From an uncultured Sphaerobacteraceae bacterium (GTDB lineage: Bacteria > Chloroflexota > Chloroflexia > Thermomicrobiales > UBA6265): a stretch of 64,000 bases of DNA. Of this stretch, positions 1-64,000 are shown piece after piece. The notes beneath the pieces were generated by a model that searched no databases, was not told the DNA's origin, and worked only from the letters and a program-made list of their open reading frames with translations. Made by a program: the position numbers and the translations under genes. The stretch is from the NCBI GenBank assembly GCA_964610045.1, contig CAZSUN010000006.1, positions 528-64,527 on the forward strand. Reading direction: 5' to 3'. Numbering within the stretch: position 1 is the stretch's first letter; the number at the start of each line of letters is the position of its first letter.

Positions 1-516
1 CCCGCCGCAGGCGAGGTGGTGATTTTCGATCGCAGTTGGTACAACCGCGCCGGCGTCGAGCGCGTGATGGGGTTCGCGTCCGAGTCCGACGTGCAGAAGT
101 TCTTCGATCATGTGATCGGCGTCGAGCGAGCGATGATGGACTCCGGCATCATCCTCGTCAAATACTGGCTTGAAACCAGCATGGAGAATCAGCGGCGGAG
201 CCTTGAGGCCCGGATTCATGACGGGCGCAAGACCTGGAAGCTGAGTCCGATGGACCTGGAGGCTCGACGTCGCTGGTACGACTACTCCCGCGCTCGCGAC
301 GACATGTTCCGGCACACGGATACGGATGACTCACCGTGGCATGTCATTCCCGTCACCGACCGGAGTCGAAAAGGGCTCAATTGCATCGCCCATTTCCTCA
401 GCATGGTGCCGTATGAGGAAATAGCCCGGCCATCGGTCGAGTTGCCGGAGCCCAATCCGCCTGGAGACTACGAAGAGCCTGACTATCCGTACCGTTTCGT
501 CCCGAAGCGGTATTGA
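1..516 (+). CDS. ppk2: polyphosphate kinase 2 (PPK2), C-terminal part; 5' end outside window
   Basis: Frame-1 ORF is open to the window edge. 'FDRSWYNRAGVERVMGF', 'VKYWLETS..EQ..R' and 'WKLSPMDLEARRRWYDYSRA' resemble the PPK2 core and lid region. Confidence 0.85.
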   Translation, partial: PAAGEVVIFDRSWYNRAGVERVMGFASESDVQKFFDHVIGVERAMMDSGIILVKYWLETSMENQRRSLEARIHDGRKTWKLSPMDLEARRRWYDYSRARDDMFRHTDTDDSPWHVIPVTDRSRKGLNCIAHFLSMVPYEEIARPSVELPEPNPPGDYEEPDYPYRFVPKRY

Positions 517-734
517 ACGGGCTCGACATCATCAACATCGTGCTCTTCCGGCATTGAGGTGACGGTCAACAACCCTGACAGGCTGATAGTTCGGAAGACA
601 GGGTCGTCACAAGACATTCCTGGTCGGGACACACAATCACGCTCCGACGGCAGGATCGTGGTTGATGCTGCCACCCGGGCAGTCTTTGTCCAATCCTGGT
701 GAGCCGCCTGTAACCGTCGAAACAGGAAACAGAG

Positions 735-762
735 AAGGGGGTGCATTTTCGTGCACCCCCTT
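735..762. terminator. bidirectional stem-loop between convergent genes
   Basis: Perfect 11-bp inverted repeat AAGGGGGTGCA / TGCACCCCCTT with a 6-nt loop (TTTTCG). It lies 68 nt past the stop of the minus-strand gene ending at 830 and downstream of ppk2. Confidence 0.55.
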
Positions 763-829
763 ATCGTCCGGCGTGACAGACTTGGCAAGCCAGGTCCGGC
801 TATTACGGATCCCGGTGACCGTTTCCTCG

Positions 830-1204
830 CTACGAACTCAGAAGTTTCGTCTTGGCGGCTTCGAATTGCTCGGCGGACAGGATACCTGCTGCCTGCATGT
901 CGGCAAGTTGCTGCAACTGGGCCATCAAATCCGATCCACCCCCTGCTGGAGCAGCAGCGACCGGAGCAGGAACTGCCGCCGCGGCCTGTTGGGCCTGCAT
1001 CGCCTGCAACTGAGCCTGCATGTCGGCGATGTCCGCCTGACTCTGGTATGCCGCCTGATCCGCATCAGCCTGGGCTTGCTGCTGCATCGCCTGGTTCTGG
1101 TAGCGTTGCGCCTGGCGATGGTGAACGGCGCCGGCCGTCCCCGCAACAACCGCCGTTGTCGCCATTGTGCCGATAATTCCTCTGCCACCACGTCGTCGCA
1201 TCAT
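830..1204 (-). CDS. SHOCT domain-containing protein
   Basis: The C-terminal 'LMAQLQQLADMQAAGILSAEQFEAAKTKLL' is a SHOCT-type motif. The middle is Q/A-rich and low-complexity. An AGGAGG sits upstream of the ATG. Confidence 0.7.
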   Translation of the reverse strand: MMRRRGGRGIIGTMATTAVVAGTAGAVHHRQAQRYQNQAMQQQAQADADQAAYQSQADIADMQAQLQAMQAQQAAAAVPAPVAAAPAGGGSDLMAQLQQLADMQAAGILSAEQFEAAKTKLLSS

Positions 1205-1246
1205 GACTGTCTTCCTCCTGGACTCGGAAACTCGCTTGAGTCCGAA

Positions 1247-1672
1247 CTAGATTCCCGACGCCTCGGCGAGAACCGCGTCGATCACGTCTCGCGGAATGCG
1301 CTCGTTCAGCAGGACCTCGCCGTTCGCGTTGAGAACTGCCTGAACGAAACGCGCTGCCCAGGAGTTCTCGAACAACAACAGGGCGGCCGACGAATTGGGC
1401 TCGAGCAGTTCGCCGAACCGCTCTCCATCCTCCTGCGACAGCAGTTCGTCTTCGTGCTGGGAGATAGGGGTGAGAATCGCAGCAACGGCATCGCCGAGGC
1501 CATCGACTTCCACCACGGCGATGTTGCCGTCACCGTCCTTGAGGACAAAGAGCAGGTCGATGATCCGGACGATACCGGTATCAATCAGCTCCTGCAGCGC
1601 TGGCACGATTTCTCCCGAAAACTGGTTGCCGGGAAACTTGAGGACGACAAACTCAATTGGTCCGTAGGTCAT
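1247..1672 (-). CDS. DUF6325-like protein (operon partner of the SHOCT gene)
   Basis: Starts 'MTYGPIEFVVLKFPGNQFSGEIVPAL..GIVRIIDLLFVLKD', as recalled for DUF6325. AAGGAG lies 7 nt upstream of the ATG at 1672. The track ORF (to 1702) is probably 10 codons too long. Confidence 0.6.
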   Translation of the reverse strand: MTYGPIEFVVLKFPGNQFSGEIVPALQELIDTGIVRIIDLLFVLKDGDGNIAVVEVDGLGDAVAAILTPISQHEDELLSQEDGERFGELLEPNSSAALLLFENSWAARFVQAVLNANGEVLLNERIPRDVIDAVLAEASGI

Positions 1673-1911
1673 ACGAACTCCTTTCAGGCTGAACCAAACC
1701 AAATGCCGTGAAGCGCAGACACTCGGGTGACAAGCGGCACCGCCAGTGCACTTCGGTCATTGCCCTTCGCGCGAATGGTAATCGAATTGTCTCGGAGTGG
1801 ACTCCCTTCCAGTACGTCGAAAGCGAAGCGATGCCCGGACGAGAGAGTCGTTGCCTGGTCCGGCAGGGGGTTGAGGACGAGCGGCTCGTTGATGGAGCAC
1901 GGGAGTCGGCT

Positions 1912-3711
1912 TCAGCCTGGATGAGGTCCAGATTGATCGGGAAGATGCTGGCGCGAGACATCCGGGAAGGCGTATCCAGGGTCGTCCTCCCAGTCAACCC
2001 AACTGATTCCGAACTCGTCGACGAACCTCTGTACCGCTACGCCAATGGTTGGGTAGAAGTACTCCTTGCCAATCCGATCCTCCAGTCCGAACTGCCGGAG
2101 GCCGTCCTTTACCGGGTCCTTCATCTCTGCAAAGGTCAATTCGATATGCTGCGTCTTGAGTTCCGCCGCAAGTGCATCGAGCATATCGGCGGCCGTGGAA
2201 TCGACACTCGCAATCGGCTCAGCTGCCACGACCACCCGGCGAATCGGCGGCTCGCCCTTACGAACCGCCGCCAGCAAGCGCGTCCGGAATACACCCGCGT
2301 TGGCGAAAAACAGCGGCCCATCGAAACGGAACAGAACCAGGCCGGGCACCTGGCGGGCCCGGGAGTAGCGCGTGATGTCGTGGTAACCCTTGACTCCTTC
2401 AGCCCGGCCGAGCACCGCAGCGTAGGGATGCCAGGCTCGCCACAGGAATGCAAGGATCGACAAACCAACTGCGAACAGGACCCCCTGGAGCACGCCATAG
2501 ACGGCGACCCCTAGCAGGCTGATGGCCGCCAGGCCGAAATCTGGACGGTAGACCTGCCAAAGCCGCTGGAAGACCTTGATTTCGATCAGCCCGAGGACTG
2601 CGGCGATCACGATGGCAGCCAGAACGGCGGTCGGAAGGTTGACAAACAACTCGCTTCCAAACACCAGGACGATTGCCAGCCCCGCCGCGCTGATGAGTCC
2701 CGTCAGCTGGGTCTGGGCGCCAGACGCCTCCGCTACCGGCGTTCGGGAACTGCTGCTGGAAATGGGAAACCCCTGGAAAAATCCGGAAAGAAGGTTTGCT
2801 CCGCCAAGCGCGCGCAACTCCTGATTCTGATCGACTTCGGCACCGGCCCGGGTGGCATACGATCGGGAGAGGACGGTCGTGTCCGCGAAGGCGATCAACG
2901 CGATTGCCATTGCCGGCAATGCCAGTTCCCCAATTACACCCGCGTCCATTGCTGGCAGGACAAAACCGGGAAGACCCTCCGGAAGGCTTCCCACCGAGTC
3001 AAGATCGAGATTGAACCAGACGTTGGCGAGTGTCCCAAGGATCACGACGACCAGCGCGGAAGGAATCTTCGCGTTGACCCTTCGCAGCACCAGGATGGCG
3101 AACAGCGCGACGATGCCAACAGTGGCGGTCGCTGCATCCGTTTCGTCCAGTCCCTGCACCAGTCCCTTGAGGTTGCCGAGAAAATCTTCGCCTTCGACAG
3201 AGAATCCGAGCAAGCCCGGTACCTGGCTGACAATAACAGTCGCCGCGATACCCGCCAGGTATCCAAGACGAACTGGCCTGGACAGGAGATCAGCGATAAA
3301 GCCCAGACCAGCCAGGCCGCCGACCAGGCAGAAGATCCCCACCAGGATTGCTGCCAGTCCGGCCAACGCGACCCGCTCCGAGGAGTCGGCGCCGGCGATC
3401 GGAATGATCGCCGCCGCCACGACGGGAGCGACCGCTGAGTCCGGCCCGAGCACGAGAATGCGCGAAGGACCGAGAATCGCGTACACGATCAACGGGATCA
3501 TGGTTGCGTACAGGCCGTGCACTGGTGGCAGACCGGCCAACTCCGAGTAAGCGATGCCCTGTGGTACGAGCATCGCCACCAGCACCACCCCGGCAATCAG
3601 ATCGCCAGTCAACCACTCCCGCCGGTACGACCGTGCGACGGCAAGTCCCGGTACCCAGCGAGCGGTCTCGTCTCCCAAGTTTGTCCTGTGCGAAACCAGG
3701 CGAGTTCCCAT
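1912..3711 (-). CDS. SulP family inorganic anion transporter with C-terminal STAS domain
   Basis: 599 aa and multi-TM. The N-terminal 'REWLTGDLIAGVVLVAMLVPQGIAYSELAGLPP' is SulP-typical. The C-terminal 'LVLFRFDGPLFFANAGVF...DSTAADML' is STAS-like. Confidence 0.9.
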   Translation of the reverse strand: MGTRLVSHRTNLGDETARWVPGLAVARSYRREWLTGDLIAGVVLVAMLVPQGIAYSELAGLPPVHGLYATMIPLIVYAILGPSRILVLGPDSAVAPVVAAAIIPIAGADSSERVALAGLAAILVGIFCLVGGLAGLGFIADLLSRPVRLGYLAGIAATVIVSQVPGLLGFSVEGEDFLGNLKGLVQGLDETDAATATVGIVALFAILVLRRVNAKIPSALVVVILGTLANVWFNLDLDSVGSLPEGLPGFVLPAMDAGVIGELALPAMAIALIAFADTTVLSRSYATRAGAEVDQNQELRALGGANLLSGFFQGFPISSSSSRTPVAEASGAQTQLTGLISAAGLAIVLVFGSELFVNLPTAVLAAIVIAAVLGLIEIKVFQRLWQVYRPDFGLAAISLLGVAVYGVLQGVLFAVGLSILAFLWRAWHPYAAVLGRAEGVKGYHDITRYSRARQVPGLVLFRFDGPLFFANAGVFRTRLLAAVRKGEPPIRRVVVAAEPIASVDSTAADMLDALAAELKTQHIELTFAEMKDPVKDGLRQFGLEDRIGKEYFYPTIGVAVQRFVDEFGISWVDWEDDPGYAFPDVSRQHLPDQSGPHPG

Positions 3712-4271
3712 CTGACACCATGTGAGTGCATCGTACGACTGTCAAAACTGGCAGGAATGTACCATCATCATGGGCATCCTGACGTATCCCGCCGCGAACA
3801 AGCGCCGCAGTCAACCCGGCTTTCGTTGTTGTGCCGGACATCGACACGGGATACCTGCTACCGGCTGCTCCACACTGCAAAACCCGCACACCATGACATC
3901 ATGTTCGCTGACACCAGCCGTCCGATATACGCCATTGGACTCATGCCGGCACCCGCGATCTGATCTATGGTGACCAGGACAGCAGCACGCGGACTGCCAT
4001 GTGCTCGGCGATGGAAGCACCGCAGCCGGAATATGGCCGATTGAGGTGGCCGTTGTTTCATGGTGACGCGAGCAGGGGACCACCACGGGCGTTCAACGCA
4101 AGCCAATGTACCGTGGTGGGAACTTTGTGGCGATGGACATCTGGCTTGCTGGCAACACCGGGAATGCGTGGCGCAGTACGGCGGATATGACGGTATGTCC
4201 GTGGTCACGGCTACGTCGTTTCGGTTCGTTTCGTGCGATAGTTGGAACATCGGTCATCTGTCGCAGGTCGG

Positions 4272-5690
4272 ATGCGCGAAATCGGAGCATGGATGGCAGC
4301 AATCGAGTCGAACCCTTCTGTTGGCAACCGGCTCGACAGTCCCGCCAAGCCGGCAGTCTCTCCTCGCTGGCGAACGTGGCTCCGACGTGGCTGGTCGTGG
4401 TTCCTCCGCGTGCTGTTGGTGATCCTCCTGCTGGCGTGGTGGTTCGTCCTCCGCATCGAGCAGCATGACAATTGGCCACCACCAGCCGACGCGGTGAGTG
4501 CCGCCCAGGCCCAGGCTGTGACCGAAGAGTTCATGGGGCAGGACGACGTCACCATCAACGATATCGCTATCCCTCTTGCGACATCGACTGCCGATTCCGT
4601 CGAATTCTTCTCGGATGGCCCGCAATTCTTTCCGAGAATGGCGGATGACATGTCCGCTGCCACATCGTCCATCCACATTCTTGTCTTCACCATCACACCG
4701 GGACAGGTGGCGGATCGCCTCGTCTCGATCCTCTCCGAGCGAGTGGCGGCAGGAGTCGAAGTCCGCGTCATCGTCGACCGCTATGGCGCCAAGGTGGACG
4801 GCAAGTCTCAACCGATTTTCGACGCACTGACTGCGGCGGGCGTGGAAGTCGTTGTCAACGACATCTTCCCACTCGACCGGGACGGACTCCTCGGTTCGGG
4901 TGGAATTGACCCCTGGCAGGATGAAGTGGGCAGTGCCGATCACCGGAAAATGCTTGTGATCGACGGGAAGATCGGCTGGATCGGCGGTGCTGGCTTCGAG
5001 GATCACTTCTACGATGGCCGCTATCACGACGCCTTTGTGCGAGTGACTGGCGATGTCGTGCGCCAGATGCAGCTGGTATTTTTCACGAGTTTCCACGCTT
5101 TGGGGGGGCCGACTCCCGCCAATGGGCTCGACCGATTCTTCACTGCCCCGGCTGTGCCGGGTACGATTCCGGCAACCGTTCTGCACAATGTGCCAGGCGG
5201 ATTCGTGCCGGGTACGCAAGCCATGGGTGAGATGATCGAGCAGGCGCAGGAGCGGCTCGACATCCTCAATCCGTATCTCGCCGATCCGGACATGATCGAC
5301 CGCATCATCGACGCCGGAAAGCGCGGAGTGTCGGTTCGGGTTGTGCTCCCGGGAAACTCGAACGTGACCCAGGCACGGGACGCCGCCGAACATAACTACC
5401 CCGCCCTGTTCGACGCGGGCGTCCAGATCTACGAGCATGAGACGATCATTCATTCCAAAGTGATCGTCGCCGACGACCGTGTCATCATCGGTACGATCAA
5501 TTTCGACTCATGGGCTCTATATCGCAACAACGAAATCGCCATCATGTTCGAGGATCCGGCAGTTGCTGACCAGGCAGAGCAGATCCTCATTGATGACGCT
5601 CTCGCGCGAGCCCAACCGGCTGAATTGCCGGAGGGGTTCTGGAATCGAGTGCAGAACTGGTTCTGGGACAAGCTGGTGTACTTCTTCTAG
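4272..5690 (+). CDS. cls: phospholipase D / cardiolipin synthase family protein
   Basis: Two HKD motifs ('HRKMLVIDGKIGWIGGAG' and 'IHSKVIVADDRVIIGTINFD') and an N-terminal TM ('WFLRVLLVILLLAWWFVL'). The start is uncertain: TTG 4242, ATG 4272 or ATG 4293. Confidence 0.8.
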   Translation: MREIGAWMAAIESNPSVGNRLDSPAKPAVSPRWRTWLRRGWSWFLRVLLVILLLAWWFVLRIEQHDNWPPPADAVSAAQAQAVTEEFMGQDDVTINDIAIPLATSTADSVEFFSDGPQFFPRMADDMSAATSSIHILVFTITPGQVADRLVSILSERVAAGVEVRVIVDRYGAKVDGKSQPIFDALTAAGVEVVVNDIFPLDRDGLLGSGGIDPWQDEVGSADHRKMLVIDGKIGWIGGAGFEDHFYDGRYHDAFVRVTGDVVRQMQLVFFTSFHALGGPTPANGLDRFFTAPAVPGTIPATVLHNVPGGFVPGTQAMGEMIEQAQERLDILNPYLADPDMIDRIIDAGKRGVSVRVVLPGNSNVTQARDAAEHNYPALFDAGVQIYEHETIIHSKVIVADDRVIIGTINFDSWALYRNNEIAIMFEDPAVADQAEQILIDDALARAQPAELPEGFWNRVQNWFWDKLVYFF

Positions 5691-6234
5691 CCAGTGTGGT
5701 TCATCGACCCATACGGAATCCAGGTGAGTATTCCTGGGATTTCCGGGATCGGCAGGGCTTGTTTTTGCCGAGATCAGGCAGCGACAAGCTCTGCCAAGAC
5801 CACGATGCTCCCCAACCATTCATCCGGAATGGTTCTGGTCGGATCGGCGATAGGCGGTGGAACGGCGATCGGGAAATCCTGATCGCCGTTTCGTTTCCTC
5901 CCGGCTTGGCCGCGATATCGGATGCCCTGGTCTACGCCGCCATCCAGATGAGAACGGTGATGAAACTGACGCTGGCGATGGCCATCACCATGAGCAGGAT
6001 CGCCAGCCAGCCGCCAGGATCGTGCTCCGTGGGCTCAATGCCGCGAGATTCCACGACTCCCAGGGTATCGTCAGGGACCGGTGATTGATCCAGCCCAGCG
6101 CGTTCTTCCGGTTGTCGTTTGCGGGCTGGCCGCCGCGCTACGTTCAGGCTCATTGCGCACACCTGTCCAGTCACTTCGGAGGGTACATCGGGTCGACGAG
6201 TGGTGTCCGCCAGCGTGGCGGGGCGGAAGGGTTG

Positions 6235-7551
6235 CTAGAACGCGCCACCGAGCAGAGGATAGAGCAACTGCTCCCACCGCGCCGACACTGTCTCGCGATA
6301 CTGTTCTTCAGTCACGATGCGTATCAGCCGACGATGTTCCTCGTACCGCTTGAAGTCGGCGTCCTCGAGTCCGACAACCTCCCGCCACGGCATGAGGGAG
6401 CGAAAGCCAACGGGCGGACGATCGAACGCGACCCATGCATCCGTCTTCCAGCGCTCGGGCTTGGGGATGTCGATGAGGACAGCCGTATCCGGAACTGGTT
6501 CACCAAGGGATACCGAGAGACTGCGCGCCAGCTCGATCTCAACACCACGGCGCGCCCTCGGGTCGTACCAGAGATTGCCGAGACGGGCGTAGAGCTCAAA
6601 CGATCGAGCGCTGACCTCCACCGCACGTTTGTGGATACGCCGCTGCACGAGATCGCCTGCAAGACGCCTGGTCGCCTCTGGCTGGGTTCGTTCCTCCAGG
6701 AGTGAGATCAGCGAAGCGTCGTGATGACCTGTCAGGGAATCCGCTGACAAAGCGCCGGCGATCAGAGATTCCTGCACGGCGCGTAACAGCATCACCATGC
6801 AGGCGCGATTGGTATGGTGCCAGTAGACGTTGTCAAACATCTCCTGCCGGGCATTGATCAGCGAGTGGAGCGGGCTGACACCCTTGTGGGTAATGGCGAG
6901 CGTGGGTCCAGGCGCGGCTCCCGCGGATTCCGGCACATCCACGATGGTTAACGAATCCAGCAACCTGCTCGTGTCAACGCCTCCATAGGGCACGGAACAC
7001 CCCTGGGCATCGCGCGGCAGATAGTCGAGCTTGTCCATATCGAGCGTACCGGAGAGCAGTCCACGTAGGACTTGCTGTCCGGGAGTCAGTTCGTCCAGGT
7101 CGCCGTGGATCATCGCCGCCACCGACACTGGACGAACCCCCCAAAATTGACCCAGAATCGATGACAACCCGGACTCCTCGATCAGGGTACGTCCAACTGC
7201 TTCATGCGAACGGACGGGCGGTCCGAGCTCCTCGATCGCATGGGAATAGGGATAGTGACCGACATCATGCAGCAGGGCGGCAGCGATTGCGGTTCTGGCA
7301 TCGAGTTCACTGAACCAGTGGTTGCCGAATTGCTGCCAAAGCTGACAGACAGCCATTCGCGTCAGGTGCATAACGCCCAACGAGTGGGCGAACCGGGAGT
7401 GGCGCGCCCCAGGCCAAATCCGGGAGACGAATCCGAGTTGCTGGATGCCATCGAGCCTGAGGAAAGCAGGTGAATCCATGACGGCGAGATCCGCGTCGGT
7501 GAGTGGAATCCTGTCATACAGGGCATCGCGCACCTGGCGTACCGGCGTCAT
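6235..7551 (-). CDS. HD-domain dNTP triphosphohydrolase-like protein (SAMHD1/EF1143-like)
   Basis: Contains 'HSRFAHSLGVMHL', 'LLHDVGHYPYSHAIEE' and 'DMDKLDYLPRDAQ..GVPYG'. The first in-frame ATG is at 7551; the track start at 7581 is a TTG. Confidence 0.8.
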   Translation of the reverse strand: MTPVRQVRDALYDRIPLTDADLAVMDSPAFLRLDGIQQLGFVSRIWPGARHSRFAHSLGVMHLTRMAVCQLWQQFGNHWFSELDARTAIAAALLHDVGHYPYSHAIEELGPPVRSHEAVGRTLIEESGLSSILGQFWGVRPVSVAAMIHGDLDELTPGQQVLRGLLSGTLDMDKLDYLPRDAQGCSVPYGGVDTSRLLDSLTIVDVPESAGAAPGPTLAITHKGVSPLHSLINARQEMFDNVYWHHTNRACMVMLLRAVQESLIAGALSADSLTGHHDASLISLLEERTQPEATRRLAGDLVQRRIHKRAVEVSARSFELYARLGNLWYDPRARRGVEIELARSLSVSLGEPVPDTAVLIDIPKPERWKTDAWVAFDRPPVGFRSLMPWREVVGLEDADFKRYEEHRRLIRIVTEEQYRETVSARWEQLLYPLLGGAF

Positions 7552-7712
7552 TCCAAACAGGTTGTCACATCGAGTTTCCAAAAGCGTCCTGCACTATTCA
7601 CTCCGGGCCATTCCTGAAGGCAGGATACATGGGCGCGCTGCATTGGTGAGTGGGATAATCCGGGGGCAAGGTTCGTCATTCCTTCTGCCTGATCCGGGAG
7701 CAACCGCACCAC

Positions 7713-8630
7713 ATGAGCGTCCTGCGCAAATCGGTCATTGCCGTCGCCGATAACCCGGCCGTCTCCCGCGCCTTCCACACAGAGGCTGTCAGGCGACGCC
7801 TGGTCGAACGGTTTGTTGCTGGAGAGTCGCTGGACAGCGCACTCACCGCGGCGCAAGGATTCAAGGGTGAAGGCATCACCACGACTCTTGACCTGCTTGG
7901 CGAAAACGTCACATCGGTCGAACAGGCCGAATCAGCCGTCTCGACATACCAGGCAATCCTGCTCGCGATGCAGGCGCAGGGACTCGACCCGAACATCTCG
8001 GTCAAATTGACCATGCTGGGACTCGATTTCGGTGAAGATGTCGCGCTGTCAAACATGAAGTCGATCCTGGCGTCGGCACAGGAAGCCAACGGATTTGTCC
8101 GGATCGACATGGAGGGTTCCGCCTACACCGATGTCACGATGCGCGTTTTCGAGCACCTCTACGCCAGGTACCCGAAGCAGGTCGGAATCGTGATCCAGGC
8201 ATACCTGCATCGAGCCGAGGCCGACATCGAACGCACGATCGAACTGGGGGCGCGTGTGCGATTGGTAAAGGGAGCCTATGCCGAGCCCCCTGAAGTCGCC
8301 ATCCAGGACAAATCGCAGATTGACGCGAACTTCGGCCGATTGGCTCAACGCCTCCTGAGCGATGGGAACTATCCAGCAATCGCCACGCATGATCTCGACC
8401 TCGTCCGATCAGCGATCGAGTACGCACGTGTTCGACAGGTCTCGCCTGAGCGGTATGAGTTCCAGATGCTGTACGGCGTACGAAGAGACCAGCAATCAGC
8501 ACTGGTTGACGACGGGTACCGCATGCGTGTCTACGTTCCATACGGGACCGAATGGTATCCGTACTTCACGAGAAGAATTGCGGAACGGCCAGCCAACGCA
8601 CTGTTCGTCCTGCGACAATTGCGTGGCTAA
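7713..8630 (+). CDS. proline dehydrogenase family protein
   Basis: 'VRIDMEGSAYTD', 'IVIQAYLHRAEADI', 'RLVKGAYAEP', 'IATHD' and 'FQMLYGVRRD...YVPYGTEWYPYFTRRIAERPAN' are ProDH (monofunctional PutA-like) signatures. Confidence 0.85.
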   Translation: MSVLRKSVIAVADNPAVSRAFHTEAVRRRLVERFVAGESLDSALTAAQGFKGEGITTTLDLLGENVTSVEQAESAVSTYQAILLAMQAQGLDPNISVKLTMLGLDFGEDVALSNMKSILASAQEANGFVRIDMEGSAYTDVTMRVFEHLYARYPKQVGIVIQAYLHRAEADIERTIELGARVRLVKGAYAEPPEVAIQDKSQIDANFGRLAQRLLSDGNYPAIATHDLDLVRSAIEYARVRQVSPERYEFQMLYGVRRDQQSALVDDGYRMRVYVPYGTEWYPYFTRRIAERPANALFVLRQLRG

Positions 8631-8636
8631 CGGGTA

Positions 8637-8990
8637 TCAATCGGCAACTGTCTGGGCGTCGATATCCATCCCCGAACCCTGTGTGTCGATCACGGGATGA
8701 AGTTCCCGCGCCTCCTTCAACCGCCGAACGATATCGATCGGCGGTACGCCGCCGTCCAGCAAGCCCATGATGTAGCAGGCCAGAGTCGTTCGCACGCGAT
8801 CGCTTGGATACATGGTGAGCGACAACTGAAGCGATCGGACAGCCTGCTTGTGGTGGTTCTTGACTGTCCAGACGCTCAGTCCAAGTTGGGCGGAAATTTC
8901 CTCATAGCTCATGCCATAAGCCTGCAGACGGAGCACTTCCCGCTGTCGGGGCGTCAAGGTCGTGCCACGGTCGTATGCCGCTGTCGCCAT
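8637..8990 (-). CDS. LuxR-type HTH DNA-binding protein (small, no receiver domain)
   Basis: 'LTPRQREVLRLQAYGMSYEEISAQLGLSVWTVKNHHKQAVRSL' is a GerE/LuxR HTH. The ATG at 8990 is preceded by AGGAG. The track ORF (to 9116) looks over-extended. Confidence 0.7.
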   Translation of the reverse strand: MATAAYDRGTTLTPRQREVLRLQAYGMSYEEISAQLGLSVWTVKNHHKQAVRSLQLSLTMYPSDRVRTTLACYIMGLLDGGVPPIDIVRRLKEARELHPVIDTQGSGMDIDAQTVAD

Positions 8991-9157
8991 GTGGATTCTC
9001 CTGGTCCCTGGAGAGGGTGCGCTACTCACGCCCATGCCTGAGTGCGGTACCTGTTCCCTCGCACCCACCAGTCTAGGGAAGCCAATGCCTGGTGACCAAG
9101 GGGGTGTATGGCCCATGAGTTCTCAGCCATCAGGTCCTGCAACTGGCTCCAGCGAAC

Positions 9158-9184
9158 CATGACCCACGGGGGAAATGGGTCATG
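9158..9184. promoter_or_regulatory. 9-bp perfect inverted repeat in the divergent LuxR/DUF1232 intergenic region (candidate operator)
   Basis: CATGACCCA-N9-TGGGTCATG lies inside a 400-nt non-coding gap (8991-9390). Confidence 0.3.
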
Positions 9185-9390
9185 TGACCAATCAGTCAGA
9201 GCCAGAGGAAATGACGTTATGCCGTGAGCTGCTACCGTTGGATCGAGACGATCCGCGACTGCGGTTCGCTGCCGCCGTGCGCCCAATTCCTTCCAGAACC
9301 AGATCCCACCCCCTCGCAACCTGCATCCTGAACTGTCACCATGTCCGGAGTTCAACCTGTGATGTGGAGGTACGATCTGGAGGTGCTCCG

Positions 9391-9945
9391 ATGGTCCAAT
9401 CGTCGAACGAAGGTAGAGCACAACAGGAGAACCCGGCCAGCGGAACTGTTGAGCCAGGTGTGACCGGTCCCGTCTGGGACCTCATCCGGCGGCTGCCGAG
9501 GTACGCGAAAGTCGTGGCGTCGATGACCGTGGACGATCAGGTTCCACTCGCGGCGAAGGGGCTTCTCCTGGCTGCGGGTGCGTATCTCGTGTCCCCGGTT
9601 GACGCCATACCCGGTATCATTCCCATCGCTGGGCAACTCGACGACCTCTATGTCGTCCTGACAGGTTTGCAGTTGGCGGTGCGATTGTGCCCACCAGGAG
9701 TGGCCGACGGGCATTTCCGCTCGGTCGGTCTCGATCCAGCTATTGTTGACGACGATCTCGCCAGCATCCGCCGGTTCGTCAAGCGAGGAGTCACCTGGAC
9801 CCTTCAACGAGGGAGCGCCCTGTTTGCAGGTGCCTCCCGGCAGGTGACTTTGCTCGCAACCCGATTGGGACAACGAGGAGAAATACGCGATGACCAGGAA
9901 CCGTGGACCGAGAGACCGGCGACGCCGGAATCGGGATCGACCTGA
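9391..9945 (+). CDS. DUF1232 (YkvA-like) domain membrane protein
   Basis: 'LLLAAGAYLVSPVDAIPGIIPIAGQLDDLYVVL' matches the DUF1232 core as recalled. The ATG at 9391 is preceded by two GGAGG motifs. The upstream part of the track ORF (from 9175) is not protein-like. Confidence 0.65.
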   Translation: MVQSSNEGRAQQENPASGTVEPGVTGPVWDLIRRLPRYAKVVASMTVDDQVPLAAKGLLLAAGAYLVSPVDAIPGIIPIAGQLDDLYVVLTGLQLAVRLCPPGVADGHFRSVGLDPAIVDDDLASIRRFVKRGVTWTLQRGSALFAGASRQVTLLATRLGQRGEIRDDQEPWTERPATPESGST

Positions 9946-10552
9946 GGTCCCGGCACAGCCAGCCGACGTCGTAGACGTCAACCGCAATGTCACGGCTGAT
10001 GCTGGCGCCGCGACACAGGCCGAACCGCCAGTGCCGCGTCAGGACCGAGTCAGCCCAGCATCGCCGCCGGTCAATGCGCGGCAGGGGAGTGGCGGATCTC
10101 GTTCTGGCGGCTCTCGATTTCATGCCGGGGAATCAGGATCAAATCGCCAGTCAGGGCCGCAAGAAAGCACACAGGCGGGCAGGGGACAGCAGGGGCGGGG
10201 ACGCCGGCGGACCCAACGGCGAAGCCCGGTCCTTCCGGTTCAGGGTGAGGTCCTCAAACCGAATGCCCCGGTGACGCCGGCAGCAGCACCACCGGCGACG
10301 TACGAACTGGCGGAACACCAGCAGAATGGTGAGCCGGTGTTCGGATGCCCGATGATGACGCGCACCAAACTTGGCCTGCCGTTCACCGGCGGCAATCACG
10401 CACCGCGATGTTCACTTGGATGGGCGATCCACAGCGAAACCGAAGCAGCCTACTGCCTGGAAACCCCGGATCTGGTGCAATGCTGGAAGTCGCACCCCGA
10501 GCGGTTGGACGAGATCCGGGCACGGCTTGCCGAACCGCGCGCGGCGGACTGA
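9890..10552 (+). CDS. hypothetical protein: Arg/Gly/Gln-rich disordered N-terminus plus C-terminal four-Cys module
   Basis: The ATG at 9890 has GAGGAG 8 nt upstream. The first ~150 aa have almost no hydrophobic residues ('RDRRRRNRDR', 'GRGQQGRGRRRTQRR'). The C-terminus has the pattern C-x20-C-x14-C-x8-C. It overlaps the previous gene by 56 nt. Confidence 0.5.
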   Translation: MTRNRGPRDRRRRNRDRPEVPAQPADVVDVNRNVTADAGAATQAEPPVPRQDRVSPASPPVNARQGSGGSRSGGSRFHAGESGSNRQSGPQESTQAGRGQQGRGRRRTQRRSPVLPVQGEVLKPNAPVTPAAAPPATYELAEHQQNGEPVFGCPMMTRTKLGLPFTGGNHAPRCSLGWAIHSETEAAYCLETPDLVQCWKSHPERLDEIRARLAEPRAAD

Positions 10553-10568
10553 TCTTCCCACTCTCGCT

Positions 10569-11006
10569 CTATCGCTCGCCGGAGGTGGGCTGCGGTCGCC
10601 GCCCATCCCACGGGGCGTGCGCGGCGATGTAGGTCTTGACATCGCCCGGTGAATGCTCGCGCAGGTCGAGGACTGGATATCTGGTGTTTCCCGGCAGGTA
10701 GAGATGGAACGTGAACTGGATCGGCTCCACCCGTTCCATTTCAGCCCACCAGTCATAAAGGCTCGGCAGCCAATCGAAATCCGTCGCCCGGATTCGCCAT
10801 AATGCGACACCAGCGCCTCGCTCGTATGCGAGTGCTTCCCCGAAGTACACCGTCGCCGTGCCATTCGCCTCGACAATCGCCTTGACATTGTCATAATGCC
10901 TTGGCGAACCCTTGAGTGTGAACCTGTAACCCACCGGGGCGGGCGGTGGCTTGATCGCCATGGCCTTTTTCAGCCTGGTCTTGCTCTCCCATGGCAACAA
11001 CCGCAT
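10569..11006 (-). CDS. hypothetical protein
   Basis: The ATG at 11006 has GGAGG 9 nt upstream. The composition is globular-looking ('ATVYFGEALAYERGAGVALWRIRATDFDWLPSLYDWWAEMERVEP'). I recognise no family. Confidence 0.5.
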   Translation of the reverse strand: MRLLPWESKTRLKKAMAIKPPPAPVGYRFTLKGSPRHYDNVKAIVEANGTATVYFGEALAYERGAGVALWRIRATDFDWLPSLYDWWAEMERVEPIQFTFHLYLPGNTRYPVLDLREHSPGDVKTYIAAHAPWDGRRPQPTSGER

Positions 11007-11142
11007 CCCTTGATTCCTCCGGTAGCATGGAACCACTGCAACCCGGCGCTCCAGCGTCCACGGGCGGCATCATCTCGTTGGTCAAAGTGTACTCTGAATC
11101 ACCCTTGTGTCCGAAGGGGTACACGTCAGGAGGTTGCGCCAG

Positions 11143-11703
11143 ATGCGTGGACCATCGCGGAATCTGGAAATCAAGGTCTGCGTTGAAACAGCCGAATACG
11201 TGGCAATCGCGTCGCGACTCGACCAACTGGTATGCCAGCCATTGGTGACCATGATCCAGGTGGATCGGTATTACGAGGTCGCGCAGGGGCGGCTGAAGCT
11301 GCGAGAGATCGGCGACTCTGGATCAGGAATTTCTCGTGCCGAACTGATCGCTTATCGCAGACCGATGGAACATGGTTCCCGCTGGAGCGACTACGTGGTC
11401 GCTCCCGTGACGCTATCCAGCATCGAGGCGCTGCGGGAGGCACTCGCGGCGACACATACCGATGCCGGCACGGTGGAAAAGGACCGCACCGTCGGCATCA
11501 TCGGCAACACACGGGTGCATCTGGACACCGTGCATGGGGTGGGGCAATTCGTGGAACTTGAGACCGTGATCGCCGGTCAGTCCGAGGCGGCGGCACGAGC
11601 CGAACACGAACAGGTGATCGCCACGCTCGGGCTCGATACGTCCAGGGCGATTGCTGGATCGTATCAGGACATGATTTGGTCGAACGCGAAACCGGCACCC
11701 TGA
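11143..11703 (+). CDS. CYTH domain protein (class IV adenylate cyclase / triphosphate tunnel metalloenzyme family)
   Basis: N-terminal 'NLEIKV' (ExExK-type), 'RLKLREI' and 'RVHLDTVHGVGQFVELETV' fit the CYTH/CyaB pattern. CAGGAGG lies 9 nt upstream of the ATG at 11143. Confidence 0.75.
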   Translation: MRGPSRNLEIKVCVETAEYVAIASRLDQLVCQPLVTMIQVDRYYEVAQGRLKLREIGDSGSGISRAELIAYRRPMEHGSRWSDYVVAPVTLSSIEALREALAATHTDAGTVEKDRTVGIIGNTRVHLDTVHGVGQFVELETVIAGQSEAAARAEHEQVIATLGLDTSRAIAGSYQDMIWSNAKPAP

Positions 11704-11807
11704 TACATGCGTTCGGACAAGCAAGGCAATACGAAACAACGTGTGGTTGGGATTACACCCTACCGCGCTGTTCGAAACGTTCAAGGCGGTGAGAGGGGCA
11801 ACGAACG

Positions 11808-14800
11808 ATGGGCAGGTCTCGGGTGACTCGCGCGGCGGAAGGCAACGGAACGCGGCGACGTCGTGTCGCAGGATTGTCCAGGTTCCTGGTCATCCTGTTT
11901 GCCATCGTGTCGCTTGCTCCCGCGTTGGCGACCAATGTCTCTGCATCTCCGGAAGCATCGAACAATGGCCTTCCCGTGGCCTCCCAGGATGGAACATCAT
12001 CGCTGGAATTCGACGTGGTTCGCTGTCCCAACGACTACGATCCCAATGATCCTTTCGGTACCTGCACCGCTTTCGGGGTACCGAACGTGCCAGTACAGAT
12101 TACCTCGGTCGATCAGGCGCTGGCAGTCGACCTGACTGCTTCGACACAACAGGTGAGTGGCTCCGGTCCCGGGCGGGTTACATTCCAGGATCTGCCAGCC
12201 GGGGACTACCAGGTGACGGTAGGCTTGCCGCAGGAAGACGGCGTTCGGTACTCGATCTACTGTGGTATCGCGGGTGGCGGCACCCCCCTCCCGCCGACAC
12301 CTGACGATGCCTTGACGACGACTGTCAGTATCCCTGACGCCACGGCAGTTGCCTGCGACCTGTATATCGTCCCAACCGAGGTTCCCCAGTCCTCGATCGA
12401 TCTGTTTGCCTTCACCTGCGACGCCGGCTCGTTGCCGGAGAACGGTGACCGCGCGTTCGTCGATTTCGAAGATGCCTGTCCGACCGTTGCCGTCGCTGTG
12501 GAATTCAGTCTCTCCGAAAGCAACGGAACCAAGACCGTCCAGTCTACCGACGACACCGGCCGTACCCGTTTCGAGTTCGCGGCTGGCGCTTCGGTCAGGT
12601 TCTGGTCGGGAGTTCCGCTAGCGGCCGAAGAGTGGCTCTTCTGCTCGACAGGGCAGGGCGAGCCGCAGGAAATAGAGATCGACGAGCAAGGCGTTTCGAC
12701 CTTCGCCAACGACACCGCGATCGACCAGACATGCTCGTGGTATCTCGTCGAACAGCCAGAGGCGACGGAAGCGCCAACCGAGGAACCGTCTGCCACGGAG
12801 GAACCTGCGGCGACGGATGAGCCCACCGAAGCGCCTGTTGAGGGTGAATCCACGCTCGATCTGTTCGCCTATCTGTGTCCAGCCGGTGCGCTGGGCGATC
12901 CCGATGGCGCCGGATTCGGCGACTTCCAGTCCGCCTGCACCGACGTGTCCCCGGGCATTGAGTTTCACCTGAACACTGGCGACGAGTCACTGGTGCAGGC
13001 GACCGATGGCGATGGCCAGACGTCGTTCACATTCCAGCCAGGCAACCCGGTCGATTTCTACGCTGCCGTTCCGCTTGAGGCTGACGAGTACCTGTTCTGC
13101 AGCATCGACGATGGCGATGCTGCGCTTGTCGACATGGATGAGCAGGGTGTCGCGCATTTCGAAATCGAAACAGCCGTAGCGCGTACCTGTTCCTGGTTCC
13201 TCGTCGAGCAGGCAGCACAACCAACACTGGAGCCCACCGAAGAGCCGACGCTTGAACCCACCGAGCAGCCTGACGACGGCGCCGGACGTCCCGGAGCAGA
13301 ATTCGGCTGGATCACCGTCTCGCCTTCCGTGTGCCCGGTTGACTACACCGACGATCTCGTGTCGGTGGCGTTCGACGATCTCGTTGCGGATTGCGGCCTG
13401 TCTGCGGAGGGCATTTCGTTCACGTTCGGACTACCGGGTGGCGATTCGGTCGTCCGCGTCAGTGACGGATCGACTCCACTGGAGTTCGAGGATCTCAATC
13501 CCGGCACCTACACCCTCTACAGTTCAGTGCCCCTGGAAGCTGCCAGCGAGCGCCTCTTCTGCACGTCGGACGGCGGAAATCGCTACGAGAAGGAGTTCGA
13601 CAGCACGGGAGTGACCACGTTCAGCGATCTCCAAACCGAAACCATCGACTGCCAGTGGTTCGTGATCCCGACCAACCTGCGGGGCGACGAGACCGGCGGT
13701 TCGCTCGAAGTCCATCTCTCGCAATGTCCGGCTGGTTACGACGGCAGCACCCTGTTCGATGATTGTCACGGCAACGGACTCGACGGATACGACTTTACCC
13801 TGGAAGGCGAATCCGGCACGCAGTCCGGTTCGACCGAGGTGACCCAGGTTCCAGGGCCAGGCATCGTCAGTTTCACGAGTCTCACGCCGGATACCTACAC
13901 CTTGCGAGGAGGACCTCCCGGCGACTTCGGTACCGTCAAGCTCTTCTGCACGATCCAGCCCGACGGTAGCACGGCCGATTTCAGCCTTGACGGCGCGACG
14001 GCGACGGTCACCGTCGGCGAAAACCAGCACGTCCTCTGCGACTGGTATTTCATCCCGGATGAGCAGTCAGGGCAAACACCTACACCAACCGAGGAACCGC
14101 AACGTGCGGAAATACTGGTAACCCTCTTTGCCTGCCCCGCAACCACAAACGGCACCTACGGTGGAGCGACGCTGGACACACTTGCTGGCGACTGCACGGA
14201 GAAGGTGAATGACGTAACCTTCCGGCTCGGGCATCCGGACGAGGCTCCTTTGTCGGCAAAGACGGGGAGCTCGGGCGACGGCGCGGTCAGGTTCTACGAC
14301 CTCCTGCCTGGCGACCTGACCATGACGCCGTCCCTTCCGTCCAATCTCACCAGCCTGGCGGTGTTCTGCACGATCGACGATGGCGATCCTTACCAGAAAG
14401 CGCTGTCGAACGGCGGGACAACGTTCGTCGATGTCGATGGCGAGTCGATTGCCTGCAGCTGGTTCGCCGTGAAGGACCGCACCGAACCAGCGCCTTCTCC
14501 CACCGGGTCAATCACCATCCGCGAATACCTGTGCGACAAGGATCGCTCGGAAATCGTTGACTGGGACAAGGAATGCGTGGCCGGCGCCTCGGGAGCGTCG
14601 TTCACTCTGACTTCGGCGGCAACCGGCTCGTCGCAGACGGGAACCCCGAATACTCGTGGTGTGCATGTCTTTTCAGGACTCAGTGACGGCTATTACGCCC
14701 TGGTCCAGAACGAAGGAGCCTGGTGCCGTGCCGTCGCTGACCGCGTCGACGGAAAGAGCAGGGTTATCGTCAATGGCGGCGGCAATACCGATGTCGTGAT

Positions 14801-15044
14801 CTACCAGTGCGGTCCGGTTGAAGGGTTGCCAGTCACGGGAACAGGCACAACGATTCCGAACGATGGCATCGGAACCACCGGTGAGATCGGACGGAATGCT
14901 GCCATCGCCATGGGGATCGCCGCGCTCCCGATTGCGCTGCTGGGCACCTGGCGACGGCGACCTTTCTCTCGTTCCACCGCCGGATTGTCCCACCGGCAGC
15001 AGGGGGCTCAGGATAGTACCAGGATCCACAGGCGGTTCCGCTAG
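11808..15044 (+). CDS. secreted cell-wall-anchored protein: signal peptide, seven four-Cys repeat modules, LPVTG sorting signal
   Basis: The N-terminal signal is 'RFLVILFAIVSLAPALA'. LPVTG (nt 14826-14840) is followed by a hydrophobic stretch 'AAIAMGIAALPIALLG' and a basic tail 'WRRRPFSR..'. Modules contain 'G.V.F.DL.PG.Y.L'-type strands reminiscent of Cna-B/SpaA-like folds. Confidence 0.85.
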   Translation: MGRSRVTRAAEGNGTRRRRVAGLSRFLVILFAIVSLAPALATNVSASPEASNNGLPVASQDGTSSLEFDVVRCPNDYDPNDPFGTCTAFGVPNVPVQITSVDQALAVDLTASTQQVSGSGPGRVTFQDLPAGDYQVTVGLPQEDGVRYSIYCGIAGGGTPLPPTPDDALTTTVSIPDATAVACDLYIVPTEVPQSSIDLFAFTCDAGSLPENGDRAFVDFEDACPTVAVAVEFSLSESNGTKTVQSTDDTGRTRFEFAAGASVRFWSGVPLAAEEWLFCSTGQGEPQEIEIDEQGVSTFANDTAIDQTCSWYLVEQPEATEAPTEEPSATEEPAATDEPTEAPVEGESTLDLFAYLCPAGALGDPDGAGFGDFQSACTDVSPGIEFHLNTGDESLVQATDGDGQTSFTFQPGNPVDFYAAVPLEADEYLFCSIDDGDAALVDMDEQGVAHFEIETAVARTCSWFLVEQAAQPTLEPTEEPTLEPTEQPDDGAGRPGAEFGWITVSPSVCPVDYTDDLVSVAFDDLVADCGLSAEGISFTFGLPGGDSVVRVSDGSTPLEFEDLNPGTYTLYSSVPLEAASERLFCTSDGGNRYEKEFDSTGVTTFSDLQTETIDCQWFVIPTNLRGDETGGSLEVHLSQCPAGYDGSTLFDDCHGNGLDGYDFTLEGESGTQSGSTEVTQVPGPGIVSFTSLTPDTYTLRGGPPGDFGTVKLFCTIQPDGSTADFSLDGATATVTVGENQHVLCDWYFIPDEQSGQTPTPTEEPQRAEILVTLFACPATTNGTYGGATLDTLAGDCTEKVNDVTFRLGHPDEAPLSAKTGSSGDGAVRFYDLLPGDLTMTPSLPSNLTSLAVFCTIDDGDPYQKALSNGGTTFVDVDGESIACSWFAVKDRTEPAPSPTGSITIREYLCDKDRSEIVDWDKECVAGASGASFTLTSAATGSSQTGTPNTRGVHVFSGLSDGYYALVQNEGAWCRAVADRVDGKSRVIVNGGGNTDVVIYQCGPVEGLPVTGTGTTIPNDGIGTTGEIGRNAAIAMGIAALPIALLGTWRRRPFSRSTAGLSHRQQGAQDSTRIHRRFR
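11994..14810 (+). repeat. seven tandem ~100-130-aa protein-domain repeats (C..C..LFC..C-W pattern) with Pro/Thr/Glu linkers
   Basis: Module boundaries read from the sequence: 11994-12374, 12390-12755, 12849-13211, 13302-13670, 13698-14057, 14106-14474, 14508-14810. PTE-rich linkers lie at 12756-12848 and 13212-13301. Modules 2 and 3 are about 45% identical by hand alignment. Confidence 0.8.
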
Positions 15045-15209
15045 CGACTCGTGGTACAGTCGCGAATGGCGTGCTTCCGCCGCAAGGAGTGGCATCCGAT
15101 ACGCAGGCTCGCCACAGGCCCGCACTCGCCTTCGTGACGGATCAATCGCCTGGTATCGAGCGAGCAACATCCGACAGAATCGGTACATCGACACTGCCAG
15201 AGGGAGTTC

Positions 15210-16109
15210 ATGGCCTACCTATCACGCAGACGATTCCTTGGCCTGGTGGCTGGTATCGGCACCGGATTGGGCGTTGCCCGTCAAGCGGGTGCGATCAGCA
15301 CCTCGAACCTTCCCGAGTGGGGCGCGAGTGATGGCGCCACTGATCTCCAGGGCGGTCCGCTTGGACTCAATCTGGCGAGCGATCCCGGCCAGGTTCCGGT
15401 GGCGATCAGGATCCCGGACGCTGACGTTGACGCCGAAGTAGAAAAGCAGCAAATCGTCGACGGCCAGATGCTCGACCCGACCGGACCCTGGGTGGTGGCC
15501 TGGTACGAGCAGAGCGCCCGCGCCGGGGAAATTGGCAACATGCTCGGCTCCGGACACGTCGACTACTGGGGAGTCGGACCGTCCGTGTTCCGGAATGTCG
15601 CAGACCTCACTGAGGGAGCGCCGATCGAAGTCACGGGCAAGGGCGGTACGGTCTACACCTACGAAGTCGAATACGTCCGGCAAATCGAGCTCGCGACCGT
15701 CACCACGGAAGAGTTGAACTCGCCGGAGTTGGTTGGGCAGACCGATTACGCGGCGATCTCACTCATCACCTGCGGCGGAACGTTTGACTACGAGAATGGC
15801 GAGTACCTGTTCCGGGACCTGATCCGCGGGCGGCTCGTGTCTGCCTCCCGGCCGAGTGTGGAAAGTGGCGGCGAACCGGCGAACCAGGGACCGGATACCA
15901 GCGGCCAACAGGCGACGGTCAACACGGACAATGTCAACATGCGGTCCGCACCGTCGACCAGCGCCGAGGTGGTGCAGGTGCTCGCCAGCGGAACCGTCGT
16001 CACCATCACCGGCGATACCCAGGACGCCGATGGCTATACCTGGGCGCCGATCCAGCTTGAGGATTCGACCGCCGGCTGGATCGTAACCGACTTCCTGACA
16101 TCTGCCTGA
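15210..16109 (+). CDS. sortase (class E/F-like) with Tat-type N-terminus and C-terminal SH3b-like domain
   Basis: 'SRRRFLGLVAGIGTGLGVARQAGA' is Tat-like. His is in 'GSGHVDYW', the catalytic 'LITCGG' Cys is at nt 15771-15773, and a downstream Arg is in 'LIRGRLV'. The C-terminal 'VNTDNVNMRSAPSTSAEVVQVLASGTVVTITG...GYTWAPIQ...GWIVTDFL' is SH3_3-like (about 15906-16100). Confidence 0.85.
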   Translation: MAYLSRRRFLGLVAGIGTGLGVARQAGAISTSNLPEWGASDGATDLQGGPLGLNLASDPGQVPVAIRIPDADVDAEVEKQQIVDGQMLDPTGPWVVAWYEQSARAGEIGNMLGSGHVDYWGVGPSVFRNVADLTEGAPIEVTGKGGTVYTYEVEYVRQIELATVTTEELNSPELVGQTDYAAISLITCGGTFDYENGEYLFRDLIRGRLVSASRPSVESGGEPANQGPDTSGQQATVNTDNVNMRSAPSTSAEVVQVLASGTVVTITGDTQDADGYTWAPIQLEDSTAGWIVTDFLTSA

Positions 16110-16194
16110 TCGCGTCCAGTTCATTGACGGCTGGTTGGCTCCCGTGGATAATACCGACTGTTTTGGTCGGCTTTTCCACGGGAGTTCGAATTCC

Positions 16195-17226
16195 ATGGCA
16201 TGTCCTCCATCGCGTTCGCCCCTTTTGTCCATTGCACTCAACCGGCGCGCCGCTCTGGCTGGTGCAGCGATATCCGGTTCAACCTTGCTTGTGCCAGGTC
16301 ACGCGGCGGCGCGCCAGTCCACACCGGAATCGGGCTGGAGCTTCACCGACGACAAGGGTGTGACCGTCTCGCTCGATGCGATGCCGGCACGTGTTGCCGC
16401 CGACGTGAACGCCGCGGCACCCCTTTGGGACTTCGGGGTTCAGGCCCAGGCGGTGTTCGGGTGGAACGCGAGCGAATCCGGCGATTTCGGCGATGGCGGT
16501 GGCAACATCGACCCGGCAATGGTCGAAGTTGTTGGGGACATTTCCGAACCCATCAAGATCGAGCCGCTTGTGGCATTCGATCCTGACGTTGTCATAACCC
16601 TCACGTTCGTCCTCGACGACCCCGACGAGTACTGGAGCATCGACGCGGCGTTGGTCGACCAGGTTCGGGAGATCGCGCCGATCATCGCCATGTCGGGAAC
16701 AGGCAATGCGGCGGTCAATACGGAGCGCTTCGCCGAACTGGCAGCCGCACTCGGCGCTGATCTCGAAACCCCCGAATTGGTTGAGGCGCGGGAATTGTAC
16801 CTGGCAGCCACGGCCAATCTCGAAACCGTCGCGGCGGCATCATCGAACCTGACCATCCTGTTCGCCGGCATCGACGCCGAGGCGATGTATGTGGCCAATC
16901 CTCCCGACTGGCCAGACCTCAGCATGTACATGGAAATGGGCGTGAATGCAGTGATTCCGGATGCAGCGCCCGGCGACTACTGGGAATCGCTCAGCCTCGA
17001 GCAAGGTCTCAAGTACCCGGCCGACATCATCATGACCTCGACCAGGGGGGGATCGTGGCAGTTGGCGGACCTGGTCGACCACCCGGTCTTCAGTGCTCAT
17101 CCTGCCGTGAAGGCGGGTCAGGTGTACCCCTGGAACCAGGACTTCATCCAGAGTTACCAGGGCATGCGTGAAGCGATGGACCATCTCTCGGAGGTCCTCT
17201 CCGGATCCAGCGACATCGTGGAATGA
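16195..17226 (+). CDS. ABC transporter substrate-binding protein (type-II importer, siderophore/haem/B12 class), paralog 1
   Basis: Has a Tat-like 'LNRRAALAGAAISGSTLLVPGHAAA' and sits directly upstream of FecCD permeases. The ATG at 16195 follows GGGAG. The longer track start (16135) is unlikely. Confidence 0.8.
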   Translation: MACPPSRSPLLSIALNRRAALAGAAISGSTLLVPGHAAARQSTPESGWSFTDDKGVTVSLDAMPARVAADVNAAAPLWDFGVQAQAVFGWNASESGDFGDGGGNIDPAMVEVVGDISEPIKIEPLVAFDPDVVITLTFVLDDPDEYWSIDAALVDQVREIAPIIAMSGTGNAAVNTERFAELAAALGADLETPELVEARELYLAATANLETVAAASSNLTILFAGIDAEAMYVANPPDWPDLSMYMEMGVNAVIPDAAPGDYWESLSLEQGLKYPADIIMTSTRGGSWQLADLVDHPVFSAHPAVKAGQVYPWNQDFIQSYQGMREAMDHLSEVLSGSSDIVE

Positions 17227-17287
17227 GTTTTGCTCTCCGGACGTGTCGGATCGCACCCGCCTGCATGCACGAACAGAGGAGTTCGGG

Positions 17288-18298
17288 ATGAGTATTGGCT
17301 CACGAACGGTCAATCGACGTTGCCTGACGTTGGCAGCAGCAGGCGGCCTGCTGCTGGCAGGACGCGGAGCGCCTGGCGCAGCCAGCCAGGAGTCGTCGCC
17401 ATCGGCAGGCTGGAGCTTCACCGACGACCACGGCGTCACCGTGGAGCTTCCGGAGCTGCCCGCAAGAATTCTGGCGGATGTCAACGCGGCTGCTCCGCTC
17501 TGGGACTTCGGGATTCGTCCCCAGGGAGTCTTCGGCTGGAACGTATACGAGGACGGCACCTTCGGGGTTGCCGGCGGCAACGTCGATCCATCCCAGGTCA
17601 CGACCACCGGCAACGTTTCCGAGCCGTTCCAGCTCGAACCCGCGATCGCCTTCGACCCTGACCTGATCGTGACGATCACCTGGGCACCCGACGATCCGCT
17701 GGACTACTGGAGCATCGATGCGGACATCCTGCCCCAGGTGCAGGAGATCGCCCCAATAGCCGCGATCTCGGCGGTGGGCAGGGCAGACGTCAATACCCGC
17801 CGGTTCGCCGAACTCGCGTCGGCTCTGGGCGCCGATCTCACCGCGCCAGAACTCGTGGAAGCCAACTCCCGCTTTGAAACCGCCATCGAGGACCTGGCCG
17901 CCACGGCCTCGACACGCTCCGACCTCTCCGTCCTGTTCTTCTCCGCGGGGGCGGAAGGGTTGGTCGTGGCGAACCCACCCTACTGGGCCGATCTCAACTT
18001 CTACCTGGAGAGTGGGGTCAACGCCATCCTCCCCGATACCGCGCCGGGCACATTCTGGCAGGAGTTGAGCCTGGAACAGGCGCTGACCTATCCATCGGAC
18101 ATCATCATGGCCTCTGAGCGTCCGGGCTCCTTCCAATTGGCGGAATTGCAGGAGAATCCCGTCTACTCGCAGCATCCTGCTGTGAAGGCAGGTCAGGTTT
18201 ATGGGTGGAACCAGGACTTCATCATGAGTTACCAGGGTATGTCCGATGCCATCGAGCACCTGGTCGCGGTGCTCGATGGCGCTCAGAAGGCCACCTGA
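17288..18298 (+). CDS. ABC transporter substrate-binding protein, paralog 2
   Basis: 'VNRRCLTLAAAGGLLLAG' is the signal. It is collinear with paralog 1 ('GWSFTDD.GVTV', 'ADVNAAAPLWDFG', 'HPAVKAGQVY.WNQDFI.SYQGM'). AGAGGA lies upstream of the ATG at 17288. Confidence 0.8.
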   Translation: MSIGSRTVNRRCLTLAAAGGLLLAGRGAPGAASQESSPSAGWSFTDDHGVTVELPELPARILADVNAAAPLWDFGIRPQGVFGWNVYEDGTFGVAGGNVDPSQVTTTGNVSEPFQLEPAIAFDPDLIVTITWAPDDPLDYWSIDADILPQVQEIAPIAAISAVGRADVNTRRFAELASALGADLTAPELVEANSRFETAIEDLAATASTRSDLSVLFFSAGAEGLVVANPPYWADLNFYLESGVNAILPDTAPGTFWQELSLEQALTYPSDIIMASERPGSFQLAELQENPVYSQHPAVKAGQVYGWNQDFIMSYQGMSDAIEHLVAVLDGAQKAT

Positions 18299-18351
18299 CG
18301 CCGTGAGTCCAAACATCCACATCCACCGGCGAAGCGCTCGGCAGGACTGCC

Positions 18352-19407
18352 ATGGCACGCGTTGACGCCATCGAACCGATGATTGCCGCCGGTGGAACCC
18401 GCTGGTGGCAACTTCGACTGAGCAAGCTGGCAGGACTGATCCTGCTGCTGGCTGCAGCGGTGATCGTCTCGTTGCTGAGCCTGAGGTTCGGCTCACTCTC
18501 GATTTCAACGAAGAATGCCGTCGACGCCATCTTCAACTACAACCCCGATGTCTACGAGCAAACCATCGTCCGGGAACTGCGTGTACCGCGGACGCTTATC
18601 GCCCTGAGTGTCGGGGCGGGACTCGCCGTCGCGGGCACCGTGATGCAGGCGGTGACGCGAAATCCTCTGGCGGACCCTTCTATCCTGGGTGTCAGCCAGG
18701 GCGCGAGCCTGGCGGTCGCAATTTCCGTGACATATCTCGGTATGTCCAATCCCAACGAGTACGTCTGGATGTCGTTCGCTGGCGCATTGCTGGCGTCGCT
18801 CCTGGTGTTCATGGTGGGGAGCGCGGGTCACGGTGGCGCTTCCCCGGTCAAGCTCGCCCTGGCAGGGGTGGTGGTTTCCGCCATGCTCGGAGCCTGGAAC
18901 AGCACGATTCTGCTCATGAACGAAGACACGATGGATCGGGTCAGGTTCTGGTTGGCGGGTTCGGTTGCAGGCCGTGAGCTCGACACACTTTGGGCAGTCG
19001 CGCCGTTCCTGTTCCTGGGTACCGGCGCCTGCCTGCTCCTCGGTCACCAACTCAATGTTCTCAGTATGGGTGACGAAAGCGCTCGCGCGCTCGGCATGAA
19101 TACGACCCGGATACGCGTCACCGCTTCGCTGCTGGTGATTTTCATCACCGGAGCATCCGTTTCGGTCGCGGGTCCGATCGGGTTTGTCGGGCTGGCGACG
19201 CCTCATATGGTTCGTGCCGTGATTGGCCCGGACAATCGGTGGGTGCTGGTGTATTCGCTCGTGGTCGGCGCGATCCTGCTCACAGGGGCCGATGTTGCCG
19301 GTCGCATCGCCACCCGACCCTCGGAACTCCAGGTTGGTATCGTCACCGCGCTGGTTGGGGCGCCGTTCCTCGTGATGCTGGCTCGACGGACAAGGTTGGC
19401 GGACTAG
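18352..19407 (+). CDS. FecCD-family iron-siderophore/haem/B12 ABC permease
   Basis: 'LRVPRTLIALSVGAGLAVAGTVMQAVTRNPLADPSILGVSQGASL' is the FecCD signature. The protein is multi-TM. Confidence 0.9.
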   Translation: MARVDAIEPMIAAGGTRWWQLRLSKLAGLILLLAAAVIVSLLSLRFGSLSISTKNAVDAIFNYNPDVYEQTIVRELRVPRTLIALSVGAGLAVAGTVMQAVTRNPLADPSILGVSQGASLAVAISVTYLGMSNPNEYVWMSFAGALLASLLVFMVGSAGHGGASPVKLALAGVVVSAMLGAWNSTILLMNEDTMDRVRFWLAGSVAGRELDTLWAVAPFLFLGTGACLLLGHQLNVLSMGDESARALGMNTTRIRVTASLLVIFITGASVSVAGPIGFVGLATPHMVRAVIGPDNRWVLVYSLVVGAILLTGADVAGRIATRPSELQVGIVTALVGAPFLVMLARRTRLAD

Positions 19408-19408
19408 C

Positions 19409-20470
19409 GTGGCAGCAGTTACCGAAACCACCATCTTCACTTCACGACCGGGTCACCGGACCATTCGGTTCGGGTCCATTGCGGTGCGCGTCAACCTGCG
19501 CGCCATTGCGTTCTCAGTGATCGCCCTGGCAGTGCTGGCCCTGCTGATGATCTGGGCAATTACCCTTGGTGCGTTCTCGATCCCGTTTCCGGATGTCGTC
19601 AAGGCGTTGGCCGGCAACGGCACGGATGACACCGAAATGGTGGTGCGGACCCTGCGGCTGCCGCGTATTCTGGTCGCCGTGTTCTGTGGCGCGGCGCTGG
19701 CGATGTCCGGCGCGATCTTCCAGGGTATCTCCCGGAACCCGCTCGTTTCTCCCGACATCATCGGAATCGACTCGGGCGCCACGCTGTTCGCGCTGGTGGT
19801 CATGATCATCGGGGTCGGCGATGTCGGCGTACCCCTGGCGGCGTTCCTCGGTGCTGTCCTGACCGCGTTCACGATCTACTCGCTATCCTGGAAGAACGGC
19901 ATCTCCATGAACCGCCTGATCCTCGTCGGGATCGGGGTTGGGGCAGTGGTTGACGCCGGCTCGACCTACATGACCGTGAAATTTCCGATCGAGATCACGC
20001 GACCTGCAATCGTCTGGTCGATGGGGTCGTTCTATGCAGTCAATTGGGACGATGTCGTGTTGCTCGGCGGTGCTGTTGCGATTCTCGGGCCACTCGCAAT
20101 CATCCTGATGGAATCGCTGCGCACCATGCAACTCGGCGATATCGTCACCCGTAGCCTGGGTATCCGGCTTGAGCAGACACGCCTCTCCCTTATCGTGATC
20201 GGTTGCGCGCTGGCGGCCGTCTGCGTGTCCCTGGCGGGACCAATCGGGTTTGTCGCCCTGATCGTTCCGCATATGGCCAGGATGCTGCTGGGAGCCCCTT
20301 CGGCGAGTGTGCTCGTTTTCACGGCAATCCTGGGAGCAATTCTGATGCTGATATCCGATACTGTAGCTCAGCATTTGCTGCCGGTGACGCTGCCGGTCGG
20401 CGTGGTCACCGGAGCAGTCGGTGCACCGTACTTCCTGTTCCTGCTCTACCGCACCAACATCCGCTCGTAA
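19409..20470 (+). CDS. FecCD-family ABC permease (second subunit)
   Basis: 'LRLPRILVAVFCGAALAMSGAIFQGISRNPLVSPDIIGIDSGA'. The GTG start is 1 nt after the preceding stop. Confidence 0.9.
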   Translation: MAAVTETTIFTSRPGHRTIRFGSIAVRVNLRAIAFSVIALAVLALLMIWAITLGAFSIPFPDVVKALAGNGTDDTEMVVRTLRLPRILVAVFCGAALAMSGAIFQGISRNPLVSPDIIGIDSGATLFALVVMIIGVGDVGVPLAAFLGAVLTAFTIYSLSWKNGISMNRLILVGIGVGAVVDAGSTYMTVKFPIEITRPAIVWSMGSFYAVNWDDVVLLGGAVAILGPLAIILMESLRTMQLGDIVTRSLGIRLEQTRLSLIVIGCALAAVCVSLAGPIGFVALIVPHMARMLLGAPSASVLVFTAILGAILMLISDTVAQHLLPVTLPVGVVTGAVGAPYFLFLLYRTNIRS

Positions 20471-20490
20471 TCGAGGAGCCCGCAACGCCC

Positions 20491-22143
20491 ATGTTCCAGC
20501 TTCGCGCCGATGCTGTATCACTGGCCTACGATGCTCGTCCCGTCGTGCATGACTTCTCGCTCGACATCGAGGAAGGGAAAGTAACGACCATCATCGGGCC
20601 GAACGGGTGCGGCAAGTCCACCGTACTTCGGTCGATGGCTCGCCTGCTGCGTCCAACCAACGGTGCGGTCTACCTGGACGGCGCCGCGATTCACACCATG
20701 CCGTCCCGTGATGTCGCGAAACGGATCGGCCTCCTGTCGCAGACAGCCCAGGTGCCGGAAGGCGTAACCGTCGAGGATCTCGTCCATCGGGGCCGTTACC
20801 CGCACCAGGCGTTCCTCCAGCCGCCGTCCCGGCAGGACACGATCGCCGTCCACAAGGCCATCGATCTCGCTGGAATGGGCGATCTCCGCCTTCGCGCGGT
20901 CAACGAGCTCTCGGGAGGCCAGCGCCAGCGTGCCTGGATCGCGATGGCACTGGCCCAGGAGACGCCGATTCTTCTCCTCGACGAGCCAACAACCTACCTC
21001 GATCTCGCCCACCAACTCGAAGTCATGGAGCTGGTCGAACGACTCAATCGTGAAGAGGGCCGCACCATCGTGATGGTTCTGCACGACATCAACGAAGCCG
21101 CCAGGGTCAGCCACCGGATTGTGGCGATGCGGGAAGGCCGGATCATCGGCGACGGGTCCCCTGCGGAAGTCCTGACCCCGGAACTGCTCTCGCGATTGTT
21201 TGGTGTCGAGTGCGACGTTATCGCGACCGAATCGCAAGACCAGACCCGCGGGTACTGCATGCCACGCTCGATGGCTGGCTGCGAATGTCTCGAACGCAAG
21301 GGAACGAAACAGGGCTTTGAGATCGATCGGGTCGCCACCGGGTACGGGAAGTCGATCATTTCCAGCGATCTGTCCATGACGATCCCGGGTGGAAAGATCA
21401 CCGCCCTCGTCGGTCCGAACGCCTGCGGCAAGTCGACCCTGATGCGCACCTGCGCCAGGCTCCAGAAAATGGGAGCCGGCACGATTCACCTCGATGGTCG
21501 CAGCATTGGGTCAGGCTCGCACAAGGAACTGGCACGACGGCTCGCCTTGTTGAGCCAGGATCCGAGCGTGCCGGGTGACATCCTGGTTGAGGACCTCGTG
21601 CTCGCCGGGCGCAATCCCCATCAGGGATTCCTGCGCCGATGGTCTGCCGATGACGAAGCGATCGTCAACTGGGCGATCGAGACCTGCGGGATCGCCGAGT
21701 TCAGGTTCCGGCCACTTGGCTCATTGTCCGGTGGCCAGCGTCAACGGGCCTGGATCGCCATGTCACTGGTGCAGGACACGGACGTGCTTTTACTCGACGA
21801 ACCGACGACGTTCCTCGACATCGCCTCGCAGGTGTCCCTCCTCGATATCATCTGGAAGCTCAACCGGGAACAAGGGAAGACGGTGGTGATGGTTATTCAC
21901 GACATCAACCTTGCCGCCAGGTATGCCGACCACATCATCGCCATGCGCGATGGCAAGGTGATCGCCCAGGGAACGCCCACCACGGTCGTGACCTGCCCGC
22001 TGATGCGCATGATTTTCGATATCGAATCCGATGTGTTGCGACATCCCGAACTAGGTACACCGCTCATGATTCCGCTCCGGACAGCCAGCTCCGGGCAACT
22101 GCCACCGGCGATGGGTTCGCCGGTGGCAGTTGCTGCCGGCTAA
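20491..22143 (+). CDS. fused double ABC ATPase (two complete FecE/FepC-like cassettes in one polypeptide)
   Basis: Walker A occurs twice ('GPNGCGKST' at about 20596 and 'GPNACGKST' at about 21412). The signature 'LSGGQRQR' and Walker B 'LLLDEPT' each occur twice. The second cassette starts at about nt 21316. The ATG at 20491 follows GAGGAG. The track ORF (from 20203) runs through the permease gene. Confidence 0.9.
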   Translation: MFQLRADAVSLAYDARPVVHDFSLDIEEGKVTTIIGPNGCGKSTVLRSMARLLRPTNGAVYLDGAAIHTMPSRDVAKRIGLLSQTAQVPEGVTVEDLVHRGRYPHQAFLQPPSRQDTIAVHKAIDLAGMGDLRLRAVNELSGGQRQRAWIAMALAQETPILLLDEPTTYLDLAHQLEVMELVERLNREEGRTIVMVLHDINEAARVSHRIVAMREGRIIGDGSPAEVLTPELLSRLFGVECDVIATESQDQTRGYCMPRSMAGCECLERKGTKQGFEIDRVATGYGKSIISSDLSMTIPGGKITALVGPNACGKSTLMRTCARLQKMGAGTIHLDGRSIGSGSHKELARRLALLSQDPSVPGDILVEDLVLAGRNPHQGFLRRWSADDEAIVNWAIETCGIAEFRFRPLGSLSGGQRQRAWIAMSLVQDTDVLLLDEPTTFLDIASQVSLLDIIWKLNREQGKTVVMVIHDINLAARYADHIIAMRDGKVIAQGTPTTVVTCPLMRMIFDIESDVLRHPELGTPLMIPLRTASSGQLPPAMGSPVAVAAG

Positions 22144-23477
22144 GGCGTCAGACGCTGCATGTCGCGGGGAAAGAGCGTCGTCTCGCGGACATTCGCAATT
22201 CCGAGGAGCCGGGCGACGAACCGTTCCAAACCAAGTGCGAATCCACCATGCGGTGGCATGCCGTACCGAAATGCGTCGAGGTAGCCTTCGAACCCGGCTG
22301 TCTCGATCCCGCGCGAAGTGAGCGCAGCGAGATAGTCGTCATACCGGTGAAGTCGCTGACCGCCCGTGACGATCTCCAGTCCCCGGAAGAGGAGGTCGAA
22401 ACTGTTCGACCATGCCGGACGCGCCGGATCGGGATGGGTGTAGAATGGCCGCTTCGCCATCGGATAGCCCGTCACGAAAAGCCAGTCGGAACCATGCTCC
22501 CGAATCGCCCACTCACCCAACCATCGCTCGTGAGCCGGGGCGAGATCGGGTTCCTCCCGAACGTCCTCACCCGTCTGCCGGGAAATCATCTCGAGGGCGT
22601 CGGCGAAATGCACGTGAGGAATCCGGTGCGGAACCTCGGGGACTTCGAACCCTGGCAGCGACCGGTGCAGATCCAGTGCGGCAACGGTTCCGACCATTCC
22701 GGCGATGGCCGTTCGCACCATGCCCATCACCGTGAAGTGATCATCGATAAACCCCATCTCGGCGTCGAGTGACTGGTACTGGCTCAGGTGCCGGACGGTG
22801 TCGTGCGGTTCAGCCCGGAACGCCGGTGCCGTTTCGAAGACTCGTTCGAGCGCACCCACCATGATCTGCTTGTAGAGTTGGGGGCTTTGGGCGAGGAATG
22901 CCGGTCGCCCGAAGTAATCAAGCTCGAAGACATTCGCACCACCTTCCGGCGTGGTGCCGATGATCTTGGGTGTCGAGATTTCGACGAACCGCTCTGCCCG
23001 GAGTGAGGATCGGAATCCCTGGACTGAGGCTGCGGCGATCTGCTGGACGGCTGCCCTGGCCGGGTGTCGGAGAGAGACGGCCGCCACGTCGAGCTGGGTT
23101 GGTAGCTGGGCTGTGAGGTGAGGCCGGAATATCTCGATCGGCGGCTCTGTCACCGGCTCGGAGATGACCTCGAGGCCCATCGCTTGAACTTCGACCCCTT
23201 CGGGTGCCTGCGGTTTGACAACGACCGTCCCTGTGAGTGACAGCACCGTTTCGTGCGGCAAGGACTCGATGATCGCCCGCATGGCGGAATCATCGACGAC
23301 AACCTGGGCGATTCCGGACGCATCGCGAAGGAGGAGAAAGCAGACGGCTTTCAACGCCCTGCGGTGGTGGAGCCAGCCCTTGAGCGTGACGGTGTTACCG
23401 GGAAGACCGGAAAGCTCTGACGCCCAGGTTCGTTCAGCCTGGGCCACTCCGAGGAAGGGAAGAAGCGGTGTGGTCAC
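22140..23477 (-). CDS. aspS: aspartate--tRNA ligase (type 2, archaeal/non-discriminating-like)
   Basis: Contains 'FRAEPHDTVRHLSQYQSLDAEM' and 'GGQRLHRYDDY...YGMPPHGGFALGLERFV'. The GTG at 23477 (VTTPLLP..) is preceded by GGAGG. The 59 extra codons of the track ORF are the T-box leader. Confidence 0.9.
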   Translation of the reverse strand: MTTPLLPFLGVAQAERTWASELSGLPGNTVTLKGWLHHRRALKAVCFLLLRDASGIAQVVVDDSAMRAIIESLPHETVLSLTGTVVVKPQAPEGVEVQAMGLEVISEPVTEPPIEIFRPHLTAQLPTQLDVAAVSLRHPARAAVQQIAAASVQGFRSSLRAERFVEISTPKIIGTTPEGGANVFELDYFGRPAFLAQSPQLYKQIMVGALERVFETAPAFRAEPHDTVRHLSQYQSLDAEMGFIDDHFTVMGMVRTAIAGMVGTVAALDLHRSLPGFEVPEVPHRIPHVHFADALEMISRQTGEDVREEPDLAPAHERWLGEWAIREHGSDWLFVTGYPMAKRPFYTHPDPARPAWSNSFDLLFRGLEIVTGGQRLHRYDDYLAALTSRGIETAGFEGYLDAFRYGMPPHGGFALGLERFVARLLGIANVRETTLFPRDMQRLTP

Positions 23478-23753
23478 GGTGTGGCCTCCATTGATGGGGA
23501 ACACAACGCCCCCACCGTCTTGCGGACGAGGGGGGCTTCCCGTGGTACCACCGCGTTTCGCCGGGTTTATGTACCCAGCCTTCGGAGCCCGGTATCGGGG
23601 GCTGGCCGCCTCGGCCTTCGCAGCCACCGATGGATGGCTGGTTCTGCCGGGCACTCGGGAGGGTCTTCACCGGTCGATCTTGTCCGCGCTTGCACCGTGC
23701 CGCGGCTCGCTGTGCTCGATCGGATCCGGGTACTCGTCTCCGTCACCGTGTTG
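23478..23753 (-). promoter_or_regulatory. T-box riboswitch leader, Asp specifier (GAC)
   Basis: On the minus-strand RNA, Stem I has 'GAGACGAGUA', an AG bulge 'AGCGAG' and a distal loop 'GGUGCAA'. The specifier loop 'UGAA-GAC-C' places GAC at 23665-23663. The T-box core is 'GCGGUGGUACCACGGG' (about 23557-23539). The terminator is GCCCCCCUCGUC-CGCAA-GACGGUGGGGGC followed by GUUGUGUU (23536-23500). Confidence 0.8.
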
Positions 23754-23759
23754 CCGACG

Positions 23760-23789
23760 ACTATACGCCGGTCCCCGGCCGAATGTCAC
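23760..23789 (-). promoter_or_regulatory. candidate sigma-70-type promoter for the aspS leader
   Basis: On the minus strand, GTGACA (23789-23784), an 18-nt spacer, then TATAGT (23765-23760), just upstream of Stem I. Confidence 0.35.
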
Positions 23790-23866
23790 TGAACCTGGAT
23801 GGGACACCACTCAAAACGTTGCCCGCAATTGACGACCCGAACACCGTGTGATATCGTGCAGAAACA

Positions 23867-23880
23867 TGACAACGTTTCCA
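23867..23880. promoter_or_regulatory. LacI-family operator candidate 1
   Basis: TGACAACGTTTCCA fits TGNNANCGNTNNCA with a central CG. Confidence 0.4.
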
Positions 23881-23931
23881 CATCATAGATGAACTGACGG
23901 CAATCTTCGTCGGGGTTTCCGGACAATCGCC

Positions 23932-23945
23932 TGCAAGCGTTTGCA
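23932..23945. promoter_or_regulatory. LacI-family operator candidate 2
   Basis: TGCAAGCGTTTGCA is a near-perfect 14-bp palindrome with a central CG, immediately upstream of the LacI-family gene. Confidence 0.45.
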
Positions 23946-23971
23946 GCCGTGTGTCGTACTCGAGGGCGCCA

Positions 23972-25000
23972 GTGAGCCAGAACCGTCAAGGTGAACGCGT
24001 CACCATCGTGGACGTCGCCCGCGAAGCGAATGTCTCGTTCGCGACCGTGTCCCGTGTCGTCAACGGGAAGGGTTACGTCAGCGCCCAGACTCGCGAGCGG
24101 GTCATGCAAGCCATGACCCGCATTGGCTATACCGTCAACCGGCAGGCCAGGGTGCTCGCCGGGGGCCGTACCCAGGTCATCGGATTACTGGTGCGGGATC
24201 TCGATACCAGCTACATCGGGGAAATCCTGAAGGGAATCGAGGAGGTGCTGGCGGCGGCATCGTACGACCTGATGCTCTACACCACCCACCACCGCCGTAC
24301 AAGGGAATCCGTGTTCGTGAACTCATTGGCCAATGGCATGACCGATGGTCTGCTCATGATCCTGCCGCTCGCGCCGGAAGCCTATGTCGATTCGATCCGC
24401 CGCCGCGGGATCCCGTTCGTCCTGATCGATCACGAGGGTTTCGATGCCCATACACCGTCGGTCAGTGCGGCCAACCGACAGGGTGCCCGAGCGGCAATCC
24501 AGCATCTGGTGGAACTTGGCCATCGCCGGATCGCTGTCATCACCGGCAACCTCGATATGGACTCGGCGCGACAACGCCTGGCTGGCTGTGAAGCGCAACT
24601 TGCCGAATCCGGGCTCGAACTCCCCGAGGACCTCCGTAAACGCGGGGATTTTCATAGGCCACTCGGCTACCAATTGACCCATGAGCTGCTCCGGCTGCCC
24701 GATCCACCGACCGCGATCGTCACCGGGAACGATGTCAGTGCATTCGGCGCCCTCGACGCCATCCGCAACGCAGGATTGGCCACACCCACCGACATCTCCG
24801 TTGTTGGATTCGACGACATTCCTGACGCGAAATGGGCGCATCCGCCTCTGACCACCGTTCATCAGCCGATGCGGGAAATGGGCAAGGTCGCCACCAGGAT
24901 GTTGCTCGACGCCATCAACGATGCGGAAAACTCCGGGGGCAAAGTGGAACTCCCAGCGGACCTCGTGGTCCGGGAATCGACTGCCCCACCCACCACCTGA
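23972..25000 (+). CDS. LacI family transcriptional regulator
   Basis: 'VTIVDVAREANVSFATVSRVVNG' is the HTH, followed by a periplasmic-binding-like core. The start is either GTG 23972 (GAGGG 5 nt upstream) or GTG 23951. Confidence 0.85.
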   Translation: MSQNRQGERVTIVDVAREANVSFATVSRVVNGKGYVSAQTRERVMQAMTRIGYTVNRQARVLAGGRTQVIGLLVRDLDTSYIGEILKGIEEVLAAASYDLMLYTTHHRRTRESVFVNSLANGMTDGLLMILPLAPEAYVDSIRRRGIPFVLIDHEGFDAHTPSVSAANRQGARAAIQHLVELGHRRIAVITGNLDMDSARQRLAGCEAQLAESGLELPEDLRKRGDFHRPLGYQLTHELLRLPDPPTAIVTGNDVSAFGALDAIRNAGLATPTDISVVGFDDIPDAKWAHPPLTTVHQPMREMGKVATRMLLDAINDAENSGGKVELPADLVVRESTAPPTT

Positions 25001-25127
25001 TCAAACGCAGACCGGGACCCTGCCTGTTCGCCACTTCGTGAGGAGATGCCAGGAACGCAAGAACCAATACCCAACCTGTCGATTTGGAACGACATTCCGT
25101 CGTTCGCCCATCGCAAGGAGACACTCC

Positions 25128-26429
25128 ATGACGCTCAATCGTCGCCAGCTCCTGACAGCCAGCGCAGGTTCGGCCCTCCTCCTGACAGTGCCCGGTACCT
25201 ACACCTTCCGCTCGGCACTGGCGCAGGACCCAACAGTGATTCGTTGGTGGCATATCACGACCAACGAAGACCAGGCCGCCCTGATGCAGGCTGCCGCGGA
25301 TGCGTTCGTCGAGGCGAATCCTGAGGTGGAGATCGAGATCACCGTCCAGGAAAACGAAGCATTCAAGGCCCGCCTCACCACCGTGATGCAATCTGGTGAT
25401 CCGCCGGATGTCTTCCAGAGTTGGGGCGGTGGCGTCCTCTACCAGTATGCGGAAGCCGGACTGGTACGCGATTTGACCGACGCCCTCGCCGCCGATGGCT
25501 GGGGTGCCACGTTCGGCCAATCAGGACTCGCGCTCTACGGAACAGACGGCCGGAACTACGGCGTGCCGTGGAACATCGGCATGGTCGGATTCTGGTACAG
25601 CAAGGCGAAGTTTGCCGAAGCCGGTATCGAAACGCCTCCCGCCACCTGGGCGGAACTCCTGACCACAGTCCAGACATTGAAGGATGCCGGCATCGTGCCG
25701 ATCTCCCTCGGCGGGGGTGACAAGTGGCCAATCCACTTCTACTGGGTCTACCTGGCCATCCGCAACGGCGGCAAGGCGGCGTTTGACGCTGCCTACACAC
25801 GATCCGGCTCCTTCGCCGATCCGCCGTTCGTCAAGGCAGGATCCGACCTGCTCGAACTCTCGGCACTCGAACCGTTCCAGGACGGGTATCTCGCGGCGAC
25901 CTGGCCGGATTCCGGCGTGGTCTATGCGAACGGCGGCGCGGCGATCATGCTCATGGGCCACTGGTTCCCGTCCGGCGCGCTGGACGCCAACCTGGAAGAC
26001 CCAACCGCGATGCGCGAGGATCTCGGCTGGTTCCCGTTCCCAACGGTCGACGGTGGCGCCGGCGCCCCGAACGATGTCCTCGGCGGCGGCAACGGATTCG
26101 CCGTTGGCTCGAACGCCCCGGATGCCGCCATCGAGTTCGTGAAGTACCTGACCAGCGTCGAGGTGCAGTCGGAATGGGCTGCGGCCGGATTCGCGGTTCC
26201 GCCGGCCGTGACCGATGCCGCGTCGGCCGTCACCGACCAGAATCTGCTTCCAGTGATGGACTACCTGGCGGAAGCGGGCTACTTCCAGCTCTACTACGAC
26301 CAGTTCCTGCCACCCGCCGTTGGCGGTGTGGTCAACGACGAAGTCCAGGCGCTGATCGCCGGTTCGCAGACGCCGGAAGGCATGGCCGAAGCCGTCGAAG
26401 CATCGTTCGCCATGGAGTCTGACGGATAA
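25128..26429 (+). CDS. sugar ABC transporter substrate-binding protein
   Basis: 'MTLNRRQLLTASAGSALLL' is a Tat-like signal. AAGGAG lies 7 nt upstream of the ATG at 25128. The body is family-1 SBP-like ('WWHITTNEDQ', 'FQSWGGG'). The track ORF from 24921 is over-extended. Confidence 0.85.
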   Translation: MTLNRRQLLTASAGSALLLTVPGTYTFRSALAQDPTVIRWWHITTNEDQAALMQAAADAFVEANPEVEIEITVQENEAFKARLTTVMQSGDPPDVFQSWGGGVLYQYAEAGLVRDLTDALAADGWGATFGQSGLALYGTDGRNYGVPWNIGMVGFWYSKAKFAEAGIETPPATWAELLTTVQTLKDAGIVPISLGGGDKWPIHFYWVYLAIRNGGKAAFDAAYTRSGSFADPPFVKAGSDLLELSALEPFQDGYLAATWPDSGVVYANGGAAIMLMGHWFPSGALDANLEDPTAMREDLGWFPFPTVDGGAGAPNDVLGGGNGFAVGSNAPDAAIEFVKYLTSVEVQSEWAAAGFAVPPAVTDAASAVTDQNLLPVMDYLAEAGYFQLYYDQFLPPAVGGVVNDEVQALIAGSQTPEGMAEAVEASFAMESDG

Positions 26430-26537
26430 CACCAGCAAGCGGTGGCAGGGCAGACGCGTCAAACCAGGGTCTCCCTGCCGCCGCCCACCGTCACACCATG
26501 TCATACCCTACACCACGAGCCGGGAGTGCCGACGACG

Positions 26538-27488
26538 ATGATGCCCGCGATCGACGCAAGTGACGCCGCCATACCGAGCTACGTCCACACGGCACGGCGT
26601 GACCGCACCCGTCACCTGCTGATGGTGACGCTCATGCTGCTCCCGGCGTTGGTGGTGTATGTGCTGTTCGTGCTGTATCCGATGGCCCGGGCGGTCTGGT
26701 ACAGCCTCTACGACTGGAATGGACTCGGTCCGCTCGAGGATTTTGTCGGCCTGGACAACTTCGAGCGTATCCTGAACGACAAAACCTTCAGGATGGCGCT
26801 TCGACACAACGTTACGCTGATCGTGCTTTCCCTGACGATCCAGCTGCCGATCGCACTGGCGGTGGCGCTCCTGATTCGCGACAACATCCCCGGAAGGGCA
26901 TTTTTCCGGACGGTGTTCTTCCTGCCGTATGTACTGTCCGAAGTCATCACCGGGGTTGTCTGGACATTCATTTATCGACCGCAGAACGGGTTGATGAACG
27001 GCATCCTCGGCGCAATCTGGCCGGGATATGAACCGCAGGCGATCCTGGCGGACACCGACAAGGTCCTTTACGCAATCTTCGTGGTGATTACCTGGAAGTT
27101 CTTCGGCTTCCACATGATCCTCTACCTGGCCGGCCTCCAGAACATCCCGCCCGAACTCGAGGATGCCGCCAGGGTGGATGGCGCCTCGCCGTCCCGGGTC
27201 CTTCGCGATATCACCTTGCCGTTACTCGGTCCCACGTTCCGGGTGTCGATCTTCTTCTCGGTGCTCGGGTCCCTGCAGTTCTTCGACCTGATCTGGATCA
27301 TGACCAAAGGCGGCCCGGTCAACGCCAGCAACACGATGGCAACCTACATGTACACCTACGGATTCACGCGATTCCAACTCGGCTACGGCGCAGCGGTATC
27401 GCTGCTGATCTTCGGCATCTGTTTCATCTTCTCGATCCTGTACCAGCGGTTCGTGATGCGGCGAGACCTCGAAGGGGCGGTGACCTAG
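26538..27488 (+). CDS. carbohydrate ABC transporter permease (MalF/UgpA-like)
   Basis: The EAA loop is 'LQNIPPELEDAARVDGASPSRVLRDITLPLL'. The protein has 6 TM segments. The ATG at 26538 follows GGGAG. Confidence 0.9.
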   Translation: MMPAIDASDAAIPSYVHTARRDRTRHLLMVTLMLLPALVVYVLFVLYPMARAVWYSLYDWNGLGPLEDFVGLDNFERILNDKTFRMALRHNVTLIVLSLTIQLPIALAVALLIRDNIPGRAFFRTVFFLPYVLSEVITGVVWTFIYRPQNGLMNGILGAIWPGYEPQAILADTDKVLYAIFVVITWKFFGFHMILYLAGLQNIPPELEDAARVDGASPSRVLRDITLPLLGPTFRVSIFFSVLGSLQFFDLIWIMTKGGPVNASNTMATYMYTYGFTRFQLGYGAAVSLLIFGICFIFSILYQRFVMRRDLEGAVT

Positions 27489-28355
27489 ATGGCGATGACC
27501 TCGATGGAGACCCAGTCCCACCAGGCAGGACACAGGCTGCCGGTGCTGATGGTGCTTCGCTACCTCGTCCTGCTCATCGTCGTCGCTGTCGTCATGGTGC
27601 CGCTCATCGTTGCCGTGATGGGCGGGTTCAAGACGAACCAGGATCTCCAGTCGCATCCAGGAGCCTGGCCACGTCCATTCATCCTGACGAACTATTCGGA
27701 TATCCTCTCCACCTGGCCGTTCTGGCAGAAAACGATCAACAGCGTCATCGTCATGCTCCTCACCACCGTCCTCGTGCTTTCGCTTTCCAGTTCGGCCGCG
27801 TTCGTCTTCGCCCGCCTCCATTTCCGGGGACGGGAACCGTTGTTCAACTTTTTCGTCCTCGGGTTGCTGTTCCCACTTCCGGTCGCGATCCTGCCCCTGT
27901 ACCTCCTGCTGCGATCGCTCAACCTCACCGATTCGTTGTGGGGGGTGATCATGCCGCAGGTCGCCTTCGGGTTGCCGTTCAATATCCTGCTGCTTCGAAC
28001 GTTCTTCGTGGCCGTGCCCCAGGATCTCGAAGATGCGGCCTATGTGGATGGCGCCACACCCCTGCAATTCCTGTGGCGAATCCTGCTGCCGCTGGTGCGG
28101 CCCGCACTTGCGGCGGTTGCCGTCATCTCCATGGTTGGCAGCTGGAACAACTTCTTCCTGCCCCTGGTGGTGCTCAACAGCGAAAGTCTCTACACCCTGC
28201 CGCTCGGGGTACAGCAGTTCCAGGGAGAATTCATGACTGACTGGGCGAAAGTCCTGGCGTATGTCTCACTTGCCCTGGTGCCGGCGGTCGCTTTCTACCT
28301 CGCAGCGGAGCGTCACCTCGTGGCGGGGCTCACAGCGGGATCGGTCAAGGGGTGA
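27489..28355 (+). CDS. carbohydrate ABC transporter permease (MalG/UgpE-like)
   Basis: The EAA loop is 'VPQDLEDAAYVDGATPLQFLWRILLPLVRP'. The ATG immediately follows the preceding stop. Confidence 0.9.
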   Translation: MAMTSMETQSHQAGHRLPVLMVLRYLVLLIVVAVVMVPLIVAVMGGFKTNQDLQSHPGAWPRPFILTNYSDILSTWPFWQKTINSVIVMLLTTVLVLSLSSSAAFVFARLHFRGREPLFNFFVLGLLFPLPVAILPLYLLLRSLNLTDSLWGVIMPQVAFGLPFNILLLRTFFVAVPQDLEDAAYVDGATPLQFLWRILLPLVRPALAAVAVISMVGSWNNFFLPLVVLNSESLYTLPLGVQQFQGEFMTDWAKVLAYVSLALVPAVAFYLAAERHLVAGLTAGSVKG

Positions 28356-28406
28356 TCGGGCCGGCCACACCAATTTCGTATCTCGGGGTCTCGGGGGTCG
28401 AATCGA

Positions 28407-28991
28407 TCAGGAGGAGGGCTGGGCCTCAGGCAAGGACTCCAGCCATGAGAGAGCCGAATCTGTCTGCCCCTGACGCAACCGGAGGATGGCTTCACCGAAT
28501 CGGTTGTCCGGTGTCGGGTCCTGCGATTGCCTCAGTTGAGAATGCAGACGTTCGGAGCGCTTTCGCATGATGACAACCTGCTCCTCAACAAGTCTCCTGG
28601 CGCGCTGCTGATCCAGTTGCCGTGCGAAGTAGAGCTTGAGCAGGAACTCGAGCCGGATTTCGCGAGTGGAACGCACCGGCGCCGAGAGCCACGCCTGGAG
28701 TGCCGCGCCACCGTCCCCGGTCAAGGCGTGGAGTTGGCGGTCGGGACGGCCAACCTGTGGTTCCACCCGCGTGGAGATCAAGCCCGCACGGGAGAGCCGT
28801 TTCAGGTAGTGGTAGAGCATTCCTGGTTCCACGCGCACGATTTGCCCGAGCACACTGTCGGCCAGCGCCCGACCCAGATCGTACCCGTGAACTTCCGACC
28901 GGCCCTGTGTTGCCAGCAGACCGAGGATCACGTATTCGACAGTTGCCCTGGCCAACGGCTCTTCGATGCCGGTTGCGGCGGACTGTGGCAT
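28407..28991 (-). CDS. PadR family transcriptional regulator
   Basis: 'YVILGLLATQGRSEVHGYDLGRAL...MLYHYLKRLSRAGLI' is a PadR winged helix. Its start overlaps the upstream stop (TGATG). Confidence 0.85.
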   Translation of the reverse strand: MPQSAATGIEEPLARATVEYVILGLLATQGRSEVHGYDLGRALADSVLGQIVRVEPGMLYHYLKRLSRAGLISTRVEPQVGRPDRQLHALTGDGGAALQAWLSAPVRSTREIRLEFLLKLYFARQLDQQRARRLVEEQVVIMRKRSERLHSQLRQSQDPTPDNRFGEAILRLRQGQTDSALSWLESLPEAQPSS

Positions 28992-30496
28992 CAGGCCCGA
29001 CCCCGGCTAATGGTCGTGGTCGTTGCCAGCAGGTCGATCTCTGGCGTCGGTTCGGGCGCAAGGACCGTCAGACGTGCAACACGAAGGCCATCGAGTTCCT
29101 CGACAACGAAGCGATGACCGGATGGCGCTGTCACCAGGTCGCCAATCAATGCCGGACGCCCGAGCACGAAAAAGACATATCCACCCAATGTTTCGACATC
29201 GTATTCGTCATTGAGGAGATCGATATCGAACTGCTCGCGGAGTTCCACGAGGCCAGTCAAACCGTCGAGGTGGAGGACACCGTCGGCGGACTCGCCGTTC
29301 GCATGCTCCTCCTCATCCTGAACCCGGCCGACCAATTGCGCCATGATGTCCTGCAAGGTCACGATTCCGGCGGTTCCACCGTATTCGTCGATCACCACCG
29401 CCATCTGGACGGAGTTTTCCCGCATCCTGTTGAAGACTTCGGTGGCGGCCAGCGTTTCGGGCACCAGCATTGGTTCGACCATGTACTCCCGAAGATCGAA
29501 CACGTCGGATGGCACTGCCGGAACCGTGCCGTTCACCTTAAGTCCGGTCCCGTTCGCCGACACGCGGGGACTGGAGCTGCGGGCGAGGGCATGCGCCTCC
29601 ACCTGGGCGAGAAAGACCGGCATCAATCGTTTGACCTTGACGATGCCCACAATGTGGTCGGTGTCGTCTTCATAAATCGGGAGCCGCGTGTGAGACGTAT
29701 CGGAGGCGACCTGCATCACCGACTCAAGGGTGGCGCCCACCGGGATGGCGACCACCTCGGTCCGGGGTACCATGACGTGCCGTGCCTGGATCTCGTTGAA
29801 TGAAAACGCCCGGCCGACAAGGTCGTGCGCGGTTTCGTTGACAAAACCAGCTTCGCGAGACGCGTCGATCGAGATCAGGAGTTCCTCCGCGGACTGGACC
29901 ATCGCGTGTCCGCCCGCAGGCTCGATGCCGAAGAGCTTCACGACCTGGTTCCCGATCCAGTTCAGCCCGTAGATGACTGGCCTGAAAACAATCAGGAAGC
30001 CATGAATCCAGGGTGACACGGCCAGCGCCGTCTCCTCGGGACGTTGAAGCGCAAGGCTCTTTGGCGCCAGTTCGCCGATCACGATGTGGAGGGAGGTGAC
30101 GAGTGAAAACGCGATGAAGAAGGAGATGGCGTGCGTTGTCGTGGAACCAACCTCGAATGGCAGGTGCGCCACGACATCATGGACCACGACGGCCACGGCA
30201 GGCTCTCCGATCCAGCCGAGCGCGAGGCTGGAAATGGTGATACCGAGTTGGGTTGCCGCAATGTAGGTGTCGAGATGCGTCAACCGGTCGAGGACGCCAA
30301 CCGCCCGGCGTTCACCTTCCGACGCAAGCTGGAGGACGCGAGTTCGACGAACCGAAACGAGGGCGAATTCCGTGGCAACGAAGAACCCGTTGGCAAGGAC
30401 GAGCAGGGCAACGGCAAGAAGCCCCAGAATGGTACTAATGGGGTCCTCCCAGACCTCGGGCGATACGGCGCTGATCTGAACTGGCGCCACTGCCAA
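28991..30496 (-). CDS. CNNM/HlyC-CorC family transporter (DUF21 + CBS pair + CorC_HlyC)
   Basis: The N-terminal TM region 'LANGFFVATEFALVSVRRTR' is DUF21. The CBS region is 'ARHVMVPRTEVVAIP'. The C-terminal part is 'LDGLTGLVELREQFDIDL...TLGGYVFFVLGRPALIGD'. The TTG start has GAGG upstream. Confidence 0.85.
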   Translation of the reverse strand: MAVAPVQISAVSPEVWEDPISTILGLLAVALLVLANGFFVATEFALVSVRRTRVLQLASEGERRAVGVLDRLTHLDTYIAATQLGITISSLALGWIGEPAVAVVVHDVVAHLPFEVGSTTTHAISFFIAFSLVTSLHIVIGELAPKSLALQRPEETALAVSPWIHGFLIVFRPVIYGLNWIGNQVVKLFGIEPAGGHAMVQSAEELLISIDASREAGFVNETAHDLVGRAFSFNEIQARHVMVPRTEVVAIPVGATLESVMQVASDTSHTRLPIYEDDTDHIVGIVKVKRLMPVFLAQVEAHALARSSSPRVSANGTGLKVNGTVPAVPSDVFDLREYMVEPMLVPETLAATEVFNRMRENSVQMAVVIDEYGGTAGIVTLQDIMAQLVGRVQDEEEHANGESADGVLHLDGLTGLVELREQFDIDLLNDEYDVETLGGYVFFVLGRPALIGDLVTAPSGHRFVVEELDGLRVARLTVLAPEPTPEIDLLATTTTISRGRA

Positions 30497-30857
30497 CCGG
30501 CCTCGATGTTGTGTCCGGGGAAGGGCGAAAGCGCGCCGCGACGACTTCGCTATCTTAGTGGAAGTTCAGGGCAAACTCCAGTTCGTCCCGTCTGTCGGGT
30601 GCGACTCGCGATGTTGCGCACAAGGCTGGCAGGAGACGGGCCGACACACCCTCGCTGCGCTCGGGAGGTCGCCCTATACAACCGGGATGGGTGGTGACCC
30701 AGGCAGCCGCAAAAAGCCGAGTCACACCCCCACCTGCCATGCGGTATCGTTCGTACATGGCTTGCGGCGAGACGAACTGGAGGTCGCCGGCGTGATTCGC
30801 GAACAGGGCTCGCCAGTGTCACCACGCACGAAAGCGCCTGGAGCAACCGAGGACTCG

Positions 30858-31478
30858 ATGTTGACAGACCTGCTGTCCTCTCGCGTCCGCGCGGTCCTGC
30901 TCTCCTGGTTGGCGCCACGCCTGGACGCGGGGTATTCCCTAACGGAATTGAGTCACGCCACCGGTCTCGCCGTGAGCAGCCTCCAGCACGAGTGCTACAA
31001 GCTCGAACGCATTGGTGTTCTTCACTCACATCGGGTAGGGCAATCGCGCCTGTATCGTGTCTGCCTTGAGAATCACGCCGCGCGGGCAATTGTTGCCCTC
31101 GTTATTGCCGTGCTGGGCTTGGAGCGTGTCCTGGGCGAGGCTGCGTCGGGTGAGGGAACTTTCTCGACCATCGCGTTGGCCACCTCGGTCGCAACTGCCA
31201 GGCGTCCGATACTGATCCTGATCGGCAACGCCGGTCTTGAATCGCTCGACAGGATTACCCGGCGTTCGGAGCTGGTCCTGGGTCAACCTCCGGGATCGGT
31301 CGAGCTGGCGTATGTCAACACTGTGGACGACGATGCCGTTGCGCTGGCGATCGACCGTCTCATGGCTCGTCTTGGTGGACACGCAGTCCACCCGATAACC
31401 GGCACCTGGCCGCCCGAAATCGTATCAGCAGCCGATACGAGCGTTGAATTCAACCTGCCCGACCCTTCCGAAAGGTGA
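30858..31478 (+). CDS. putative winged-helix transcriptional regulator (uncharacterised C-terminal domain)
   Basis: 'RVRAVLLSWLAPRLDAGYSLTELSHATGLAVSSLQHECYKLERIGVLHSHRVGQSRLYRV' looks like an ArsR/MarR-type wHTH. The ATG at 30858 was chosen because the upstream part of the track ORF is not protein-like. Confidence 0.5.
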   Translation: MLTDLLSSRVRAVLLSWLAPRLDAGYSLTELSHATGLAVSSLQHECYKLERIGVLHSHRVGQSRLYRVCLENHAARAIVALVIAVLGLERVLGEAASGEGTFSTIALATSVATARRPILILIGNAGLESLDRITRRSELVLGQPPGSVELAYVNTVDDDAVALAIDRLMARLGGHAVHPITGTWPPEIVSAADTSVEFNLPDPSER

Positions 31479-31487
31479 CCTGACCCA

Positions 31488-32708
31488 ATGCCGACAACCA
31501 AACCAACGCTGCTGGTCGCGCAATCCGGCGGCGCGACAGCGGTCATCAATGCAAGCCTGGCTGGTGTCGCCACGGCAGCCCGGGACTCGGGGGCGTTCGG
31601 GCGCATCCTTGGCGCACGAGGTGGAATCGAAGGTCTGCTGCAGGAGTCCTTCATCGATCTCACGAATCTCGAACCGAATGCGATCCAACTGATCGCCAGG
31701 ACACCTTCGGCGACATTGGGCACCGGCCGCCACAAGCTGGCGCCAGCTGAGGTCGGTGCCTCCCTTGATATCCTGACGCGTCACGGTGTCTCCGCGCTCC
31801 TGCTCATCGGTGGCAATGATTCGGCGGACACGGTCTCACGCATTCACCATGCGGCGCGACAGCAAACGAGCGATGTCTGCGCCATCTCCATTCCCAAGAC
31901 GGTTGATAACGACCTGCCCGCCACCGACCACTGTCCCGGCTACGGTTCGATGGCGAAGGCGGTGGCGACCATCGTTCGCGATGCGACCTGGGACACCCTC
32001 GCGTCGCCTGCCCTGTATCCGGTCAAGTTCATCGAGGTGATGGGTCGGGATGCGGGATGGGTCGCAGCGGCAGGCAGTCTCGCCTTCGACGATGACATCC
32101 TCGATCTCGCCCCGCTGGTGTTGCTGCCCGAGCACCCGCCAACCAGCATCGCTGAAGTCGTGCAGCGGGTGGAACGAGACATCGCACAGCGTGGGTGGAG
32201 CGTCGTCGTGGTGCCGGAGACGCTGCGCACCGCCGCCGGCGACCATCTTGGTGGAGCAACACCGGAATACATCGATCCACACGGACATCCGTACTACCCC
32301 AGTGCGGGAGCTGCCCTGGCCAGGGTCGTGACGCAGGAGACAGGACTCCGCGCGCGATTCGAAAAGCCAGGCTCATTTGCCCGCATGGCAACAATACTGG
32401 CATCGACGACCGACCGCCAGGAGGCGTTCGACCTCGGTCGCGCCGCGGTCGATTACGCTGTGGAAGGATTGAGCGGCGTCATGCCAGCCCTGGTGCGCAC
32501 GGCGGGCGATGTCTATGCGTGTTCGATCGAGCCGGTCTCCGTGGACCTGGTGGCAAACCAGGTTCGGGCGCTGCCGCCGGAATTCCTGACCGCAGGTGAG
32601 GAGACAGTTTCACCTGCGTTTCGATCCTGGGCATTGCCATTGCTGGGACCCAATCCCTTTCCCCCCTATTCCCGTCCGCTCCTGGACATGCCGGTTCGCG
32701 CCGGGTGA
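31488..32708 (+). CDS. pfp: pyrophosphate-dependent 6-phosphofructokinase (PfkA family)
   Basis: 'GGATAVINAS', 'GGNDS' (nt 31809-31823; Asp at the E. coli Gly104 position), 'IPKTVDND' (Lys at the Gly124 position, nt 31896-31898) and 'MGRDAGW'. Confidence 0.85.
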   Translation: MPTTKPTLLVAQSGGATAVINASLAGVATAARDSGAFGRILGARGGIEGLLQESFIDLTNLEPNAIQLIARTPSATLGTGRHKLAPAEVGASLDILTRHGVSALLLIGGNDSADTVSRIHHAARQQTSDVCAISIPKTVDNDLPATDHCPGYGSMAKAVATIVRDATWDTLASPALYPVKFIEVMGRDAGWVAAAGSLAFDDDILDLAPLVLLPEHPPTSIAEVVQRVERDIAQRGWSVVVVPETLRTAAGDHLGGATPEYIDPHGHPYYPSAGAALARVVTQETGLRARFEKPGSFARMATILASTTDRQEAFDLGRAAVDYAVEGLSGVMPALVRTAGDVYACSIEPVSVDLVANQVRALPPEFLTAGEETVSPAFRSWALPLLGPNPFPPYSRPLLDMPVRAG

Positions 32709-32792
32709 TGTATCCTTTGCCGCTGCGAGAACGATACTCATCCAGGCGAGACGTTCTGCGCGCGATCGGCGGATACCCGCCCGGAGAACGAC

Positions 32793-33194
32793 GTGGCCAG
32801 CAACAACATCAAGCATGAGGAATCGCCGCAATCGACCGATCCGACAGCAATCTCGGATCACATCCAGCCAGCGACCGCATCCGGAGCGTCCGTCGCTGGG
32901 GTCATGGCCAGTGAAGAAGCCAGGTCCGATACCGACGATCGCGGCATGGCGTCCCTGATCGAAGTCGGCGCGGACGTGATCGGTACCTGCGGTCACAAGA
33001 TCGGTGAAGTGGTCGCTGTTCGCGATGACCATGTCGTCGTGGAAAAGGGCTTCTTCATGCCCGTCGACTTCTATATACCAACCTCGGCAATTCACCATAA
33101 CAACGAGCATGGGCTCTATCTCAACGTCACCAAGGATGAAGCGCTTCACCGGGGATGGGACATTGATCCTGTACCGTCGCGACACGCATCATGA
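32793..33194 (+). CDS. DUF2171 / PRC-barrel-like domain protein
   Basis: 'VIGTCGHKIGEVVAVRDDHVVVEKGFFMPVDFYIPTSAI' fits the DUF2171 pattern as recalled. The start is GTG. Confidence 0.55.
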   Translation: MASNNIKHEESPQSTDPTAISDHIQPATASGASVAGVMASEEARSDTDDRGMASLIEVGADVIGTCGHKIGEVVAVRDDHVVVEKGFFMPVDFYIPTSAIHHNNEHGLYLNVTKDEALHRGWDIDPVPSRHAS

Positions 33195-33237
33195 CGCCCG
33201 GACGTACCTCACAGTCGATTGCAGCGCGATCGAAGCG

Positions 33238-33266
33238 TTGACATTGCAGGCGACGTGACGTATCGT
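33238..33266 (+). promoter_or_regulatory. candidate sigma-70-type promoter of the trp leader
   Basis: TTGACA (33238-33243), a 17-nt spacer, then TATCGT (33261-33266). Confidence 0.4.
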
Positions 33267-33284
33267 GCGCACAATCGAAGATAT

Positions 33285-33570
33285 CATCGGCGTTGATCGG
33301 AACGAGTAGGCATCGGAACACGATTGGAAGCGAACCGGGGGAGGTGGAAGCCCGGTGGATCGTGGATGCTGAATGGATCCGGGAGTCTTGCCCCGAAACA
33401 CCCTGTGTGGAGTAGACGGCAACGGTGTCTCCCCCGTTACCGGGAGCCTCGTATCGGAAATCCACGTGATTTCCCGTACGGTTTGAGTGGACAGCGGCAA
33501 CGCTGTCAATGAGGGTGGCACCGCGGTACGGCATCGAGCCTCCGTCCCTTGTGGGATCGGAGGTTTTTTG
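33285..33570 (+). promoter_or_regulatory. T-box riboswitch leader, Trp specifier (UGG)
   Basis: Stem I has 'UGAUCGGAACGAGUA', an AG bulge 'AGCGAA' and a distal loop 'GGUGGAA'. The specifier 'UGAA-UGG-A' places UGG at 33374-33376. The T-box core is 'GAGGGUGGCACCGCGG' (33511-33526). The terminator is CCUCCGUCCC-UUGU-GGGAUCGGAGG followed by UUUUUU (33539-33569). Confidence 0.85.
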
Positions 33571-33609
33571 ATGCCGTTTTTGCGTGGCATCCACGAAGGT
33601 GAGGATTAC

Positions 33610-35208
33610 ATGGTGGCACAGGTTGAGCACAGGACAAACCGGGCCAGGCATGGCATCAGTCCGGGTATCGACGAGGTTCGTGACATTGCCAGGACGTCCG
33701 AACCATCCACAAGGATGATTCCGATCCATCGCGAGATCCTGGCCGATCTCGAAACCCCCGTTTCGGTCTATCTCAAGGTCAGTGATGGATGCCGGAAACC
33801 CGGATTCATCCTCGAATCAGTCGAGGGTGGGGTCCGGATCGCCCGCTACTCGTTTATCGGCGCCAGCCCAATGGCGACGGCAACCTTGCGGGACGGCACG
33901 ATCTCGATCCAGGGACGTTCAGGCCTCCAGGAAGCCAACTACGACGATCCGCTCACAGCGCTTGGCGAACTCATGCGCGAGTATGGTGCGGAGCGGCACC
34001 CGCACCTGCCGCGAATGACTGGAGGGGCCGTCGGCTACCTCTCGTACGATGCGATTTCGAAGTTCGAACCGCGGGTTCCTCTCGCCAAGGGTGCGGGTCT
34101 GGGGTATCCGGAAGCACAGTTTCACATTGCCGACACCCTGGTGGTGTTCGACCATATAGACCGCGTGATGAAGGTTGTCTCCCACGTCCGGTTGCACGAC
34201 GGCGATGACCTCGAGACTGCATACGATGAGGCCGTCTCCCGGATTGATGCCCTCACCGAGATCCTGAAATCGGAGCCGACTTCCTATCCCATACGAGCGA
34301 ACCGCCATGACGCTCCCGTGGTCGACCGGTTCCGGCCGAACACCAGCCCCGAGCGGTACCGCGACATCGTCAACCGGGCCAAGCAGTACATCCATGAAGG
34401 GGACATCTTCCAGGTTGTCCTCTCGCAACGGGTCGACATAGATACCGATGCCCATCCATTCACGATCTATCGTGCATTGAGAATGGTCAATCCTTCGCCG
34501 TACATGTTCTTCCTCGACTTCGGCGAACACCAGGTCGTGGGGGCGTCGCCGGAACTTCTCGTCAGGCTCGAAGATGGAGTCGTGACCAATCACCCGATCG
34601 CTGGGACCAGGCCACGGGGCGAGTCTGCCCAGGAAGACGAGCAACTTGCGATCGACCTGCTGGCGGACGAAAAGGAGCGGGCAGAACACCTGATGCTCGT
34701 GGACCTGGGACGCAACGACGTCGGCCGGGTTTCGAAACCCGGGTCCGTGCGCGTTCCCAAACTCATGGAAATCGAGCGCTTCTCCCATGTCATGCACATC
34801 GTCAGCCACGTCGAAGGCAATATCGCCGATGGCTACGACGGTTTGAGTGCGCTGCGGGCATGTTTCCCGGCGGGCACCGTGTCCGGCGCACCCAAGATCA
34901 GGGCGATGGAAATCATTGCCGAACTTGAGACTGACAAGCGAGGAGTCTACTCCGGCGCCGTCGGCTACCTCGACTTTGCCGGAGGCATGGATACGTGCAT
35001 TGCCCTCCGCACGATGGTGGTGAAGGACGGCGTCGCCTCGCTGCAAGCCGGAGGGGGGATCGTCGCCGACAGTTCACCGGAAGGTGAGTTCGCCGAGAGC
35101 TTTCACAAGATGCGTGCGCTGGTCCGGGCGATCGAGCGGGCAGAGAACATCGAAGCGTCCAGCCCTGGCGAACAGAACGGAGCGGATCATGATCTTCCTC
35201 CTGGATAA
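33610..35208 (+). CDS. trpE: anthranilate synthase component I
   Basis: '[10 protein letters not shown]', 'IFQVVLSQR', 'NPSPYMFF', 'GAVGYL' and '[11 protein letters not shown]'. The ATG at 33610 follows GAAGGTGAGG. The track ORF from 33487 reads through the T-box terminator. Confidence 0.9.
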
Positions 35209-35806
35209 CTACGACTCATTCACCTACAACCTCTACCAGGCCCTGACCGGGCTCGGCGCCGACGTCGAGGTGGCGAGGAACGACCAACTGACGACGGAGG
35301 ACGTCCTCGCCCGGCTGGACGAGATTGATGGCATCGTTATCTCACCGGGACCCTGCACCCCGAACGAGGCGGGAATCTCCGTTGACCTGATCGCCAGGGC
35401 TGCCGGGATAACCCCGATCCTGGGCGTCTGCCTCGGTCACCAGTCGATCGGCGCGGCGTTCGGCGCGCATGTGGTGCATGCACCATGCCTCATGCACGGC
35501 AAGACCTCCATGATCTCGCACAACGGGGAGGGCCTGTACGAAGGTCTCCCCAATCCGTTCGTCGCGACGAGATACCACTCGCTGATCGTTGAGGAATCAT
35601 CGATTCCTGAAGATTTCGAGATCACGGCTCATTCCGAGGATGGGGTGGTAATGGGGTTGCGACATCGTTCGCTTCCGGTCGAGGGGGTCCAGTTCCATCC
35701 GGAATCGATCCTGACCGCAGCCGGTCCTGCCCTGCTCGCGAACTTCCTCCAGCGATGTGGCGTGGCGCCGGCCACACCCGAACGTGAACTCGTGCTGGGG
35801 TACTGA
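35189..35806 (+). CDS. trpG: anthranilate synthase component II (glutamine amidotransferase)
   Basis: '[17 protein letters not shown]', 'GVCLGHQ' and 'QFHPES'. It overlaps the trpE end by 20 nt. Confidence 0.9.
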
Positions 35807-35807
35807 G

Positions 35808-36884
35808 ATGGCTGAATCCGCATCTTCATTTGACTTCCGAGACGCCATCCGGACCGTTGTCGATGGCAACGAACTGACGATCGACCAAGCGACCGCCGCG
35901 ATGGACGCGATCATGAGCGGCGAGGTCCCTGGGTCGCAAATCGCGGCACTGGTTACCGCGCTGCGCATGCGGGGCGAAACCGTGGCCGAGATCGCCGGGT
36001 TTGCCACGGCGATGCGGGCACACTCGCGAAAGGTCGCGGTGGATTCCGAGAGTCGCGCCCTGCTCGATACCTGCGGCACAGGCGGCGATCACTCCAACTC
36101 GTTCAACATATCGACCACCGCCACCTTCGCCATCGCGGCGAGCGGCGTCCGGATCGCCAAGCACGGAAACCGGGCGGCGAGCAGTATCTGCGGATCGGCG
36201 GACCTGCTCGAAGGCCTTGGCGTGGAGGTGGAGTTGACCGGCGATGAAGTCGCCTCCTGTATCGACGAGATCGGGGTCGGGTTCATGTATGCCCCAGCCT
36301 TCCACCCGGCGATGCGCTTTGTGGGACCGACCCGGCGCGAAATCGGCATACGGACGGTGTTCAACGTGCTTGGTCCGCTGACGAATCCAGCTGGAGCCGG
36401 ACACCAGTTGATCGGCGTCGGTCACCCGGAGATCGCGCCGAAGCTCGCCGAGGTTCTGTCAATCCTCGGCAGCAGCCGCACCGTCCTCGTACATTCCGAC
36501 GACGGACTCGACGAGATCGGCATCGCCGGAGGCACCCGCGTCACCGAGTGGGACCGCAAGCGCGGCGAGGTGGTGTCGTACGGCATCACCCCCCGGGACT
36601 TCGATCTGGACCAGGGCGTTCCCGATGACTTGCTCGGTGGGGATGTTGCGACCAACGTCCGGATCACGCGCGCGATCCTTGGCGGCGAATCCGGTCCCCG
36701 GCGCAACGTGACGCTGATGAATGCAGGCGCCGGCATCTACGCTGCGGAGGCCGCCGATTCCATCGCTGAAGGCATCGCGATGGCGGCGCAGGCGATCGAC
36801 AGCGGTGAAGCCTTGGCGAAGCTCGATGCGCTCGTCACGTTCACCCGGAATCTGGTCGCAACCCGCGAAGAGGTGACGGTGTGA
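35808..36884 (+). CDS. trpD: anthranilate phosphoribosyltransferase
   Basis: 'DTCGTGGD', 'KHGNRA' and 'NVLGPLTNPA'. The ATG is 1 nt after the trpG stop. Confidence 0.9.
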   Translation: MAESASSFDFRDAIRTVVDGNELTIDQATAAMDAIMSGEVPGSQIAALVTALRMRGETVAEIAGFATAMRAHSRKVAVDSESRALLDTCGTGGDHSNSFNISTTATFAIAASGVRIAKHGNRAASSICGSADLLEGLGVEVELTGDEVASCIDEIGVGFMYAPAFHPAMRFVGPTRREIGIRTVFNVLGPLTNPAGAGHQLIGVGHPEIAPKLAEVLSILGSSRTVLVHSDDGLDEIGIAGGTRVTEWDRKRGEVVSYGITPRDFDLDQGVPDDLLGGDVATNVRITRAILGGESGPRRNVTLMNAGAGIYAAEAADSIAEGIAMAAQAIDSGEALAKLDALVTFTRNLVATREEVTV

Positions 36885-37714
36885 TGCTCCAGGTCGAAGC
36901 AACCGGCACGATACTCGACCGGATCGTCGCCCAAACTGCGATAGACGTCGCGGAGCGAAAGAAGAATACGCCGATCGAGCGTCTGAGCGATCAGATCGCG
37001 CGAGGCCCGGCTCCGGTTGACCTTCGTGCGGCACTCCAACGTACCGATGTCGCCGTCATCGCCGAGTTCAAGCGGGCATCGCCGTCACGAGGACGCTTTC
37101 CGGTCGAAGCATCCGCCGTCGAGGTGACTGCGGCCTACGTCGAGGGTGGTGCCGCCGGAATCTCCTGCCTGACCGACACTCCATTCTTTCAGGGGACGCT
37201 CGATGACCTCACCGAGTCTGCGGCGGCGGCACGAGCGGCGCACATGCCGACCGGTGTACTGCGCAAGGACTTCATGATCGATCCGTACCAGGTGATCGAG
37301 GCGCGGGCATACGGCGCCAGTTGCATCCTGCTGATCGTAGCCTGCCTCCCGGACTCCATACTCCGGGAGCTCCAGGCATTGGCCTGGGAACACGGGATGG
37401 CCTGCCTTGTGGAAGTCCATGACGAGCGGGAGATGGAGCGCGCGATTGGGATTGGCGCGAACCTGATCGGCATCAACAACCGCGATCTCCACTCCTTCGA
37501 GGTCTCCCTCGACGTCACGCGGAGACTGGCGCCGATGGTCCCGTCCGATGTCGTCCTGGTCGGCGAGAGCGGCATCTTCACGCACGCGCATGTCGAAGAG
37601 ATGGGCGCAGCCGGGGTGGACGCGGTCCTGGTGGGCGAATCCCTGATCGTGCAGCCGGACCGTGCCGCCGCCGTGCGAGCGTTGACCGGCGCCAGGAAAT
37701 CCTGCCGTGGCTGA
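36884..37714 (+). CDS. trpC: indole-3-glycerol phosphate synthase
   Basis: 'IAEFKRASPS', 'LRKDFMIDPYQV', 'VEVHDE' and 'IGINNRDL'. The start is ATG 36884 (TGATG overlap with trpD) or GTG 36881. Confidence 0.9.
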   Translation: MLQVEATGTILDRIVAQTAIDVAERKKNTPIERLSDQIARGPAPVDLRAALQRTDVAVIAEFKRASPSRGRFPVEASAVEVTAAYVEGGAAGISCLTDTPFFQGTLDDLTESAAAARAAHMPTGVLRKDFMIDPYQVIEARAYGASCILLIVACLPDSILRELQALAWEHGMACLVEVHDEREMERAIGIGANLIGINNRDLHSFEVSLDVTRRLAPMVPSDVVLVGESGIFTHAHVEEMGAAGVDAVLVGESLIVQPDRAAAVRALTGARKSCRG

Positions 37715-38363
37715 CAGTCATACGATCAAGATCTGCGGAATATCGACGCCGGAAACGGCAATAGCCGTCGCCCAGAGTCGCGCGACCGCCATCGGATTCA
37801 TGTTGGCGGCCTCGCGCAGGCAGGTGAGCCCGGCAGGCATTCGCCGGATCAGGGACGAGGCGTCATTGCAGCGGCTCGCCATCGTGGGCGTCGTCGTGAA
37901 CGAGCCGGCGAACGTCATCCAGTCACTGGTCGATGACGGCCTGGTCGATATCGTGCAACTCTCCGGAGATGAATCCCCCGATCTACTCGATACATTGCCG
38001 GTGCCGGTCTGGAAGGCGTTGCGGTTCCCCTCTGGCACGCCGCTGGATCGAGCTCGCAATGAGATCGACAGCTGGCTCGATCGGGCGCAACCCGCGGATC
38101 GAATCCTGGTCGATGCATCCGTGGCCGGTGCATACGGCGGAACCGGACACACCGCGGATTGGGATCTCGTCGCCGCGCTGGCCGAACGGTATCCAGTCAT
38201 CCTCGCGGGCGGGCTGACACCAGGGAATGTCGACGTAGCCATCGCGCACGTTCAGCCGGCCGGTGTCGACGTCAGCAGCGGGGTCGAGACGGGCGAGAGC
38301 AAGGATCCCGAGAAGATCGTCGCCTTTGCAAACGCGGCCAATGCCGCGTTTGCGCGCCTATAG
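37707..38363 (+). CDS. trpF: phosphoribosylanthranilate isomerase
   Basis: 'IKICGIS', 'VQLSGDE', 'GGTG..DW' and 'ILAGGL.P.NV'. The GTG start overlaps the trpC end. Confidence 0.85.
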   Translation: MADSHTIKICGISTPETAIAVAQSRATAIGFMLAASRRQVSPAGIRRIRDEASLQRLAIVGVVVNEPANVIQSLVDDGLVDIVQLSGDESPDLLDTLPVPVWKALRFPSGTPLDRARNEIDSWLDRAQPADRILVDASVAGAYGGTGHTADWDLVAALAERYPVILAGGLTPGNVDVAIAHVQPAGVDVSSGVETGESKDPEKIVAFANAANAAFARL

Positions 38364-39095
38364 CTCCTCGTCGTCGAGTAGCAGCGGGGTAGTGTCAAGC
38401 CGTTCACCCAACCCGCACGTCCAGTTCAGGGTGCGGAGACGGATTTCCGCTTCGTGCGCGTAGCGGTCGCGTTGATCCGGGGAGAAGCTGGCGAGGGCGA
38501 CTCCGCCATCGGTCGAAAGGTCATCGCCCTGGGTGGCCAGGAGGTCGATCGCGCGAACTTCGGCGACGGTCTCACGCAATGCGGTTGCCGATTCGGCGTC
38601 CAGCGGCGTTGGCAGCAGCAGCCGCCAGTACAGGATTTCCCAACGCTCCCGTTCGACTGCCAGTTGCTCGTCGGCGCGCACGCGCAACCCGCCTGTCACC
38701 TGGTTCAGCGCCGTCCACGGACCTGGCGCCCAGGAAGCAGCCACGTGTTCCGGTTCCCCGGTGCTGAACACGGGAAGACGCGGCTCCTGAACGATCGAGA
38801 GTGCCCAGGCGATCGTTGACGCCTCCATCAGACCATCGTGACAGTGGGCGAGGTCCTCGTCAGTGAGCTTACCGGCCGCAGCATCCAGGCACTGGAAATC
38901 GCGCAATGTCAACCAGTTGACCAACTCGACCCGGGCCCAGGCTTCCAGTTCGAACCGGTCGGTTTCCCGCTCGTACGCGTCGAGCGACGGGTCGGACTCG
39001 ATGGCGCCGCGGCGGCCAAGCGAGGCCCTCGCCACGAGTTGCCCGACGAGCTCCATCACCGGCCACGGACTGATTTCCAATTCGTCGTCGTCCAC
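38358..39095 (-). CDS. hypothetical acidic protein (possibly DUF4272-like)
   Basis: 245 aa with a clean ORF and acidic termini ('MDDDELE', 'LLLDDEEL'). 'IRLRTLNWTCGLGERLDTTP' recalls DUF4272 tails, but I am not confident. Confidence 0.5.
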   Translation of the reverse strand: MDDDELEISPWPVMELVGQLVARASLGRRGAIESDPSLDAYERETDRFELEAWARVELVNWLTLRDFQCLDAAAGKLTDEDLAHCHDGLMEASTIAWALSIVQEPRLPVFSTGEPEHVAASWAPGPWTALNQVTGGLRVRADEQLAVERERWEILYWRLLLPTPLDAESATALRETVAEVRAIDLLATQGDDLSTDGGVALASFSPDQRDRYAHEAEIRLRTLNWTCGLGERLDTTPLLLDDEEL

Positions 39096-39156
39096 GATTT
39101 CTCCGGTCCAGATGCTTACTCGGATAAACGGCCTGCCCTACGACGGCAATGGTACG

Positions 39157-39840
39157 TCAGTCGTCAGCAGGGACGTCCTTGCCGCCAATCACGCCGGCCA
39201 GGAGTTGCCGGAGCCAGGCGTTCTCGTCGCCGGTGACCTCCTGGGAAACAGTTGCACCACGCACAGGGGCTCCCCTGGTCATTTGGTAGATGCCCCGGTC
39301 TCGCGTCAGGTATCCATAGTCGACGAGTTCCCGCCGGAGTGTCGCGACGTCCTCATGGGCTGGTCGCAGGAGATCGTTCACCTCTCGCTCCGTGTACGTG
39401 CTGGCAGGATCGAAGCGCTCCAGGAGATGCTGGAGAACGATCAGCCGTCGTTTCCGCTGGGACGGGATCTGTTTGAGTTGGTCGCCCACGAAGAAATCAC
39501 GGAGGACCTTTGCGCGAAAGGCGTCCTCCTCGGACTGGGCATCTCCCGGAGCTCGCTCCACCCAATCGCCGACCGGCACGGCGCGGGTCGAGCGCAACAG
39601 GTCACCGTTGAGGCGGTACCACTGGCGCTGGGCATCGGCCGCGGCGGTCACGATTCCCGCGTCAACGAGCTTCCGCATGTGATGGCTGACCGTTGCTGGC
39701 GTCAGTTCGAGCCGGTCCGCCAGATCCTTGCCGGTCAACGGCTCCACGGCCAGCAGACCGAGTATCCGGAGGCGGGTTTCATCGGCGATGACTTTCAGCA
39801 GGCGTGCGAGGTCTTCGAGTTGGTGGGTGGGTTGGGTCAT
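39157..39840 (-). CDS. ArsR/SmtB-type HTH regulator fused to DUF2087
   Basis: The HTH is 'LLKVIADETRLRILGLLAVEPLTGKDLADRLELTPATVSHHMRKLVDAGIV'. The C-terminal 'YTEREVNDLL...DVATLRRELVDYGYLTRD' is DUF2087-like. AGGAG lies upstream. Confidence 0.75.
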   Translation of the reverse strand: MTQPTHQLEDLARLLKVIADETRLRILGLLAVEPLTGKDLADRLELTPATVSHHMRKLVDAGIVTAAADAQRQWYRLNGDLLRSTRAVPVGDWVERAPGDAQSEEDAFRAKVLRDFFVGDQLKQIPSQRKRRLIVLQHLLERFDPASTYTEREVNDLLRPAHEDVATLRRELVDYGYLTRDRGIYQMTRGAPVRGATVSQEVTGDENAWLRQLLAGVIGGKDVPADD

Positions 39841-39854
39841 GTCGGATCTCCTGG

Positions 39855-39886
39855 TTCGATCATTGTCTAATTAGAAGACTATCGAA
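39855..39886. promoter_or_regulatory. AT-rich nested inverted repeat upstream of the ArsR-DUF2087 gene (candidate autoregulatory operator)
   Basis: TTCGAT-CATT-GTCT-AATTAGA-AGAC-T-ATCGAA lies 15-46 nt upstream of the start codon. It is the most AT-rich patch in the local region. Confidence 0.3.
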
Positions 39887-40024
39887 CAACGGAGTCCGTG
39901 TCAATCGTTGCCATCCAGGCCGAGGACGTCACGATTCTCTCAAGCGAACCGCATCACGCGAAATCTCGAATTTGAACGACGATCGCACGCGGTGGTCCGG
40001 ATTCAGCTGAATCGCCTGGATCTG

Positions 40025-41140
40025 CTAGACGTTGAAGAGGAAATTGATGATGTCGCCGTCGGCAACAACATACGTCTTGCCTTCACGTCGGAGGCTACCC
40101 GCCTTGCGGACTTCCGCCATGGTGCCGGAAGCAATCATGGCGTCGTAGCCAACAACTTCAGCGCGAATGAATCCGCGCTGGATGTCGGTGTGAATCTCTC
40201 CGGCGGCTTCGAGGGCAGTCGCGCCGCGACGAATCGTCCATGCCCGGCACTCATCCGGACCTACCGTGAAGAACGGCATCAATCCAAGCAGGGTGAACGA
40301 CCGCGCGACGATCCGGTCCAGACCCGATTCTTCAATCCCGAGGTCGCCCAGGAAGATGGCCGCGTCTTCCGCATCCAGTTGGCTGATTTCCATCTCGATC
40401 TTGCCGGCGATGGTATCGATCATCACCTTGGGGGCAGCGAAACTCTCGGTCAACTGCCCAAGAAGCGCCGACGCGGGGTCGCCCAACTGGTCTTCACCGA
40501 TATTGACGAGGATGAGCAATGGCTTCGCGGTCAGGAACCCGAAACCCCGCAGCATCCGGGTTTCGTCCTCATCAAGGTCATCGACGATCTCGCGCAACGG
40601 GGTATCAGCCTGGAGCGAGGCTTCGAGCTTGCGCATCAGGACCAGTTCGCGTTCGAGTATCTCCCGTTCGGGTCCGCGCGTCTTGCCGATCTGGGATTCG
40701 ATCCGCAGGATTCGTTTTTCGATCAGGCCCAGATCGCTGAAGAGGAGTTCGAGGTTCAGCGTTTCGATGTCCCGTGCCGGATTGACTGTGTCCTCCGTGT
40801 GCGCGACGTTGTCATCCTCGAACGACCGGACCACATGCACGAGGGCGTCCGCCTGAGCGAGGTGCCCGAGTAATTGGCCGCTCATTCCTTTTTCGGCGAT
40901 GCCCTTGGCAATGCCGGCGACGTCCAGATACTGCACGTCTGCCTGCACCTTGCGTTGCGGCTTGAACATCCCGGTCAGGATGTCGAGGCGCGCATCAGGA
41001 ACCTTGACCGTCGCGAGATTGGGTTCGTCACCCGACTGGCCGAATGTGCCAGTCGCGGCATCGGCGCGGGTGAGCGCGTTGAACACGGTCGTTTTTCCTG
41101 CGCCTGGCAGGCCGATGATCACGAGTTTTGTTTCCAACAC
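40025..41140 (-). CDS. ychF: redox-regulated ribosome-binding ATPase YchF
   Basis: 'GLPGAGKTTVFNALT', a coiled-coil insertion and a C-terminal TGS-like 'GFIRAEVV...GKTYVVADGDIINFLFNV'. Confidence 0.9.
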   Translation of the reverse strand: MLETKLVIIGLPGAGKTTVFNALTRADAATGTFGQSGDEPNLATVKVPDARLDILTGMFKPQRKVQADVQYLDVAGIAKGIAEKGMSGQLLGHLAQADALVHVVRSFEDDNVAHTEDTVNPARDIETLNLELLFSDLGLIEKRILRIESQIGKTRGPEREILERELVLMRKLEASLQADTPLREIVDDLDEDETRMLRGFGFLTAKPLLILVNIGEDQLGDPASALLGQLTESFAAPKVMIDTIAGKIEMEISQLDAEDAAIFLGDLGIEESGLDRIVARSFTLLGLMPFFTVGPDECRAWTIRRGATALEAAGEIHTDIQRGFIRAEVVGYDAMIASGTMAEVRKAGSLRREGKTYVVADGDIINFLFNV

Positions 41141-41185
41141 AACGTCCTTGCAAGGGTGATCGATGCCGGATCAGTGACGGCATAT

Positions 41186-44100
41186 TCAGGATTGGGTACG
41201 GGCGATCGCGACTTCCAGGGTCGAGGTCCCGACCTTGAGACGGGCATAGCCTTCGGCTTCCGAGAGTTCGCCATCGCGCTGGAGCGACGACGCGAGCACT
41301 TCGCGCCCGATCTCATCCCGATGGGCGTCAATAGCTGCGGCCACTTCGTTGTTTTCTGCCTGCCAACGCACGTCAATCGTGTCTTCAATCTGCAATTCCA
41401 GTTGCTTGCGGGCATCCTGGATCGCGCGAATCACGTCTCGGGCGACACCTTCCAGCACCAATTCCGGCGTCAGCGTGGTATCCAGCACCACGGTCGCCTC
41501 CGGGCTCTGTGCGGCGGCGTACCCTTCACGCTTGCGAAGATTGACAATCACCTCGGCCGGCATCAACTCGATCGTTTCGCCATCCGCGAGCGTCAACGCA
41601 ACGTTTCTGCCGCCCTCGACCGTAGCGGCCACGTCGCCTGCGGATTCCTTTGATAGCGCCGCGCGGATCCCGCCCAGACGCTTCCCGTATTTCGGTCCAA
41701 GGACTGGCAGGTTCGGCAGGATCTCGTAGGAAACGATCTCGCCGGGCTCATCGAGCGCTCGAACATCCTTGACGTTGAGTTCGTCGAGAATCTGTTCCTT
41801 GAGCCGGACGACCGCCCTGGCTCCCGCTGGATTGCGGGTGTGGACGAGGATGGCCGGAAGCGGTTGCCGCACCTTGATATTGGCTTCGGCCCGGGCCGAT
41901 CGGCCGAGCCTGACGACCTCCAGTACGGCTGCCATGTCCTCCGACAGGGCACTGTCGATGGCTGCTTCACTGGCCATGGGGAAGTCTGTCAGATGTACCG
42001 ACTGGACGGCATCGGTATCCATTGATCGCACGAGGTTTTGGTACATCTCCTCGCTGATGAATGGCAGGATCGGCGCGAGCAGGCGCGCGACGATGACGAG
42101 CGCCTCGTGGAGCGTTTCGTAGGCGGCTGCCTTGTCGATATCGCTCTCCGGCTTCCAGAATCGGCGCCGGTTCCGACGGATGTACCAGTTCGACAGTTCC
42201 TCGATCACGAAGTGCTCGATCGCCCGCGCTCCAGTGGCGATGTCGTACGCGTCGAACGAGTCGCGAACGGCCTGCACGAGCTCGTTGGCACGGGAAATGA
42301 TCCAGCGGTCGAGCAGGGTCCGGTCGGCAAGCGGCGTCGGCGTAGCCGGCGGTACCCAGCCGTCGATCCGGGCATAGGTCACGAAGAACGAGTAGGAGTT
42401 CCAGAGTGGCAGGATGAACCGCCGTCGCACCTCGTCCGTGACGTTGTAGCCGAACCCGAGGTTGTTGGTTGGTGTCACTGTGGCGAACAGCCAGCGCATG
42501 GTGTCGACCCCAATGACCTCGGCGGCATCGTCGAACCAGATGGCATTGCCCTTGCTCTTGTGCATCTCCTCGCCCTTTTCGTCGCGCATCAGGGCGTAGG
42601 TGAAGACATGCCGGAAGGGCGCTTCGCCAGTGAGGGCAACGCTTTCGGCGATGAGCGAGTAGAACCAGTTCCGGAACTGCCCGGGAAAGCTCTCGCTGAT
42701 CATGTCCGCGGGATACCACTCGCGCCAATACTCGCGGTCATGCCGGAATTGCAGGGTCGAGAGCGCGACGATCCCGGCGTCGAGCCAGACGTTGCCAACG
42801 TCAGCGATCCGCTTGACGGGCTTGCCGCAACCGGAACAGGCGATCTCGACGTGGTCGATCCAGGGCCGGTGCGGTGTGTGTCCCTCGTATTCATCCCAGC
42901 CGCGTACTGCCCGCTCCTTCAGCTCGGTCTCGGAACCGATCACCTCGAAGGCGCCGCACTCCTCACAGTCGTATATAGGGAGGGCAAGGCCCCAATACCG
43001 CTTCTTGGAAATCATCCAGTCCTGCATGTTCAGGAGCCAGTCGAGCTCCCGCTCCATGCCGAAGGATGGGTACCAGTTCGTCGCCTTCGTCGCCTCCATC
43101 AAGAGCGGGCGCAACTGATCCATGTCGATAAACCACTCATCGACAAGGCGGAAGACGAGATCGGTGCCACATCGCCAGCAGACCGGGTACCGGTGGCTGT
43201 ACATCTCCGAACGGTAGAGGAGACCCTTCTCCTTCAGGTTCGCCTCAATGTCCTTCGCGACATCGTGAGCGTACCGCTCGGAGAGCCAGTCGTACCCATC
43301 GAGATAGATGCCCGATTCGTTGATGGGCGCGATGACCTGCAAGTCTTCGGCCTTGGAGAGGGCAAAGTCCTCCTTGCCGCATCCAGGGGCGATGTGAACG
43401 ATACCGGTACCTTCCTCGGCCCCGACATCGCCCCAGGCGATCACCCGGTGCTGGACCCCCTCGGCGGCCGGAAGCTCGTCGAAGGGTCCGGTATATCGGC
43501 GGCCGACGAGATCGGCCCCCTTGAGTTCCGCCACGATTTCGTGTTCACCGCGAATCGCGTTGCTGACGGCATCCTTTGCAAGGTAGAAAAGCTCGTCGCC
43601 TTGCTGAAGCTTGACGTAATCTATATCCGGATTGACCGCGGCCGCGACATTGGCCGGCAATGTCCACGGCGTGGTGGTCCACACCATCAGCGACGCGTCC
43701 TCATCCAGCAACGGGAAGGTGGCGAAGAGGGAGAGATGCGTCCGTGTCTGATAGCCCTCGGTGACGATTTCCTGTTCCGAGATACCGGTGCCGCAACGCG
43801 GGCACCAGGGCATGACATCGACGCCCTTGTAGATCCAGCCGCGTTCGTGGCACGACTTGAGGAACATCCAGATGGTGTAGTTGTTTTCCTCGGACATCGT
43901 GTAGTACGAGTTGTCCCAGTCCATCCAGTAGGCAAGCCGCTTCGACTGCTCGGTCTGGCGTTCCGAATAGGTCCAGACGCGCTGCTTGCAGTGCTCCACG
44001 AACTCGGCGATGCCGAACGATTCGATCTCCCGCTTGTTCTTCAGGCCGAGTTCCTTTTCGACCTCGACCTCAACCCATAGACCCTGGCAGTCGAATCCGT

Positions 44101-44371
44101 TCTGGAATCGTTGTCGCTTCCCAAGCATCGCGTGGTACCGCTGGAAGACGTCCTTGTAGGTTCGTCCCCAGGCGTGATGCACGCCCATCGGATTGTTCGC
44201 GGTGATGGGTCCGTCGATGAACGAGAAGCGGGTATCCGACTCGTCGTTGCGGTGCAGGTACTGCTGCATAACGCGGTTGTCATTCCACCAGGCGATGCGC
44301 TCTCGCTCCTGGTGAGGAAAGTCAACCCTGTTCGGTACTTCCCGAAACGTCCGGGTCGCGGCTTGTGCCAT
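41186..44371 (-). CDS. ileS: isoleucine--tRNA ligase
   Basis: 'PITANNPMGVHHAWGR' (HIGH), 'KMHKSKGN' (KMSKS) and 'WTTTPWTLP'. The ATG at 44371 follows AGGAG. The 68 extra codons in the track ORF are leader sequence. Confidence 0.95.
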   Translation of the reverse strand: MAQAATRTFREVPNRVDFPHQERERIAWWNDNRVMQQYLHRNDESDTRFSFIDGPITANNPMGVHHAWGRTYKDVFQRYHAMLGKRQRFQNGFDCQGLWVEVEVEKELGLKNKREIESFGIAEFVEHCKQRVWTYSERQTEQSKRLAYWMDWDNSYYTMSEENNYTIWMFLKSCHERGWIYKGVDVMPWCPRCGTGISEQEIVTEGYQTRTHLSLFATFPLLDEDASLMVWTTTPWTLPANVAAAVNPDIDYVKLQQGDELFYLAKDAVSNAIRGEHEIVAELKGADLVGRRYTGPFDELPAAEGVQHRVIAWGDVGAEEGTGIVHIAPGCGKEDFALSKAEDLQVIAPINESGIYLDGYDWLSERYAHDVAKDIEANLKEKGLLYRSEMYSHRYPVCWRCGTDLVFRLVDEWFIDMDQLRPLLMEATKATNWYPSFGMERELDWLLNMQDWMISKKRYWGLALPIYDCEECGAFEVIGSETELKERAVRGWDEYEGHTPHRPWIDHVEIACSGCGKPVKRIADVGNVWLDAGIVALSTLQFRHDREYWREWYPADMISESFPGQFRNWFYSLIAESVALTGEAPFRHVFTYALMRDEKGEEMHKSKGNAIWFDDAAEVIGVDTMRWLFATVTPTNNLGFGYNVTDEVRRRFILPLWNSYSFFVTYARIDGWVPPATPTPLADRTLLDRWIISRANELVQAVRDSFDAYDIATGARAIEHFVIEELSNWYIRRNRRRFWKPESDIDKAAAYETLHEALVIVARLLAPILPFISEEMYQNLVRSMDTDAVQSVHLTDFPMASEAAIDSALSEDMAAVLEVVRLGRSARAEANIKVRQPLPAILVHTRNPAGARAVVRLKEQILDELNVKDVRALDEPGEIVSYEILPNLPVLGPKYGKRLGGIRAALSKESAGDVAATVEGGRNVALTLADGETIELMPAEVIVNLRKREGYAAAQSPEATVVLDTTLTPELVLEGVARDVIRAIQDARKQLELQIEDTIDVRWQAENNEVAAAIDAHRDEIGREVLASSLQRDGELSEAEGYARLKVGTSTLEVAIARTQS

Positions 44372-44420
44372 GTCGTTTTCGCTCCTGACCCTGCCGGCGC
44401 AGGGTCGTACCTCGTGATGC

Positions 44421-44465
44421 AACAAAACGCCCATCCTGGCGAGGACGGGCCGAAGGGGATGGACG
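44421..44465 (-). terminator. terminator/attenuator-like hairpin in the ileS leader
   Basis: On the minus-strand RNA, a 9-bp stem CGUCCAUCC / GGAUGGGCG with a 20-nt loop is followed by UUUUGUU. It lies 50 nt upstream of the ileS ATG and about 145 nt after the PAP2 stop. Confidence 0.4.
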
Positions 44466-44609
44466 GCGACCGTGAATGCCTGGTGGGAACCTGCCACGTG
44501 CTGATCGGATTCCAGACTGGAGTGCGCCTTCTGGCGATTTGGGCGGGCAGGATTCCTATCCGAGGATCGCGGCAATCCAGTCCCTGAATTGTACCAGCAG
44601 GCGTGGACG

Positions 44610-45356
44610 CTACCGGACCTGGCCGTGTCGCTTCGAAACCTTGACGCGAACGAACCGATAGACGTTGGTCAGGGCCAGCAGATAGGTCGTGCCCAGCATG
44701 TACGAAGCGCTCACATCGGTGAACCAGTGATGCCCCAGGTAGACGCGGCTTGGACCGACCAGCGAGATCAATGAAACCAGGAACCCAACGATCGTTCGCC
44801 GGATCGCCGTGGGCCGGATCCAGGTGTGGGCCAGGTAGGCGAGGAATCCATAGACCCCGATGTAGTTCAGCACATGCCCGCTCGGGAAGCTGCTTCCGCC
44901 GATATTGGCGGAGACGACGCGAATCGTGCTGTCAGCGCCGGTTGGTCGGGGTCGCCGCATGGCCCGCTTGACGCTGAACGAAATGACGCCAGTGCCCCAG
45001 GCCAACAGTTGGAAGAGGGCTTCGAGACGGAACCCCAGCATCCAGAGCGTTGCCGAGATAGCGGGAGGCAACAACCGGCTTTGCGGCGGAAATCCCGGCC
45101 AGGACACGACGTGCATCAGGCGGTCGAAGACCGCGCTCTTCTGGCCCTGTACCTTGATCGTGATCGCGGCATCGACCGCCTGGCTTCGATTGCGCCTGAC
45201 GAGGACGAAAAGGACCGAGAACACGGCGAGACAGACGGCTGCGATGCCGATCCCCGCCGCGCCCCGCGTTACCGCCAATCGATCCGGATTGAACGTCGCG
45301 GGATGTCGATCCCGATAGCTGCTCGATTTGACTTCCGTCCTTCGGATTACCGCCAT
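44610..45356 (-). CDS. PAP2 superfamily phosphatase (membrane)
   Basis: The three PAP2 motifs are 'KRAMRRPRP', 'SFPSGH' and 'SRVYLGHHWFTDV'. The protein is multi-TM. Confidence 0.8.
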   Translation of the reverse strand: MAVIRRTEVKSSSYRDRHPATFNPDRLAVTRGAAGIGIAAVCLAVFSVLFVLVRRNRSQAVDAAITIKVQGQKSAVFDRLMHVVSWPGFPPQSRLLPPAISATLWMLGFRLEALFQLLAWGTGVISFSVKRAMRRPRPTGADSTIRVVSANIGGSSFPSGHVLNYIGVYGFLAYLAHTWIRPTAIRRTIVGFLVSLISLVGPSRVYLGHHWFTDVSASYMLGTTYLLALTNVYRFVRVKVSKRHGQVR

Positions 45357-45499
45357 CGGCGCGATCTACCCCCAAGTGTTCCTCACGTCTCCATCCACGC
45401 CGGTGAGTGTACCCGGTCAGCGGTCGCCTGCGCGGTACACTTGCGGCAAGAAACGCCGCTGGAACGGTCGAGCGCTCCCAGCGGAAGCGAGGCAATCCG

Positions 45500-46327
45500 A
45501 TGCAGTATCCCCAAACTCGCGTGATGAGCGAATTGCCGAGACTCGCCTCCCGGTACTGGCTTTGGCCGCTGGTCGCGGGAGTCGGTGGCGTCGCGTTCTT
45601 CACCTCGCCCGGCGATTACGGCGCCACCGCAACCAGCCTGCTGCACGGTCTCTGCGCCCAGACCCCATCGCACACCCTGCAATTCGGCGGCCAACCCTTG
45701 CCGTTCGATTCCCGCATGACCGGAATCTATGGCGGATTCCTGGCCACCTTCGTCTGGCTCCTCTCGACCGGAAGGCTGCTGCGCTACGGCAATCCGCCCC
45801 GGTTGGTCGTCGCCATCCTTGGCTGCCTTGTTGGCCTGATGGCGATCGATGGATTCAATTCGCTGGTCACCGACCTGGGTTTGTGGCATCCCTACAGCAC
45901 ATCGAATGCCACACGGGTGATCACCGGCTATGGCACCGGCATTGCGCTGGCGGTGGCGATTTCCTGGCTCCTCGCATCATCGCTCTGGCACGTGAGTGTG
46001 GGAACGCAGGGAGTGGGACGGATCCGGGACCTGACAGTACCGTTCGCGGCGCTGGCCGTGTACGGGGCACTCCTCTGGTCGCGCCCTGCCTGGCTCCACC
46101 TGCCTGTATCGATGACGCTGGTTGCGTCGGCGTGGATCGTGGTGACGTTGCTTTCGCTGGTGATCATCCTGCTGTCTTTCCGCCTCGACGCCACGATCCG
46201 GCGAGTCGACCAGCTCCACGTTCCGGTTGCGACTGCCTCTCTCATGGCGATCGTGGTGATGATGGCCCTGGCCGGCGTTCGGTTCTGGGTCGAACACCGA
46301 TTCGGGATTTCGAACGCGATGATGTAG
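45500..46327 (+). CDS. polytopic membrane protein, DUF2085-like
   Basis: 'LLHGLCAQTPSHTL.FGG.PLPFDSRMTGIYGGF' resembles the DUF2085 core as I recall it (..CHQ.. / ..CARCTGIY..), with several Cys positions substituted. The start was chosen at ATG 45500. Confidence 0.5.
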   Translation: MQYPQTRVMSELPRLASRYWLWPLVAGVGGVAFFTSPGDYGATATSLLHGLCAQTPSHTLQFGGQPLPFDSRMTGIYGGFLATFVWLLSTGRLLRYGNPPRLVVAILGCLVGLMAIDGFNSLVTDLGLWHPYSTSNATRVITGYGTGIALAVAISWLLASSLWHVSVGTQGVGRIRDLTVPFAALAVYGALLWSRPAWLHLPVSMTLVASAWIVVTLLSLVIILLSFRLDATIRRVDQLHVPVATASLMAIVVMMALAGVRFWVEHRFGISNAMM

Positions 46328-46458
46328 TGCCCAGGTCCGCGCTCCGGGGAAGCCGAAGGCACCCGCTGTGCTAGACTTTCGGTCATGCGGAACCCCGCCA
46401 AACCGGCTGCACCCGGGTCACCAAACCGGGGCCTTGCGTCAACACACCCAGGTACAAC

Positions 46459-47211
46459 ATGAAGATCGTTCGTCACGATGCCTACATCGCGAAGCGCAAG
46501 CGTAACGCCAAGCTTATGGCCGCCATCGGCTTCCTCCTGCTGATCGGCACGCTCTTCCTGGCGCTCAATCCGTCGCTCATCCTGCCATCCTATCTCGCCA
46601 TGCTGGGCGGGTTCATTATCTTCAACCTCGGGATGCAACAGGTTGGCAAGTGGAGCCGGAATCCCCGGAACGACCAGGTGCTGGACTACCGGCTGAAGCC
46701 GCTCCCCGACAGGTACACCATCGTTCACTACGCCGATGCCGGTGGAAAACGGGTCGATCACATCCTCGTCCACCCCGGCGGTGCGGCGGTGCTCGTCGCA
46801 CGCGAGATCGACGGCACCATCGAACGGAAGAAGGGCAAGTGGCGGAAGAGGAGCGGCGGTCTGCGCCGGTTCCTGTCGTTCAGCGGCCCGCAATTGGGCG
46901 ACCCGGACATGGACGCCGCGAATGGTGTCAAGGTGGTCGAACAGTTCCTGGCCAACAACCAGCTCGAAGTCGACGTGACCGGTGCGATCGTGTTCGTCCA
47001 TCCAGGAGCCGAGCTGGACATCGAGGAACCCGAGTACCCGGTTCTCCACGCGGACGAACTGATGCAATACGCCAATCACCTCCCGGTGGACGCGAGTTTT
47101 GGTCCCAAGGAACGCGACCAACTCGTGAGTCTCCTGCGAGGTTCGGAAGTCGCTGCCGCGCCGCCCGCCTCAGGCACCCGTCGTCGACCGGTGAAGCGGC
47201 GTGCTGCCTGA
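46459..47211 (+). CDS. membrane-anchored NERD domain protein
   Basis: It has two N-terminal TM segments, then 'VDHILVHPGGAAVLVAREIDGTI', which resembles the NERD core (iDhlli.p.Gv.viE.K...G). The C-terminus is basic. Confidence 0.6.
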   Translation: MKIVRHDAYIAKRKRNAKLMAAIGFLLLIGTLFLALNPSLILPSYLAMLGGFIIFNLGMQQVGKWSRNPRNDQVLDYRLKPLPDRYTIVHYADAGGKRVDHILVHPGGAAVLVAREIDGTIERKKGKWRKRSGGLRRFLSFSGPQLGDPDMDAANGVKVVEQFLANNQLEVDVTGAIVFVHPGAELDIEEPEYPVLHADELMQYANHLPVDASFGPKERDQLVSLLRGSEVAAAPPASGTRRRPVKRRAA

Positions 47212-48250
47212 CCGCGCAGCTGCGGAGTCAACCAGCAGCTGGCAAGTGTGGGGGCAGCCCAACGCGGTGCGCGACCTCCATCAGGCAATCGCGGCCTCAC
47301 CCTCCCATGCATACATGCTGGTTGGACCCAGGAAATCCGGGCGACGGACGGCAGCGCTGGGTTTCGCGGCGGCACTATGCTGCCAGCAGCCCCGTGCCAG
47401 CGGCGACGCCTGCGGTAACTGCGGCGTTTGCCGCCGGATCGCCCGTGGCACCTTTCCCGATGTCACCGTGGTGGATCTTGCGATCCAGTCCTCACGTGAA
47501 AAGGACAAAACCCGGGGCCAGTCCTTGAACATATCGACGGTACGGGAGGTCGGCGCTGCCGTTGCCTACCGGCCAACCGAGGCTCCCTGGCGGATCTACA
47601 TCGTCGACGACGCCGAGACCATGCAGGAAACCGCACAGGAAGCCTTCCTCAAGACCCTTGAGGAACCGCCCCCCTATGCCATCATCATGCTGTTGACGAC
47701 CGACGCCGACCGGCTCCTCGACACAATCCGCAGCCGGTGTACCGAGATCCGTTTCGGCCGTTCGCCGGACGATGCCATCGAATCGGCGCTGCGGGCAAAC
47801 GGCATACTTCCCACGCTGATCGAACGGATCGTTCCCCACGCCAACGGATCGGTTGGCTGGGCGATGGATGCCGCTCGCGATCCGGGCCTCGTGGACGAGC
47901 GGGCGACCCAGCGTGAGAGCGCCGTGGGGTTGGTCGCGGCGGCGCCGTATGACCGGATGATCGCGGCCATTCACCTGGCGGATTCGTGGTCCGGCGACCG
48001 GGCGATGGTCAATGCCCGGCTCGACTCGCTCCTTTCAGTCTGGCGAGGACTGTTGCTCCATCGTTTCGGACTCGCATCCGGCATCACGCAACTCGCAGGA
48101 GTCGAGCGGCTGGACGTAGCTCAAATCACGGGCGCCATTGCGTCGGTCGATCAGTGCCGGCAAAGCCTCGAAGCCAATGTCCGGCCTCGACTCGCCCTGG
48201 AGTCGATGGTCGCAGCCTGGCCGCCTCTGTCACCCACCGCCAACATTTGA
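47201..48250 (+). CDS. holB: DNA polymerase III subunit delta'
   Basis: 'HAYMLVGPRKSGRRTAA', the zinc module 'CGNCGVCRRI', 'YIVDDAETM' and 'FLKTLEEPP...SRC'. The GTG start overlaps the previous gene by 11 nt. Confidence 0.85.
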   Translation: MLPDRAAAESTSSWQVWGQPNAVRDLHQAIAASPSHAYMLVGPRKSGRRTAALGFAAALCCQQPRASGDACGNCGVCRRIARGTFPDVTVVDLAIQSSREKDKTRGQSLNISTVREVGAAVAYRPTEAPWRIYIVDDAETMQETAQEAFLKTLEEPPPYAIIMLLTTDADRLLDTIRSRCTEIRFGRSPDDAIESALRANGILPTLIERIVPHANGSVGWAMDAARDPGLVDERATQRESAVGLVAAAPYDRMIAAIHLADSWSGDRAMVNARLDSLLSVWRGLLLHRFGLASGITQLAGVERLDVAQITGAIASVDQCRQSLEANVRPRLALESMVAAWPPLSPTANI

Positions 48251-48276
48251 GACAGCCATTCCGGCAGGAGGTTTCC

Positions 48277-48582
48277 TTGGCGCTTTATCTCGTCATCCAT
48301 ACGCCTCGCGAGGGTTCAGCAGAGGAACTTCATCCGCCAACACGACTGGCCGAACTCGCCAGGATTCACTCGGCCGAAGGCATCTCGCCACGCTGGCTGA
48401 AGGCATGGTCACCAGATCTCCACGACGACCGGATCTTTTCCCTGTGGGAAGCCGCCACCGCCGAGGAGATTCGTACGGTGATTGCAGAGTTCGGGTTCCT
48501 CGACGACCTGGATGCCCACCCCATCAACGTTCGCGAGTGGGGACCGGCAGACGTGCTGGCTGTACAGTCCGGAGAGGCGTGA
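48277..48582 (+). CDS. small DUF4242-like protein
   Basis: The TTG at 48277 follows CAGGAGG. 'LYLVIHTP...' and the ~100-aa size resemble DUF4242. The rest of the 198-aa track ORF overlaps holB and is unlikely. Confidence 0.45.
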   Translation: MALYLVIHTPREGSAEELHPPTRLAELARIHSAEGISPRWLKAWSPDLHDDRIFSLWEAATAEEIRTVIAEFGFLDDLDAHPINVREWGPADVLAVQSGEA

Positions 48583-48679
48583 CGCGCCGGAGCATCGCGG
48601 ATCGCCCGAACGTATGCGATGCTGGATACAGGAAACCCGGAACCGCCGGGCTCGGACGTTGATCGAGGAGGACTCCCAC

Positions 48680-50953
48680 ATGGCCACAACGTACCAGGCG
48701 GTCGGACAACGAACTCGCAGGATCGACTCACCACCGAAGCTCACTGGAGCCGAGCAGTTCACAGCCGATCTGCAGATTCCAGGATTGCTGCGTGCCCGCA
48801 TCGTTGGCAGCGACTACGCTCACGCCCGGATCCTCTCCGTCGATGCGTCGGCTGCTCTCGAGGTCCCGGGCGTCGTTGCCGTCCTCACCGCCGACGACCT
48901 GCCGGTCCGCATCGGTGATGATGGCAAACCGGTTGCGCAACTGCTCGCTGGCTCCGAAGCCCTTCACGTCGGCGCGCCCATCGCGCTGGTGCTCGCGGAA
49001 ACCGATGCCGCCGCCGCCGATGCCGCCGAACTTGTCGCCGTCGAGTACGAAGCACTTCCGGTCGTATCCGACCTGCGGGATGCAATTCGCCCGGATGCAC
49101 CGCATGTGAGCGAGGGCCGATCCGGCGCGATGGACGAAGAAGCGGCAATGCACAACGCCGATGCCGCCGCCGGTGGAGGCGATACGGAATCGCTCCCGCC
49201 CAACGTCTCGAACTCGATCAACTTCGAGCGGGGTGATGTCACCGAAGGCTTCGCGGCGGCCGACGAGATCGTCGAACTCGATTTCACCTCGCTGACGGTG
49301 CATCAGGGATATATCGAGCCGCAGGTTGCCCTGGCAATTCCGAGCCGATCCGGCAAGCTCACGGTCCACTCCAGTACCCAGGGAGCGTTCCACGGCCGGG
49401 GCAAGGTGTCGAACACGCTTGGCCTCTCTCCGGAGCAGGTGAACATCGTCCAGATGCCGGTAGGCGGCGGCTTTGGCGGGAAGTTCGTCCTTATCGAGCC
49501 TCTCGTCGCAGCAGCAGCACTGGCGGTCAACCGTCCCGTCCTGTTGCAGTACACCCGGAGCGACGATTTCCTCGCCGGGAATCCGGCGCCGGAATGCCAG
49601 ATTCACGTCAAGCTCGGCGCGACCCGCGATGGCAGGCTCACCGCCCTGGAAGCGCACCTGTTGTTCGATTCCGGCTCCGCCTCCGGCTCGCCGCTCGGGA
49701 TCGGCGCTATCCTTCTCGGTGGCAATTACAAGCTGCCCCACCTCAGGCTCACCGGGTTCGAGACCCAGACGCACAAGCCAAGTGCGGGCGCATACCGGGC
49801 GCCGGGAGCTCAGCAAGCAGCCTTCGCCATCGAATCTGCCATTGACGAACTCGCCCGGAAGCTGGAACTCGACCCGGTCGAGTTCCGGCTGAACAACTGT
49901 GCTGAAGAGGGTGATCTGCGGCCAACCGGCAGCCCCTGGCCGAGGATCGGAGGGCGCGAGGTGATCGAGGCCCTGCAGCAACACCCAAGGTGGCGGAACA
50001 GGGCGGAAGCGCGCGCACGCGGCAAGGGTGTCGGCGTCGCCCTCGGCAGTTGGCCGGGTGGTGTTGAGCCGGCGACAGCAGCTTGCCGCCTCGATTCCGA
50101 CGGCAAGCTCACAGTCATGCTTGGGTCGGTCGATCTCAACGGTACCAACACCACTTTTGCCCAGATCGCCGCCGAGGAACTCGGCTCGTCGCTGGATGAC
50201 GTACGGATCTCGACTGGTGACACGGACTCTGCCCCCTTCGCCGGTGGTACCGGTGGCTCGAAGATCACGTATACGGTCGGACCGGCAGTCCGGAACGCCG
50301 TCAGCGACGCGGTTGAGCAAATCAAGAACATTGCCGCAAAGAAACTGGAGGCATCGGCCGACGACCTGGAAATGCACGAGGGAACCGTCAGGGTCAAGGG
50401 CGTGCCGGGTTCGTCGATCACCCTCAAGGAGATCGCGGAACTCAGCATGTCGATGACAACCGGCAACCAGCCGGTCTATGGGCGCGGTGGTTCGGGAATC
50501 ACCCAGAGTGCGCCGGCCTTCGCCGCGCACCTGGCCGAGGTCGAAGTCGACGAACTGACGGGTGAAGTCCACGTTACCGGCTATCTCGCCGTCCAGGATG
50601 TCGGATTCGCCCTCAACCCGGCATTGGTCGAGGGGCAGATTCACGGAGGCGTGGGTCAAGGCATCGGCTGGGCGCTGTACGAGGGCATCGGGTACGACGC
50701 CGACGGACAGCCGGACGCGTCGAGCCTGCTGGACTACGCGCTGCCGCGCAGCACGATGATCCCCAACATCGATGTCGTCCTGGTCGAGGTCGCGTCTGAA
50801 CTCGGGCCGTACGGCGCGAAGGGTGTCGGCGAACCACCGGCGATCCCCGGCGCAGCCGCGGTGGCCAACGCGGTCAGGGATGCGGTTGGCGCGCGGATGG
50901 TGAACCTGCCGATTCGTGCCCACGCGGTACTCGACGCGATAGCGGAAGCGTAG
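48680..50953 (+). CDS. xanthine dehydrogenase/aldehyde oxidase family molybdopterin-binding subunit
   Basis: 'RRIDSPPKLTGAEQFTADL', 'GGGFGGK', 'YRAPGAQQAAFAIES' and 'GVGEPPAIPGAAAVANAV'. The ATG at 48680 follows GAGGAGG. Confidence 0.85.
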   Translation: MATTYQAVGQRTRRIDSPPKLTGAEQFTADLQIPGLLRARIVGSDYAHARILSVDASAALEVPGVVAVLTADDLPVRIGDDGKPVAQLLAGSEALHVGAPIALVLAETDAAAADAAELVAVEYEALPVVSDLRDAIRPDAPHVSEGRSGAMDEEAAMHNADAAAGGGDTESLPPNVSNSINFERGDVTEGFAAADEIVELDFTSLTVHQGYIEPQVALAIPSRSGKLTVHSSTQGAFHGRGKVSNTLGLSPEQVNIVQMPVGGGFGGKFVLIEPLVAAAALAVNRPVLLQYTRSDDFLAGNPAPECQIHVKLGATRDGRLTALEAHLLFDSGSASGSPLGIGAILLGGNYKLPHLRLTGFETQTHKPSAGAYRAPGAQQAAFAIESAIDELARKLELDPVEFRLNNCAEEGDLRPTGSPWPRIGGREVIEALQQHPRWRNRAEARARGKGVGVALGSWPGGVEPATAACRLDSDGKLTVMLGSVDLNGTNTTFAQIAAEELGSSLDDVRISTGDTDSAPFAGGTGGSKITYTVGPAVRNAVSDAVEQIKNIAAKKLEASADDLEMHEGTVRVKGVPGSSITLKEIAELSMSMTTGNQPVYGRGGSGITQSAPAFAAHLAEVEVDELTGEVHVTGYLAVQDVGFALNPALVEGQIHGGVGQGIGWALYEGIGYDADGQPDASSLLDYALPRSTMIPNIDVVLVEVASELGPYGAKGVGEPPAIPGAAAVANAVRDAVGARMVNLPIRAHAVLDAIAEA

Positions 50954-50961
50954 GCGAGTTC

Positions 50962-50986
50962 GGCTGCCATCATCCGGGTGGCAGCC
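50962..50986 (+). terminator. stem-loop after the molybdopterin subunit gene
   Basis: GGCTGCCA-N9-TGGCAGCC lies 9 nt after the stop. There is no T-tract. Confidence 0.35.
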
Positions 50987-51009
50987 CACTCCCGTTCGGA
51001 TACTCACGG

Positions 51010-52767
51010 ATGCTCCTGGAGCTTTCGATCTCGGATTTCGCGATCATCGATCGTACGACCCTCCGTTTTTCGGAGGGTCTGAACGTCTTGACCGGCGAAA
51101 CGGGTTCTGGCAAATCCATCCTGCTCGATGCACTCGGCGCGGTGCTTGGGGCCAGGGTGAGTTCCGATCTGGTCCGAACGGGACGCCCGTCGGCGTCCAT
51201 CGAAGCGGCTTTCTCGCTGGAAGACGATGAAATCGCGCGCGTTCAGGACATTTGCGACGAAGCCGGGATCGCAGATTTCGACCAGGGCACGCTGATCCTG
51301 ACGCGGGACATTCTCGCCAGCGGCCGATCGACGGCGCGAGTCAACGGGAGACTGACGACTGCGGGAACGCTCACCCAGCTTGGTTCACTTTTGGTCGACA
51401 TTCACGGCCAGTCCGACCATCTGGCCATCCTTCGACCTGCCGAACAACTCAACCTGCTCGATCGGTATGCGGCCACCGTCGAGTTGCGCGCGGAGTTTGC
51501 CAGGACAGCACGAACCTGGCGGGACATTCGCCGGCAACGGACAGACCTGGCGACCAGCGAGCGTGAACGCTCGCAACGAGTGGATTTGCTGAGATTCCAG
51601 GTCGACGAAATCGAGGCAACGGCGCTGACGGAGGAGGAAGACGAGGCCCTGGTGCGGGAGCGAGAGATCCTTCGCAATGCCGATCGGCTGCGAACTGATG
51701 CCCAGGAAATCCATTCGTTGCTCGCAGGCCAGGATGTTGACGACACTGGCGTGGTGTCCGCTCTCCGTCGCGTAACGAACCTGATGGCCGACATGGCTGG
51801 CTTCGACAAGGGAATGGCGGCAGCACTCGAACGCGCGAATGAATTGCTGGTGTTGGCCGACGATCTGGCGCATGAAGCGCGAGACTACGCGGAATCGACC
51901 GAATCGGACGAACTCCGGCTCCAGGAGGTCGATGACCGGATCGACGCCATCAATAGCCTCAAGCGGAAATACGGCGCCACCATTGGCGCGATCCAGGCAT
52001 ATGGCAGGGAGGCGATGGCGGAACTTTCCCGGCTCACATCTGGCGCCTTCGACGATGCAGTGCTGGAGGAAGATGAGGAGCGCCACGCTCGCACCCTGGC
52101 CAGCGTGGGCTCCGATCTCTCAACCAGGCGCTCGGGGGCGGCAGTAGACCTGTCGCGCCGCATTGAGGAAGCCATCGCGCACCTGAACATGGGTCGGACC
52201 CAGGTCGAGATATCGGTGAACCAGCGTGGCGATCCGTCCGGCATCCCATTCGGTCGGGATCGCGAAACCGTGAAGGTTGAGGAGACAGGACTCGATCAGG
52301 TCGAGTTCCTGATCGCCCCCAATGCCGGCGAGTCGTTGAAGCCTCTCGCGCGCGTCGCATCCGGGGGCGAAACCGCTAGGCTCATGCTCGCCATCAAGTC
52401 GATTCTCTCCCAGGTTGACCTGACGCCAACACTGGTGTTCGACGAGATCGACGTGGGCGTCGGCGGACGATCGGGACAGGTCGTGGGTGAGAAGCTGCGG
52501 TCGATCGCCGAATCGCACCAGGTCATCGTGGTGACCCATCTGCCGCAGATTGCCGCGTTTGCCGAGACCCATCTCCGGATCGAAAAGGAAGACTTCGAGG
52601 GTCGTACCGTATCAACCGTCCGCGGTCTCGACATGGAGGAGCGGATTACGGAACTGGCTGCCATGCTCGACGGCACTCCAGTCTCCGACGCGTCGATCAG
52701 GAATGCCAGCGAGATGCTGGAACGATCTCGACGCAGCTGGGAAAGGGCGGCGCGGTCCGGCGCGTGA
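51010..52767 (+). CDS. recN: DNA repair protein RecN
   Basis: 'MLLELSISDFAIIDRTTLRF..GLNVLTGETGSGKSILLDAL', long coiled coils, and C-terminal 'SGGETARLMLA' and 'LVFDEIDVGVGG'. Confidence 0.95.
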   Translation: MLLELSISDFAIIDRTTLRFSEGLNVLTGETGSGKSILLDALGAVLGARVSSDLVRTGRPSASIEAAFSLEDDEIARVQDICDEAGIADFDQGTLILTRDILASGRSTARVNGRLTTAGTLTQLGSLLVDIHGQSDHLAILRPAEQLNLLDRYAATVELRAEFARTARTWRDIRRQRTDLATSERERSQRVDLLRFQVDEIEATALTEEEDEALVREREILRNADRLRTDAQEIHSLLAGQDVDDTGVVSALRRVTNLMADMAGFDKGMAAALERANELLVLADDLAHEARDYAESTESDELRLQEVDDRIDAINSLKRKYGATIGAIQAYGREAMAELSRLTSGAFDDAVLEEDEERHARTLASVGSDLSTRRSGAAVDLSRRIEEAIAHLNMGRTQVEISVNQRGDPSGIPFGRDRETVKVEETGLDQVEFLIAPNAGESLKPLARVASGGETARLMLAIKSILSQVDLTPTLVFDEIDVGVGGRSGQVVGEKLRSIAESHQVIVVTHLPQIAAFAETHLRIEKEDFEGRTVSTVRGLDMEERITELAAMLDGTPVSDASIRNASEMLERSRRSWERAARSGA

Positions 52768-52845
52768 ACCGGACCGGACCGATCGACGGGCTATACTTCG
52801 GGGCGACGACAGCGTGGGCCTAACCGCGAGGAGAGCGGAGTACAA

Positions 52846-53151
52846 ATGCAGCAGCCAAGTATGAAGATGATGAATCAGCTCCAGAATCGCATGATGAAGA
52901 TCCAGCAGGAACTGGATGACACCATCGTCGAAGGAACGTCCGGTGGTGGCGTGGTGAAGGCCGAAGTCACCGGTCAGCGAGCGTTCAAGTCGATTAAGAT
53001 CGACCCCTCGGCCGTGGACCCTGACGATGTGGAAATGCTGGAAGACCTGATCGTGGCCGCCGTGCAGGACGCGATGGAGAAAGCCCAGGCGCTGGCTGAG
53101 GACCGGATGAGTGCCCTCACCGGTGGTATCAAGATTCCGGGTCTGACCTAG
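52846..53151 (+). CDS. ybaB: YbaB/EbfC family nucleoid-associated protein
   Basis: 'MMKIQQELD...GTSGGGVVKAEVTGQRAFKSIKIDPSAVDPDDVEMLEDLIVAAVQDA'. Confidence 0.9.
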   Translation: MQQPSMKMMNQLQNRMMKIQQELDDTIVEGTSGGGVVKAEVTGQRAFKSIKIDPSAVDPDDVEMLEDLIVAAVQDAMEKAQALAEDRMSALTGGIKIPGLT

Positions 53152-53226
53152 GAGCCATGACCTGGCAGGCGCCCTGCGGTCGAGTGTCGACGGGCAACGC
53201 ATCGGTGGTTGAGGTGAGGTGCCGGA

Positions 53227-53469
53227 TTGGTGCTCAAGGAACCGGTCCCGTTCCATATCGATGATGTCGTCCAGCTGCGAAAGCCGCACCCGTGTGGTTC
53301 GGTGTTGTGGGATGTCGTCCGGGTCGGGGGGGATATCGGGTTGAAGTGCCAGGGCTGCGGTCGCCGGGTCCTGTTGCCCCGGCGTACCCTCGAGCGCCGC
53401 CTGAAGCGTTTCGTTTCCCGCGGCCCCAACGCTTGCGTTGCCGACGAGCCGGCGGCAACGCAAGCGTGA
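53227..53469 (+). CDS. DUF951 domain protein
   Basis: '[35 protein letters not shown]' is DUF951-like. The start is TTG 53227 or GTG 53230, with GAGGTGAGG upstream. Confidence 0.7.
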
Positions 53470-53501
53470 GCGCAACAGTTGCGCGAGCGCCTGAAGATTC
53501 C

Positions 53502-54878
53502 ATGGGCGCGGTTCTGCGGAACAGCGCGTTCCTGCGATTGTGGTTGGTCCAGGCCGTCACCCAAATTTGCCAGAACATGATCAACTTCGCCCTCCTGCTG
53601 CGCGTGCGGCAGGTGGTCGAGATTCATGATCTGCCACAGGCCAACACGGCGATCAGCCTCGTCATCCTGGCGTTTTCGCTGCCGGCGGTGATCTTCGGGC
53701 CACTTGCCGGGGTCATTGCCGACCGCAGCAACAAGCGCGTCCTGATGGCGCTTCTCAATATCGCGAGAGCCGGATCGGTCACGCTGTTCCTGGTGATCCA
53801 ACCCGACTGGCAGGTGGAGACGATCCTCGCTGCGTATTACGTGGTGACGTTCATCTTTGGGATCGCCGGACAGTTCTTCGCGCCTACCCTTGGCGCGACC
53901 ATTCCCATCCTCGTGCCTCGCTCGCAGTTGATGTCGGCCAATGCGCTCTTCAACCTCACCTCGACCGCAGCCCAGCTCATTGGGTTTGCGGCGGTAGGCC
54001 CCCTGCTGGTCAAGGCAGTCGGGATCGACTCCCTGTTTGTCGGAACGATCGTGGTCTACCTCGTCTGCGCCGCAGTGGTCATGACCCTGCCGGAAACGCC
54101 AGTCGCGGCAGTGGCGGCGCGGGTACCAGGTGTTTCACCAACCCGCCGACTCTGGGAAGACATGAAGGAGGGGTTGGTCTACATCCTCCAGGATCCGGTG
54201 CTGATGCGGGCGATCGGCTATCTCACGCTGGCCTCGACCACCTTCCTGTTGGTGGCGACGCTCGGTCCCGACTTCGTTACCTCGGTCGTGGGGCTCGACA
54301 AGGAGGACATCGGCTACATTGTGGCGCCGGCCGGTGCCGGCATCCTGGTCGGCGTCCTCATCGTTCCGCGGGTGGTTCGCAAGATCGGCCGCGATTGGCT
54401 GATCGACCTTTCATTGGCATTCGCCGGCCTGATGATGGTGCTGATGGCGCTGACGAGAACCATCCTGGACCTGATGACGCCGGCAGGCAACGCCAACGTC
54501 TGGCTCGTCACCGCTCTGACCGGGACGTTTGCCTTCTTCCTTGGGCTCTGCAACGCGTTCATACTCGTTCCGTCGCAGACCATGCTGCAGGAACGATCGA
54601 ACGAGTTCGTGCGCGCACGCGTCTATGCGACGTTTTTCACCATCTCGAACACCGTGGCCTTCATTCCGATCTTTTTCGCCGCCGCCGCCGCCGATCTCTT
54701 TGGGGTTGTGCGGGTTCTCCTGGTGGTCGCGGCGATGGTGGCGGGGCTCGGCGTCGCTGGCCTGATCCACCGCCGCTCGTCGGTGCTCGCTCGGTGGGAA
54801 CGGGTGCAGGTCAGGCGACGCGACGGACCGGAATGCCTGCCACCGTTGCACTCGAACTCACGCACGTCCTCCCAATAG
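53502..54878 (+). CDS. MFS transporter
   Basis: The protein has 12 predicted TM segments. 'LRNSAFLRLWLVQAVTQ' and 'PLAGVIADRSNKR' are of the enterobactin-exporter-like MFS_3 type. The ATG at 53502 was chosen. Confidence 0.8.
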   Translation: MGAVLRNSAFLRLWLVQAVTQICQNMINFALLLRVRQVVEIHDLPQANTAISLVILAFSLPAVIFGPLAGVIADRSNKRVLMALLNIARAGSVTLFLVIQPDWQVETILAAYYVVTFIFGIAGQFFAPTLGATIPILVPRSQLMSANALFNLTSTAAQLIGFAAVGPLLVKAVGIDSLFVGTIVVYLVCAAVVMTLPETPVAAVAARVPGVSPTRRLWEDMKEGLVYILQDPVLMRAIGYLTLASTTFLLVATLGPDFVTSVVGLDKEDIGYIVAPAGAGILVGVLIVPRVVRKIGRDWLIDLSLAFAGLMMVLMALTRTILDLMTPAGNANVWLVTALTGTFAFFLGLCNAFILVPSQTMLQERSNEFVRARVYATFFTISNTVAFIPIFFAAAAADLFGVVRVLLVVAAMVAGLGVAGLIHRRSSVLARWERVQVRRRDGPECLPPLHSNSRTSSQ

Positions 54879-55772
54879 CTGGCTGAGGAGCGCCATCCGG
54901 ATGAACACCCCGTTTCGTGCCTGCCGGAAGTAGGCAGCCCGTGGATCGCTGTCAACCTCTGAGGCGATTTCGTCGACGCGCGGAAGCGGGTGCATCACGA
55001 TCGACGACGACCCAAGATGGGACATCACCCCCTCGTTGATGACATAGATGCCTTGCGCCGCTTGGTACTCGTCCGGGGTCGCGAAACGTTCGCGCTGGAT
55101 GCGCGTCTGGTACACGACATCCGCCACCGCGACGGCTCGCTCCAGGCTCGGCTCATCACGGAAACGAACGCCTGACTCGCGGAGAGCATCCCGCACATCG
55201 TCGCCCATCGGCACCGCATCCGGTGAGACGAAGAGCAGTTCGACGCCACGCGTCTGGCGAAACAGCAGGGCGAGTGAGCGAGCCGCCCGCCCAAACCGCA
55301 AGTCCCCAACCAATGCCACCGTGAGATCGTCGATCGTGCCCAGCTCATCCCGGATGGTGTAGAAGTCGAGCAGGGCCTGGGTTGGATGTTCTCCAGGGCC
55401 GTCGCCACCGTTGATGATTGGCACTGGGGAGACGTTGGCCGCCCGGGCGGCGGCGCCCTGCTCGTGGTGCCGGATGACGATACCGTCGGCATAGCCCGCC
55501 ACGATGCGCACGGTGTCTTCCACAGTCTCGCCCTTTATCGCCGACGAGAACTCGCGCGCATTTTCGGTCGACACGATCTGACCGCCAAGCCGGAGCATGG
55601 CCGACTCGAAACTCAGGCGAGTACGCGTGGAGGGCTCGTAAAACAGCGTTGCCAGGATCTTGTCGCGGAGAATCCCTTCGCTGGCACGAACCGACTTCAT
55701 GCGGTCGGCCAGGTCGAACAACTCCGTGATCCAGTCACGTTCGAATTGCCTCACCGCCACGATATGCTGCAT
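54858..55772 (-). CDS. pyrB: aspartate carbamoyltransferase catalytic subunit
   Basis: 'FYEPSTRTRLSFE', 'HPTQALLD' and 'MHPLPR'. Confidence 0.9.
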   Translation of the reverse strand: MQHIVAVRQFERDWITELFDLADRMKSVRASEGILRDKILATLFYEPSTRTRLSFESAMLRLGGQIVSTENAREFSSAIKGETVEDTVRIVAGYADGIVIRHHEQGAAARAANVSPVPIINGGDGPGEHPTQALLDFYTIRDELGTIDDLTVALVGDLRFGRAARSLALLFRQTRGVELLFVSPDAVPMGDDVRDALRESGVRFRDEPSLERAVAVADVVYQTRIQRERFATPDEYQAAQGIYVINEGVMSHLGSSSIVMHPLPRVDEIASEVDSDPRAAYFRQARNGVFIRMALLSQLLGGRA

Positions 55773-55850
55773 CTGCTGGACCCTTCTGTCAGGCGAACGT
55801 ACACTCTGCTCGAAGTATATGGCCAGATCAACGGGAGAGAGATAACCCGC

Positions 55851-56741
55851 ATGTATGTGTCACTTGGCGATCGTGCCGGGTATGTTCCCGGCGGCACCAA
55901 CATCGGCGTGATCCGGCATGACGACCGGCAGGTAACGTTGATCGACACCGGGCTCAACGACACGACAGCCCGCAAGGTCCTGCGCGCCGTGCGCGATGAG
56001 CTGAATGCCGAGGTCGTCGCCGTCATCAATACGCACGGGCATGCCGACCACTTCGGCGCCAACGCCTTCGTCCACAAGCGCACAGGGTGTGTGTTCCTGG
56101 CTCCAGCCATCGAGGCGACAGTGATCGGCAATCCGATCCTGCAACCAGCCTTGCTGTATGGAGGCGCCGATCCGGCAGACGCGCTGCGAAACCGGTTCCT
56201 GCTGGCGGAAGCTGGACCTACGCCCAACGTGCTTGAACCGGGGCGTCAGGCGTGGTTCGGGATCGAGATGGACGTCATTCCGTTGGGCGGGCACTCACCC
56301 AACCAGGTCGGGATCATGGTCGACGGCGCGTTCTTCTGCGCCGATGTCGTGTTTCCTTCTGCCGCGATCGAGAAGTACCGGATCCCCTACCTGTACGGTC
56401 TCACGGCTCACCTTGAATCTCTCGATTGCGCGGCCCGGACGGAAGCGCGCCATGTGATCCCGGGTCACGGTCCGTTGCTGGAAGACATCGCCGAATCGGT
56501 CGCATTGAACCGTACCGCGATCGACGTCGCCATTGCCGCAATCCTGGAGGTATTGGGCGAACCCCTCACATCCGACGATGTCTGCGCGCGCGTCTTCAGG
56601 TTGCTTGACGTCCCGGTCACCGATGCCCAGAGCTACTACCTGCTGCGACCGACCATCAGCGCCTACCTCGCACATCTGGAGCGGGAAAACCTGGTGGCAA
56701 TCGACGTGATCGACCACGAGGTACGCTGGCTACGCACCTGA
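55851..56741 (+). CDS. MBL-fold metallo-hydrolase
   Basis: 'VINTHGHADHFGAN' (HxHxDH) and downstream 'GHSPNQ' and 'PGHG'. The ATG at 55851 was chosen; the upstream part of the track ORF is antisense to pyrB. Confidence 0.8.
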   Translation: MYVSLGDRAGYVPGGTNIGVIRHDDRQVTLIDTGLNDTTARKVLRAVRDELNAEVVAVINTHGHADHFGANAFVHKRTGCVFLAPAIEATVIGNPILQPALLYGGADPADALRNRFLLAEAGPTPNVLEPGRQAWFGIEMDVIPLGGHSPNQVGIMVDGAFFCADVVFPSAAIEKYRIPYLYGLTAHLESLDCAARTEARHVIPGHGPLLEDIAESVALNRTAIDVAIAAILEVLGEPLTSDDVCARVFRLLDVPVTDAQSYYLLRPTISAYLAHLERENLVAIDVIDHEVRWLRT

Positions 56742-58067
56742 TGCAGGTTGCAGATCCTCGATCATGAGTTTGGCCACGTCTTCACCGAGACGCACGCTGT
56801 AGTTCGTCCCGCGGTCTTCGGGATAGATCTGGGTCGTGTTCGCGAGGTACAGGTTGGGAAGTGGAGTGCGAAGTTCCGGCACCTGCTCGGAGTAGCGCAT
56901 CGGGATGATCGGTTGTGCGGCCCGCTCCCGGAAGACCCAGGTGTTCTTCACCCATGAGCGGTCGAAATCCGGGTTGATTCGCTTGAGATGGGGAAGGTAC
57001 TCCTCGATCAGTGCATCGTCGTCGAGCGTGAAAAACGGGTCGTCCACTTCGAGGTACTTGCTCAGGTAGACGAACCGTTTCCCCTCGTAGTGATCGGGTG
57101 AGACAAAGTTCGTGTGCTCGATTACGCCGGTGAACGGCAACGCATCGTCGGCGATGTTGAGCCAGTAGATACCGGTCAATGGTCGATCGAGTTCGAGGAT
57201 CGCAACCACCGCTGCTTCGTAGGTGAGCGCATCGAGTTTGCGGCGATATTCGTCCGGCATCGAAGGAGCGAGGCGCTGGAAGACGTGCGACGGCACCGTG
57301 GCCAGCACGGCGTCGACCTCCACCGATGACTCCTGGCCTTCCTGGTCGATCGACCATCGCCCGCCTGGCAGCGGTGCCAGGCTGCTGGTGCCGTTGCGGA
57401 CGATCTGGACACCCGCTTCCTCGCAGGCAGAGACGAGGGCATCCACCATCACCTGGAAACTCCCGTCGAAGTAGCCCAGCTTCTCCTGATCGAGCGGGGA
57501 CCGGCGGGAAGTCGTGCGCAGCCAGATCTTTCCCCAGAACCACACCATTGGCACCTGGTCGTGGTAGCGGCCGAACTTGGCCCGGAGTTGCGCGCCTAGT
57601 GTCCGGTCGTAGGCTCGCTTGCCAAGCGCGCGGGTCAACCAGTCGTGGGCGGTAACGGTTTCGTACTTCTTCCAGTCCCGCACGCGCTGAAGGTAGGCTG
57701 TGACGATCCCGAGTCGAACCCGGTCCACAAATGGAATGGTTCCCAGCCTCAAGAGATCCAGGGCGCCGTTGAGCGGGTAGATCCTGCCAGCGGAGTAGTA
57801 CCCCACGTTGGATGGCAGCCACATCAAGCGATCGCCGATGCCGACCTCATCCGCCAGCGCGGCGATCGACGTATCGCTCTGGAAGAGATGATGGTAGAAG
57901 ATTTCCAGCCTGGTACCTGCGACCTCGAAGGTCGCAGCCTGCCCGCCGAGCCGGCCCTTTTCCCAGAGCACGACCTCGAAACCGGCCTGGGCGAGCCGCA
58001 GGGCTGCGGTCAGACCGGCAAAGCCACCCCCGATGATGGCGATTCGTTTCGGCGTCGGACGGCTCAT
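56730..58067 (-). CDS. FAD-dependent oxidoreductase (amine oxidase / phytoene desaturase-like)
   Basis: 'RIAIIGGGFAGLTAALRLAQAGFEVVLWEK..LGG' is a Rossmann dinucleotide-binding motif. The protein is about 445 aa. Confidence 0.75.
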   Translation of the reverse strand: MSRPTPKRIAIIGGGFAGLTAALRLAQAGFEVVLWEKGRLGGQAATFEVAGTRLEIFYHHLFQSDTSIAALADEVGIGDRLMWLPSNVGYYSAGRIYPLNGALDLLRLGTIPFVDRVRLGIVTAYLQRVRDWKKYETVTAHDWLTRALGKRAYDRTLGAQLRAKFGRYHDQVPMVWFWGKIWLRTTSRRSPLDQEKLGYFDGSFQVMVDALVSACEEAGVQIVRNGTSSLAPLPGGRWSIDQEGQESSVEVDAVLATVPSHVFQRLAPSMPDEYRRKLDALTYEAAVVAILELDRPLTGIYWLNIADDALPFTGVIEHTNFVSPDHYEGKRFVYLSKYLEVDDPFFTLDDDALIEEYLPHLKRINPDFDRSWVKNTWVFRERAAQPIIPMRYSEQVPELRTPLPNLYLANTTQIYPEDRGTNYSVRLGEDVAKLMIEDLQPASGA

Positions 58068-58095
58068 GACTCGAACCTCGATGATCTGGCGGCAT

Positions 58096-58123
58096 GAAGG
58101 GCGAGCCATCAGGCTCGCCCTTC
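58096..58123. terminator. strong stem-loop between hppA and the oxidoreductase gene
   Basis: Perfect 12-bp inverted repeat GAAGGGCGAGCC-ATCA-GGCTCGCCCTTC. There is no U-tract on either strand. Confidence 0.5.
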
Positions 58124-58147
58124 ATCTGCGAAATCTGGAAACCGTCT

Positions 58148-60352
58148 CTAGACGAAGAGTGGAGAGAGTACCAGGGTGATGGTCGCGAGCAACTTGATCA
58201 GGACGTGGAGGGACGGGCCCGCTGTGTCCTTCCAGGGATCGCCGACCGTGTCACCGACCACAGCCGCTGAATGGGCGTCGGATCCCTTGCCGAGGACGTT
58301 GCCATCGGCGTCTTTCAGATGCCCCGCCTCGATGTACTTCTTGGCATTGTCCCAGGCGCCACCGCCATTATTGAGCACGATGGCCATCAGCACGCCGGTA
58401 ATCGTCCCGACCATCAGCATGCCAGCCGCGGCTTCCCACTTGAGGATGACGCCAACCAGGATCGGGACAACGACCGCCAGCGCACCAGGCAGGATCATCT
58501 CCCGCAGCGCGCTGCGGACCGAGATGTCGACGCAGCGGCGGTAGTCAGGAATGCTGGTGCCCGCCATGATGCCGGGATCGGCCCGGAATTGCCGGCGCAC
58601 CTCGTCGATCATGGCTCCCGCTGCCCGGCCAACCGCCCGGATCGCGAAGGAGGAGAACACGAAGACCAGTGTCGCGCCGAGCAGACCACCGACGAATACC
58701 TTGGGCTCAGCAAGGTTGACGACCCGGACGATCGTCTCTTCGCTGAACCGGGCCACCTCGTCAAGGAATGCCGAGAAGAGGAGGAACGCCGCCAGCGACG
58801 CGGTACCGACCGCGTAGCCCTTGGTCAGCGCCTTGGTGGTGTTGCCAACGGAATCGAGCTCGTCGGTGACGTCGCGGATTTCTTCCGGCGCATTGCTCAT
58901 TTCGACGATGCCGCCGGCGTTGTCCGTGATCGGGCCGAACGTGTCCATCGCCAGGATGTAGGCCGCGGTCATGAGCATGCCCATGGTTGCCACGGCGGTG
59001 CCGAAGATACCCGCAGAGACGGCGGGATCGACCAGGACGAACGCATCCGGGTTGAGCGCGATGTCCTTGAAGGCATCGACCTGCTGTCCGAGCCAGTACG
59101 ACGACAGGAGCGCGATGCTGATCGTGATGGCCGGAAGTCCGGTCGTCTCGAAACCAACCGAGATGCCGGAAATGATGTTGGTTGCGGGTCCGGTCTTCGA
59201 CGCCTCGGCGATTTCCTTGACGGGACGCCAGGAGCCGGCGGTGTAGTACTGCGTGATGTATACGAAGGCGAACGACGTCAGGATACCAACGACGCCGCAC
59301 AAGGCGAACTGCCACTGGCCTTCCGGCAGCATGATGAAACAGATGAGCCCGAGGAAGACCAACGAGAGCCCGGCCGTGACGTAGAAACCCTTGTTGAGTT
59401 CGCCCATCGGGTCCTTGACGTAATTGGCCGGCCGCACGAACCAGACACCCACCATCGACGACAGGAGACCGAATGCGCCGACGACGAGCGGGAAGAAAAT
59501 CCAGGCGATATCCCGGGACTCTGGATCACCACCCGACGCATGGAAGAGCGCGACTCCGAGGATCATCGCACCGATGATTTCGGCGGTGGACGACTCGAAA
59601 ATGTCGGCCCCGCGCCCGGCGCAGTCGCCAACGTTGTCTCCAACGAGATCGGCGATCACGGCGGGATTGCGAGGGTCGTCTTCCGGGATTCCGGCTTCGA
59701 CCTTGCCGACGAGGTCCGCCCCGACATCCGCCGCCTTGGTGTAGATACCGCCACCGAGTTGCGCGAAGAGGGCGACGAAACTGGCGCCAAAGGCGAATCC
59801 GACGATCCAGAATGGTGTTTCGGCCACCGTCGCCATTTCGCCATCAGCGAATTGGTAGACGATGCCGTACACCGTCAGGACGCCGAGAAGTCCAAGAGCC
59901 ATCACCAGGAACCCGGATACCGCGCCGCCACGGAGGGCGACCGTCAGCGCTGGGCCAATCCCGACCTTCGCTGCGGCAGCCGTGCGGATGTTGCTGCGCA
60001 CGGCAACGTACATCCCGATAAAGCCGGCCAATCCCGAGAGCAGCGCACCGGCAAGGAACGAAAGGGCGGTGATGACGCCCCGCTCCATCTGGTGACTCTT
60101 CTCGAAGAGTCCAACCAACGTCCCCATCACCACCGACACGACGATCGCCAGGGCGAAAATCGTGCGGTACTGGCGATTGAGGTAGGCAATCGCTCCCTCG
60201 AAGATGCGGCCCGCAATATCCTGCATCTCCTGGGTACCCTGGTCGCGCGCGAGCACGTCCTTCGCCAGGTAGGCAGCAAAACCAACTGCAAGCAGGCCGA
60301 AAACCACGACCGGCAATGCATACAGGAACATTTCCAACGCTCGATCCCCCAT
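58148..60352 (-). CDS. hppA: K+-insensitive H+-translocating membrane pyrophosphatase
   Basis: 734 aa and polytopic. 'DNVGDCAGRGADIFES' and 'GDTVGDPWKDTAGPSL' are present. 'GNTTKA' carries the Lys that marks K+-independent type II enzymes. Confidence 0.95.
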   Translation of the reverse strand: MGDRALEMFLYALPVVVFGLLAVGFAAYLAKDVLARDQGTQEMQDIAGRIFEGAIAYLNRQYRTIFALAIVVSVVMGTLVGLFEKSHQMERGVITALSFLAGALLSGLAGFIGMYVAVRSNIRTAAAAKVGIGPALTVALRGGAVSGFLVMALGLLGVLTVYGIVYQFADGEMATVAETPFWIVGFAFGASFVALFAQLGGGIYTKAADVGADLVGKVEAGIPEDDPRNPAVIADLVGDNVGDCAGRGADIFESSTAEIIGAMILGVALFHASGGDPESRDIAWIFFPLVVGAFGLLSSMVGVWFVRPANYVKDPMGELNKGFYVTAGLSLVFLGLICFIMLPEGQWQFALCGVVGILTSFAFVYITQYYTAGSWRPVKEIAEASKTGPATNIISGISVGFETTGLPAITISIALLSSYWLGQQVDAFKDIALNPDAFVLVDPAVSAGIFGTAVATMGMLMTAAYILAMDTFGPITDNAGGIVEMSNAPEEIRDVTDELDSVGNTTKALTKGYAVGTASLAAFLLFSAFLDEVARFSEETIVRVVNLAEPKVFVGGLLGATLVFVFSSFAIRAVGRAAGAMIDEVRRQFRADPGIMAGTSIPDYRRCVDISVRSALREMILPGALAVVVPILVGVILKWEAAAGMLMVGTITGVLMAIVLNNGGGAWDNAKKYIEAGHLKDADGNVLGKGSDAHSAAVVGDTVGDPWKDTAGPSLHVLIKLLATITLVLSPLFV

Positions 60353-60536
60353 CCACCGATGTGGAGTAACCCTACGTGCAGTACCTGTTGAAAGAGCAAC
60401 AGGCTCCTCGGGAATCAGAAAGAATCGCGGTCAGCTGGGAAACGCACACCCACCTGCTCGCGATGCGTAATCCTACCATGTGGTTCATTCCAGGGAACCA
60501 TGCGGTCGTGGGAGTCCAGTCCACCCCTGGTCGCGT

Positions 60537-61496
60537 TCACGACTGGCCGGACGGTTCTGGCGACGGTGACCGGCCAAGGTGGATGATGCGCTGGAAAACT
60601 CCCTGGATTTCGCCCTTTTCCCACGAAATCAGCAACTGGCTGGCGTTGAAAATGGAGGAGTATGTGCCAGCAACAACACCGACGAGGAGCGCAAGCACGA
60701 ATTCCCGCGTTGTCGAACCGCCGAACAGGAGGAGCGCGAGCAGGGTGAGGACGACCGTCACCGATGTGTTCAGAGACCGCACGATCGTTTGCGCGATCGA
60801 GTAATTCACCACCTCTTCGAAGTCACCGATGCTCTGGTTGCGCAGGTTTTCCCGGATGCGGTCGAACACGACGATGGTGTCGTGGACGGAAAAGCCGATG
60901 ACTGTGAGCAATGCCGTGATGAAGAGGGCATCGACCTCCACGTCCGCAAAGTGACCCAGGATCGCGAACAGGCCCAGCACGAGCAGCGCGTCGTGCAGCA
61001 TCGCCACGATCGCGCACACCCCGTACAGGATCGGGTTCTGGGTATTCCGGAAAGCCCAGGCGATATAGAGCAGGATGCCGATGGCCGCCGCGCCGACCGC
61101 CAGTACCGACCGGTTGCGGATCGAGTTGCCGATGGATGCGCCAACCGTTTCCAGCGACTCACCGCCCGGCACAAGTTCGCCGAGCGATCCCAGTGCGGTT
61201 GTGAGCTGCTGCTTCTCATCCGATCCCTGGGCCAGTTCCTTCATCCGGATCAGGTAGCGGTGCTCGTCTCCACTGCCAACCTGCTGGACGGTCGCCTCGG
61301 TTCGCCCGTTCTCGGCCAGCACTCTGGTGATGTCTTCGGTGTTGACATCGGTCGTGTACTGAATCTCCCAGGCCGAACCGCCGGTGAAATCGATGCCGAA
61401 CTGGAGGCCCCAGACGATCAGGGCGAAGATGCTCGGTACGAGCAACAAACCCGAGATCGCGTACCAGAGGTTTCGTTTGCCTGCAAGGTGTTCCAT
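60537..61496 (-). CDS. secF: protein translocase subunit SecF
   Basis: 'GIDFTGG', 'LLYIAWAFR' and 'VHDTIVVFDRIREN'. Confidence 0.9.
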   Translation of the reverse strand: MEHLAGKRNLWYAISGLLLVPSIFALIVWGLQFGIDFTGGSAWEIQYTTDVNTEDITRVLAENGRTEATVQQVGSGDEHRYLIRMKELAQGSDEKQQLTTALGSLGELVPGGESLETVGASIGNSIRNRSVLAVGAAAIGILLYIAWAFRNTQNPILYGVCAIVAMLHDALLVLGLFAILGHFADVEVDALFITALLTVIGFSVHDTIVVFDRIRENLRNQSIGDFEEVVNYSIAQTIVRSLNTSVTVVLTLLALLLFGGSTTREFVLALLVGVVAGTYSSIFNASQLLISWEKGEIQGVFQRIIHLGRSPSPEPSGQS

Positions 61497-61523
61497 GAGG
61501 TTCAGGCTCCTGTGACCGGTCGG

Positions 61524-62948
61524 CTACCGAGCCTGGCCAGTGTTCGCGGCAACGATCTCGAGATCCTGGCGTCCGAGACCAAGCAGCCAACCACTCTTGA
61601 TTGCCCCAAGGTCGACCAACGCCCGCAGGAGCGTCCTCGTCACGGTGATGGCGGAGAACATGCTGACGGCGACACCGACGAAGAGGGTGAGGGCGAACCC
61701 GGTGATGATCGAAGCGCCGGTGTAGTTCCCGAACCAGTAGAGGATGAAGCAGGTGATCATGGTTGAGATGTTGGAGTCGCGAATGGATGGCCAGGCGTGG
61801 TCGAATCCTGCCTCGATGCTGCGCGAGAGACCCCGGCCGTTCCGCAACTCCTCTTTCATACGGGAGAAAATGAGGACATTGGCGTCCACTGCCATACCGA
61901 TCGAGAGGATGAATCCTGCGATACCGGGAAGTGTCAGCGTGACCGGTATCAGCTTGAACAACGCCAGCGTGATGAGGGTATAGATCATGAGGGCGATCAC
62001 CGACAGCACACCCGGCAACCGGTAGTAGATGATCATGAACAAGGCAACCATCGAGAGACCCACGATACCGGCGATCAGGCTGCGATCGAGTGAGTCGGAC
62101 CCAAGCGATGGTCCCACTGTCCGGCTGGAGACCACCACGAGCGGTACGCCGAGCGAACCGGCTTTGAGCTGGGTTGCGAGGTTCTGGGCTTCGGTCGCCG
62201 TCATGCCGTCAATGGTGCCGGTGCCGGAAATGGTATTCCGGATCGAGGGTGAGGAGATGACGGTCTTGTCGACAACGATGGACATCGGTTGTCCGATATT
62301 GTCCCGCGTGAAGTTGTAAAACGTCTCTGTCGCCGAATCGGAGAGTTCGAACACGACGAGCGGCTGTCCGGTCTGTGGATCGCGGCCGACGTAGGCATCG
62401 GTGATGTCGCTGCCGCTGATGATGGTCTGGTACACGGGACTGTTGGGGTCGGGAGTTGGTTGGGTCGGCTCGGCAGCTGCGCCGGGGGTTGCTGCGGTGG
62501 GAGAGCCGTCTGCGTCGACCGTCCCCAGTGAAGTGTTGACGACAGTGCCGGTAGTCAGAGAGACACCGTTGGTGTCGATGATCTCAAGCAGCGCTGTTTC
62601 CTTCAGGACCTCAATGGCCTGGTCCGGATCGTCGATTCCCGGCAACTCGACCACGATCTGGTCGTTCCCGCGTGTCTGGATCAGTGGCTCACTGACACCC
62701 AGTCCATTGACGCGCCGCTCGATCGTATCCCTGGTCCCTTCCAGGGTCGCACTGTCCACCGATCCACCGCCGGGAGGACGAGCCTCGAGCGTCACCTGGA
62801 GGCCGCCCTGGAGATCCAGTCCTTGCCGGATCGGGTGATCGGATTTGTAGCCGCCGAAGTCAAGCGTCGTGGACGGTATGGCAATCCAGCCTGCAACGAT
62901 CGTGATGATGGCGATGAGCACAAGCATGCGCAAGGTGGAACGACGCAC
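61524..62948 (-). CDS. secD: protein translocase subunit SecD
   Basis: 'QGLDLQGG', 'GIAGFILSIGMAVDANVLIFSRMKEE' and a large periplasmic domain. Confidence 0.9.
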   Translation of the reverse strand: MRRSTLRMLVLIAIITIVAGWIAIPSTTLDFGGYKSDHPIRQGLDLQGGLQVTLEARPPGGGSVDSATLEGTRDTIERRVNGLGVSEPLIQTRGNDQIVVELPGIDDPDQAIEVLKETALLEIIDTNGVSLTTGTVVNTSLGTVDADGSPTAATPGAAAEPTQPTPDPNSPVYQTIISGSDITDAYVGRDPQTGQPLVVFELSDSATETFYNFTRDNIGQPMSIVVDKTVISSPSIRNTISGTGTIDGMTATEAQNLATQLKAGSLGVPLVVVSSRTVGPSLGSDSLDRSLIAGIVGLSMVALFMIIYYRLPGVLSVIALMIYTLITLALFKLIPVTLTLPGIAGFILSIGMAVDANVLIFSRMKEELRNGRGLSRSIEAGFDHAWPSIRDSNISTMITCFILYWFGNYTGASIITGFALTLFVGVAVSMFSAITVTRTLLRALVDLGAIKSGWLLGLGRQDLEIVAANTGQAR

Positions 62949-63071
62949 TGGTCAACTCCGGAAACTGTCGAGCATGGGGTACGGAGTCCAGCGTAACCCG
63001 ACCTCGGGTCAGGCGCCAGTGGACAATGGACGTCCGCAGGGTTTGGCCCGCGCATACTCTATCACGACCGT

Positions 63072-63752
63072 TCATCCCGCACCGGTGATGCGCGGGCAGG
63101 CTGCATCACCCTGACCCGCCTGGTAGTAGCCGGATTCGATGATCTTGCGACGAACGGCCTCCGGCACCAGGTACCGGATCGACCTGCCGGCGGCGACCCG
63201 ATGCCGGATTTCCGTCGATGAAACGGCGCTCAGTGGTGCGTCGATCACATCCAGGCGCTCGCGCAAGCCTGGAACCCGGTCAACTGCTGGCCCATCGATC
63301 GGTACTCCGGGTCGGGGCACCGCCACGATTCTCGCGAGATCCAGGATTCGGTCCGGTCGAGACCAGGAATGAAAATCCGAGAGCGAATCAGCGCCAAGGA
63401 CGAAGTGGAACGCCGCATTGGGCCACTCGTCGTGACACCGTTCGAGCAGGCGCCACGTATACGATGGACCCGGGCCATCGAGATCGATGCGGGTGGTCTG
63501 GAATCCAGGACGATCGGCGATTGCCTGTTCGACGAGATCCAACCGGTACTCACCATCAATCAGACCCTCGTCAGGCTTGTGAGGCGGATCACCCGCCGGT
63601 GCGAACAGCACCAGACCGAGGTCCAGTTGCTCGGCAGCGTTTTCCGCCATCAGGAGGTGCCCGTAGTGGATCGGGTTGAATGTCCCTCCAAGGACCCCAA
63701 TCCGCCGCGTGCCTGCATTCCCATTCGCATTTGCCAGGACAGTGCCAGTCAA
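63072..63752 (-). CDS. nadD: nicotinate-nucleotide adenylyltransferase
   Basis: 'IGVLGGTFNPIHYGHL' and 'ISSTEIR'. The only start upstream of the motif is TTG 63752. Confidence 0.85.
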   Translation of the reverse strand: MTGTVLANANGNAGTRRIGVLGGTFNPIHYGHLLMAENAAEQLDLGLVLFAPAGDPPHKPDEGLIDGEYRLDLVEQAIADRPGFQTTRIDLDGPGPSYTWRLLERCHDEWPNAAFHFVLGADSLSDFHSWSRPDRILDLARIVAVPRPGVPIDGPAVDRVPGLRERLDVIDAPLSAVSSTEIRHRVAAGRSIRYLVPEAVRRKIIESGYYQAGQGDAACPRITGAG

Positions 63753-63850
63753 TTGAGGACGCCGTCTGGACGAAAGCCGGTATCATGGCTGCTGGCGCCT
63801 CTCTTGAGTACGCCTGCGCCAACCGGTTGATTGAAGGCAAGCTGCGAGTC

Positions 63851-64000
63851 ATGTTCGACTACCACGTCCACACCATTCGCTCCGCCGACTGTGAGACGCC
63901 AATCCTCGCTTCCTGCGAGGCGGCGGTCCGCGCCGGTATCACCGAGATCGCCTTTACCGATCATGTCGAATACGAGCCATCCGACATGTGTTATGGCTTC
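63851..64000 (+). CDS. PHP-domain (histidinol-phosphatase family) protein, N-terminal part; 3' end outside window
   Basis: Translation from ATG 63851 gives 'MFDYHVHTIRSADC..AGITEIAFTDHVEYEP', a PHP motif. The ORF is open to the window end and is absent from the supplied track. Confidence 0.6.
   Translation, partial: MFDYHVHTIRSADCETPILASCEAAVRAGITEIAFTDHVEYEPSDMCYGF

Follow-up and report, generated by a model that had tools for sequence, protein, structure and literature searches.

A conserved surface protein/sortase pair and a siderophore-type ABC importer, probably independent units, share one gene block in a Chloroflexota clade

The gene block and its host

Seven genes, all on the + strand, span 11808-22143 of the window, the 64-kb stretch of DNA analyzed here. 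The original prediction had given their coordinates, their single strand and the gaps between them (165, 85, 61, 53, 1 and 20 nt), all of which ORF calling recovers. Pfam and NCBIfam scans of the seven proteins return strong family matches, far beyond chance expectation, and bear out the gene identities proposed earlier: an LPVTG protein, a sortase, two binding proteins, two FecCD permeases and a double ATPase. We divide the block into Unit A (11808-16109), a surface protein with its putatively dedicated sortase, and Unit B (16124-22143), an importer. The features are as follows.

11808..15044, + strand: Unit A gene 1, secreted surface protein of 1078 aa, predicted to be sortase-anchored (Pfam, translation, orthologues)
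11994..14828, + strand: seven modules of the surface protein (7 domains found by an HMM trained on the window's own modules)
14826..14840, + strand: LPVTG sortase recognition motif, aa 1007-1011, invariant in orthologues
15210..16109, + strand: Unit A gene 2, class-F-like sortase with Tat-type N-terminal signal/anchor and C-terminal SH3b domain (Pfam, NCBIfam)
16124..16152, + strand: promoter-like site TTGACG-17-GATAAT, 5' border of the importer (consensus scan; conserved in 5 aligned loci, seen in more)
16150..16174, no strand assigned: palindromic candidate operator AATACCGACTGTTTTGGTCGGCTTT, overlapping the -10 hexamer (IscR type-1 consensus match)
16195..17226, + strand: Unit B binding protein 1 (SBP1), Peripla_BP_2, Tat signal, no lipobox (Pfam)
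17288..18298, + strand: Unit B binding protein 2 (SBP2), Peripla_BP_2, paralogue of SBP1 (Pfam; 60% identity)
18352..19407, + strand: Unit B FecCD-family permease 1 (Pfam FecCD, 6.5e-97)
19409..20470, + strand: Unit B FecCD-family permease 2 (Pfam FecCD, 1.9e-85)
20491..22143, + strand: Unit B ATPase, two fused ABC nucleotide-binding domains, 550 aa (two ABC_tran stretches, Pfam)
22140..23654, - strand: lysyl-tRNA synthetase gene lysS (Pfam tRNA-synt_2 and anticodon OB domain)

The lysS gene is convergent to the block, belongs to neither unit and serves as a synteny anchor. The closest homologues come from MAGs named Chloroflexia, Chloroflexota or Thermomicrobiales, in agreement with the Chloroflexota-like host suspected at the outset. 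Twin-arginine motifs are read in the translations of the sortase (SRRRFLG), SBP1 (NRRAAL) and SBP2 (NRRCLTL), and a T-box lies at 33284-33552. A foreign origin of the importer region by composition was considered and rejected; G+C is flat at 0.62-0.63.

The surface protein and its four-Cys modules

The surface protein consists of a signal peptide, seven four-Cys modules, Pro/Thr/Glu-rich linkers and a C-terminal sorting signal. Its 28 Cys residues equal seven modules of four each, with the spacing C-x13-20-C-x50-66-C-x28-31-C, and the modules occupy aa 63-190, 194-316, 347-468, 499-622, 630-751, 766-890 and 899-1007; the four-Cys repeat reported originally is confirmed. In the translation, LPVTG is followed by a hydrophobic stretch and then a basic tail, which together with the signal peptide are the characters of an LPXTG cell-wall protein, with a spacer (about 20 aa) and a tail (about 33 aa) that both exceed typical length. 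L1007, P1008, T1010 and G1011 do not vary among 18 orthologues, and the Cys residues and L-P-x-T-G are invariant across 24. At some module positions the orthologue alignment also shows an invariant His beside Cys (H636, H654).

Taken whole, the protein scores above Pfam cut-offs for SdrD_B (40.5 bits, cut-off 29.7) and SpaA (38.9 bits, cut-off 23.1), with no single domain passing. In a per-module scan at E <= 0.01, SdrD_B matches 8 of 35 modules and SpaA 6 of 35. Neither NEAT nor HtaA matches at E <= 0.01 in the whole protein or in the 35 modules by Pfam, and a PDB sequence search with the whole protein as query returns no match even at E <= 1.

The AlphaFold and Foldseek check proposed for one module was run on module 4, whose AF2 model has a pLDDT of 95.7 and shows a beta-sandwich with a helix-containing insertion between the first two Cys residues. 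Its best Foldseek matches in the PDB are Gram-positive pilins, SdrD B, UafA B and CnaB2, with TM-scores of only 0.4-0.55 and sequence identity below 20%. As modelled, the module shares the fold of CnaB/prealbumin-like (SdrD_B, SpaA) stalk domains, and this fold, with the Pfam scan, upholds the earlier view that nothing in the anchored protein is NEAT-like. The resemblance to stalks of this kind extends to the tandem arrangement, the LPXTG terminus, the pairing with a sortase and the whole-protein Pfam scores. The window's module differs by its insertion and its four conserved Cys residues, and its host belongs to Chloroflexota rather than Firmicutes or Actinobacteria. The four Cys residues suggest two disulfides per module in place of an isopeptide bond. 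No distinct ligand-binding head domain was found by Pfam scan or in the fold model.

A module profile search matched 10,660 cluster representatives. Among the best 149 of these, 79 carry at least three full four-Cys modules and many are sortase-linked; some relatives in the module family are fused to sortase domains.

The sortase

Pfam identifies Sortase (4.6e-15) and SH3_3 (2.5e-12) in the product of the second gene. Among NCBIfam models, class_F_sortase (NF033748) is the best-scoring class at 83 bits, under its cut-off of 166; the class E model scores 30.8 bits, and no class C match is listed in the scan. By profile score, then, the enzyme is best described as class-F-like, below the class F cut-off. 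Like class F sortases, known from Actinobacteria, it has the conserved His, Cys and Arg and a partner with the LPXTG motif; it differs from them in its twin-arginine N-terminus and C-terminal SH3b domain as well as its score. H116, C188, R202 and R206 are conserved at 97% or more in 114 homologues. A cognate sortase with catalytic His-Cys-Arg is thus present, its gene adjoining that of the surface protein in all loci examined, and it is predicted to anchor that protein.

Alternatively, the surface protein might not be anchored to the wall singly but be a pilin-type subunit, built into a fibre by the adjacent sortase. Both the sortase fusions among module-family relatives and the presence of the major pilins Spy0128, BcpA, PitB and SpaA among the best structural matches speak for this reading, but Unit A has only one sortase gene, scoring as class F and then class E with no class C match listed, and separate tip or base pilin genes are absent. 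We consider polymerization rather unlikely.

The importer and its probable ligand class

By Pfam, the five proteins of Unit B bring Peripla_BP_2, FecCD and ABC ATPase together in one operon, the composition of a type-II (FecBCDE/FhuBCD-type) importer. The top NCBIfam models for permease 1 are of the Fe(3+)-siderophore/FhuB/FecC type, all under equivalog cut-offs, and both permeases fall under their equivalog cut-offs. The ATPase scores above equivalog cut-offs with FecE-/FepC-type models, its scores being inflated by the presence of two domains. The two binding proteins are paralogous, as proposed; FhuBGC of Bacillus is likewise said to serve two binding proteins.

The best solved relative of SBP1 in a PDB sequence search is DesE (2x4l/6enk), with E 1.4e-41. 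The only other match at E <= 0.01 is another siderophore binding protein, and no haem binder (IsdE/HmuT-like) matches at that threshold. DesE handles ferrioxamines and other hydroxamates (PMC5812494), and the primary recognition of siderophores in Gram-positive bacteria is done by the PBP2-type binding protein itself (PMC13293324). Unit B is probably a type-II ABC importer for ferric siderophores of the hydroxamate/ferrioxamine class, an assignment of ligand class that follows from homology of moderate identity to DesE.

Neighbourhood in related genomes

The surface protein and SH3-containing sortase are conserved as a pair across about 27 related loci from Chloroflexota/Thermomicrobiales, adjacent in every one with downstream DNA. 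A scan of genome contigs with a single protein query found one locus, L004; a metagenome scan with an alignment was far more productive. The pair occurs without the importer in 22 loci. In 15 of these (L001-L006, L012, L013, L015, L018, L019, L022, L026-L028) the sortase gene is followed directly by convergent lysS, and the other seven have different, non-iron neighbours.

Only in the window, L010, L036 and L037 does the importer lie beside the sortase, between it and lysS, and a neighbor-joining tree of sortases places these four in one clade nested within the lysS-adjacent lineages. Binding-protein genes number two in the window, at least one in L037 and none in L010/L036, which keep the permeases beside the sortase. 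Remnants of such genes in the L010 gap were sought and rejected: apart from the promoter/operator that the loci share, blastx and blastn turn up nothing but short chance matches. In L008 and L034/35 a homologous importer of like architecture occurs by itself. Importers on their own are sometimes found in a genome where the pair is present too, and the fused double ATPase recurs in L008 (576 aa), L034 (547 aa) and L036 (550 aa). Orphan binding proteins are found in L007 and L031, on the same contigs as surface protein/sortase pairs but at distances of about 350 kb and more than 150 kb, respectively.

The importer is an insertion restricted to one lineage. The original prediction asked whether the seven-gene order is conserved in relatives; conservation extends to the pair, and the importer is confined to the nested clade. 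Co-occurrence in this genome only, named there as an outcome that would count against a joint system, is nearly what we see, though not literally: about 3-4 close relatives share the adjacency. The adjacency survey covered contigs other than those of the two closest sortase relatives, P0297 (84% identity, 4.5 kb) and P0298 (77%, 4.0 kb). A further sortase relative, P0305 (69%), probably shares a 3442-bp contig with the binding-protein homologue P0083.

A promoter and candidate operator in the sortase/SBP1 gap

The 85-nt gap between the sortase and SBP1 genes contains the promoter-like site and the palindrome. The promoter scan is a consensus match, read for a host phylum whose promoters are poorly characterized. 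The candidate operator agrees with the E. coli IscR type-1 consensus ATASYYGACTRWWWYAGTCRRSTAT (PMC3899308) at 20 of 25 positions, more than any other site on either strand of the 64-kb window; the next best has 18. Homologous palindromes, with 17-22 of 25 positions in agreement, lie upstream of members of the SBP/importer family in L007, L008, L009, L010, L031-33, L034, L036 and L037. The combination of TTGACx-17-xATAAT and CCGACT-N5-AGTCGG is conserved at about seven independent sites upstream of importer-family members, some with a sortase close by and some without; this count takes the identical L010/L036 junction once and L031-33 once.

Against the known consensus sequences of DtxR/IdeR and Fur boxes, a site of either kind at the junction was rejected, the palindrome being unlike them and resembling IscR type 1. 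L031 has an Rrf2 gene next to its orphan binding-protein gene; in the 64-kb window none was found. Motif resemblance suggests an Rrf2/IscR type-1 operator, through which a regulator of that kind may repress the importer. Like IscR type-1 operators, the site is a palindrome with a GACT-N5-AGTC core that overlaps a promoter (PMC3899308), whereas the candidate sites of this family are upstream of siderophore uptake genes and not of isc/suf genes. A sigma-70-like promoter of its own probably drives transcription of the importer.

Read-through from Unit A is possible, because no terminator-like site (hairpin with T-run) was found in the sortase/SBP1 gap. The two units might therefore be coupled in regulation only, mechanistically independent but with read-through adding basal importer expression or with partly shared control in the clade. 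The shortness of the gap and the common strand of all the genes fit this, but the conserved promoter and operator stand exactly there and accompany the importer in its other settings as well. A 6-bp hairpin directly 3' of the surface-protein stop codon (15044-15063), though without a T-run, also weighs against it. We regard such coupling as unlikely.

Two units rather than one capture system

We read the block as two independent functional units made neighbours by one insertion, and put the probability of this reading at about 0.8. In Unit A, the surface protein would be exported as a chain built only of seven stalk modules before its sorting signal. The sortase, held at membrane and wall by its N-terminal anchor and SH3b wall-binding domain, would cleave between T and G of LPVTG and join the protein to peptidoglycan, and the product would be a rigid surface fibril or adhesin, a role suggested by its domain make-up. 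Unit B would consist of two binding proteins that resemble DesE and are exported by Tat, along with a FecCD heterodimer and the fused double ATPase, and would be repressed at adequate iron or Fe-S status via the palindrome overlapping the -10 hexamer. It would have entered between the sortase gene and lysS in an ancestor of the small subclade and been inherited since.

The original prediction saw instead one Isd-like capture-and-uptake system. Isd/Shr/HtaA-type haem acquisition loci occur in Firmicutes and Corynebacteria and are recognized by an anchored receptor with NEAT (or HtaA/CR) domains, a haem-type binding protein and a linked, co-regulated locus. The window's block resembles them in placing a sortase substrate and its sortase beside a Peripla_BP_2/FecCD/ABC-ATPase importer on one strand, and has none of the three diagnostic features. 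It lacks a NEAT or HtaA domain; its binding proteins resemble DesE and match no haem binder at E <= 0.01; and conservation of the linkage stops at one small clade, with an operator that belongs to the importer only and recurs at stand-alone copies.

A NEAT-free analogue is conceivable, in which the four-Cys protein captures a ligand (ferric siderophore, haem, B12 or metal) at the cell surface and hands it on to the binding proteins and FecCD importer; such coupling would be restricted to the subclade with adjacency. Several observations favor it: the tight spacing on one strand, the gap free of terminator-like sites between sortase and SBP1, an adjacency kept in L010, L036 and L037, and the invariant H636 and H654, which could conceivably ligate metal. 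A selective benefit of some kind would fit the persistence of the adjacency in at least 3-4 related (meta)genomes. The weight of evidence is nevertheless on the other side. In 22 loci the pair is conserved with no importer, and the importer for its part is found without the pair, under its own conserved promoter and operator; L010/L036 have permeases by the sortase and no binding-protein genes there; and the module is of a stalk type, with no distinct head found. The surface protein of the importer-linked clade (60-63% identity) is no more conserved than relatedness predicts, and siderophore uptake in Gram-positive-type cells needs no surface receptor (PMC13293324). We judge capture and relay very unlikely. 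Also very unlikely is a co-option within the clade (window, L010/L036, L037), with the wall-anchored protein gathering iron or ferric siderophores at the wall to supply the DesE-like binding proteins.

Annotating the block as one system would be a mistake, because the comparative evidence points to a chance juxtaposition inherited in one clade. One surface iron-capture system, if real, would be a new kind in a poorly studied phylum, and the co-option, if real, would add a NEAT-independent, sortase-linked capture step in Chloroflexota. Under the two-unit reading, three findings keep a modest value. The conserved pair of LPXTG protein and SH3b sortase, drawn from a large and poorly annotated four-Cys CnaB-like module family, bears on how the Chloroflexota envelope is built. 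The candidate Rrf2/IscR-type operator may mark a siderophore-uptake regulon in Thermomicrobiales.

The third of these findings is the type-II importers, with their fused double ATPases and with orphan binding proteins scattered elsewhere. Beyond the homology of SBP1 to DesE, they recall the DesE/CdtB systems of Streptomyces, which have several binding proteins per transporter and scattered stand-alone SBP genes under a shared operator (PMC5812494, PMC13293324). The window's importer differs in that its binding proteins carry a Tat signal but lack a lipobox, the ATPase domains are fused in one chain, and the candidate operator is Rrf2/IscR type-1-like rather than a DmdR1/IdeR or Fur iron box.

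The seven genes and their neighbours

The original prediction described seven closely spaced genes on one strand as a single candidate Isd-like system for surface capture and uptake. All seven ORFs are present on the forward strand, with gaps of 165, 85, 61, 53, 1 and 20 nt, and Pfam and NCBIfam agree with the predicted identities:

11808-15044, +, surface protein with an LPVTG signal, 1078 aa
15210-16109, +, sortase (Sortase and SH3_3; Pfam/NCBIfam)
16195-17226, +, binding protein SBP1 (Peripla_BP_2; Pfam/NCBIfam)
17288-18298, +, binding protein SBP2 (Peripla_BP_2; Pfam/NCBIfam)
18352-19407, +, FecCD permease 1 (Pfam, E-value 1e-97)
19409-20470, +, FecCD permease 2 (Pfam, E-value 1e-85)
20491-22143, +, ATPase of 550 aa with two ABC_tran domains (Pfam/NCBIfam)

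We read this block as two juxtaposed units, with a probability of about 0.8. In the first, a dedicated sortase would anchor a CnaB-like fibril or adhesin to the wall; the second would be a ferric-siderophore importer under its own regulation.

A CYTH gene is the upstream neighbour of the block. Downstream lie the convergent lysyl-tRNA synthetase gene lysS (22140-23654, minus strand), a LacI regulator and a sugar ABC system. The nearest homologues belong to MAGs named as Chloroflexia, Chloroflexota or Thermomicrobiales, and a T-box leader is found at 33284-33552 on the forward strand (Rfam 97.3 bits, gathering score 93), in keeping with the Chloroflexota-like, T-box-using host first proposed. 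The T-box precedes a long ORF at 33487-35208.

The surface protein and its sortase

The surface protein contains 28 Cys in seven modules of about 110-128 residues, each with the spacing C-x13-20-C-x50-66-C-x28-31-C. Linkers rich in Pro, Thr and Glu, up to about 30 residues long, separate modules 2 to 6, and the remaining junctions measure only a few residues. Towards the C-terminus, about 20 spacer residues separate LPVTG (residues 1007-1011) from a hydrophobic segment, and the protein ends in a long basic tail. Neither L-P-x-T-G nor any Cys of modules 4-7 varies in an alignment of 18 orthologues; the Cys of the N-terminal modules are conserved, yet not invariant. Module 5 (residues 630-751; window 13695-14060) has His beside Cys that are likewise invariant (H636, C640, C653-H654), which could represent a metal site or be purely structural.

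Pfam scans of the surface protein and its modules found no NEAT-like domain, as predicted, and gave weak signals for the prealbumin-like families SdrD_B and SpaA. Module 4 was modelled with AlphaFold2 from an alignment of 35 module sequences. The confident model (pLDDT 95.7, pTM 0.88) shows an all-beta sandwich in which a single short helix lies between Cys 1 and Cys 2. Its fold was assigned solely by Foldseek against the PDB, where the top matches are major pilins, the B domains of SdrD and UafA, and a CnaB2 domain, at probabilities of about 0.9-1.0, modest E-values of 5e-3 to 0.1 and TM-scores of 0.4-0.55. The model and these matches argue that the module is probably a divergent CnaB-type stalk domain; no separate head domain was found in the surface protein. 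We infer that the four Cys would pair into two disulfides where the CnaB-type fold typically has isopeptide bonds, and their positions relative to predicted secondary structure suggest the pairing C1-C2 and C3-C4. That the protein is a pilus-like polymer, not a monomeric anchor, seems distinctly improbable, and would be compatible with the two-unit conclusion.

The four-Cys module is not rare. When 1.84 billion proteins were searched with a profile of it, 10,660 cluster representatives passed E <= 1e-3, and 611 also passed the stricter limit of E <= 1e-30. Of the 149 best-ranked representatives, 79 have at least three full-length modules with exactly four Cys each, and 24 have an LPxTG end. 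Six of the seven long module proteins without LPxTG that were scanned carry a C-terminally fused sortase domain (members listed: P0190, P0219, P0228, P0233, P0269 and P0292); to find repeat array and sortase in a single polypeptide is unusual. A gene for such a protein, of 1402 aa with four-Cys modules, a C-terminal sortase domain and no LPxTG, occurs near the surface protein-sortase pair in the related locus L005 (21706-23282, minus strand).

In the window's sortase, a twin-arginine N-terminus (SRRRFLG) precedes the catalytic domain, and an SH3b domain lies at the C-terminus. H116, C188, R202 and R206 are conserved in at least 97% of 114 homologues. Class F gives the best score, 83 bits, but this falls far short of NCBIfam's 166-bit cut-off; no label beyond class-F-like is warranted. 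In some relatives the sortase gene is immediately followed by another sortase paralogue (L001, 14532-15182, where this extra copy lacks the SH3 domain; L024, 2945-5402).

The importer

SBP1 and SBP2 are paralogues, 60% identical. Both have Tat motifs (regions 16195-16320 and 17288-17400), and neither sequence contains a lipobox Cys; an uncleaved signal anchor is one possibility for membrane attachment. The sole strong solved relative of SBP1 is DesE of Streptomyces coelicolor (2x4l/6enk, E-value 1.4e-41), which carries ferrioxamines and other hydroxamates (PMC5812494), and its only further PDB match is another siderophore binding protein. The best NCBIfam models for the permeases and ATPase are Fe(3+)-siderophore, FhuB, FecCD and FecE/FepC. 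The most likely substrate, judged from these homologies, is a ferric hydroxamate-type siderophore. In Gram-positive-type cells, binding proteins of the PBP2 class are themselves the primary recognisers of siderophores (PMC13293324). The ATPase has both nucleotide-binding domains in one 550-aa chain rather than forming a homodimer of one, a fusion that it shares with the ATPases of L008, L034 and L036.

Linkage of the surface-protein pair and the importer in related loci

The decisive test was a comparison across related genomes, as the original prediction had suggested. Contexts of surface-protein orthologues were collected by an exact look-up, one genome scan and one metagenome scan, and all window proteins were searched against all loci by tblastn. 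The surface protein and SH3-bearing sortase genes are adjacent in every locus with downstream DNA. In 15 loci (L001-L006, L012, L013, L015, L018, L019, L022, L026-L028) the sortase gene directly abuts convergent lysS, and beyond lysS the LacI and sugar ABC genes known from the window often recur; seven further loci with the pair have other neighbours, none iron-related. These two groups make 22 related loci that have the pair without an importer. Only in four loci is the interval from sortase to lysS occupied by FecCD and ATPase genes or by a binding-protein gene: the window, L010, L036 (GCA_035629695.1, its junction sequence identical to that of L010) and L037. A neighbour-joining tree of the sortases (without support values) groups these four loci as one clade inside lysS-adjacent lineages. 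By parsimony, the favoured history is a single insertion of the importer in the ancestor they share. The stop codons of the ATPase and lysS genes overlap by 4 nt (22140-22143), and the inserted importer thus has no spacer at its 3' border.

Binding-protein genes vary within this clade: the window has two, L010 and L036 none, and L037, whose contig ends there, at least one. After the sortase gene, L010 (4315-4668) and L036 (1404-1754) have a spacer with the promoter-like site and candidate operator, then both permeases and the fused ATPase; no binding-protein gene or recognisable remnant was found in this spacer of about 270 nt. Binding proteins encoded at other sites, controlled by the same putative operator, probably serve the transporter there, much as actinomycetes are described as having stand-alone binding proteins (PMC5812494). 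Stand-alone importers of the same architecture, fused ATPase included, adjoin copCD and transposases in L008 and lie among housekeeping genes in L034/35. Orphan binding-protein genes in L007 and L031 share contigs with the surface protein-sortase pair, at distances of about 350 kb and > 150 kb, respectively.

Putative promoter and candidate operator

The 85-nt gap between sortase and SBP1 contains two overlapping signals:

16124-16152, promoter-like TTGACG-17-GATAAT
16150-16174, palindrome AATACCGACTGTTTTGGTCGGCTTT

The consensus of the block is TTGACx-17-xATAAT overlapped by CCGACT-N5-AGTCGG. It is kept next to the sortase in L010 (~4340-4393), L036 (~1425-1480) and L037 (~9295-9350), and equally 5' of stand-alone importers or orphan binding proteins in L007 (~9800-9855), L008 (~9745-9798), L009, L031-33 (L031, ~7900-7954) and L034 (~7890-7945). 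Since it is kept with or without a sortase nearby, this block goes with the importer family rather than with the sortase pair.

Compared with the E. coli IscR type-1 consensus, ATASYYGACTRWWWYAGTCRRSTAT (PMC3899308), the window's palindrome agrees at 20 of 25 positions, and the homologous sites agree at 17-22. No other site on either strand of the 64-kb window scores above 18/25. No Rrf2-family gene was found within the window; L031 has one, two genes away from its orphan binding-protein gene. Because of this gene and the IscR type-1 match, we propose that an Fe-S-sensing Rrf2-type regulator would repress the importer by covering the -10 region. The putative sites make up a candidate Rrf2-type iron or Fe-S regulon in Thermomicrobiales.

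A scan of the 85-nt gap found no terminator-like site between sortase and SBP1. Regulatory coupling by read-through only is unlikely, and would leave the two-unit conclusion intact. The lack of a terminator-like site and the persistence of adjacency in one clade are also what favours the model first proposed, in which the anchored protein captures a ligand and relays it to the importer. That model has a very slim chance of being right: it failed every comparative and structural test able to support it, with the pair occurring without the importer, the importer without the pair, a promoter and operator apparently the importer's own, and a module of stalk type. The block resembles Isd/Shr/Hta loci in layout but lacks three features that define them, namely a NEAT or HtaA domain, a haem-type binding protein and conserved linkage.

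As two units, the genes are newly found representatives of known classes: a divergent one from Chloroflexota among LPXTG/CnaB-type surface proteins, and a type-II ferric-siderophore importer with minor peculiarities (fused ATPase, Tat-exported non-lipoprotein binding proteins, IscR-like candidate operator). Their remaining value lies in the conserved pairing of SH3b sortase and four-Cys-module protein, the sortase-fused relatives, and a candidate Rrf2 operator for siderophore uptake.

At 15044-15063, starting from the last base of the stop codon of the surface-protein gene, lies a hairpin without a T-run, GCGACT-N8-AGTCGC; it might keep the sortase less strongly expressed than its substrate.

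Follow-up and report, generated by a model that had tools for sequence, protein, structure and literature searches.

The window, which comprises 64,000 nucleotides from an uncultured Sphaerobacteraceae bacterium with a genome of 62% G+C, carries on its forward strand a gene for a sortase with a C-terminal SH3b domain (15210..16109), here named sortase-SH3. According to the list of open reading frames and its translation, the gene starts with ATG and encodes 299 residues; its assignment draws on Pfam and NCBIfam matches, homologues, an AF2 model and Foldseek. A Shine-Dalgarno-like GAGGGAG, which includes GGGAG, lies 4–5 nt before the ATG (15197..15205, forward strand). All of the strings quoted in a preliminary description of this gene, which had been made from the sequence without database searches, were located in the open reading frame, namely SRRRFLGLVAGIGTGLGVARQAGA (residues 5–28), GSGHVDYW, LITCGG, the linker and the series NMRSAPS...GYTWAPI...GWIV. 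Cys188 is the sole cysteine of the protein and, on inspection of the sequence, no hydrophobic segment other than that of the signal, no lipobox and no C-terminal helix was present. A terminator scan of positions 11400–16500 returned no sites, including between sortase-SH3 and the gene upstream of it, and a promoter scan of the same region gave just one promoter-like match, at 16124, past the end of the sortase gene. No DNA tandem repeats were found across 11800–16200.

Immediately upstream on the same strand, at 11808..15044, lies the gene of a 1078-residue surface protein that is the candidate cognate substrate on the basis of its reading frame, Pfam matches and conserved pairing with the sortase. 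The protein consists of a Sec-type signal, seven modules of ~140 residues resembling prealbumin, SpaA and SdrD_B domains (Pfam SdrD_B, 40.5 bits; SpaA, 38.9 bits) and a C-terminal sorting signal. Its 28 cysteines fall into seven groups of four, with four per module. The sorting signal includes the motif LPVTG (residues 1007–1011; 14826..14840), followed at 14898..15041 by the 18-residue hydrophobic segment AAIAMGIAALPIALLGTW, the residues RRR and a 30-residue tail ending in IHRRFR, all on the forward strand and all recognized from the sequence and its orthologues. Every orthologous substrate carries LP[S/N/D/T/V/A]TG, and the end of the tail is conserved among them as MRF[RK] or YRYR. A YPK pilin motif was sought in the substrate and was absent.

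An orthologous LPxTG protein (560–1190 residues, SpaA-like repeats, 35–57% identity) was found directly upstream of the sortase gene and on the same strand in 29 of 29 assessable related loci. The sortase-SH3 gene is thus one half of a conserved two-gene cassette. In the window the sortase gene is followed by two Peripla_BP_2 genes, two FecCD genes and one ABC ATPase gene, and an Isd-like iron-uptake locus was considered; given that iron-uptake-type genes occur near none of the 29 related cassettes, this assignment was rejected.

Catalytic domain, linker and SH3b domain

The catalytic domain spans residues 61–213 (15390..15848, forward strand) and was delimited from Pfam, the class F model, conservation, AF2 and Foldseek. 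The match to Pfam Sortase (PF04203, MEROPS C60) covers residues 66–197 with 55.9 bits against a cut-off of 26.6 (E = 4.6e-15). Four residues of the active site, His116 (15555–15557), Cys188 (15771–15773), Arg202 (15813–15815) and Arg206 (15825–15827), all encoded on the forward strand, are invariant among 83 homologues; His116 is located within GSGHVDYW and Cys188 within LITCGG, which resembles TLxTC. The AF2 model has a mean pLDDT of 84.6, with values mostly above 90 in the catalytic domain and above 90 in the SH3 domain. In this model the catalytic domain is an eight-stranded β-barrel of the sortase fold, and Foldseek matched it to solved sortases of classes E, A and C with a probability of 1.0 and E-values down to 2e-9. 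Among the NCBIfam class models, that of class F (NF033748) scored best (83 bits, E = 1.7e-23), ahead of class E (30.8) and class D (14.6), although 83 bits is half of the curated class F cut-off of 166 and the threshold is not reached.

Two conserved elements precede the barrel. GPLGLN (residues 49–54; 15354..15371, forward strand), defined from conservation and the AF2 model, forms a β-hairpin with modelled strands at 46–49 and 52–55, and its Gly49, Leu51 and Gly52 are invariant in the aligned homologues. LPEWG (residues 34–38; 15309..15323, forward strand) is an LPxTG-like sequence ~80 residues N-terminal of the catalytic histidine, identified through its conservation in the 83 homologues (Leu34 in 80, Pro35 in 83, Trp37 in 75 and Gly38 in 76). 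Paralogues that have no SH3 domain carry [MLVI]P[TS][TS]G at a constant distance of 79–81 residues ahead of their catalytic histidine, and the LPxWG of the SH3 family, standing in the same position, may be a built-in pseudo-substrate or a pro-peptide. The pseudo-substrate idea was unsupported by the tests applied, given that the variable residue of the enzyme LPxWG does not track that of the substrate LPxTG, that deeper-branching members of the family retain only LP of the motif, and that pLDDT values for residues 30–50 are 58–67.

The catalytic domain is followed by a flexible linker rich in Pro, Gly, Ser and Glu, RPSVESGGEPANQGPDTSGQQAT (residues 214–236; 15849..15917, forward strand), which was recognized from AF2 pLDDT values and family variability: residues 220–228 fall below 50, and both length and sequence of the linker vary across the family. 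Beyond it lies the SH3b domain (Pfam SH3_3, PF08239; residues 240–296; 15927..16097, forward strand), which is supported by Pfam (47.2 bits against a cut-off of 27, E = 2.5e-12), AF2, conservation and solved relatives. It is modelled as a small all-β fold of seven strands over residues 234–298 with pLDDT values of 90–98, and within the aligned homologues Arg245, Trp278 and Gly289 are invariant and Trp290 nearly so. The solved structures closest to it (4krt, 9kz1, 5d74 and 6akv) are SH3 domains by which an autolysin, an amidase and phage lysins bind the wall. By analogy with these relatives the SH3b domain of sortase-SH3 would bind peptidoglycan; SH3b domains are also able to bind other ligands. 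The order of elements proposed in the preliminary description, a catalytic H / TCGG / R core, a Pro/Gly/Ser linker and an SH3_3-like C-terminus, is thereby borne out, with both Pfam models above their gathering scores and with genuine SH3_3 homology at the C-terminus.

Relatives and substrate–sortase fusions

Searches returned 855 homologues of sortase-SH3 at E ≤ 1e-3, and both domains were present in all of the best 120, which places the architecture far beyond chance. The combination is common, not rare, among metagenome-derived genomes of the Thermomicrobiales, and database entries that contain it are automatically annotated as 'sortase' or 'SH3 domain-containing protein'. Further wall-related partner domains occur elsewhere in the clade, either two copies of SH3_3 or YkuD with VWA. 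YkuD is fused to a sortase domain of the sortase-SH3 type in the relative P0154. The architecture had not been recognized among characterized sortases when the gene was first described; the literature searched here (sortase with SH3, Chloroflexi, Thermomicrobia, twin-arginine) likewise held no description of it or of a Tat-exported sortase, while the sequences themselves are already in public databases.

Among 148 representative relatives are 44 in which the catalytic domain forms a C-terminal extension of its own SpaA-repeat substrate, just behind a [YFW]P[ND]TG motif. Two fused reading frames were confirmed at the DNA level, and a search with the C-terminus of a fusion protein gave at least 18 matches. 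A plain linker without a membrane segment joins substrate and sortase in 28 of the 44, and in such proteins the sortase could cut and transfer the very protein that contains it. In a further 13 a hydrophobic segment forms the join and leads into an internal, canonical Tat-like motif, [STN]RRx[FLM][LIA], retained in 13 of 13; these would be dual Sec/Tat membrane hairpins. If self-processing, the fusions would constitute a novel type of self-anchoring surface protein; compact ligation tools without an anchor might also be derived from them, the source order being partly thermophilic. A wider interpretation, which is tentative and on balance doubtful, is that this Thermomicrobiales clade has largely abandoned the free, membrane-anchored mode and acts on tethered substrates, with the cassette of the window as a two-gene version in which a self-regulated, wall-resident sortase loads a single partner onto mature peptidoglycan.

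The fused relatives are automatically annotated as 'SpaA isopeptide-forming pilin-related protein', and this label, the SpaA/SdrD_B-type modules of the substrate and a pairing of enzyme and substrate genes like that of pilus loci would suit an enzyme that links copies of the SpaA-repeat protein to one another, in the manner of a class C polymerase, or to another protein instead of peptidoglycan, with the SH3b domain serving only to localize it. Such fibre assembly is considered improbable, given that the substrate has no YPK motif, that each cassette holds one structural gene and that the same genomes carry SH3-less paralogues and no obvious second pilin. Attachment of the substrate to the wall is the reading carried forward below.

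The N-terminal signal

The first 28 residues (15210..15293, forward strand) read as a Tat-type signal peptide, predicted on the basis of TIGR01409, family statistics and conservation at positions −3, −1 and +1. Its n-region is MAYLSRRR, its h-region FLGLVAGIGTGLGVA and its c-region RQAGA, with a predicted cut after Ala28. The twin-arginine (RR) motif apparent in the sequence, S-R-R-R-F-L-G (residues 5–11; 15222..15242, forward strand), agrees with the consensus [ST]-R-R-x-F-L-K at six of seven positions. The h-region comprises 15 uncharged residues, five of them glycine, with a maximal 10-residue KD of 1.9, and is followed by Arg24 in the c-region and then by Ala26-Gly27-Ala28. The NCBIfam model TIGR01409 (TAT_signal_seq) matched the first 50 residues with 18.4 bits against a cut-off of 16.7, while being absent from the listing of the full-length scan. 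Pfam TAT_signal (PF10518), likewise applied to the N-terminal 50 residues, gave no match to the query and 14.4 bits, below its cut-off of 22.7, for a close homologue. A tblastn search with E. coli TatA and TatC queries found no match in the window or in 82 related loci.

Across orthologues the signals divide into two types. RR-type signals occur in 70 of 98, with a maximal 10-residue KD of 1.85 ± 0.20 and a Lys or Arg in the c-region of 71%, whereas the signals of the other 28, which have no RR and are of the Sec type, reach 2.74 ± 0.18 and never carry charge in the c-region (Mann–Whitney p = 1e-14). In its sequence features this split is the classical contrast between Tat and Sec signals. The preliminary description had proposed that the enzyme would be exported folded, which agrees with the RR-type signal of the present protein and does not extend to a requirement of the family: with ~30% of orthologues (28 of 98) bearing Sec-type signals, Tat export is not essential to it. 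Three solute-binding proteins encoded in the window also have RR-type signals, and the RR signal may therefore be in part a habit of the lineage.

High G+C content favours Arg over Lys and makes RR by itself weak evidence of Tat export (PMC10924467), a caveat that applies to the 62% G+C genome studied here. The RR might accordingly be a by-product of base composition on an ordinary Sec-exported, cleaved and secreted sortase. Export of this kind has clear precedents in the 28 Sec-type orthologues and in the 28 representative fusions behind large Sec-exported proteins, whose lack of a membrane segment implies that the catalytic domain can cross unfolded, and it accords with the missing Pfam TAT_signal match. 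It is nevertheless distinctly unlikely for sortase-SH3, since a full S-R-R-x-F-L is present rather than a bare RR, TIGR01409 exceeds its cut-off on the first 50 residues, RR co-varies tightly with low hydrophobicity and a basic c-region residue, and the fusions retain the Tat-like motif at all 13 internal positions. Tat remains the favoured route for sortase-SH3 itself.

Whether the exported protein is cut bears on how it is held. Most characterized sortases are described as membrane-bound (PMC13251363), and the RR and h-region could likewise stay uncleaved as an N-terminal, type II anchor like those of classes A, B, E and F, leaving the SH3 domain as an additional contact with the wall. Cases are known in which Tat inserts a weakly hydrophobic span that carries C-terminal positive charges (PMC5449189), and the RR and h-region of the 13 fused relatives described above come directly after the sorting signal's hydrophobic segment, where they possibly form a second, uncleaved span of a membrane hairpin that would keep the sortase near its substrate, which counts against reading the signal as cleavable. 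An anchor of this kind is unlikely, if less so than Sec export, when set against an uncharged stretch of just 15 residues that includes five glycines and runs into Arg24, and against the site for signal peptidase I, for which a permanent anchor would have no use. Position −1 of that site is Ala in 82 of 83 aligned homologues, −3 is solely Ala, Val, Thr, Leu, Ser or Ile, and +1 is never Pro; its conservation argues for cleavage. The n-, h- and c-regions of the Sec-type orthologues are also proportioned like those of signal peptides and not of anchors. The earlier assignment of a cleavable Tat signal ending in A-x-A, in place of an uncleaved anchor, is thus supported by the motif, the TIGR01409 match to the first 50 residues, the short, glycine-rich h-region with Arg24 behind it and the conserved −3/−1 site. 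A membrane anchor of the usual sortase type, whether an N-terminal signal-anchor or a C-terminal helix, seems to be absent from sortase-SH3.

Proposed function and known systems

More likely than not, the gene product is a class-F-like sortase dedicated to the giant LPVTG protein of the adjoining upstream gene, and is exported by Tat, cleaved and held in the wall by its SH3b domain. The sortase would be made with its twin-arginine signal, exported, most likely by Tat, and cut after Ala28 by signal peptidase I. The mature enzyme would then have no membrane segment and would consist of the catalytic barrel, with His116, Cys188 and Arg202/206, joined by the flexible linker to the C-terminal SH3b domain. 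Through this domain the enzyme would be kept within the peptidoglycan layer, perhaps positioned beside the acceptor amine. The substrate would cross by Sec and stay membrane-bound by way of its sorting signal until sortase-SH3 cuts LPVT|G. A thioester with Cys188 would result, from which the protein would be transferred to a wall amino group.

The preliminary description proposed that a peptidoglycan-binding domain, and not a membrane anchor, would hold the enzyme at the wall. The lack of a second hydrophobic segment, the confirmed SH3_3 domain and the conserved signal-peptidase site all favour this placement as far as sequence can indicate it, with the binding to the wall itself being a predicted property of the domain. 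In characterized sortases the acceptor is lipid II (PMC8225981), which is membrane-bound and harder for a wall-resident enzyme to reach, and this counts against the wall-resident reading. An enzyme distant from lipid II might also be without an acceptor. Sortases that are offered no nucleophile, such as S. aureus SrtA, hydrolyse their substrates in vitro, and sortase-SH3 could by the same chemistry mainly hydrolyse the sorting signal and free the adhesin from the cell. That is very improbable, as the wall-binding domain, the strictly conserved catalytic Arg and the cassette as a whole fit wall attachment more easily and nothing was found that points specifically to release. With attachment by a wall-resident enzyme as the preferred reading, a conserved, anchor-free family whose members pair a cleavable signal with a domain for wall binding would be well suited to testing whether sortases are able to operate inside the wall, on mature peptidoglycan, and the cassette supplies a defined enzyme–substrate pair for a class-F-like sortase. 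Sortase-SH3 would also be the first candidate for a Tat-exported sortase, complementing the Tat-dependent sortase substrates already described (PMC10924467).

Among known systems, the class F sortases (NF033748), with Propionibacterium acnes SrtF as prototype, have in common with sortase-SH3 a core of His, Cys and Arg, a substrate motif of the LPXTG type and a monoderm host of high G+C content. Their physiological roles are still unknown (PMC13251363). Sortase-SH3 differs from them in its C-terminal SH3b domain, in an N-terminus that reads as a cleavable Tat signal and in a score of half the class cut-off; moreover, SrtF is described as a housekeeping enzyme, whereas sortase-SH3 is strictly paired with one substrate gene. 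The class C, or pilus, sortases have an N-terminal signal peptide that is cleaved and no N-terminal anchor. They resemble sortase-SH3, for which cleavage is predicted, in this respect and in being encoded beside SpaA-type substrates, and the class C 'lid' DP[WFY] and the LPxWG of sortase-SH3 are both conserved, aromatic-containing segments N-terminal of the barrel. However, what holds class C enzymes is a transmembrane helix at the C-terminus, where sortase-SH3 has its SH3b domain, and the sequence similarity is low (~20% identity by Foldseek), with no pilin motif in the present substrate.

Wall-acting proteins with twin-arginine signals are known from Gram-negative or high-G+C hosts and include E. 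coli AmiA and AmiC and the LPXTG/LAETG proteins of Streptomyces. The latter are Tat-dependent sortase substrates, in which the Tat pathway meets that of the sortases (PMC10924467), although there the Tat signal is on the substrate and not on the sortase, and no Tat-dependent sortase enzyme is reported in that work. The SH3b wall-targeting domains of peptidoglycan hydrolases, of the lysostaphin/ALE-1 type, the clostridial autolysin 4krt and the phage lysins 5d74 and 6akv, belong to the same Pfam family SH3_3, provide the best solved matches and occupy the same C-terminal place behind a flexible linker. Their partner domains cut the wall, whereas the partner in sortase-SH3 is a transpeptidase that would add proteins to it. 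The YkuD L,D-transpeptidases ErfK, YbiS and YcfS are soluble, exported cysteine enzymes, often with wall-binding domains, that link Braun lipoprotein to mature peptidoglycan. They are a functional analogue of sortase-SH3 as proposed here, with an unrelated fold and recognition motif.

A divergent sortase with a C-terminal SH3 domain

The forward-strand open reading frame at 15210–16109 begins with an ATG preceded by GAGGGAG and encodes a protein of 299 aa, sortase-SH3, in which every string quoted in the preliminary description was located. That description had proposed a sortase joined to an SH3-like C-terminus, and both assignments were upheld by Pfam, with Sortase matched at residues 66–197 (55.9 bits, cut-off 26.6) and SH3_3 at residues 240–296 (47.2 bits, cut-off 27). 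Class F was the top NCBI sortase class model at 83 bits (class E 30.8, class D 14.6). Because this score is half of the curated cut-off of 166 bits, the protein is classified from its sequence as a divergent, class-F-like sortase and not as a certified class F member. Functions of class F sortases are still unknown (PMC13251363). The alignment of homologues shows no variation at H116, C188, R202 or R206, and C188 is the sole cysteine.

An AlphaFold2 model built from 83 homologues had a mean pLDDT of 84.6, with both domains above 90 and low confidence at residues 1–45 and in the linker (220–228). Foldseek matches in the PDB were exclusively sortases of classes E, A and C (probability 1.0, E down to 2e-9), and no top-ranked solved structure spans both domains, as no alignment to the 299-residue protein exceeded 191 columns. 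For the well-modelled SH3_3 domain, the nearest solved relatives found with the family profile are the SH3 repeats of a clostridial autolytic lysozyme (4krt), the SH3 domain of an N-acetylmuramoyl-L-alanine amidase (9kz1) and phage lysins (5d74, 6akv), all of them wall-targeting modules. We infer by homology that the SH3 domain of sortase-SH3 binds peptidoglycan.

Sortase and SH3_3 occur together in all of the best 120 clusters of the 855 homologues found at E ≤ 1e-3, under automatic names such as ‘sortase’ or ‘SH3 domain-containing protein [Thermomicrobiales bacterium]’. Scanning a single genome for each species gave 134 relatives, and the 80 kept all lie in MAGs labelled Thermomicrobiales, Sphaerobacteraceae, Chloroflexia or Chloroflexota, bar two contigs (loci L023 and L055) from a single ‘uncultured bacterium’ MAG. 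Within Thermomicrobiales the architecture is conserved; it is present in databases and uncharacterised. Among further relatives, P0150 (439 aa) carries a sortase with two SH3_3 domains, and P0154 (690 aa) combines a YkuD L,D-transpeptidase, a sortase and a VWA domain.

The N-terminal export signal

The N-terminus reads MAYLSRRR, then FLGLVAGIGTGLGVA, then RQAGA with a predicted cut before IS, and shares six of the seven positions of the S-R-R-x-F-L-K Tat consensus. Five of the 15 h-region residues are Gly, and the c-region holds one basic residue and ends in A-x-A. A 50-aa N-terminal fragment matched NCBIfam TIGR01409 at 18.4 bits (cut-off 16.7), with weaker matches to the starts of established Tat substrates; the protein went unreported by Pfam TAT_signal, and TIGR01409 was absent from the list in the full-length scan. 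Comparative evidence is stronger than these profile scans. A twin-arginine (RR) lies beside the h-region in 70 of 98 full-length orthologues and is absent in 28. The RR group has a maximum 10-residue hydrophobicity of 1.85 ± 0.20, with a c-region K/R in 71% of members, whereas the non-RR group (e.g. MTQRIRQWFLPLLASLVVLVGLSAGVAA, then the cut and NSG) reaches 2.74 ± 0.18 and never carries c-region charge (Mann–Whitney p = 1e-14). Tat and Sec signals classically differ in just this way, and the contrast indicates that the segment is an export signal that has changed type in evolution.

Export of sortase-SH3 itself by Sec rather than Tat is improbable given these features, although a high G+C content enriches n-regions in Arg (PMC10924467). 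A further caveat comes from three solute-binding proteins in the window, two Peripla_BP_2 (16195–17226 and 17243–18298) and one SBP_bac_1 (25128–26429), with RR-type starts NRRAALAG..., NRRCLTLAA... and LNRRQLLTASAG...; Tat-like signals therefore appear to be common among the exported proteins of this organism.

In the homologue alignment position 28 is Ala in 82 of 83 sequences, position 26 is limited to A/V/T/L/S/I, and Pro does not occur at position 29. An uncleaved signal-anchor is unlikely, though it carries some weight, because a permanent anchor needs no signal-peptidase site, yet the site is conserved; cleavage after A28 is the probable outcome.

The upstream candidate substrate and fused relatives

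Directly upstream, an open reading frame (11808–15044, forward strand) encodes a 1078-aa protein with a Sec-type signal, seven modules with weak SpaA/SdrD_B matches and four cysteines each, and a sorting signal in which LPVTG (aa 1007) is followed by a hydrophobic segment of 18 residues, by RRR and by a tail of 30 residues. A terminator scan found none between the two genes. The 28 cysteines are divided evenly over the seven modules, four to each ~140-aa unit (pattern ...CPxGYD...C...), an arrangement suggesting that every prealbumin-like module holds two disulfides; no tandem repeat was detectable in the gene at the DNA level. Ordinary sorting signals stop shortly past the basic residues, and the tail of about 30 aa (14952–15041; also in substrate orthologues of loci L003–L043) is unusually long. 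Its extreme C-terminus is conserved as ...MRF[RK], the ending of most orthologues, or ...YRYR (...HRRFR in the window).

At 29 loci the immediate upstream neighbour of the sortase-SH3 gene is a substrate orthologue (35–57% identity over 280–1130 aa), each with ...YQC...LP[S/N/D/T/V/A]TG, and the four SH3-type loci without one (L002, L008, L026, L031) are all cut at a contig end. Sortase-SH3 is thus a candidate dedicated enzyme for the upstream protein. Behind the sortase gene, 16135–22143 encodes an ABC importer of the iron-siderophore type, with a double ABC ATPase, a pair of FecCD permeases and two binding proteins. A reading as an Isd-like iron-uptake locus was rejected, and the adjacency is probably coincidental, because this neighbourhood is not kept in the 29 related cassettes. 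Elsewhere in the window, a T-box leader (Rfam RF00230, 33284–33552, forward strand, 97.3 bits, gathering score 93) stands directly before the anthranilate synthase component I gene (listed as 33487–35208) and is presumably tryptophan-responsive, controlling trpE.

SH3-less paralogues of 210–250 aa in the same genomes stop right after the barrel and carry signals of Tat or Sec type that finish in A-x-A|Q; at loci L035–L080 they show no neighbouring LPxTG gene and no C-terminal anchor. In 43 of 44, [MLVI]P[TS][TS]G lies at a constant 79–81 residues before the catalytic His, in the fuller form G[ED][MLV]P[TS][TS]G[GA]xRPGP, and an LPxTG-like motif is therefore present within the enzyme itself. 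The equivalent in sortase-SH3 is LPEWG (15309–15323), 82 residues before the His; in the SH3 family L34 is kept in 80, P35 in 83, W37 in 75 and G38 in 76 of 83 sequences, with x free, and deep-branching members retain LP alone. The fixed spacing suggests a possible intramolecular role, as a pseudo-substrate ‘lid’ or self-processing site. No co-variation of x with that of the substrate motif was seen, AlphaFold2 confidence is poor over the region, and the motif is an unexplained observation.

A search with the catalytic part (residues 45–215) against 1.84 billion representatives gave 6163 matches, 841 of them below 1e-10, with SH3 in nine of the best 150. Among 148 of these best 150, 44 are long polypeptides of up to 2359 aa whose last domain is the sortase; SpaA/SdrD_B repeats like those of the window's substrate precede it, and [YFW]P[ND]TG lies 37–157 residues before the sortase domain. 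In 28 (P0147, P0157, P0159, P0163–P0166, P0172–P0174, P0176, P0178, P0208, P0224, P0247 and others; locus L082:1744-3204) no hydrophobic segment separates motif and sortase, at spacings of 37–117 residues; these are predicted to be substrate and sortase in one secreted polypeptide, and may be self-processing. Thirteen others (P0162, P0167, P0168, P0171, P0175, P0177, P0187, P0189, P0190, P0194, P0218, P0241, P0252; locus L081:22-1755) run from [YF]P[ND]TG through a short hydrophobic segment, [STN]-R-R-x-[FLM]-[LIA] (in many cases an exact SRRxFLK), a Gly/Ala-rich segment and A-x-A|Q to the sortase, and three have a hydrophobic segment without such an RR motif. The thirteen may form a dual Sec/Tat membrane hairpin, and would fit the rules for such proteins, low hydrophobicity and C-terminal positive charges (PMC5449189). 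The internal segment of P0189 (GenBank MCO5218606.1, ‘SpaA isopeptide-forming pilin-related protein [Thermomicrobiales bacterium]’) scored above the TIGR01409 cut-off at 22.6 bits. Its 90% cluster holds proteins of 1683–1687 aa on four independent MAG contigs of 33–108 kb, two more fusions were verified in the DNA sequence, and the fusions are real open reading frames. The window's two genes look like such a fusion split in two; in the fused form, a single element serves as both the sorting signal's RRR tail and the sortase's RR n-region. A clade of cis-acting, wall-resident sortases is a tentative reading.

A proposed route to the wall

The literature search found no paper on a sortase with an SH3 domain, on a Tat-exported sortase or on substrate–sortase fusions, and Tat-dependent sortase substrates were first reported only in 2024 (PMC10924467). 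Sortase-SH3 is real, conserved and mechanistically suggestive, and is made of familiar parts and already auto-annotated. In the proposed mechanism, the substrate would be exported by Sec and retained by its sorting signal, while the sortase would be exported via Tat, trimmed after A28 and kept in the wall by SH3b. The enzyme would then cut LPVT|G to form a Cys188 thioester resolved by a wall amine. A polymerase role, despite the pilin-related name of P0189, is decidedly improbable, and shedding of the upstream protein by hydrolysis of its sorting signal is very improbable. Taken as a whole, this chain is somewhat favoured. Such an enzyme would lack a membrane tether, and its acceptor may therefore be mature peptidoglycan in place of lipid II. 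Braun's lipoprotein is attached by periplasmic L,D-transpeptidases, and the route proposed here would resemble theirs in attachment to mature peptidoglycan by a non-membrane enzyme.
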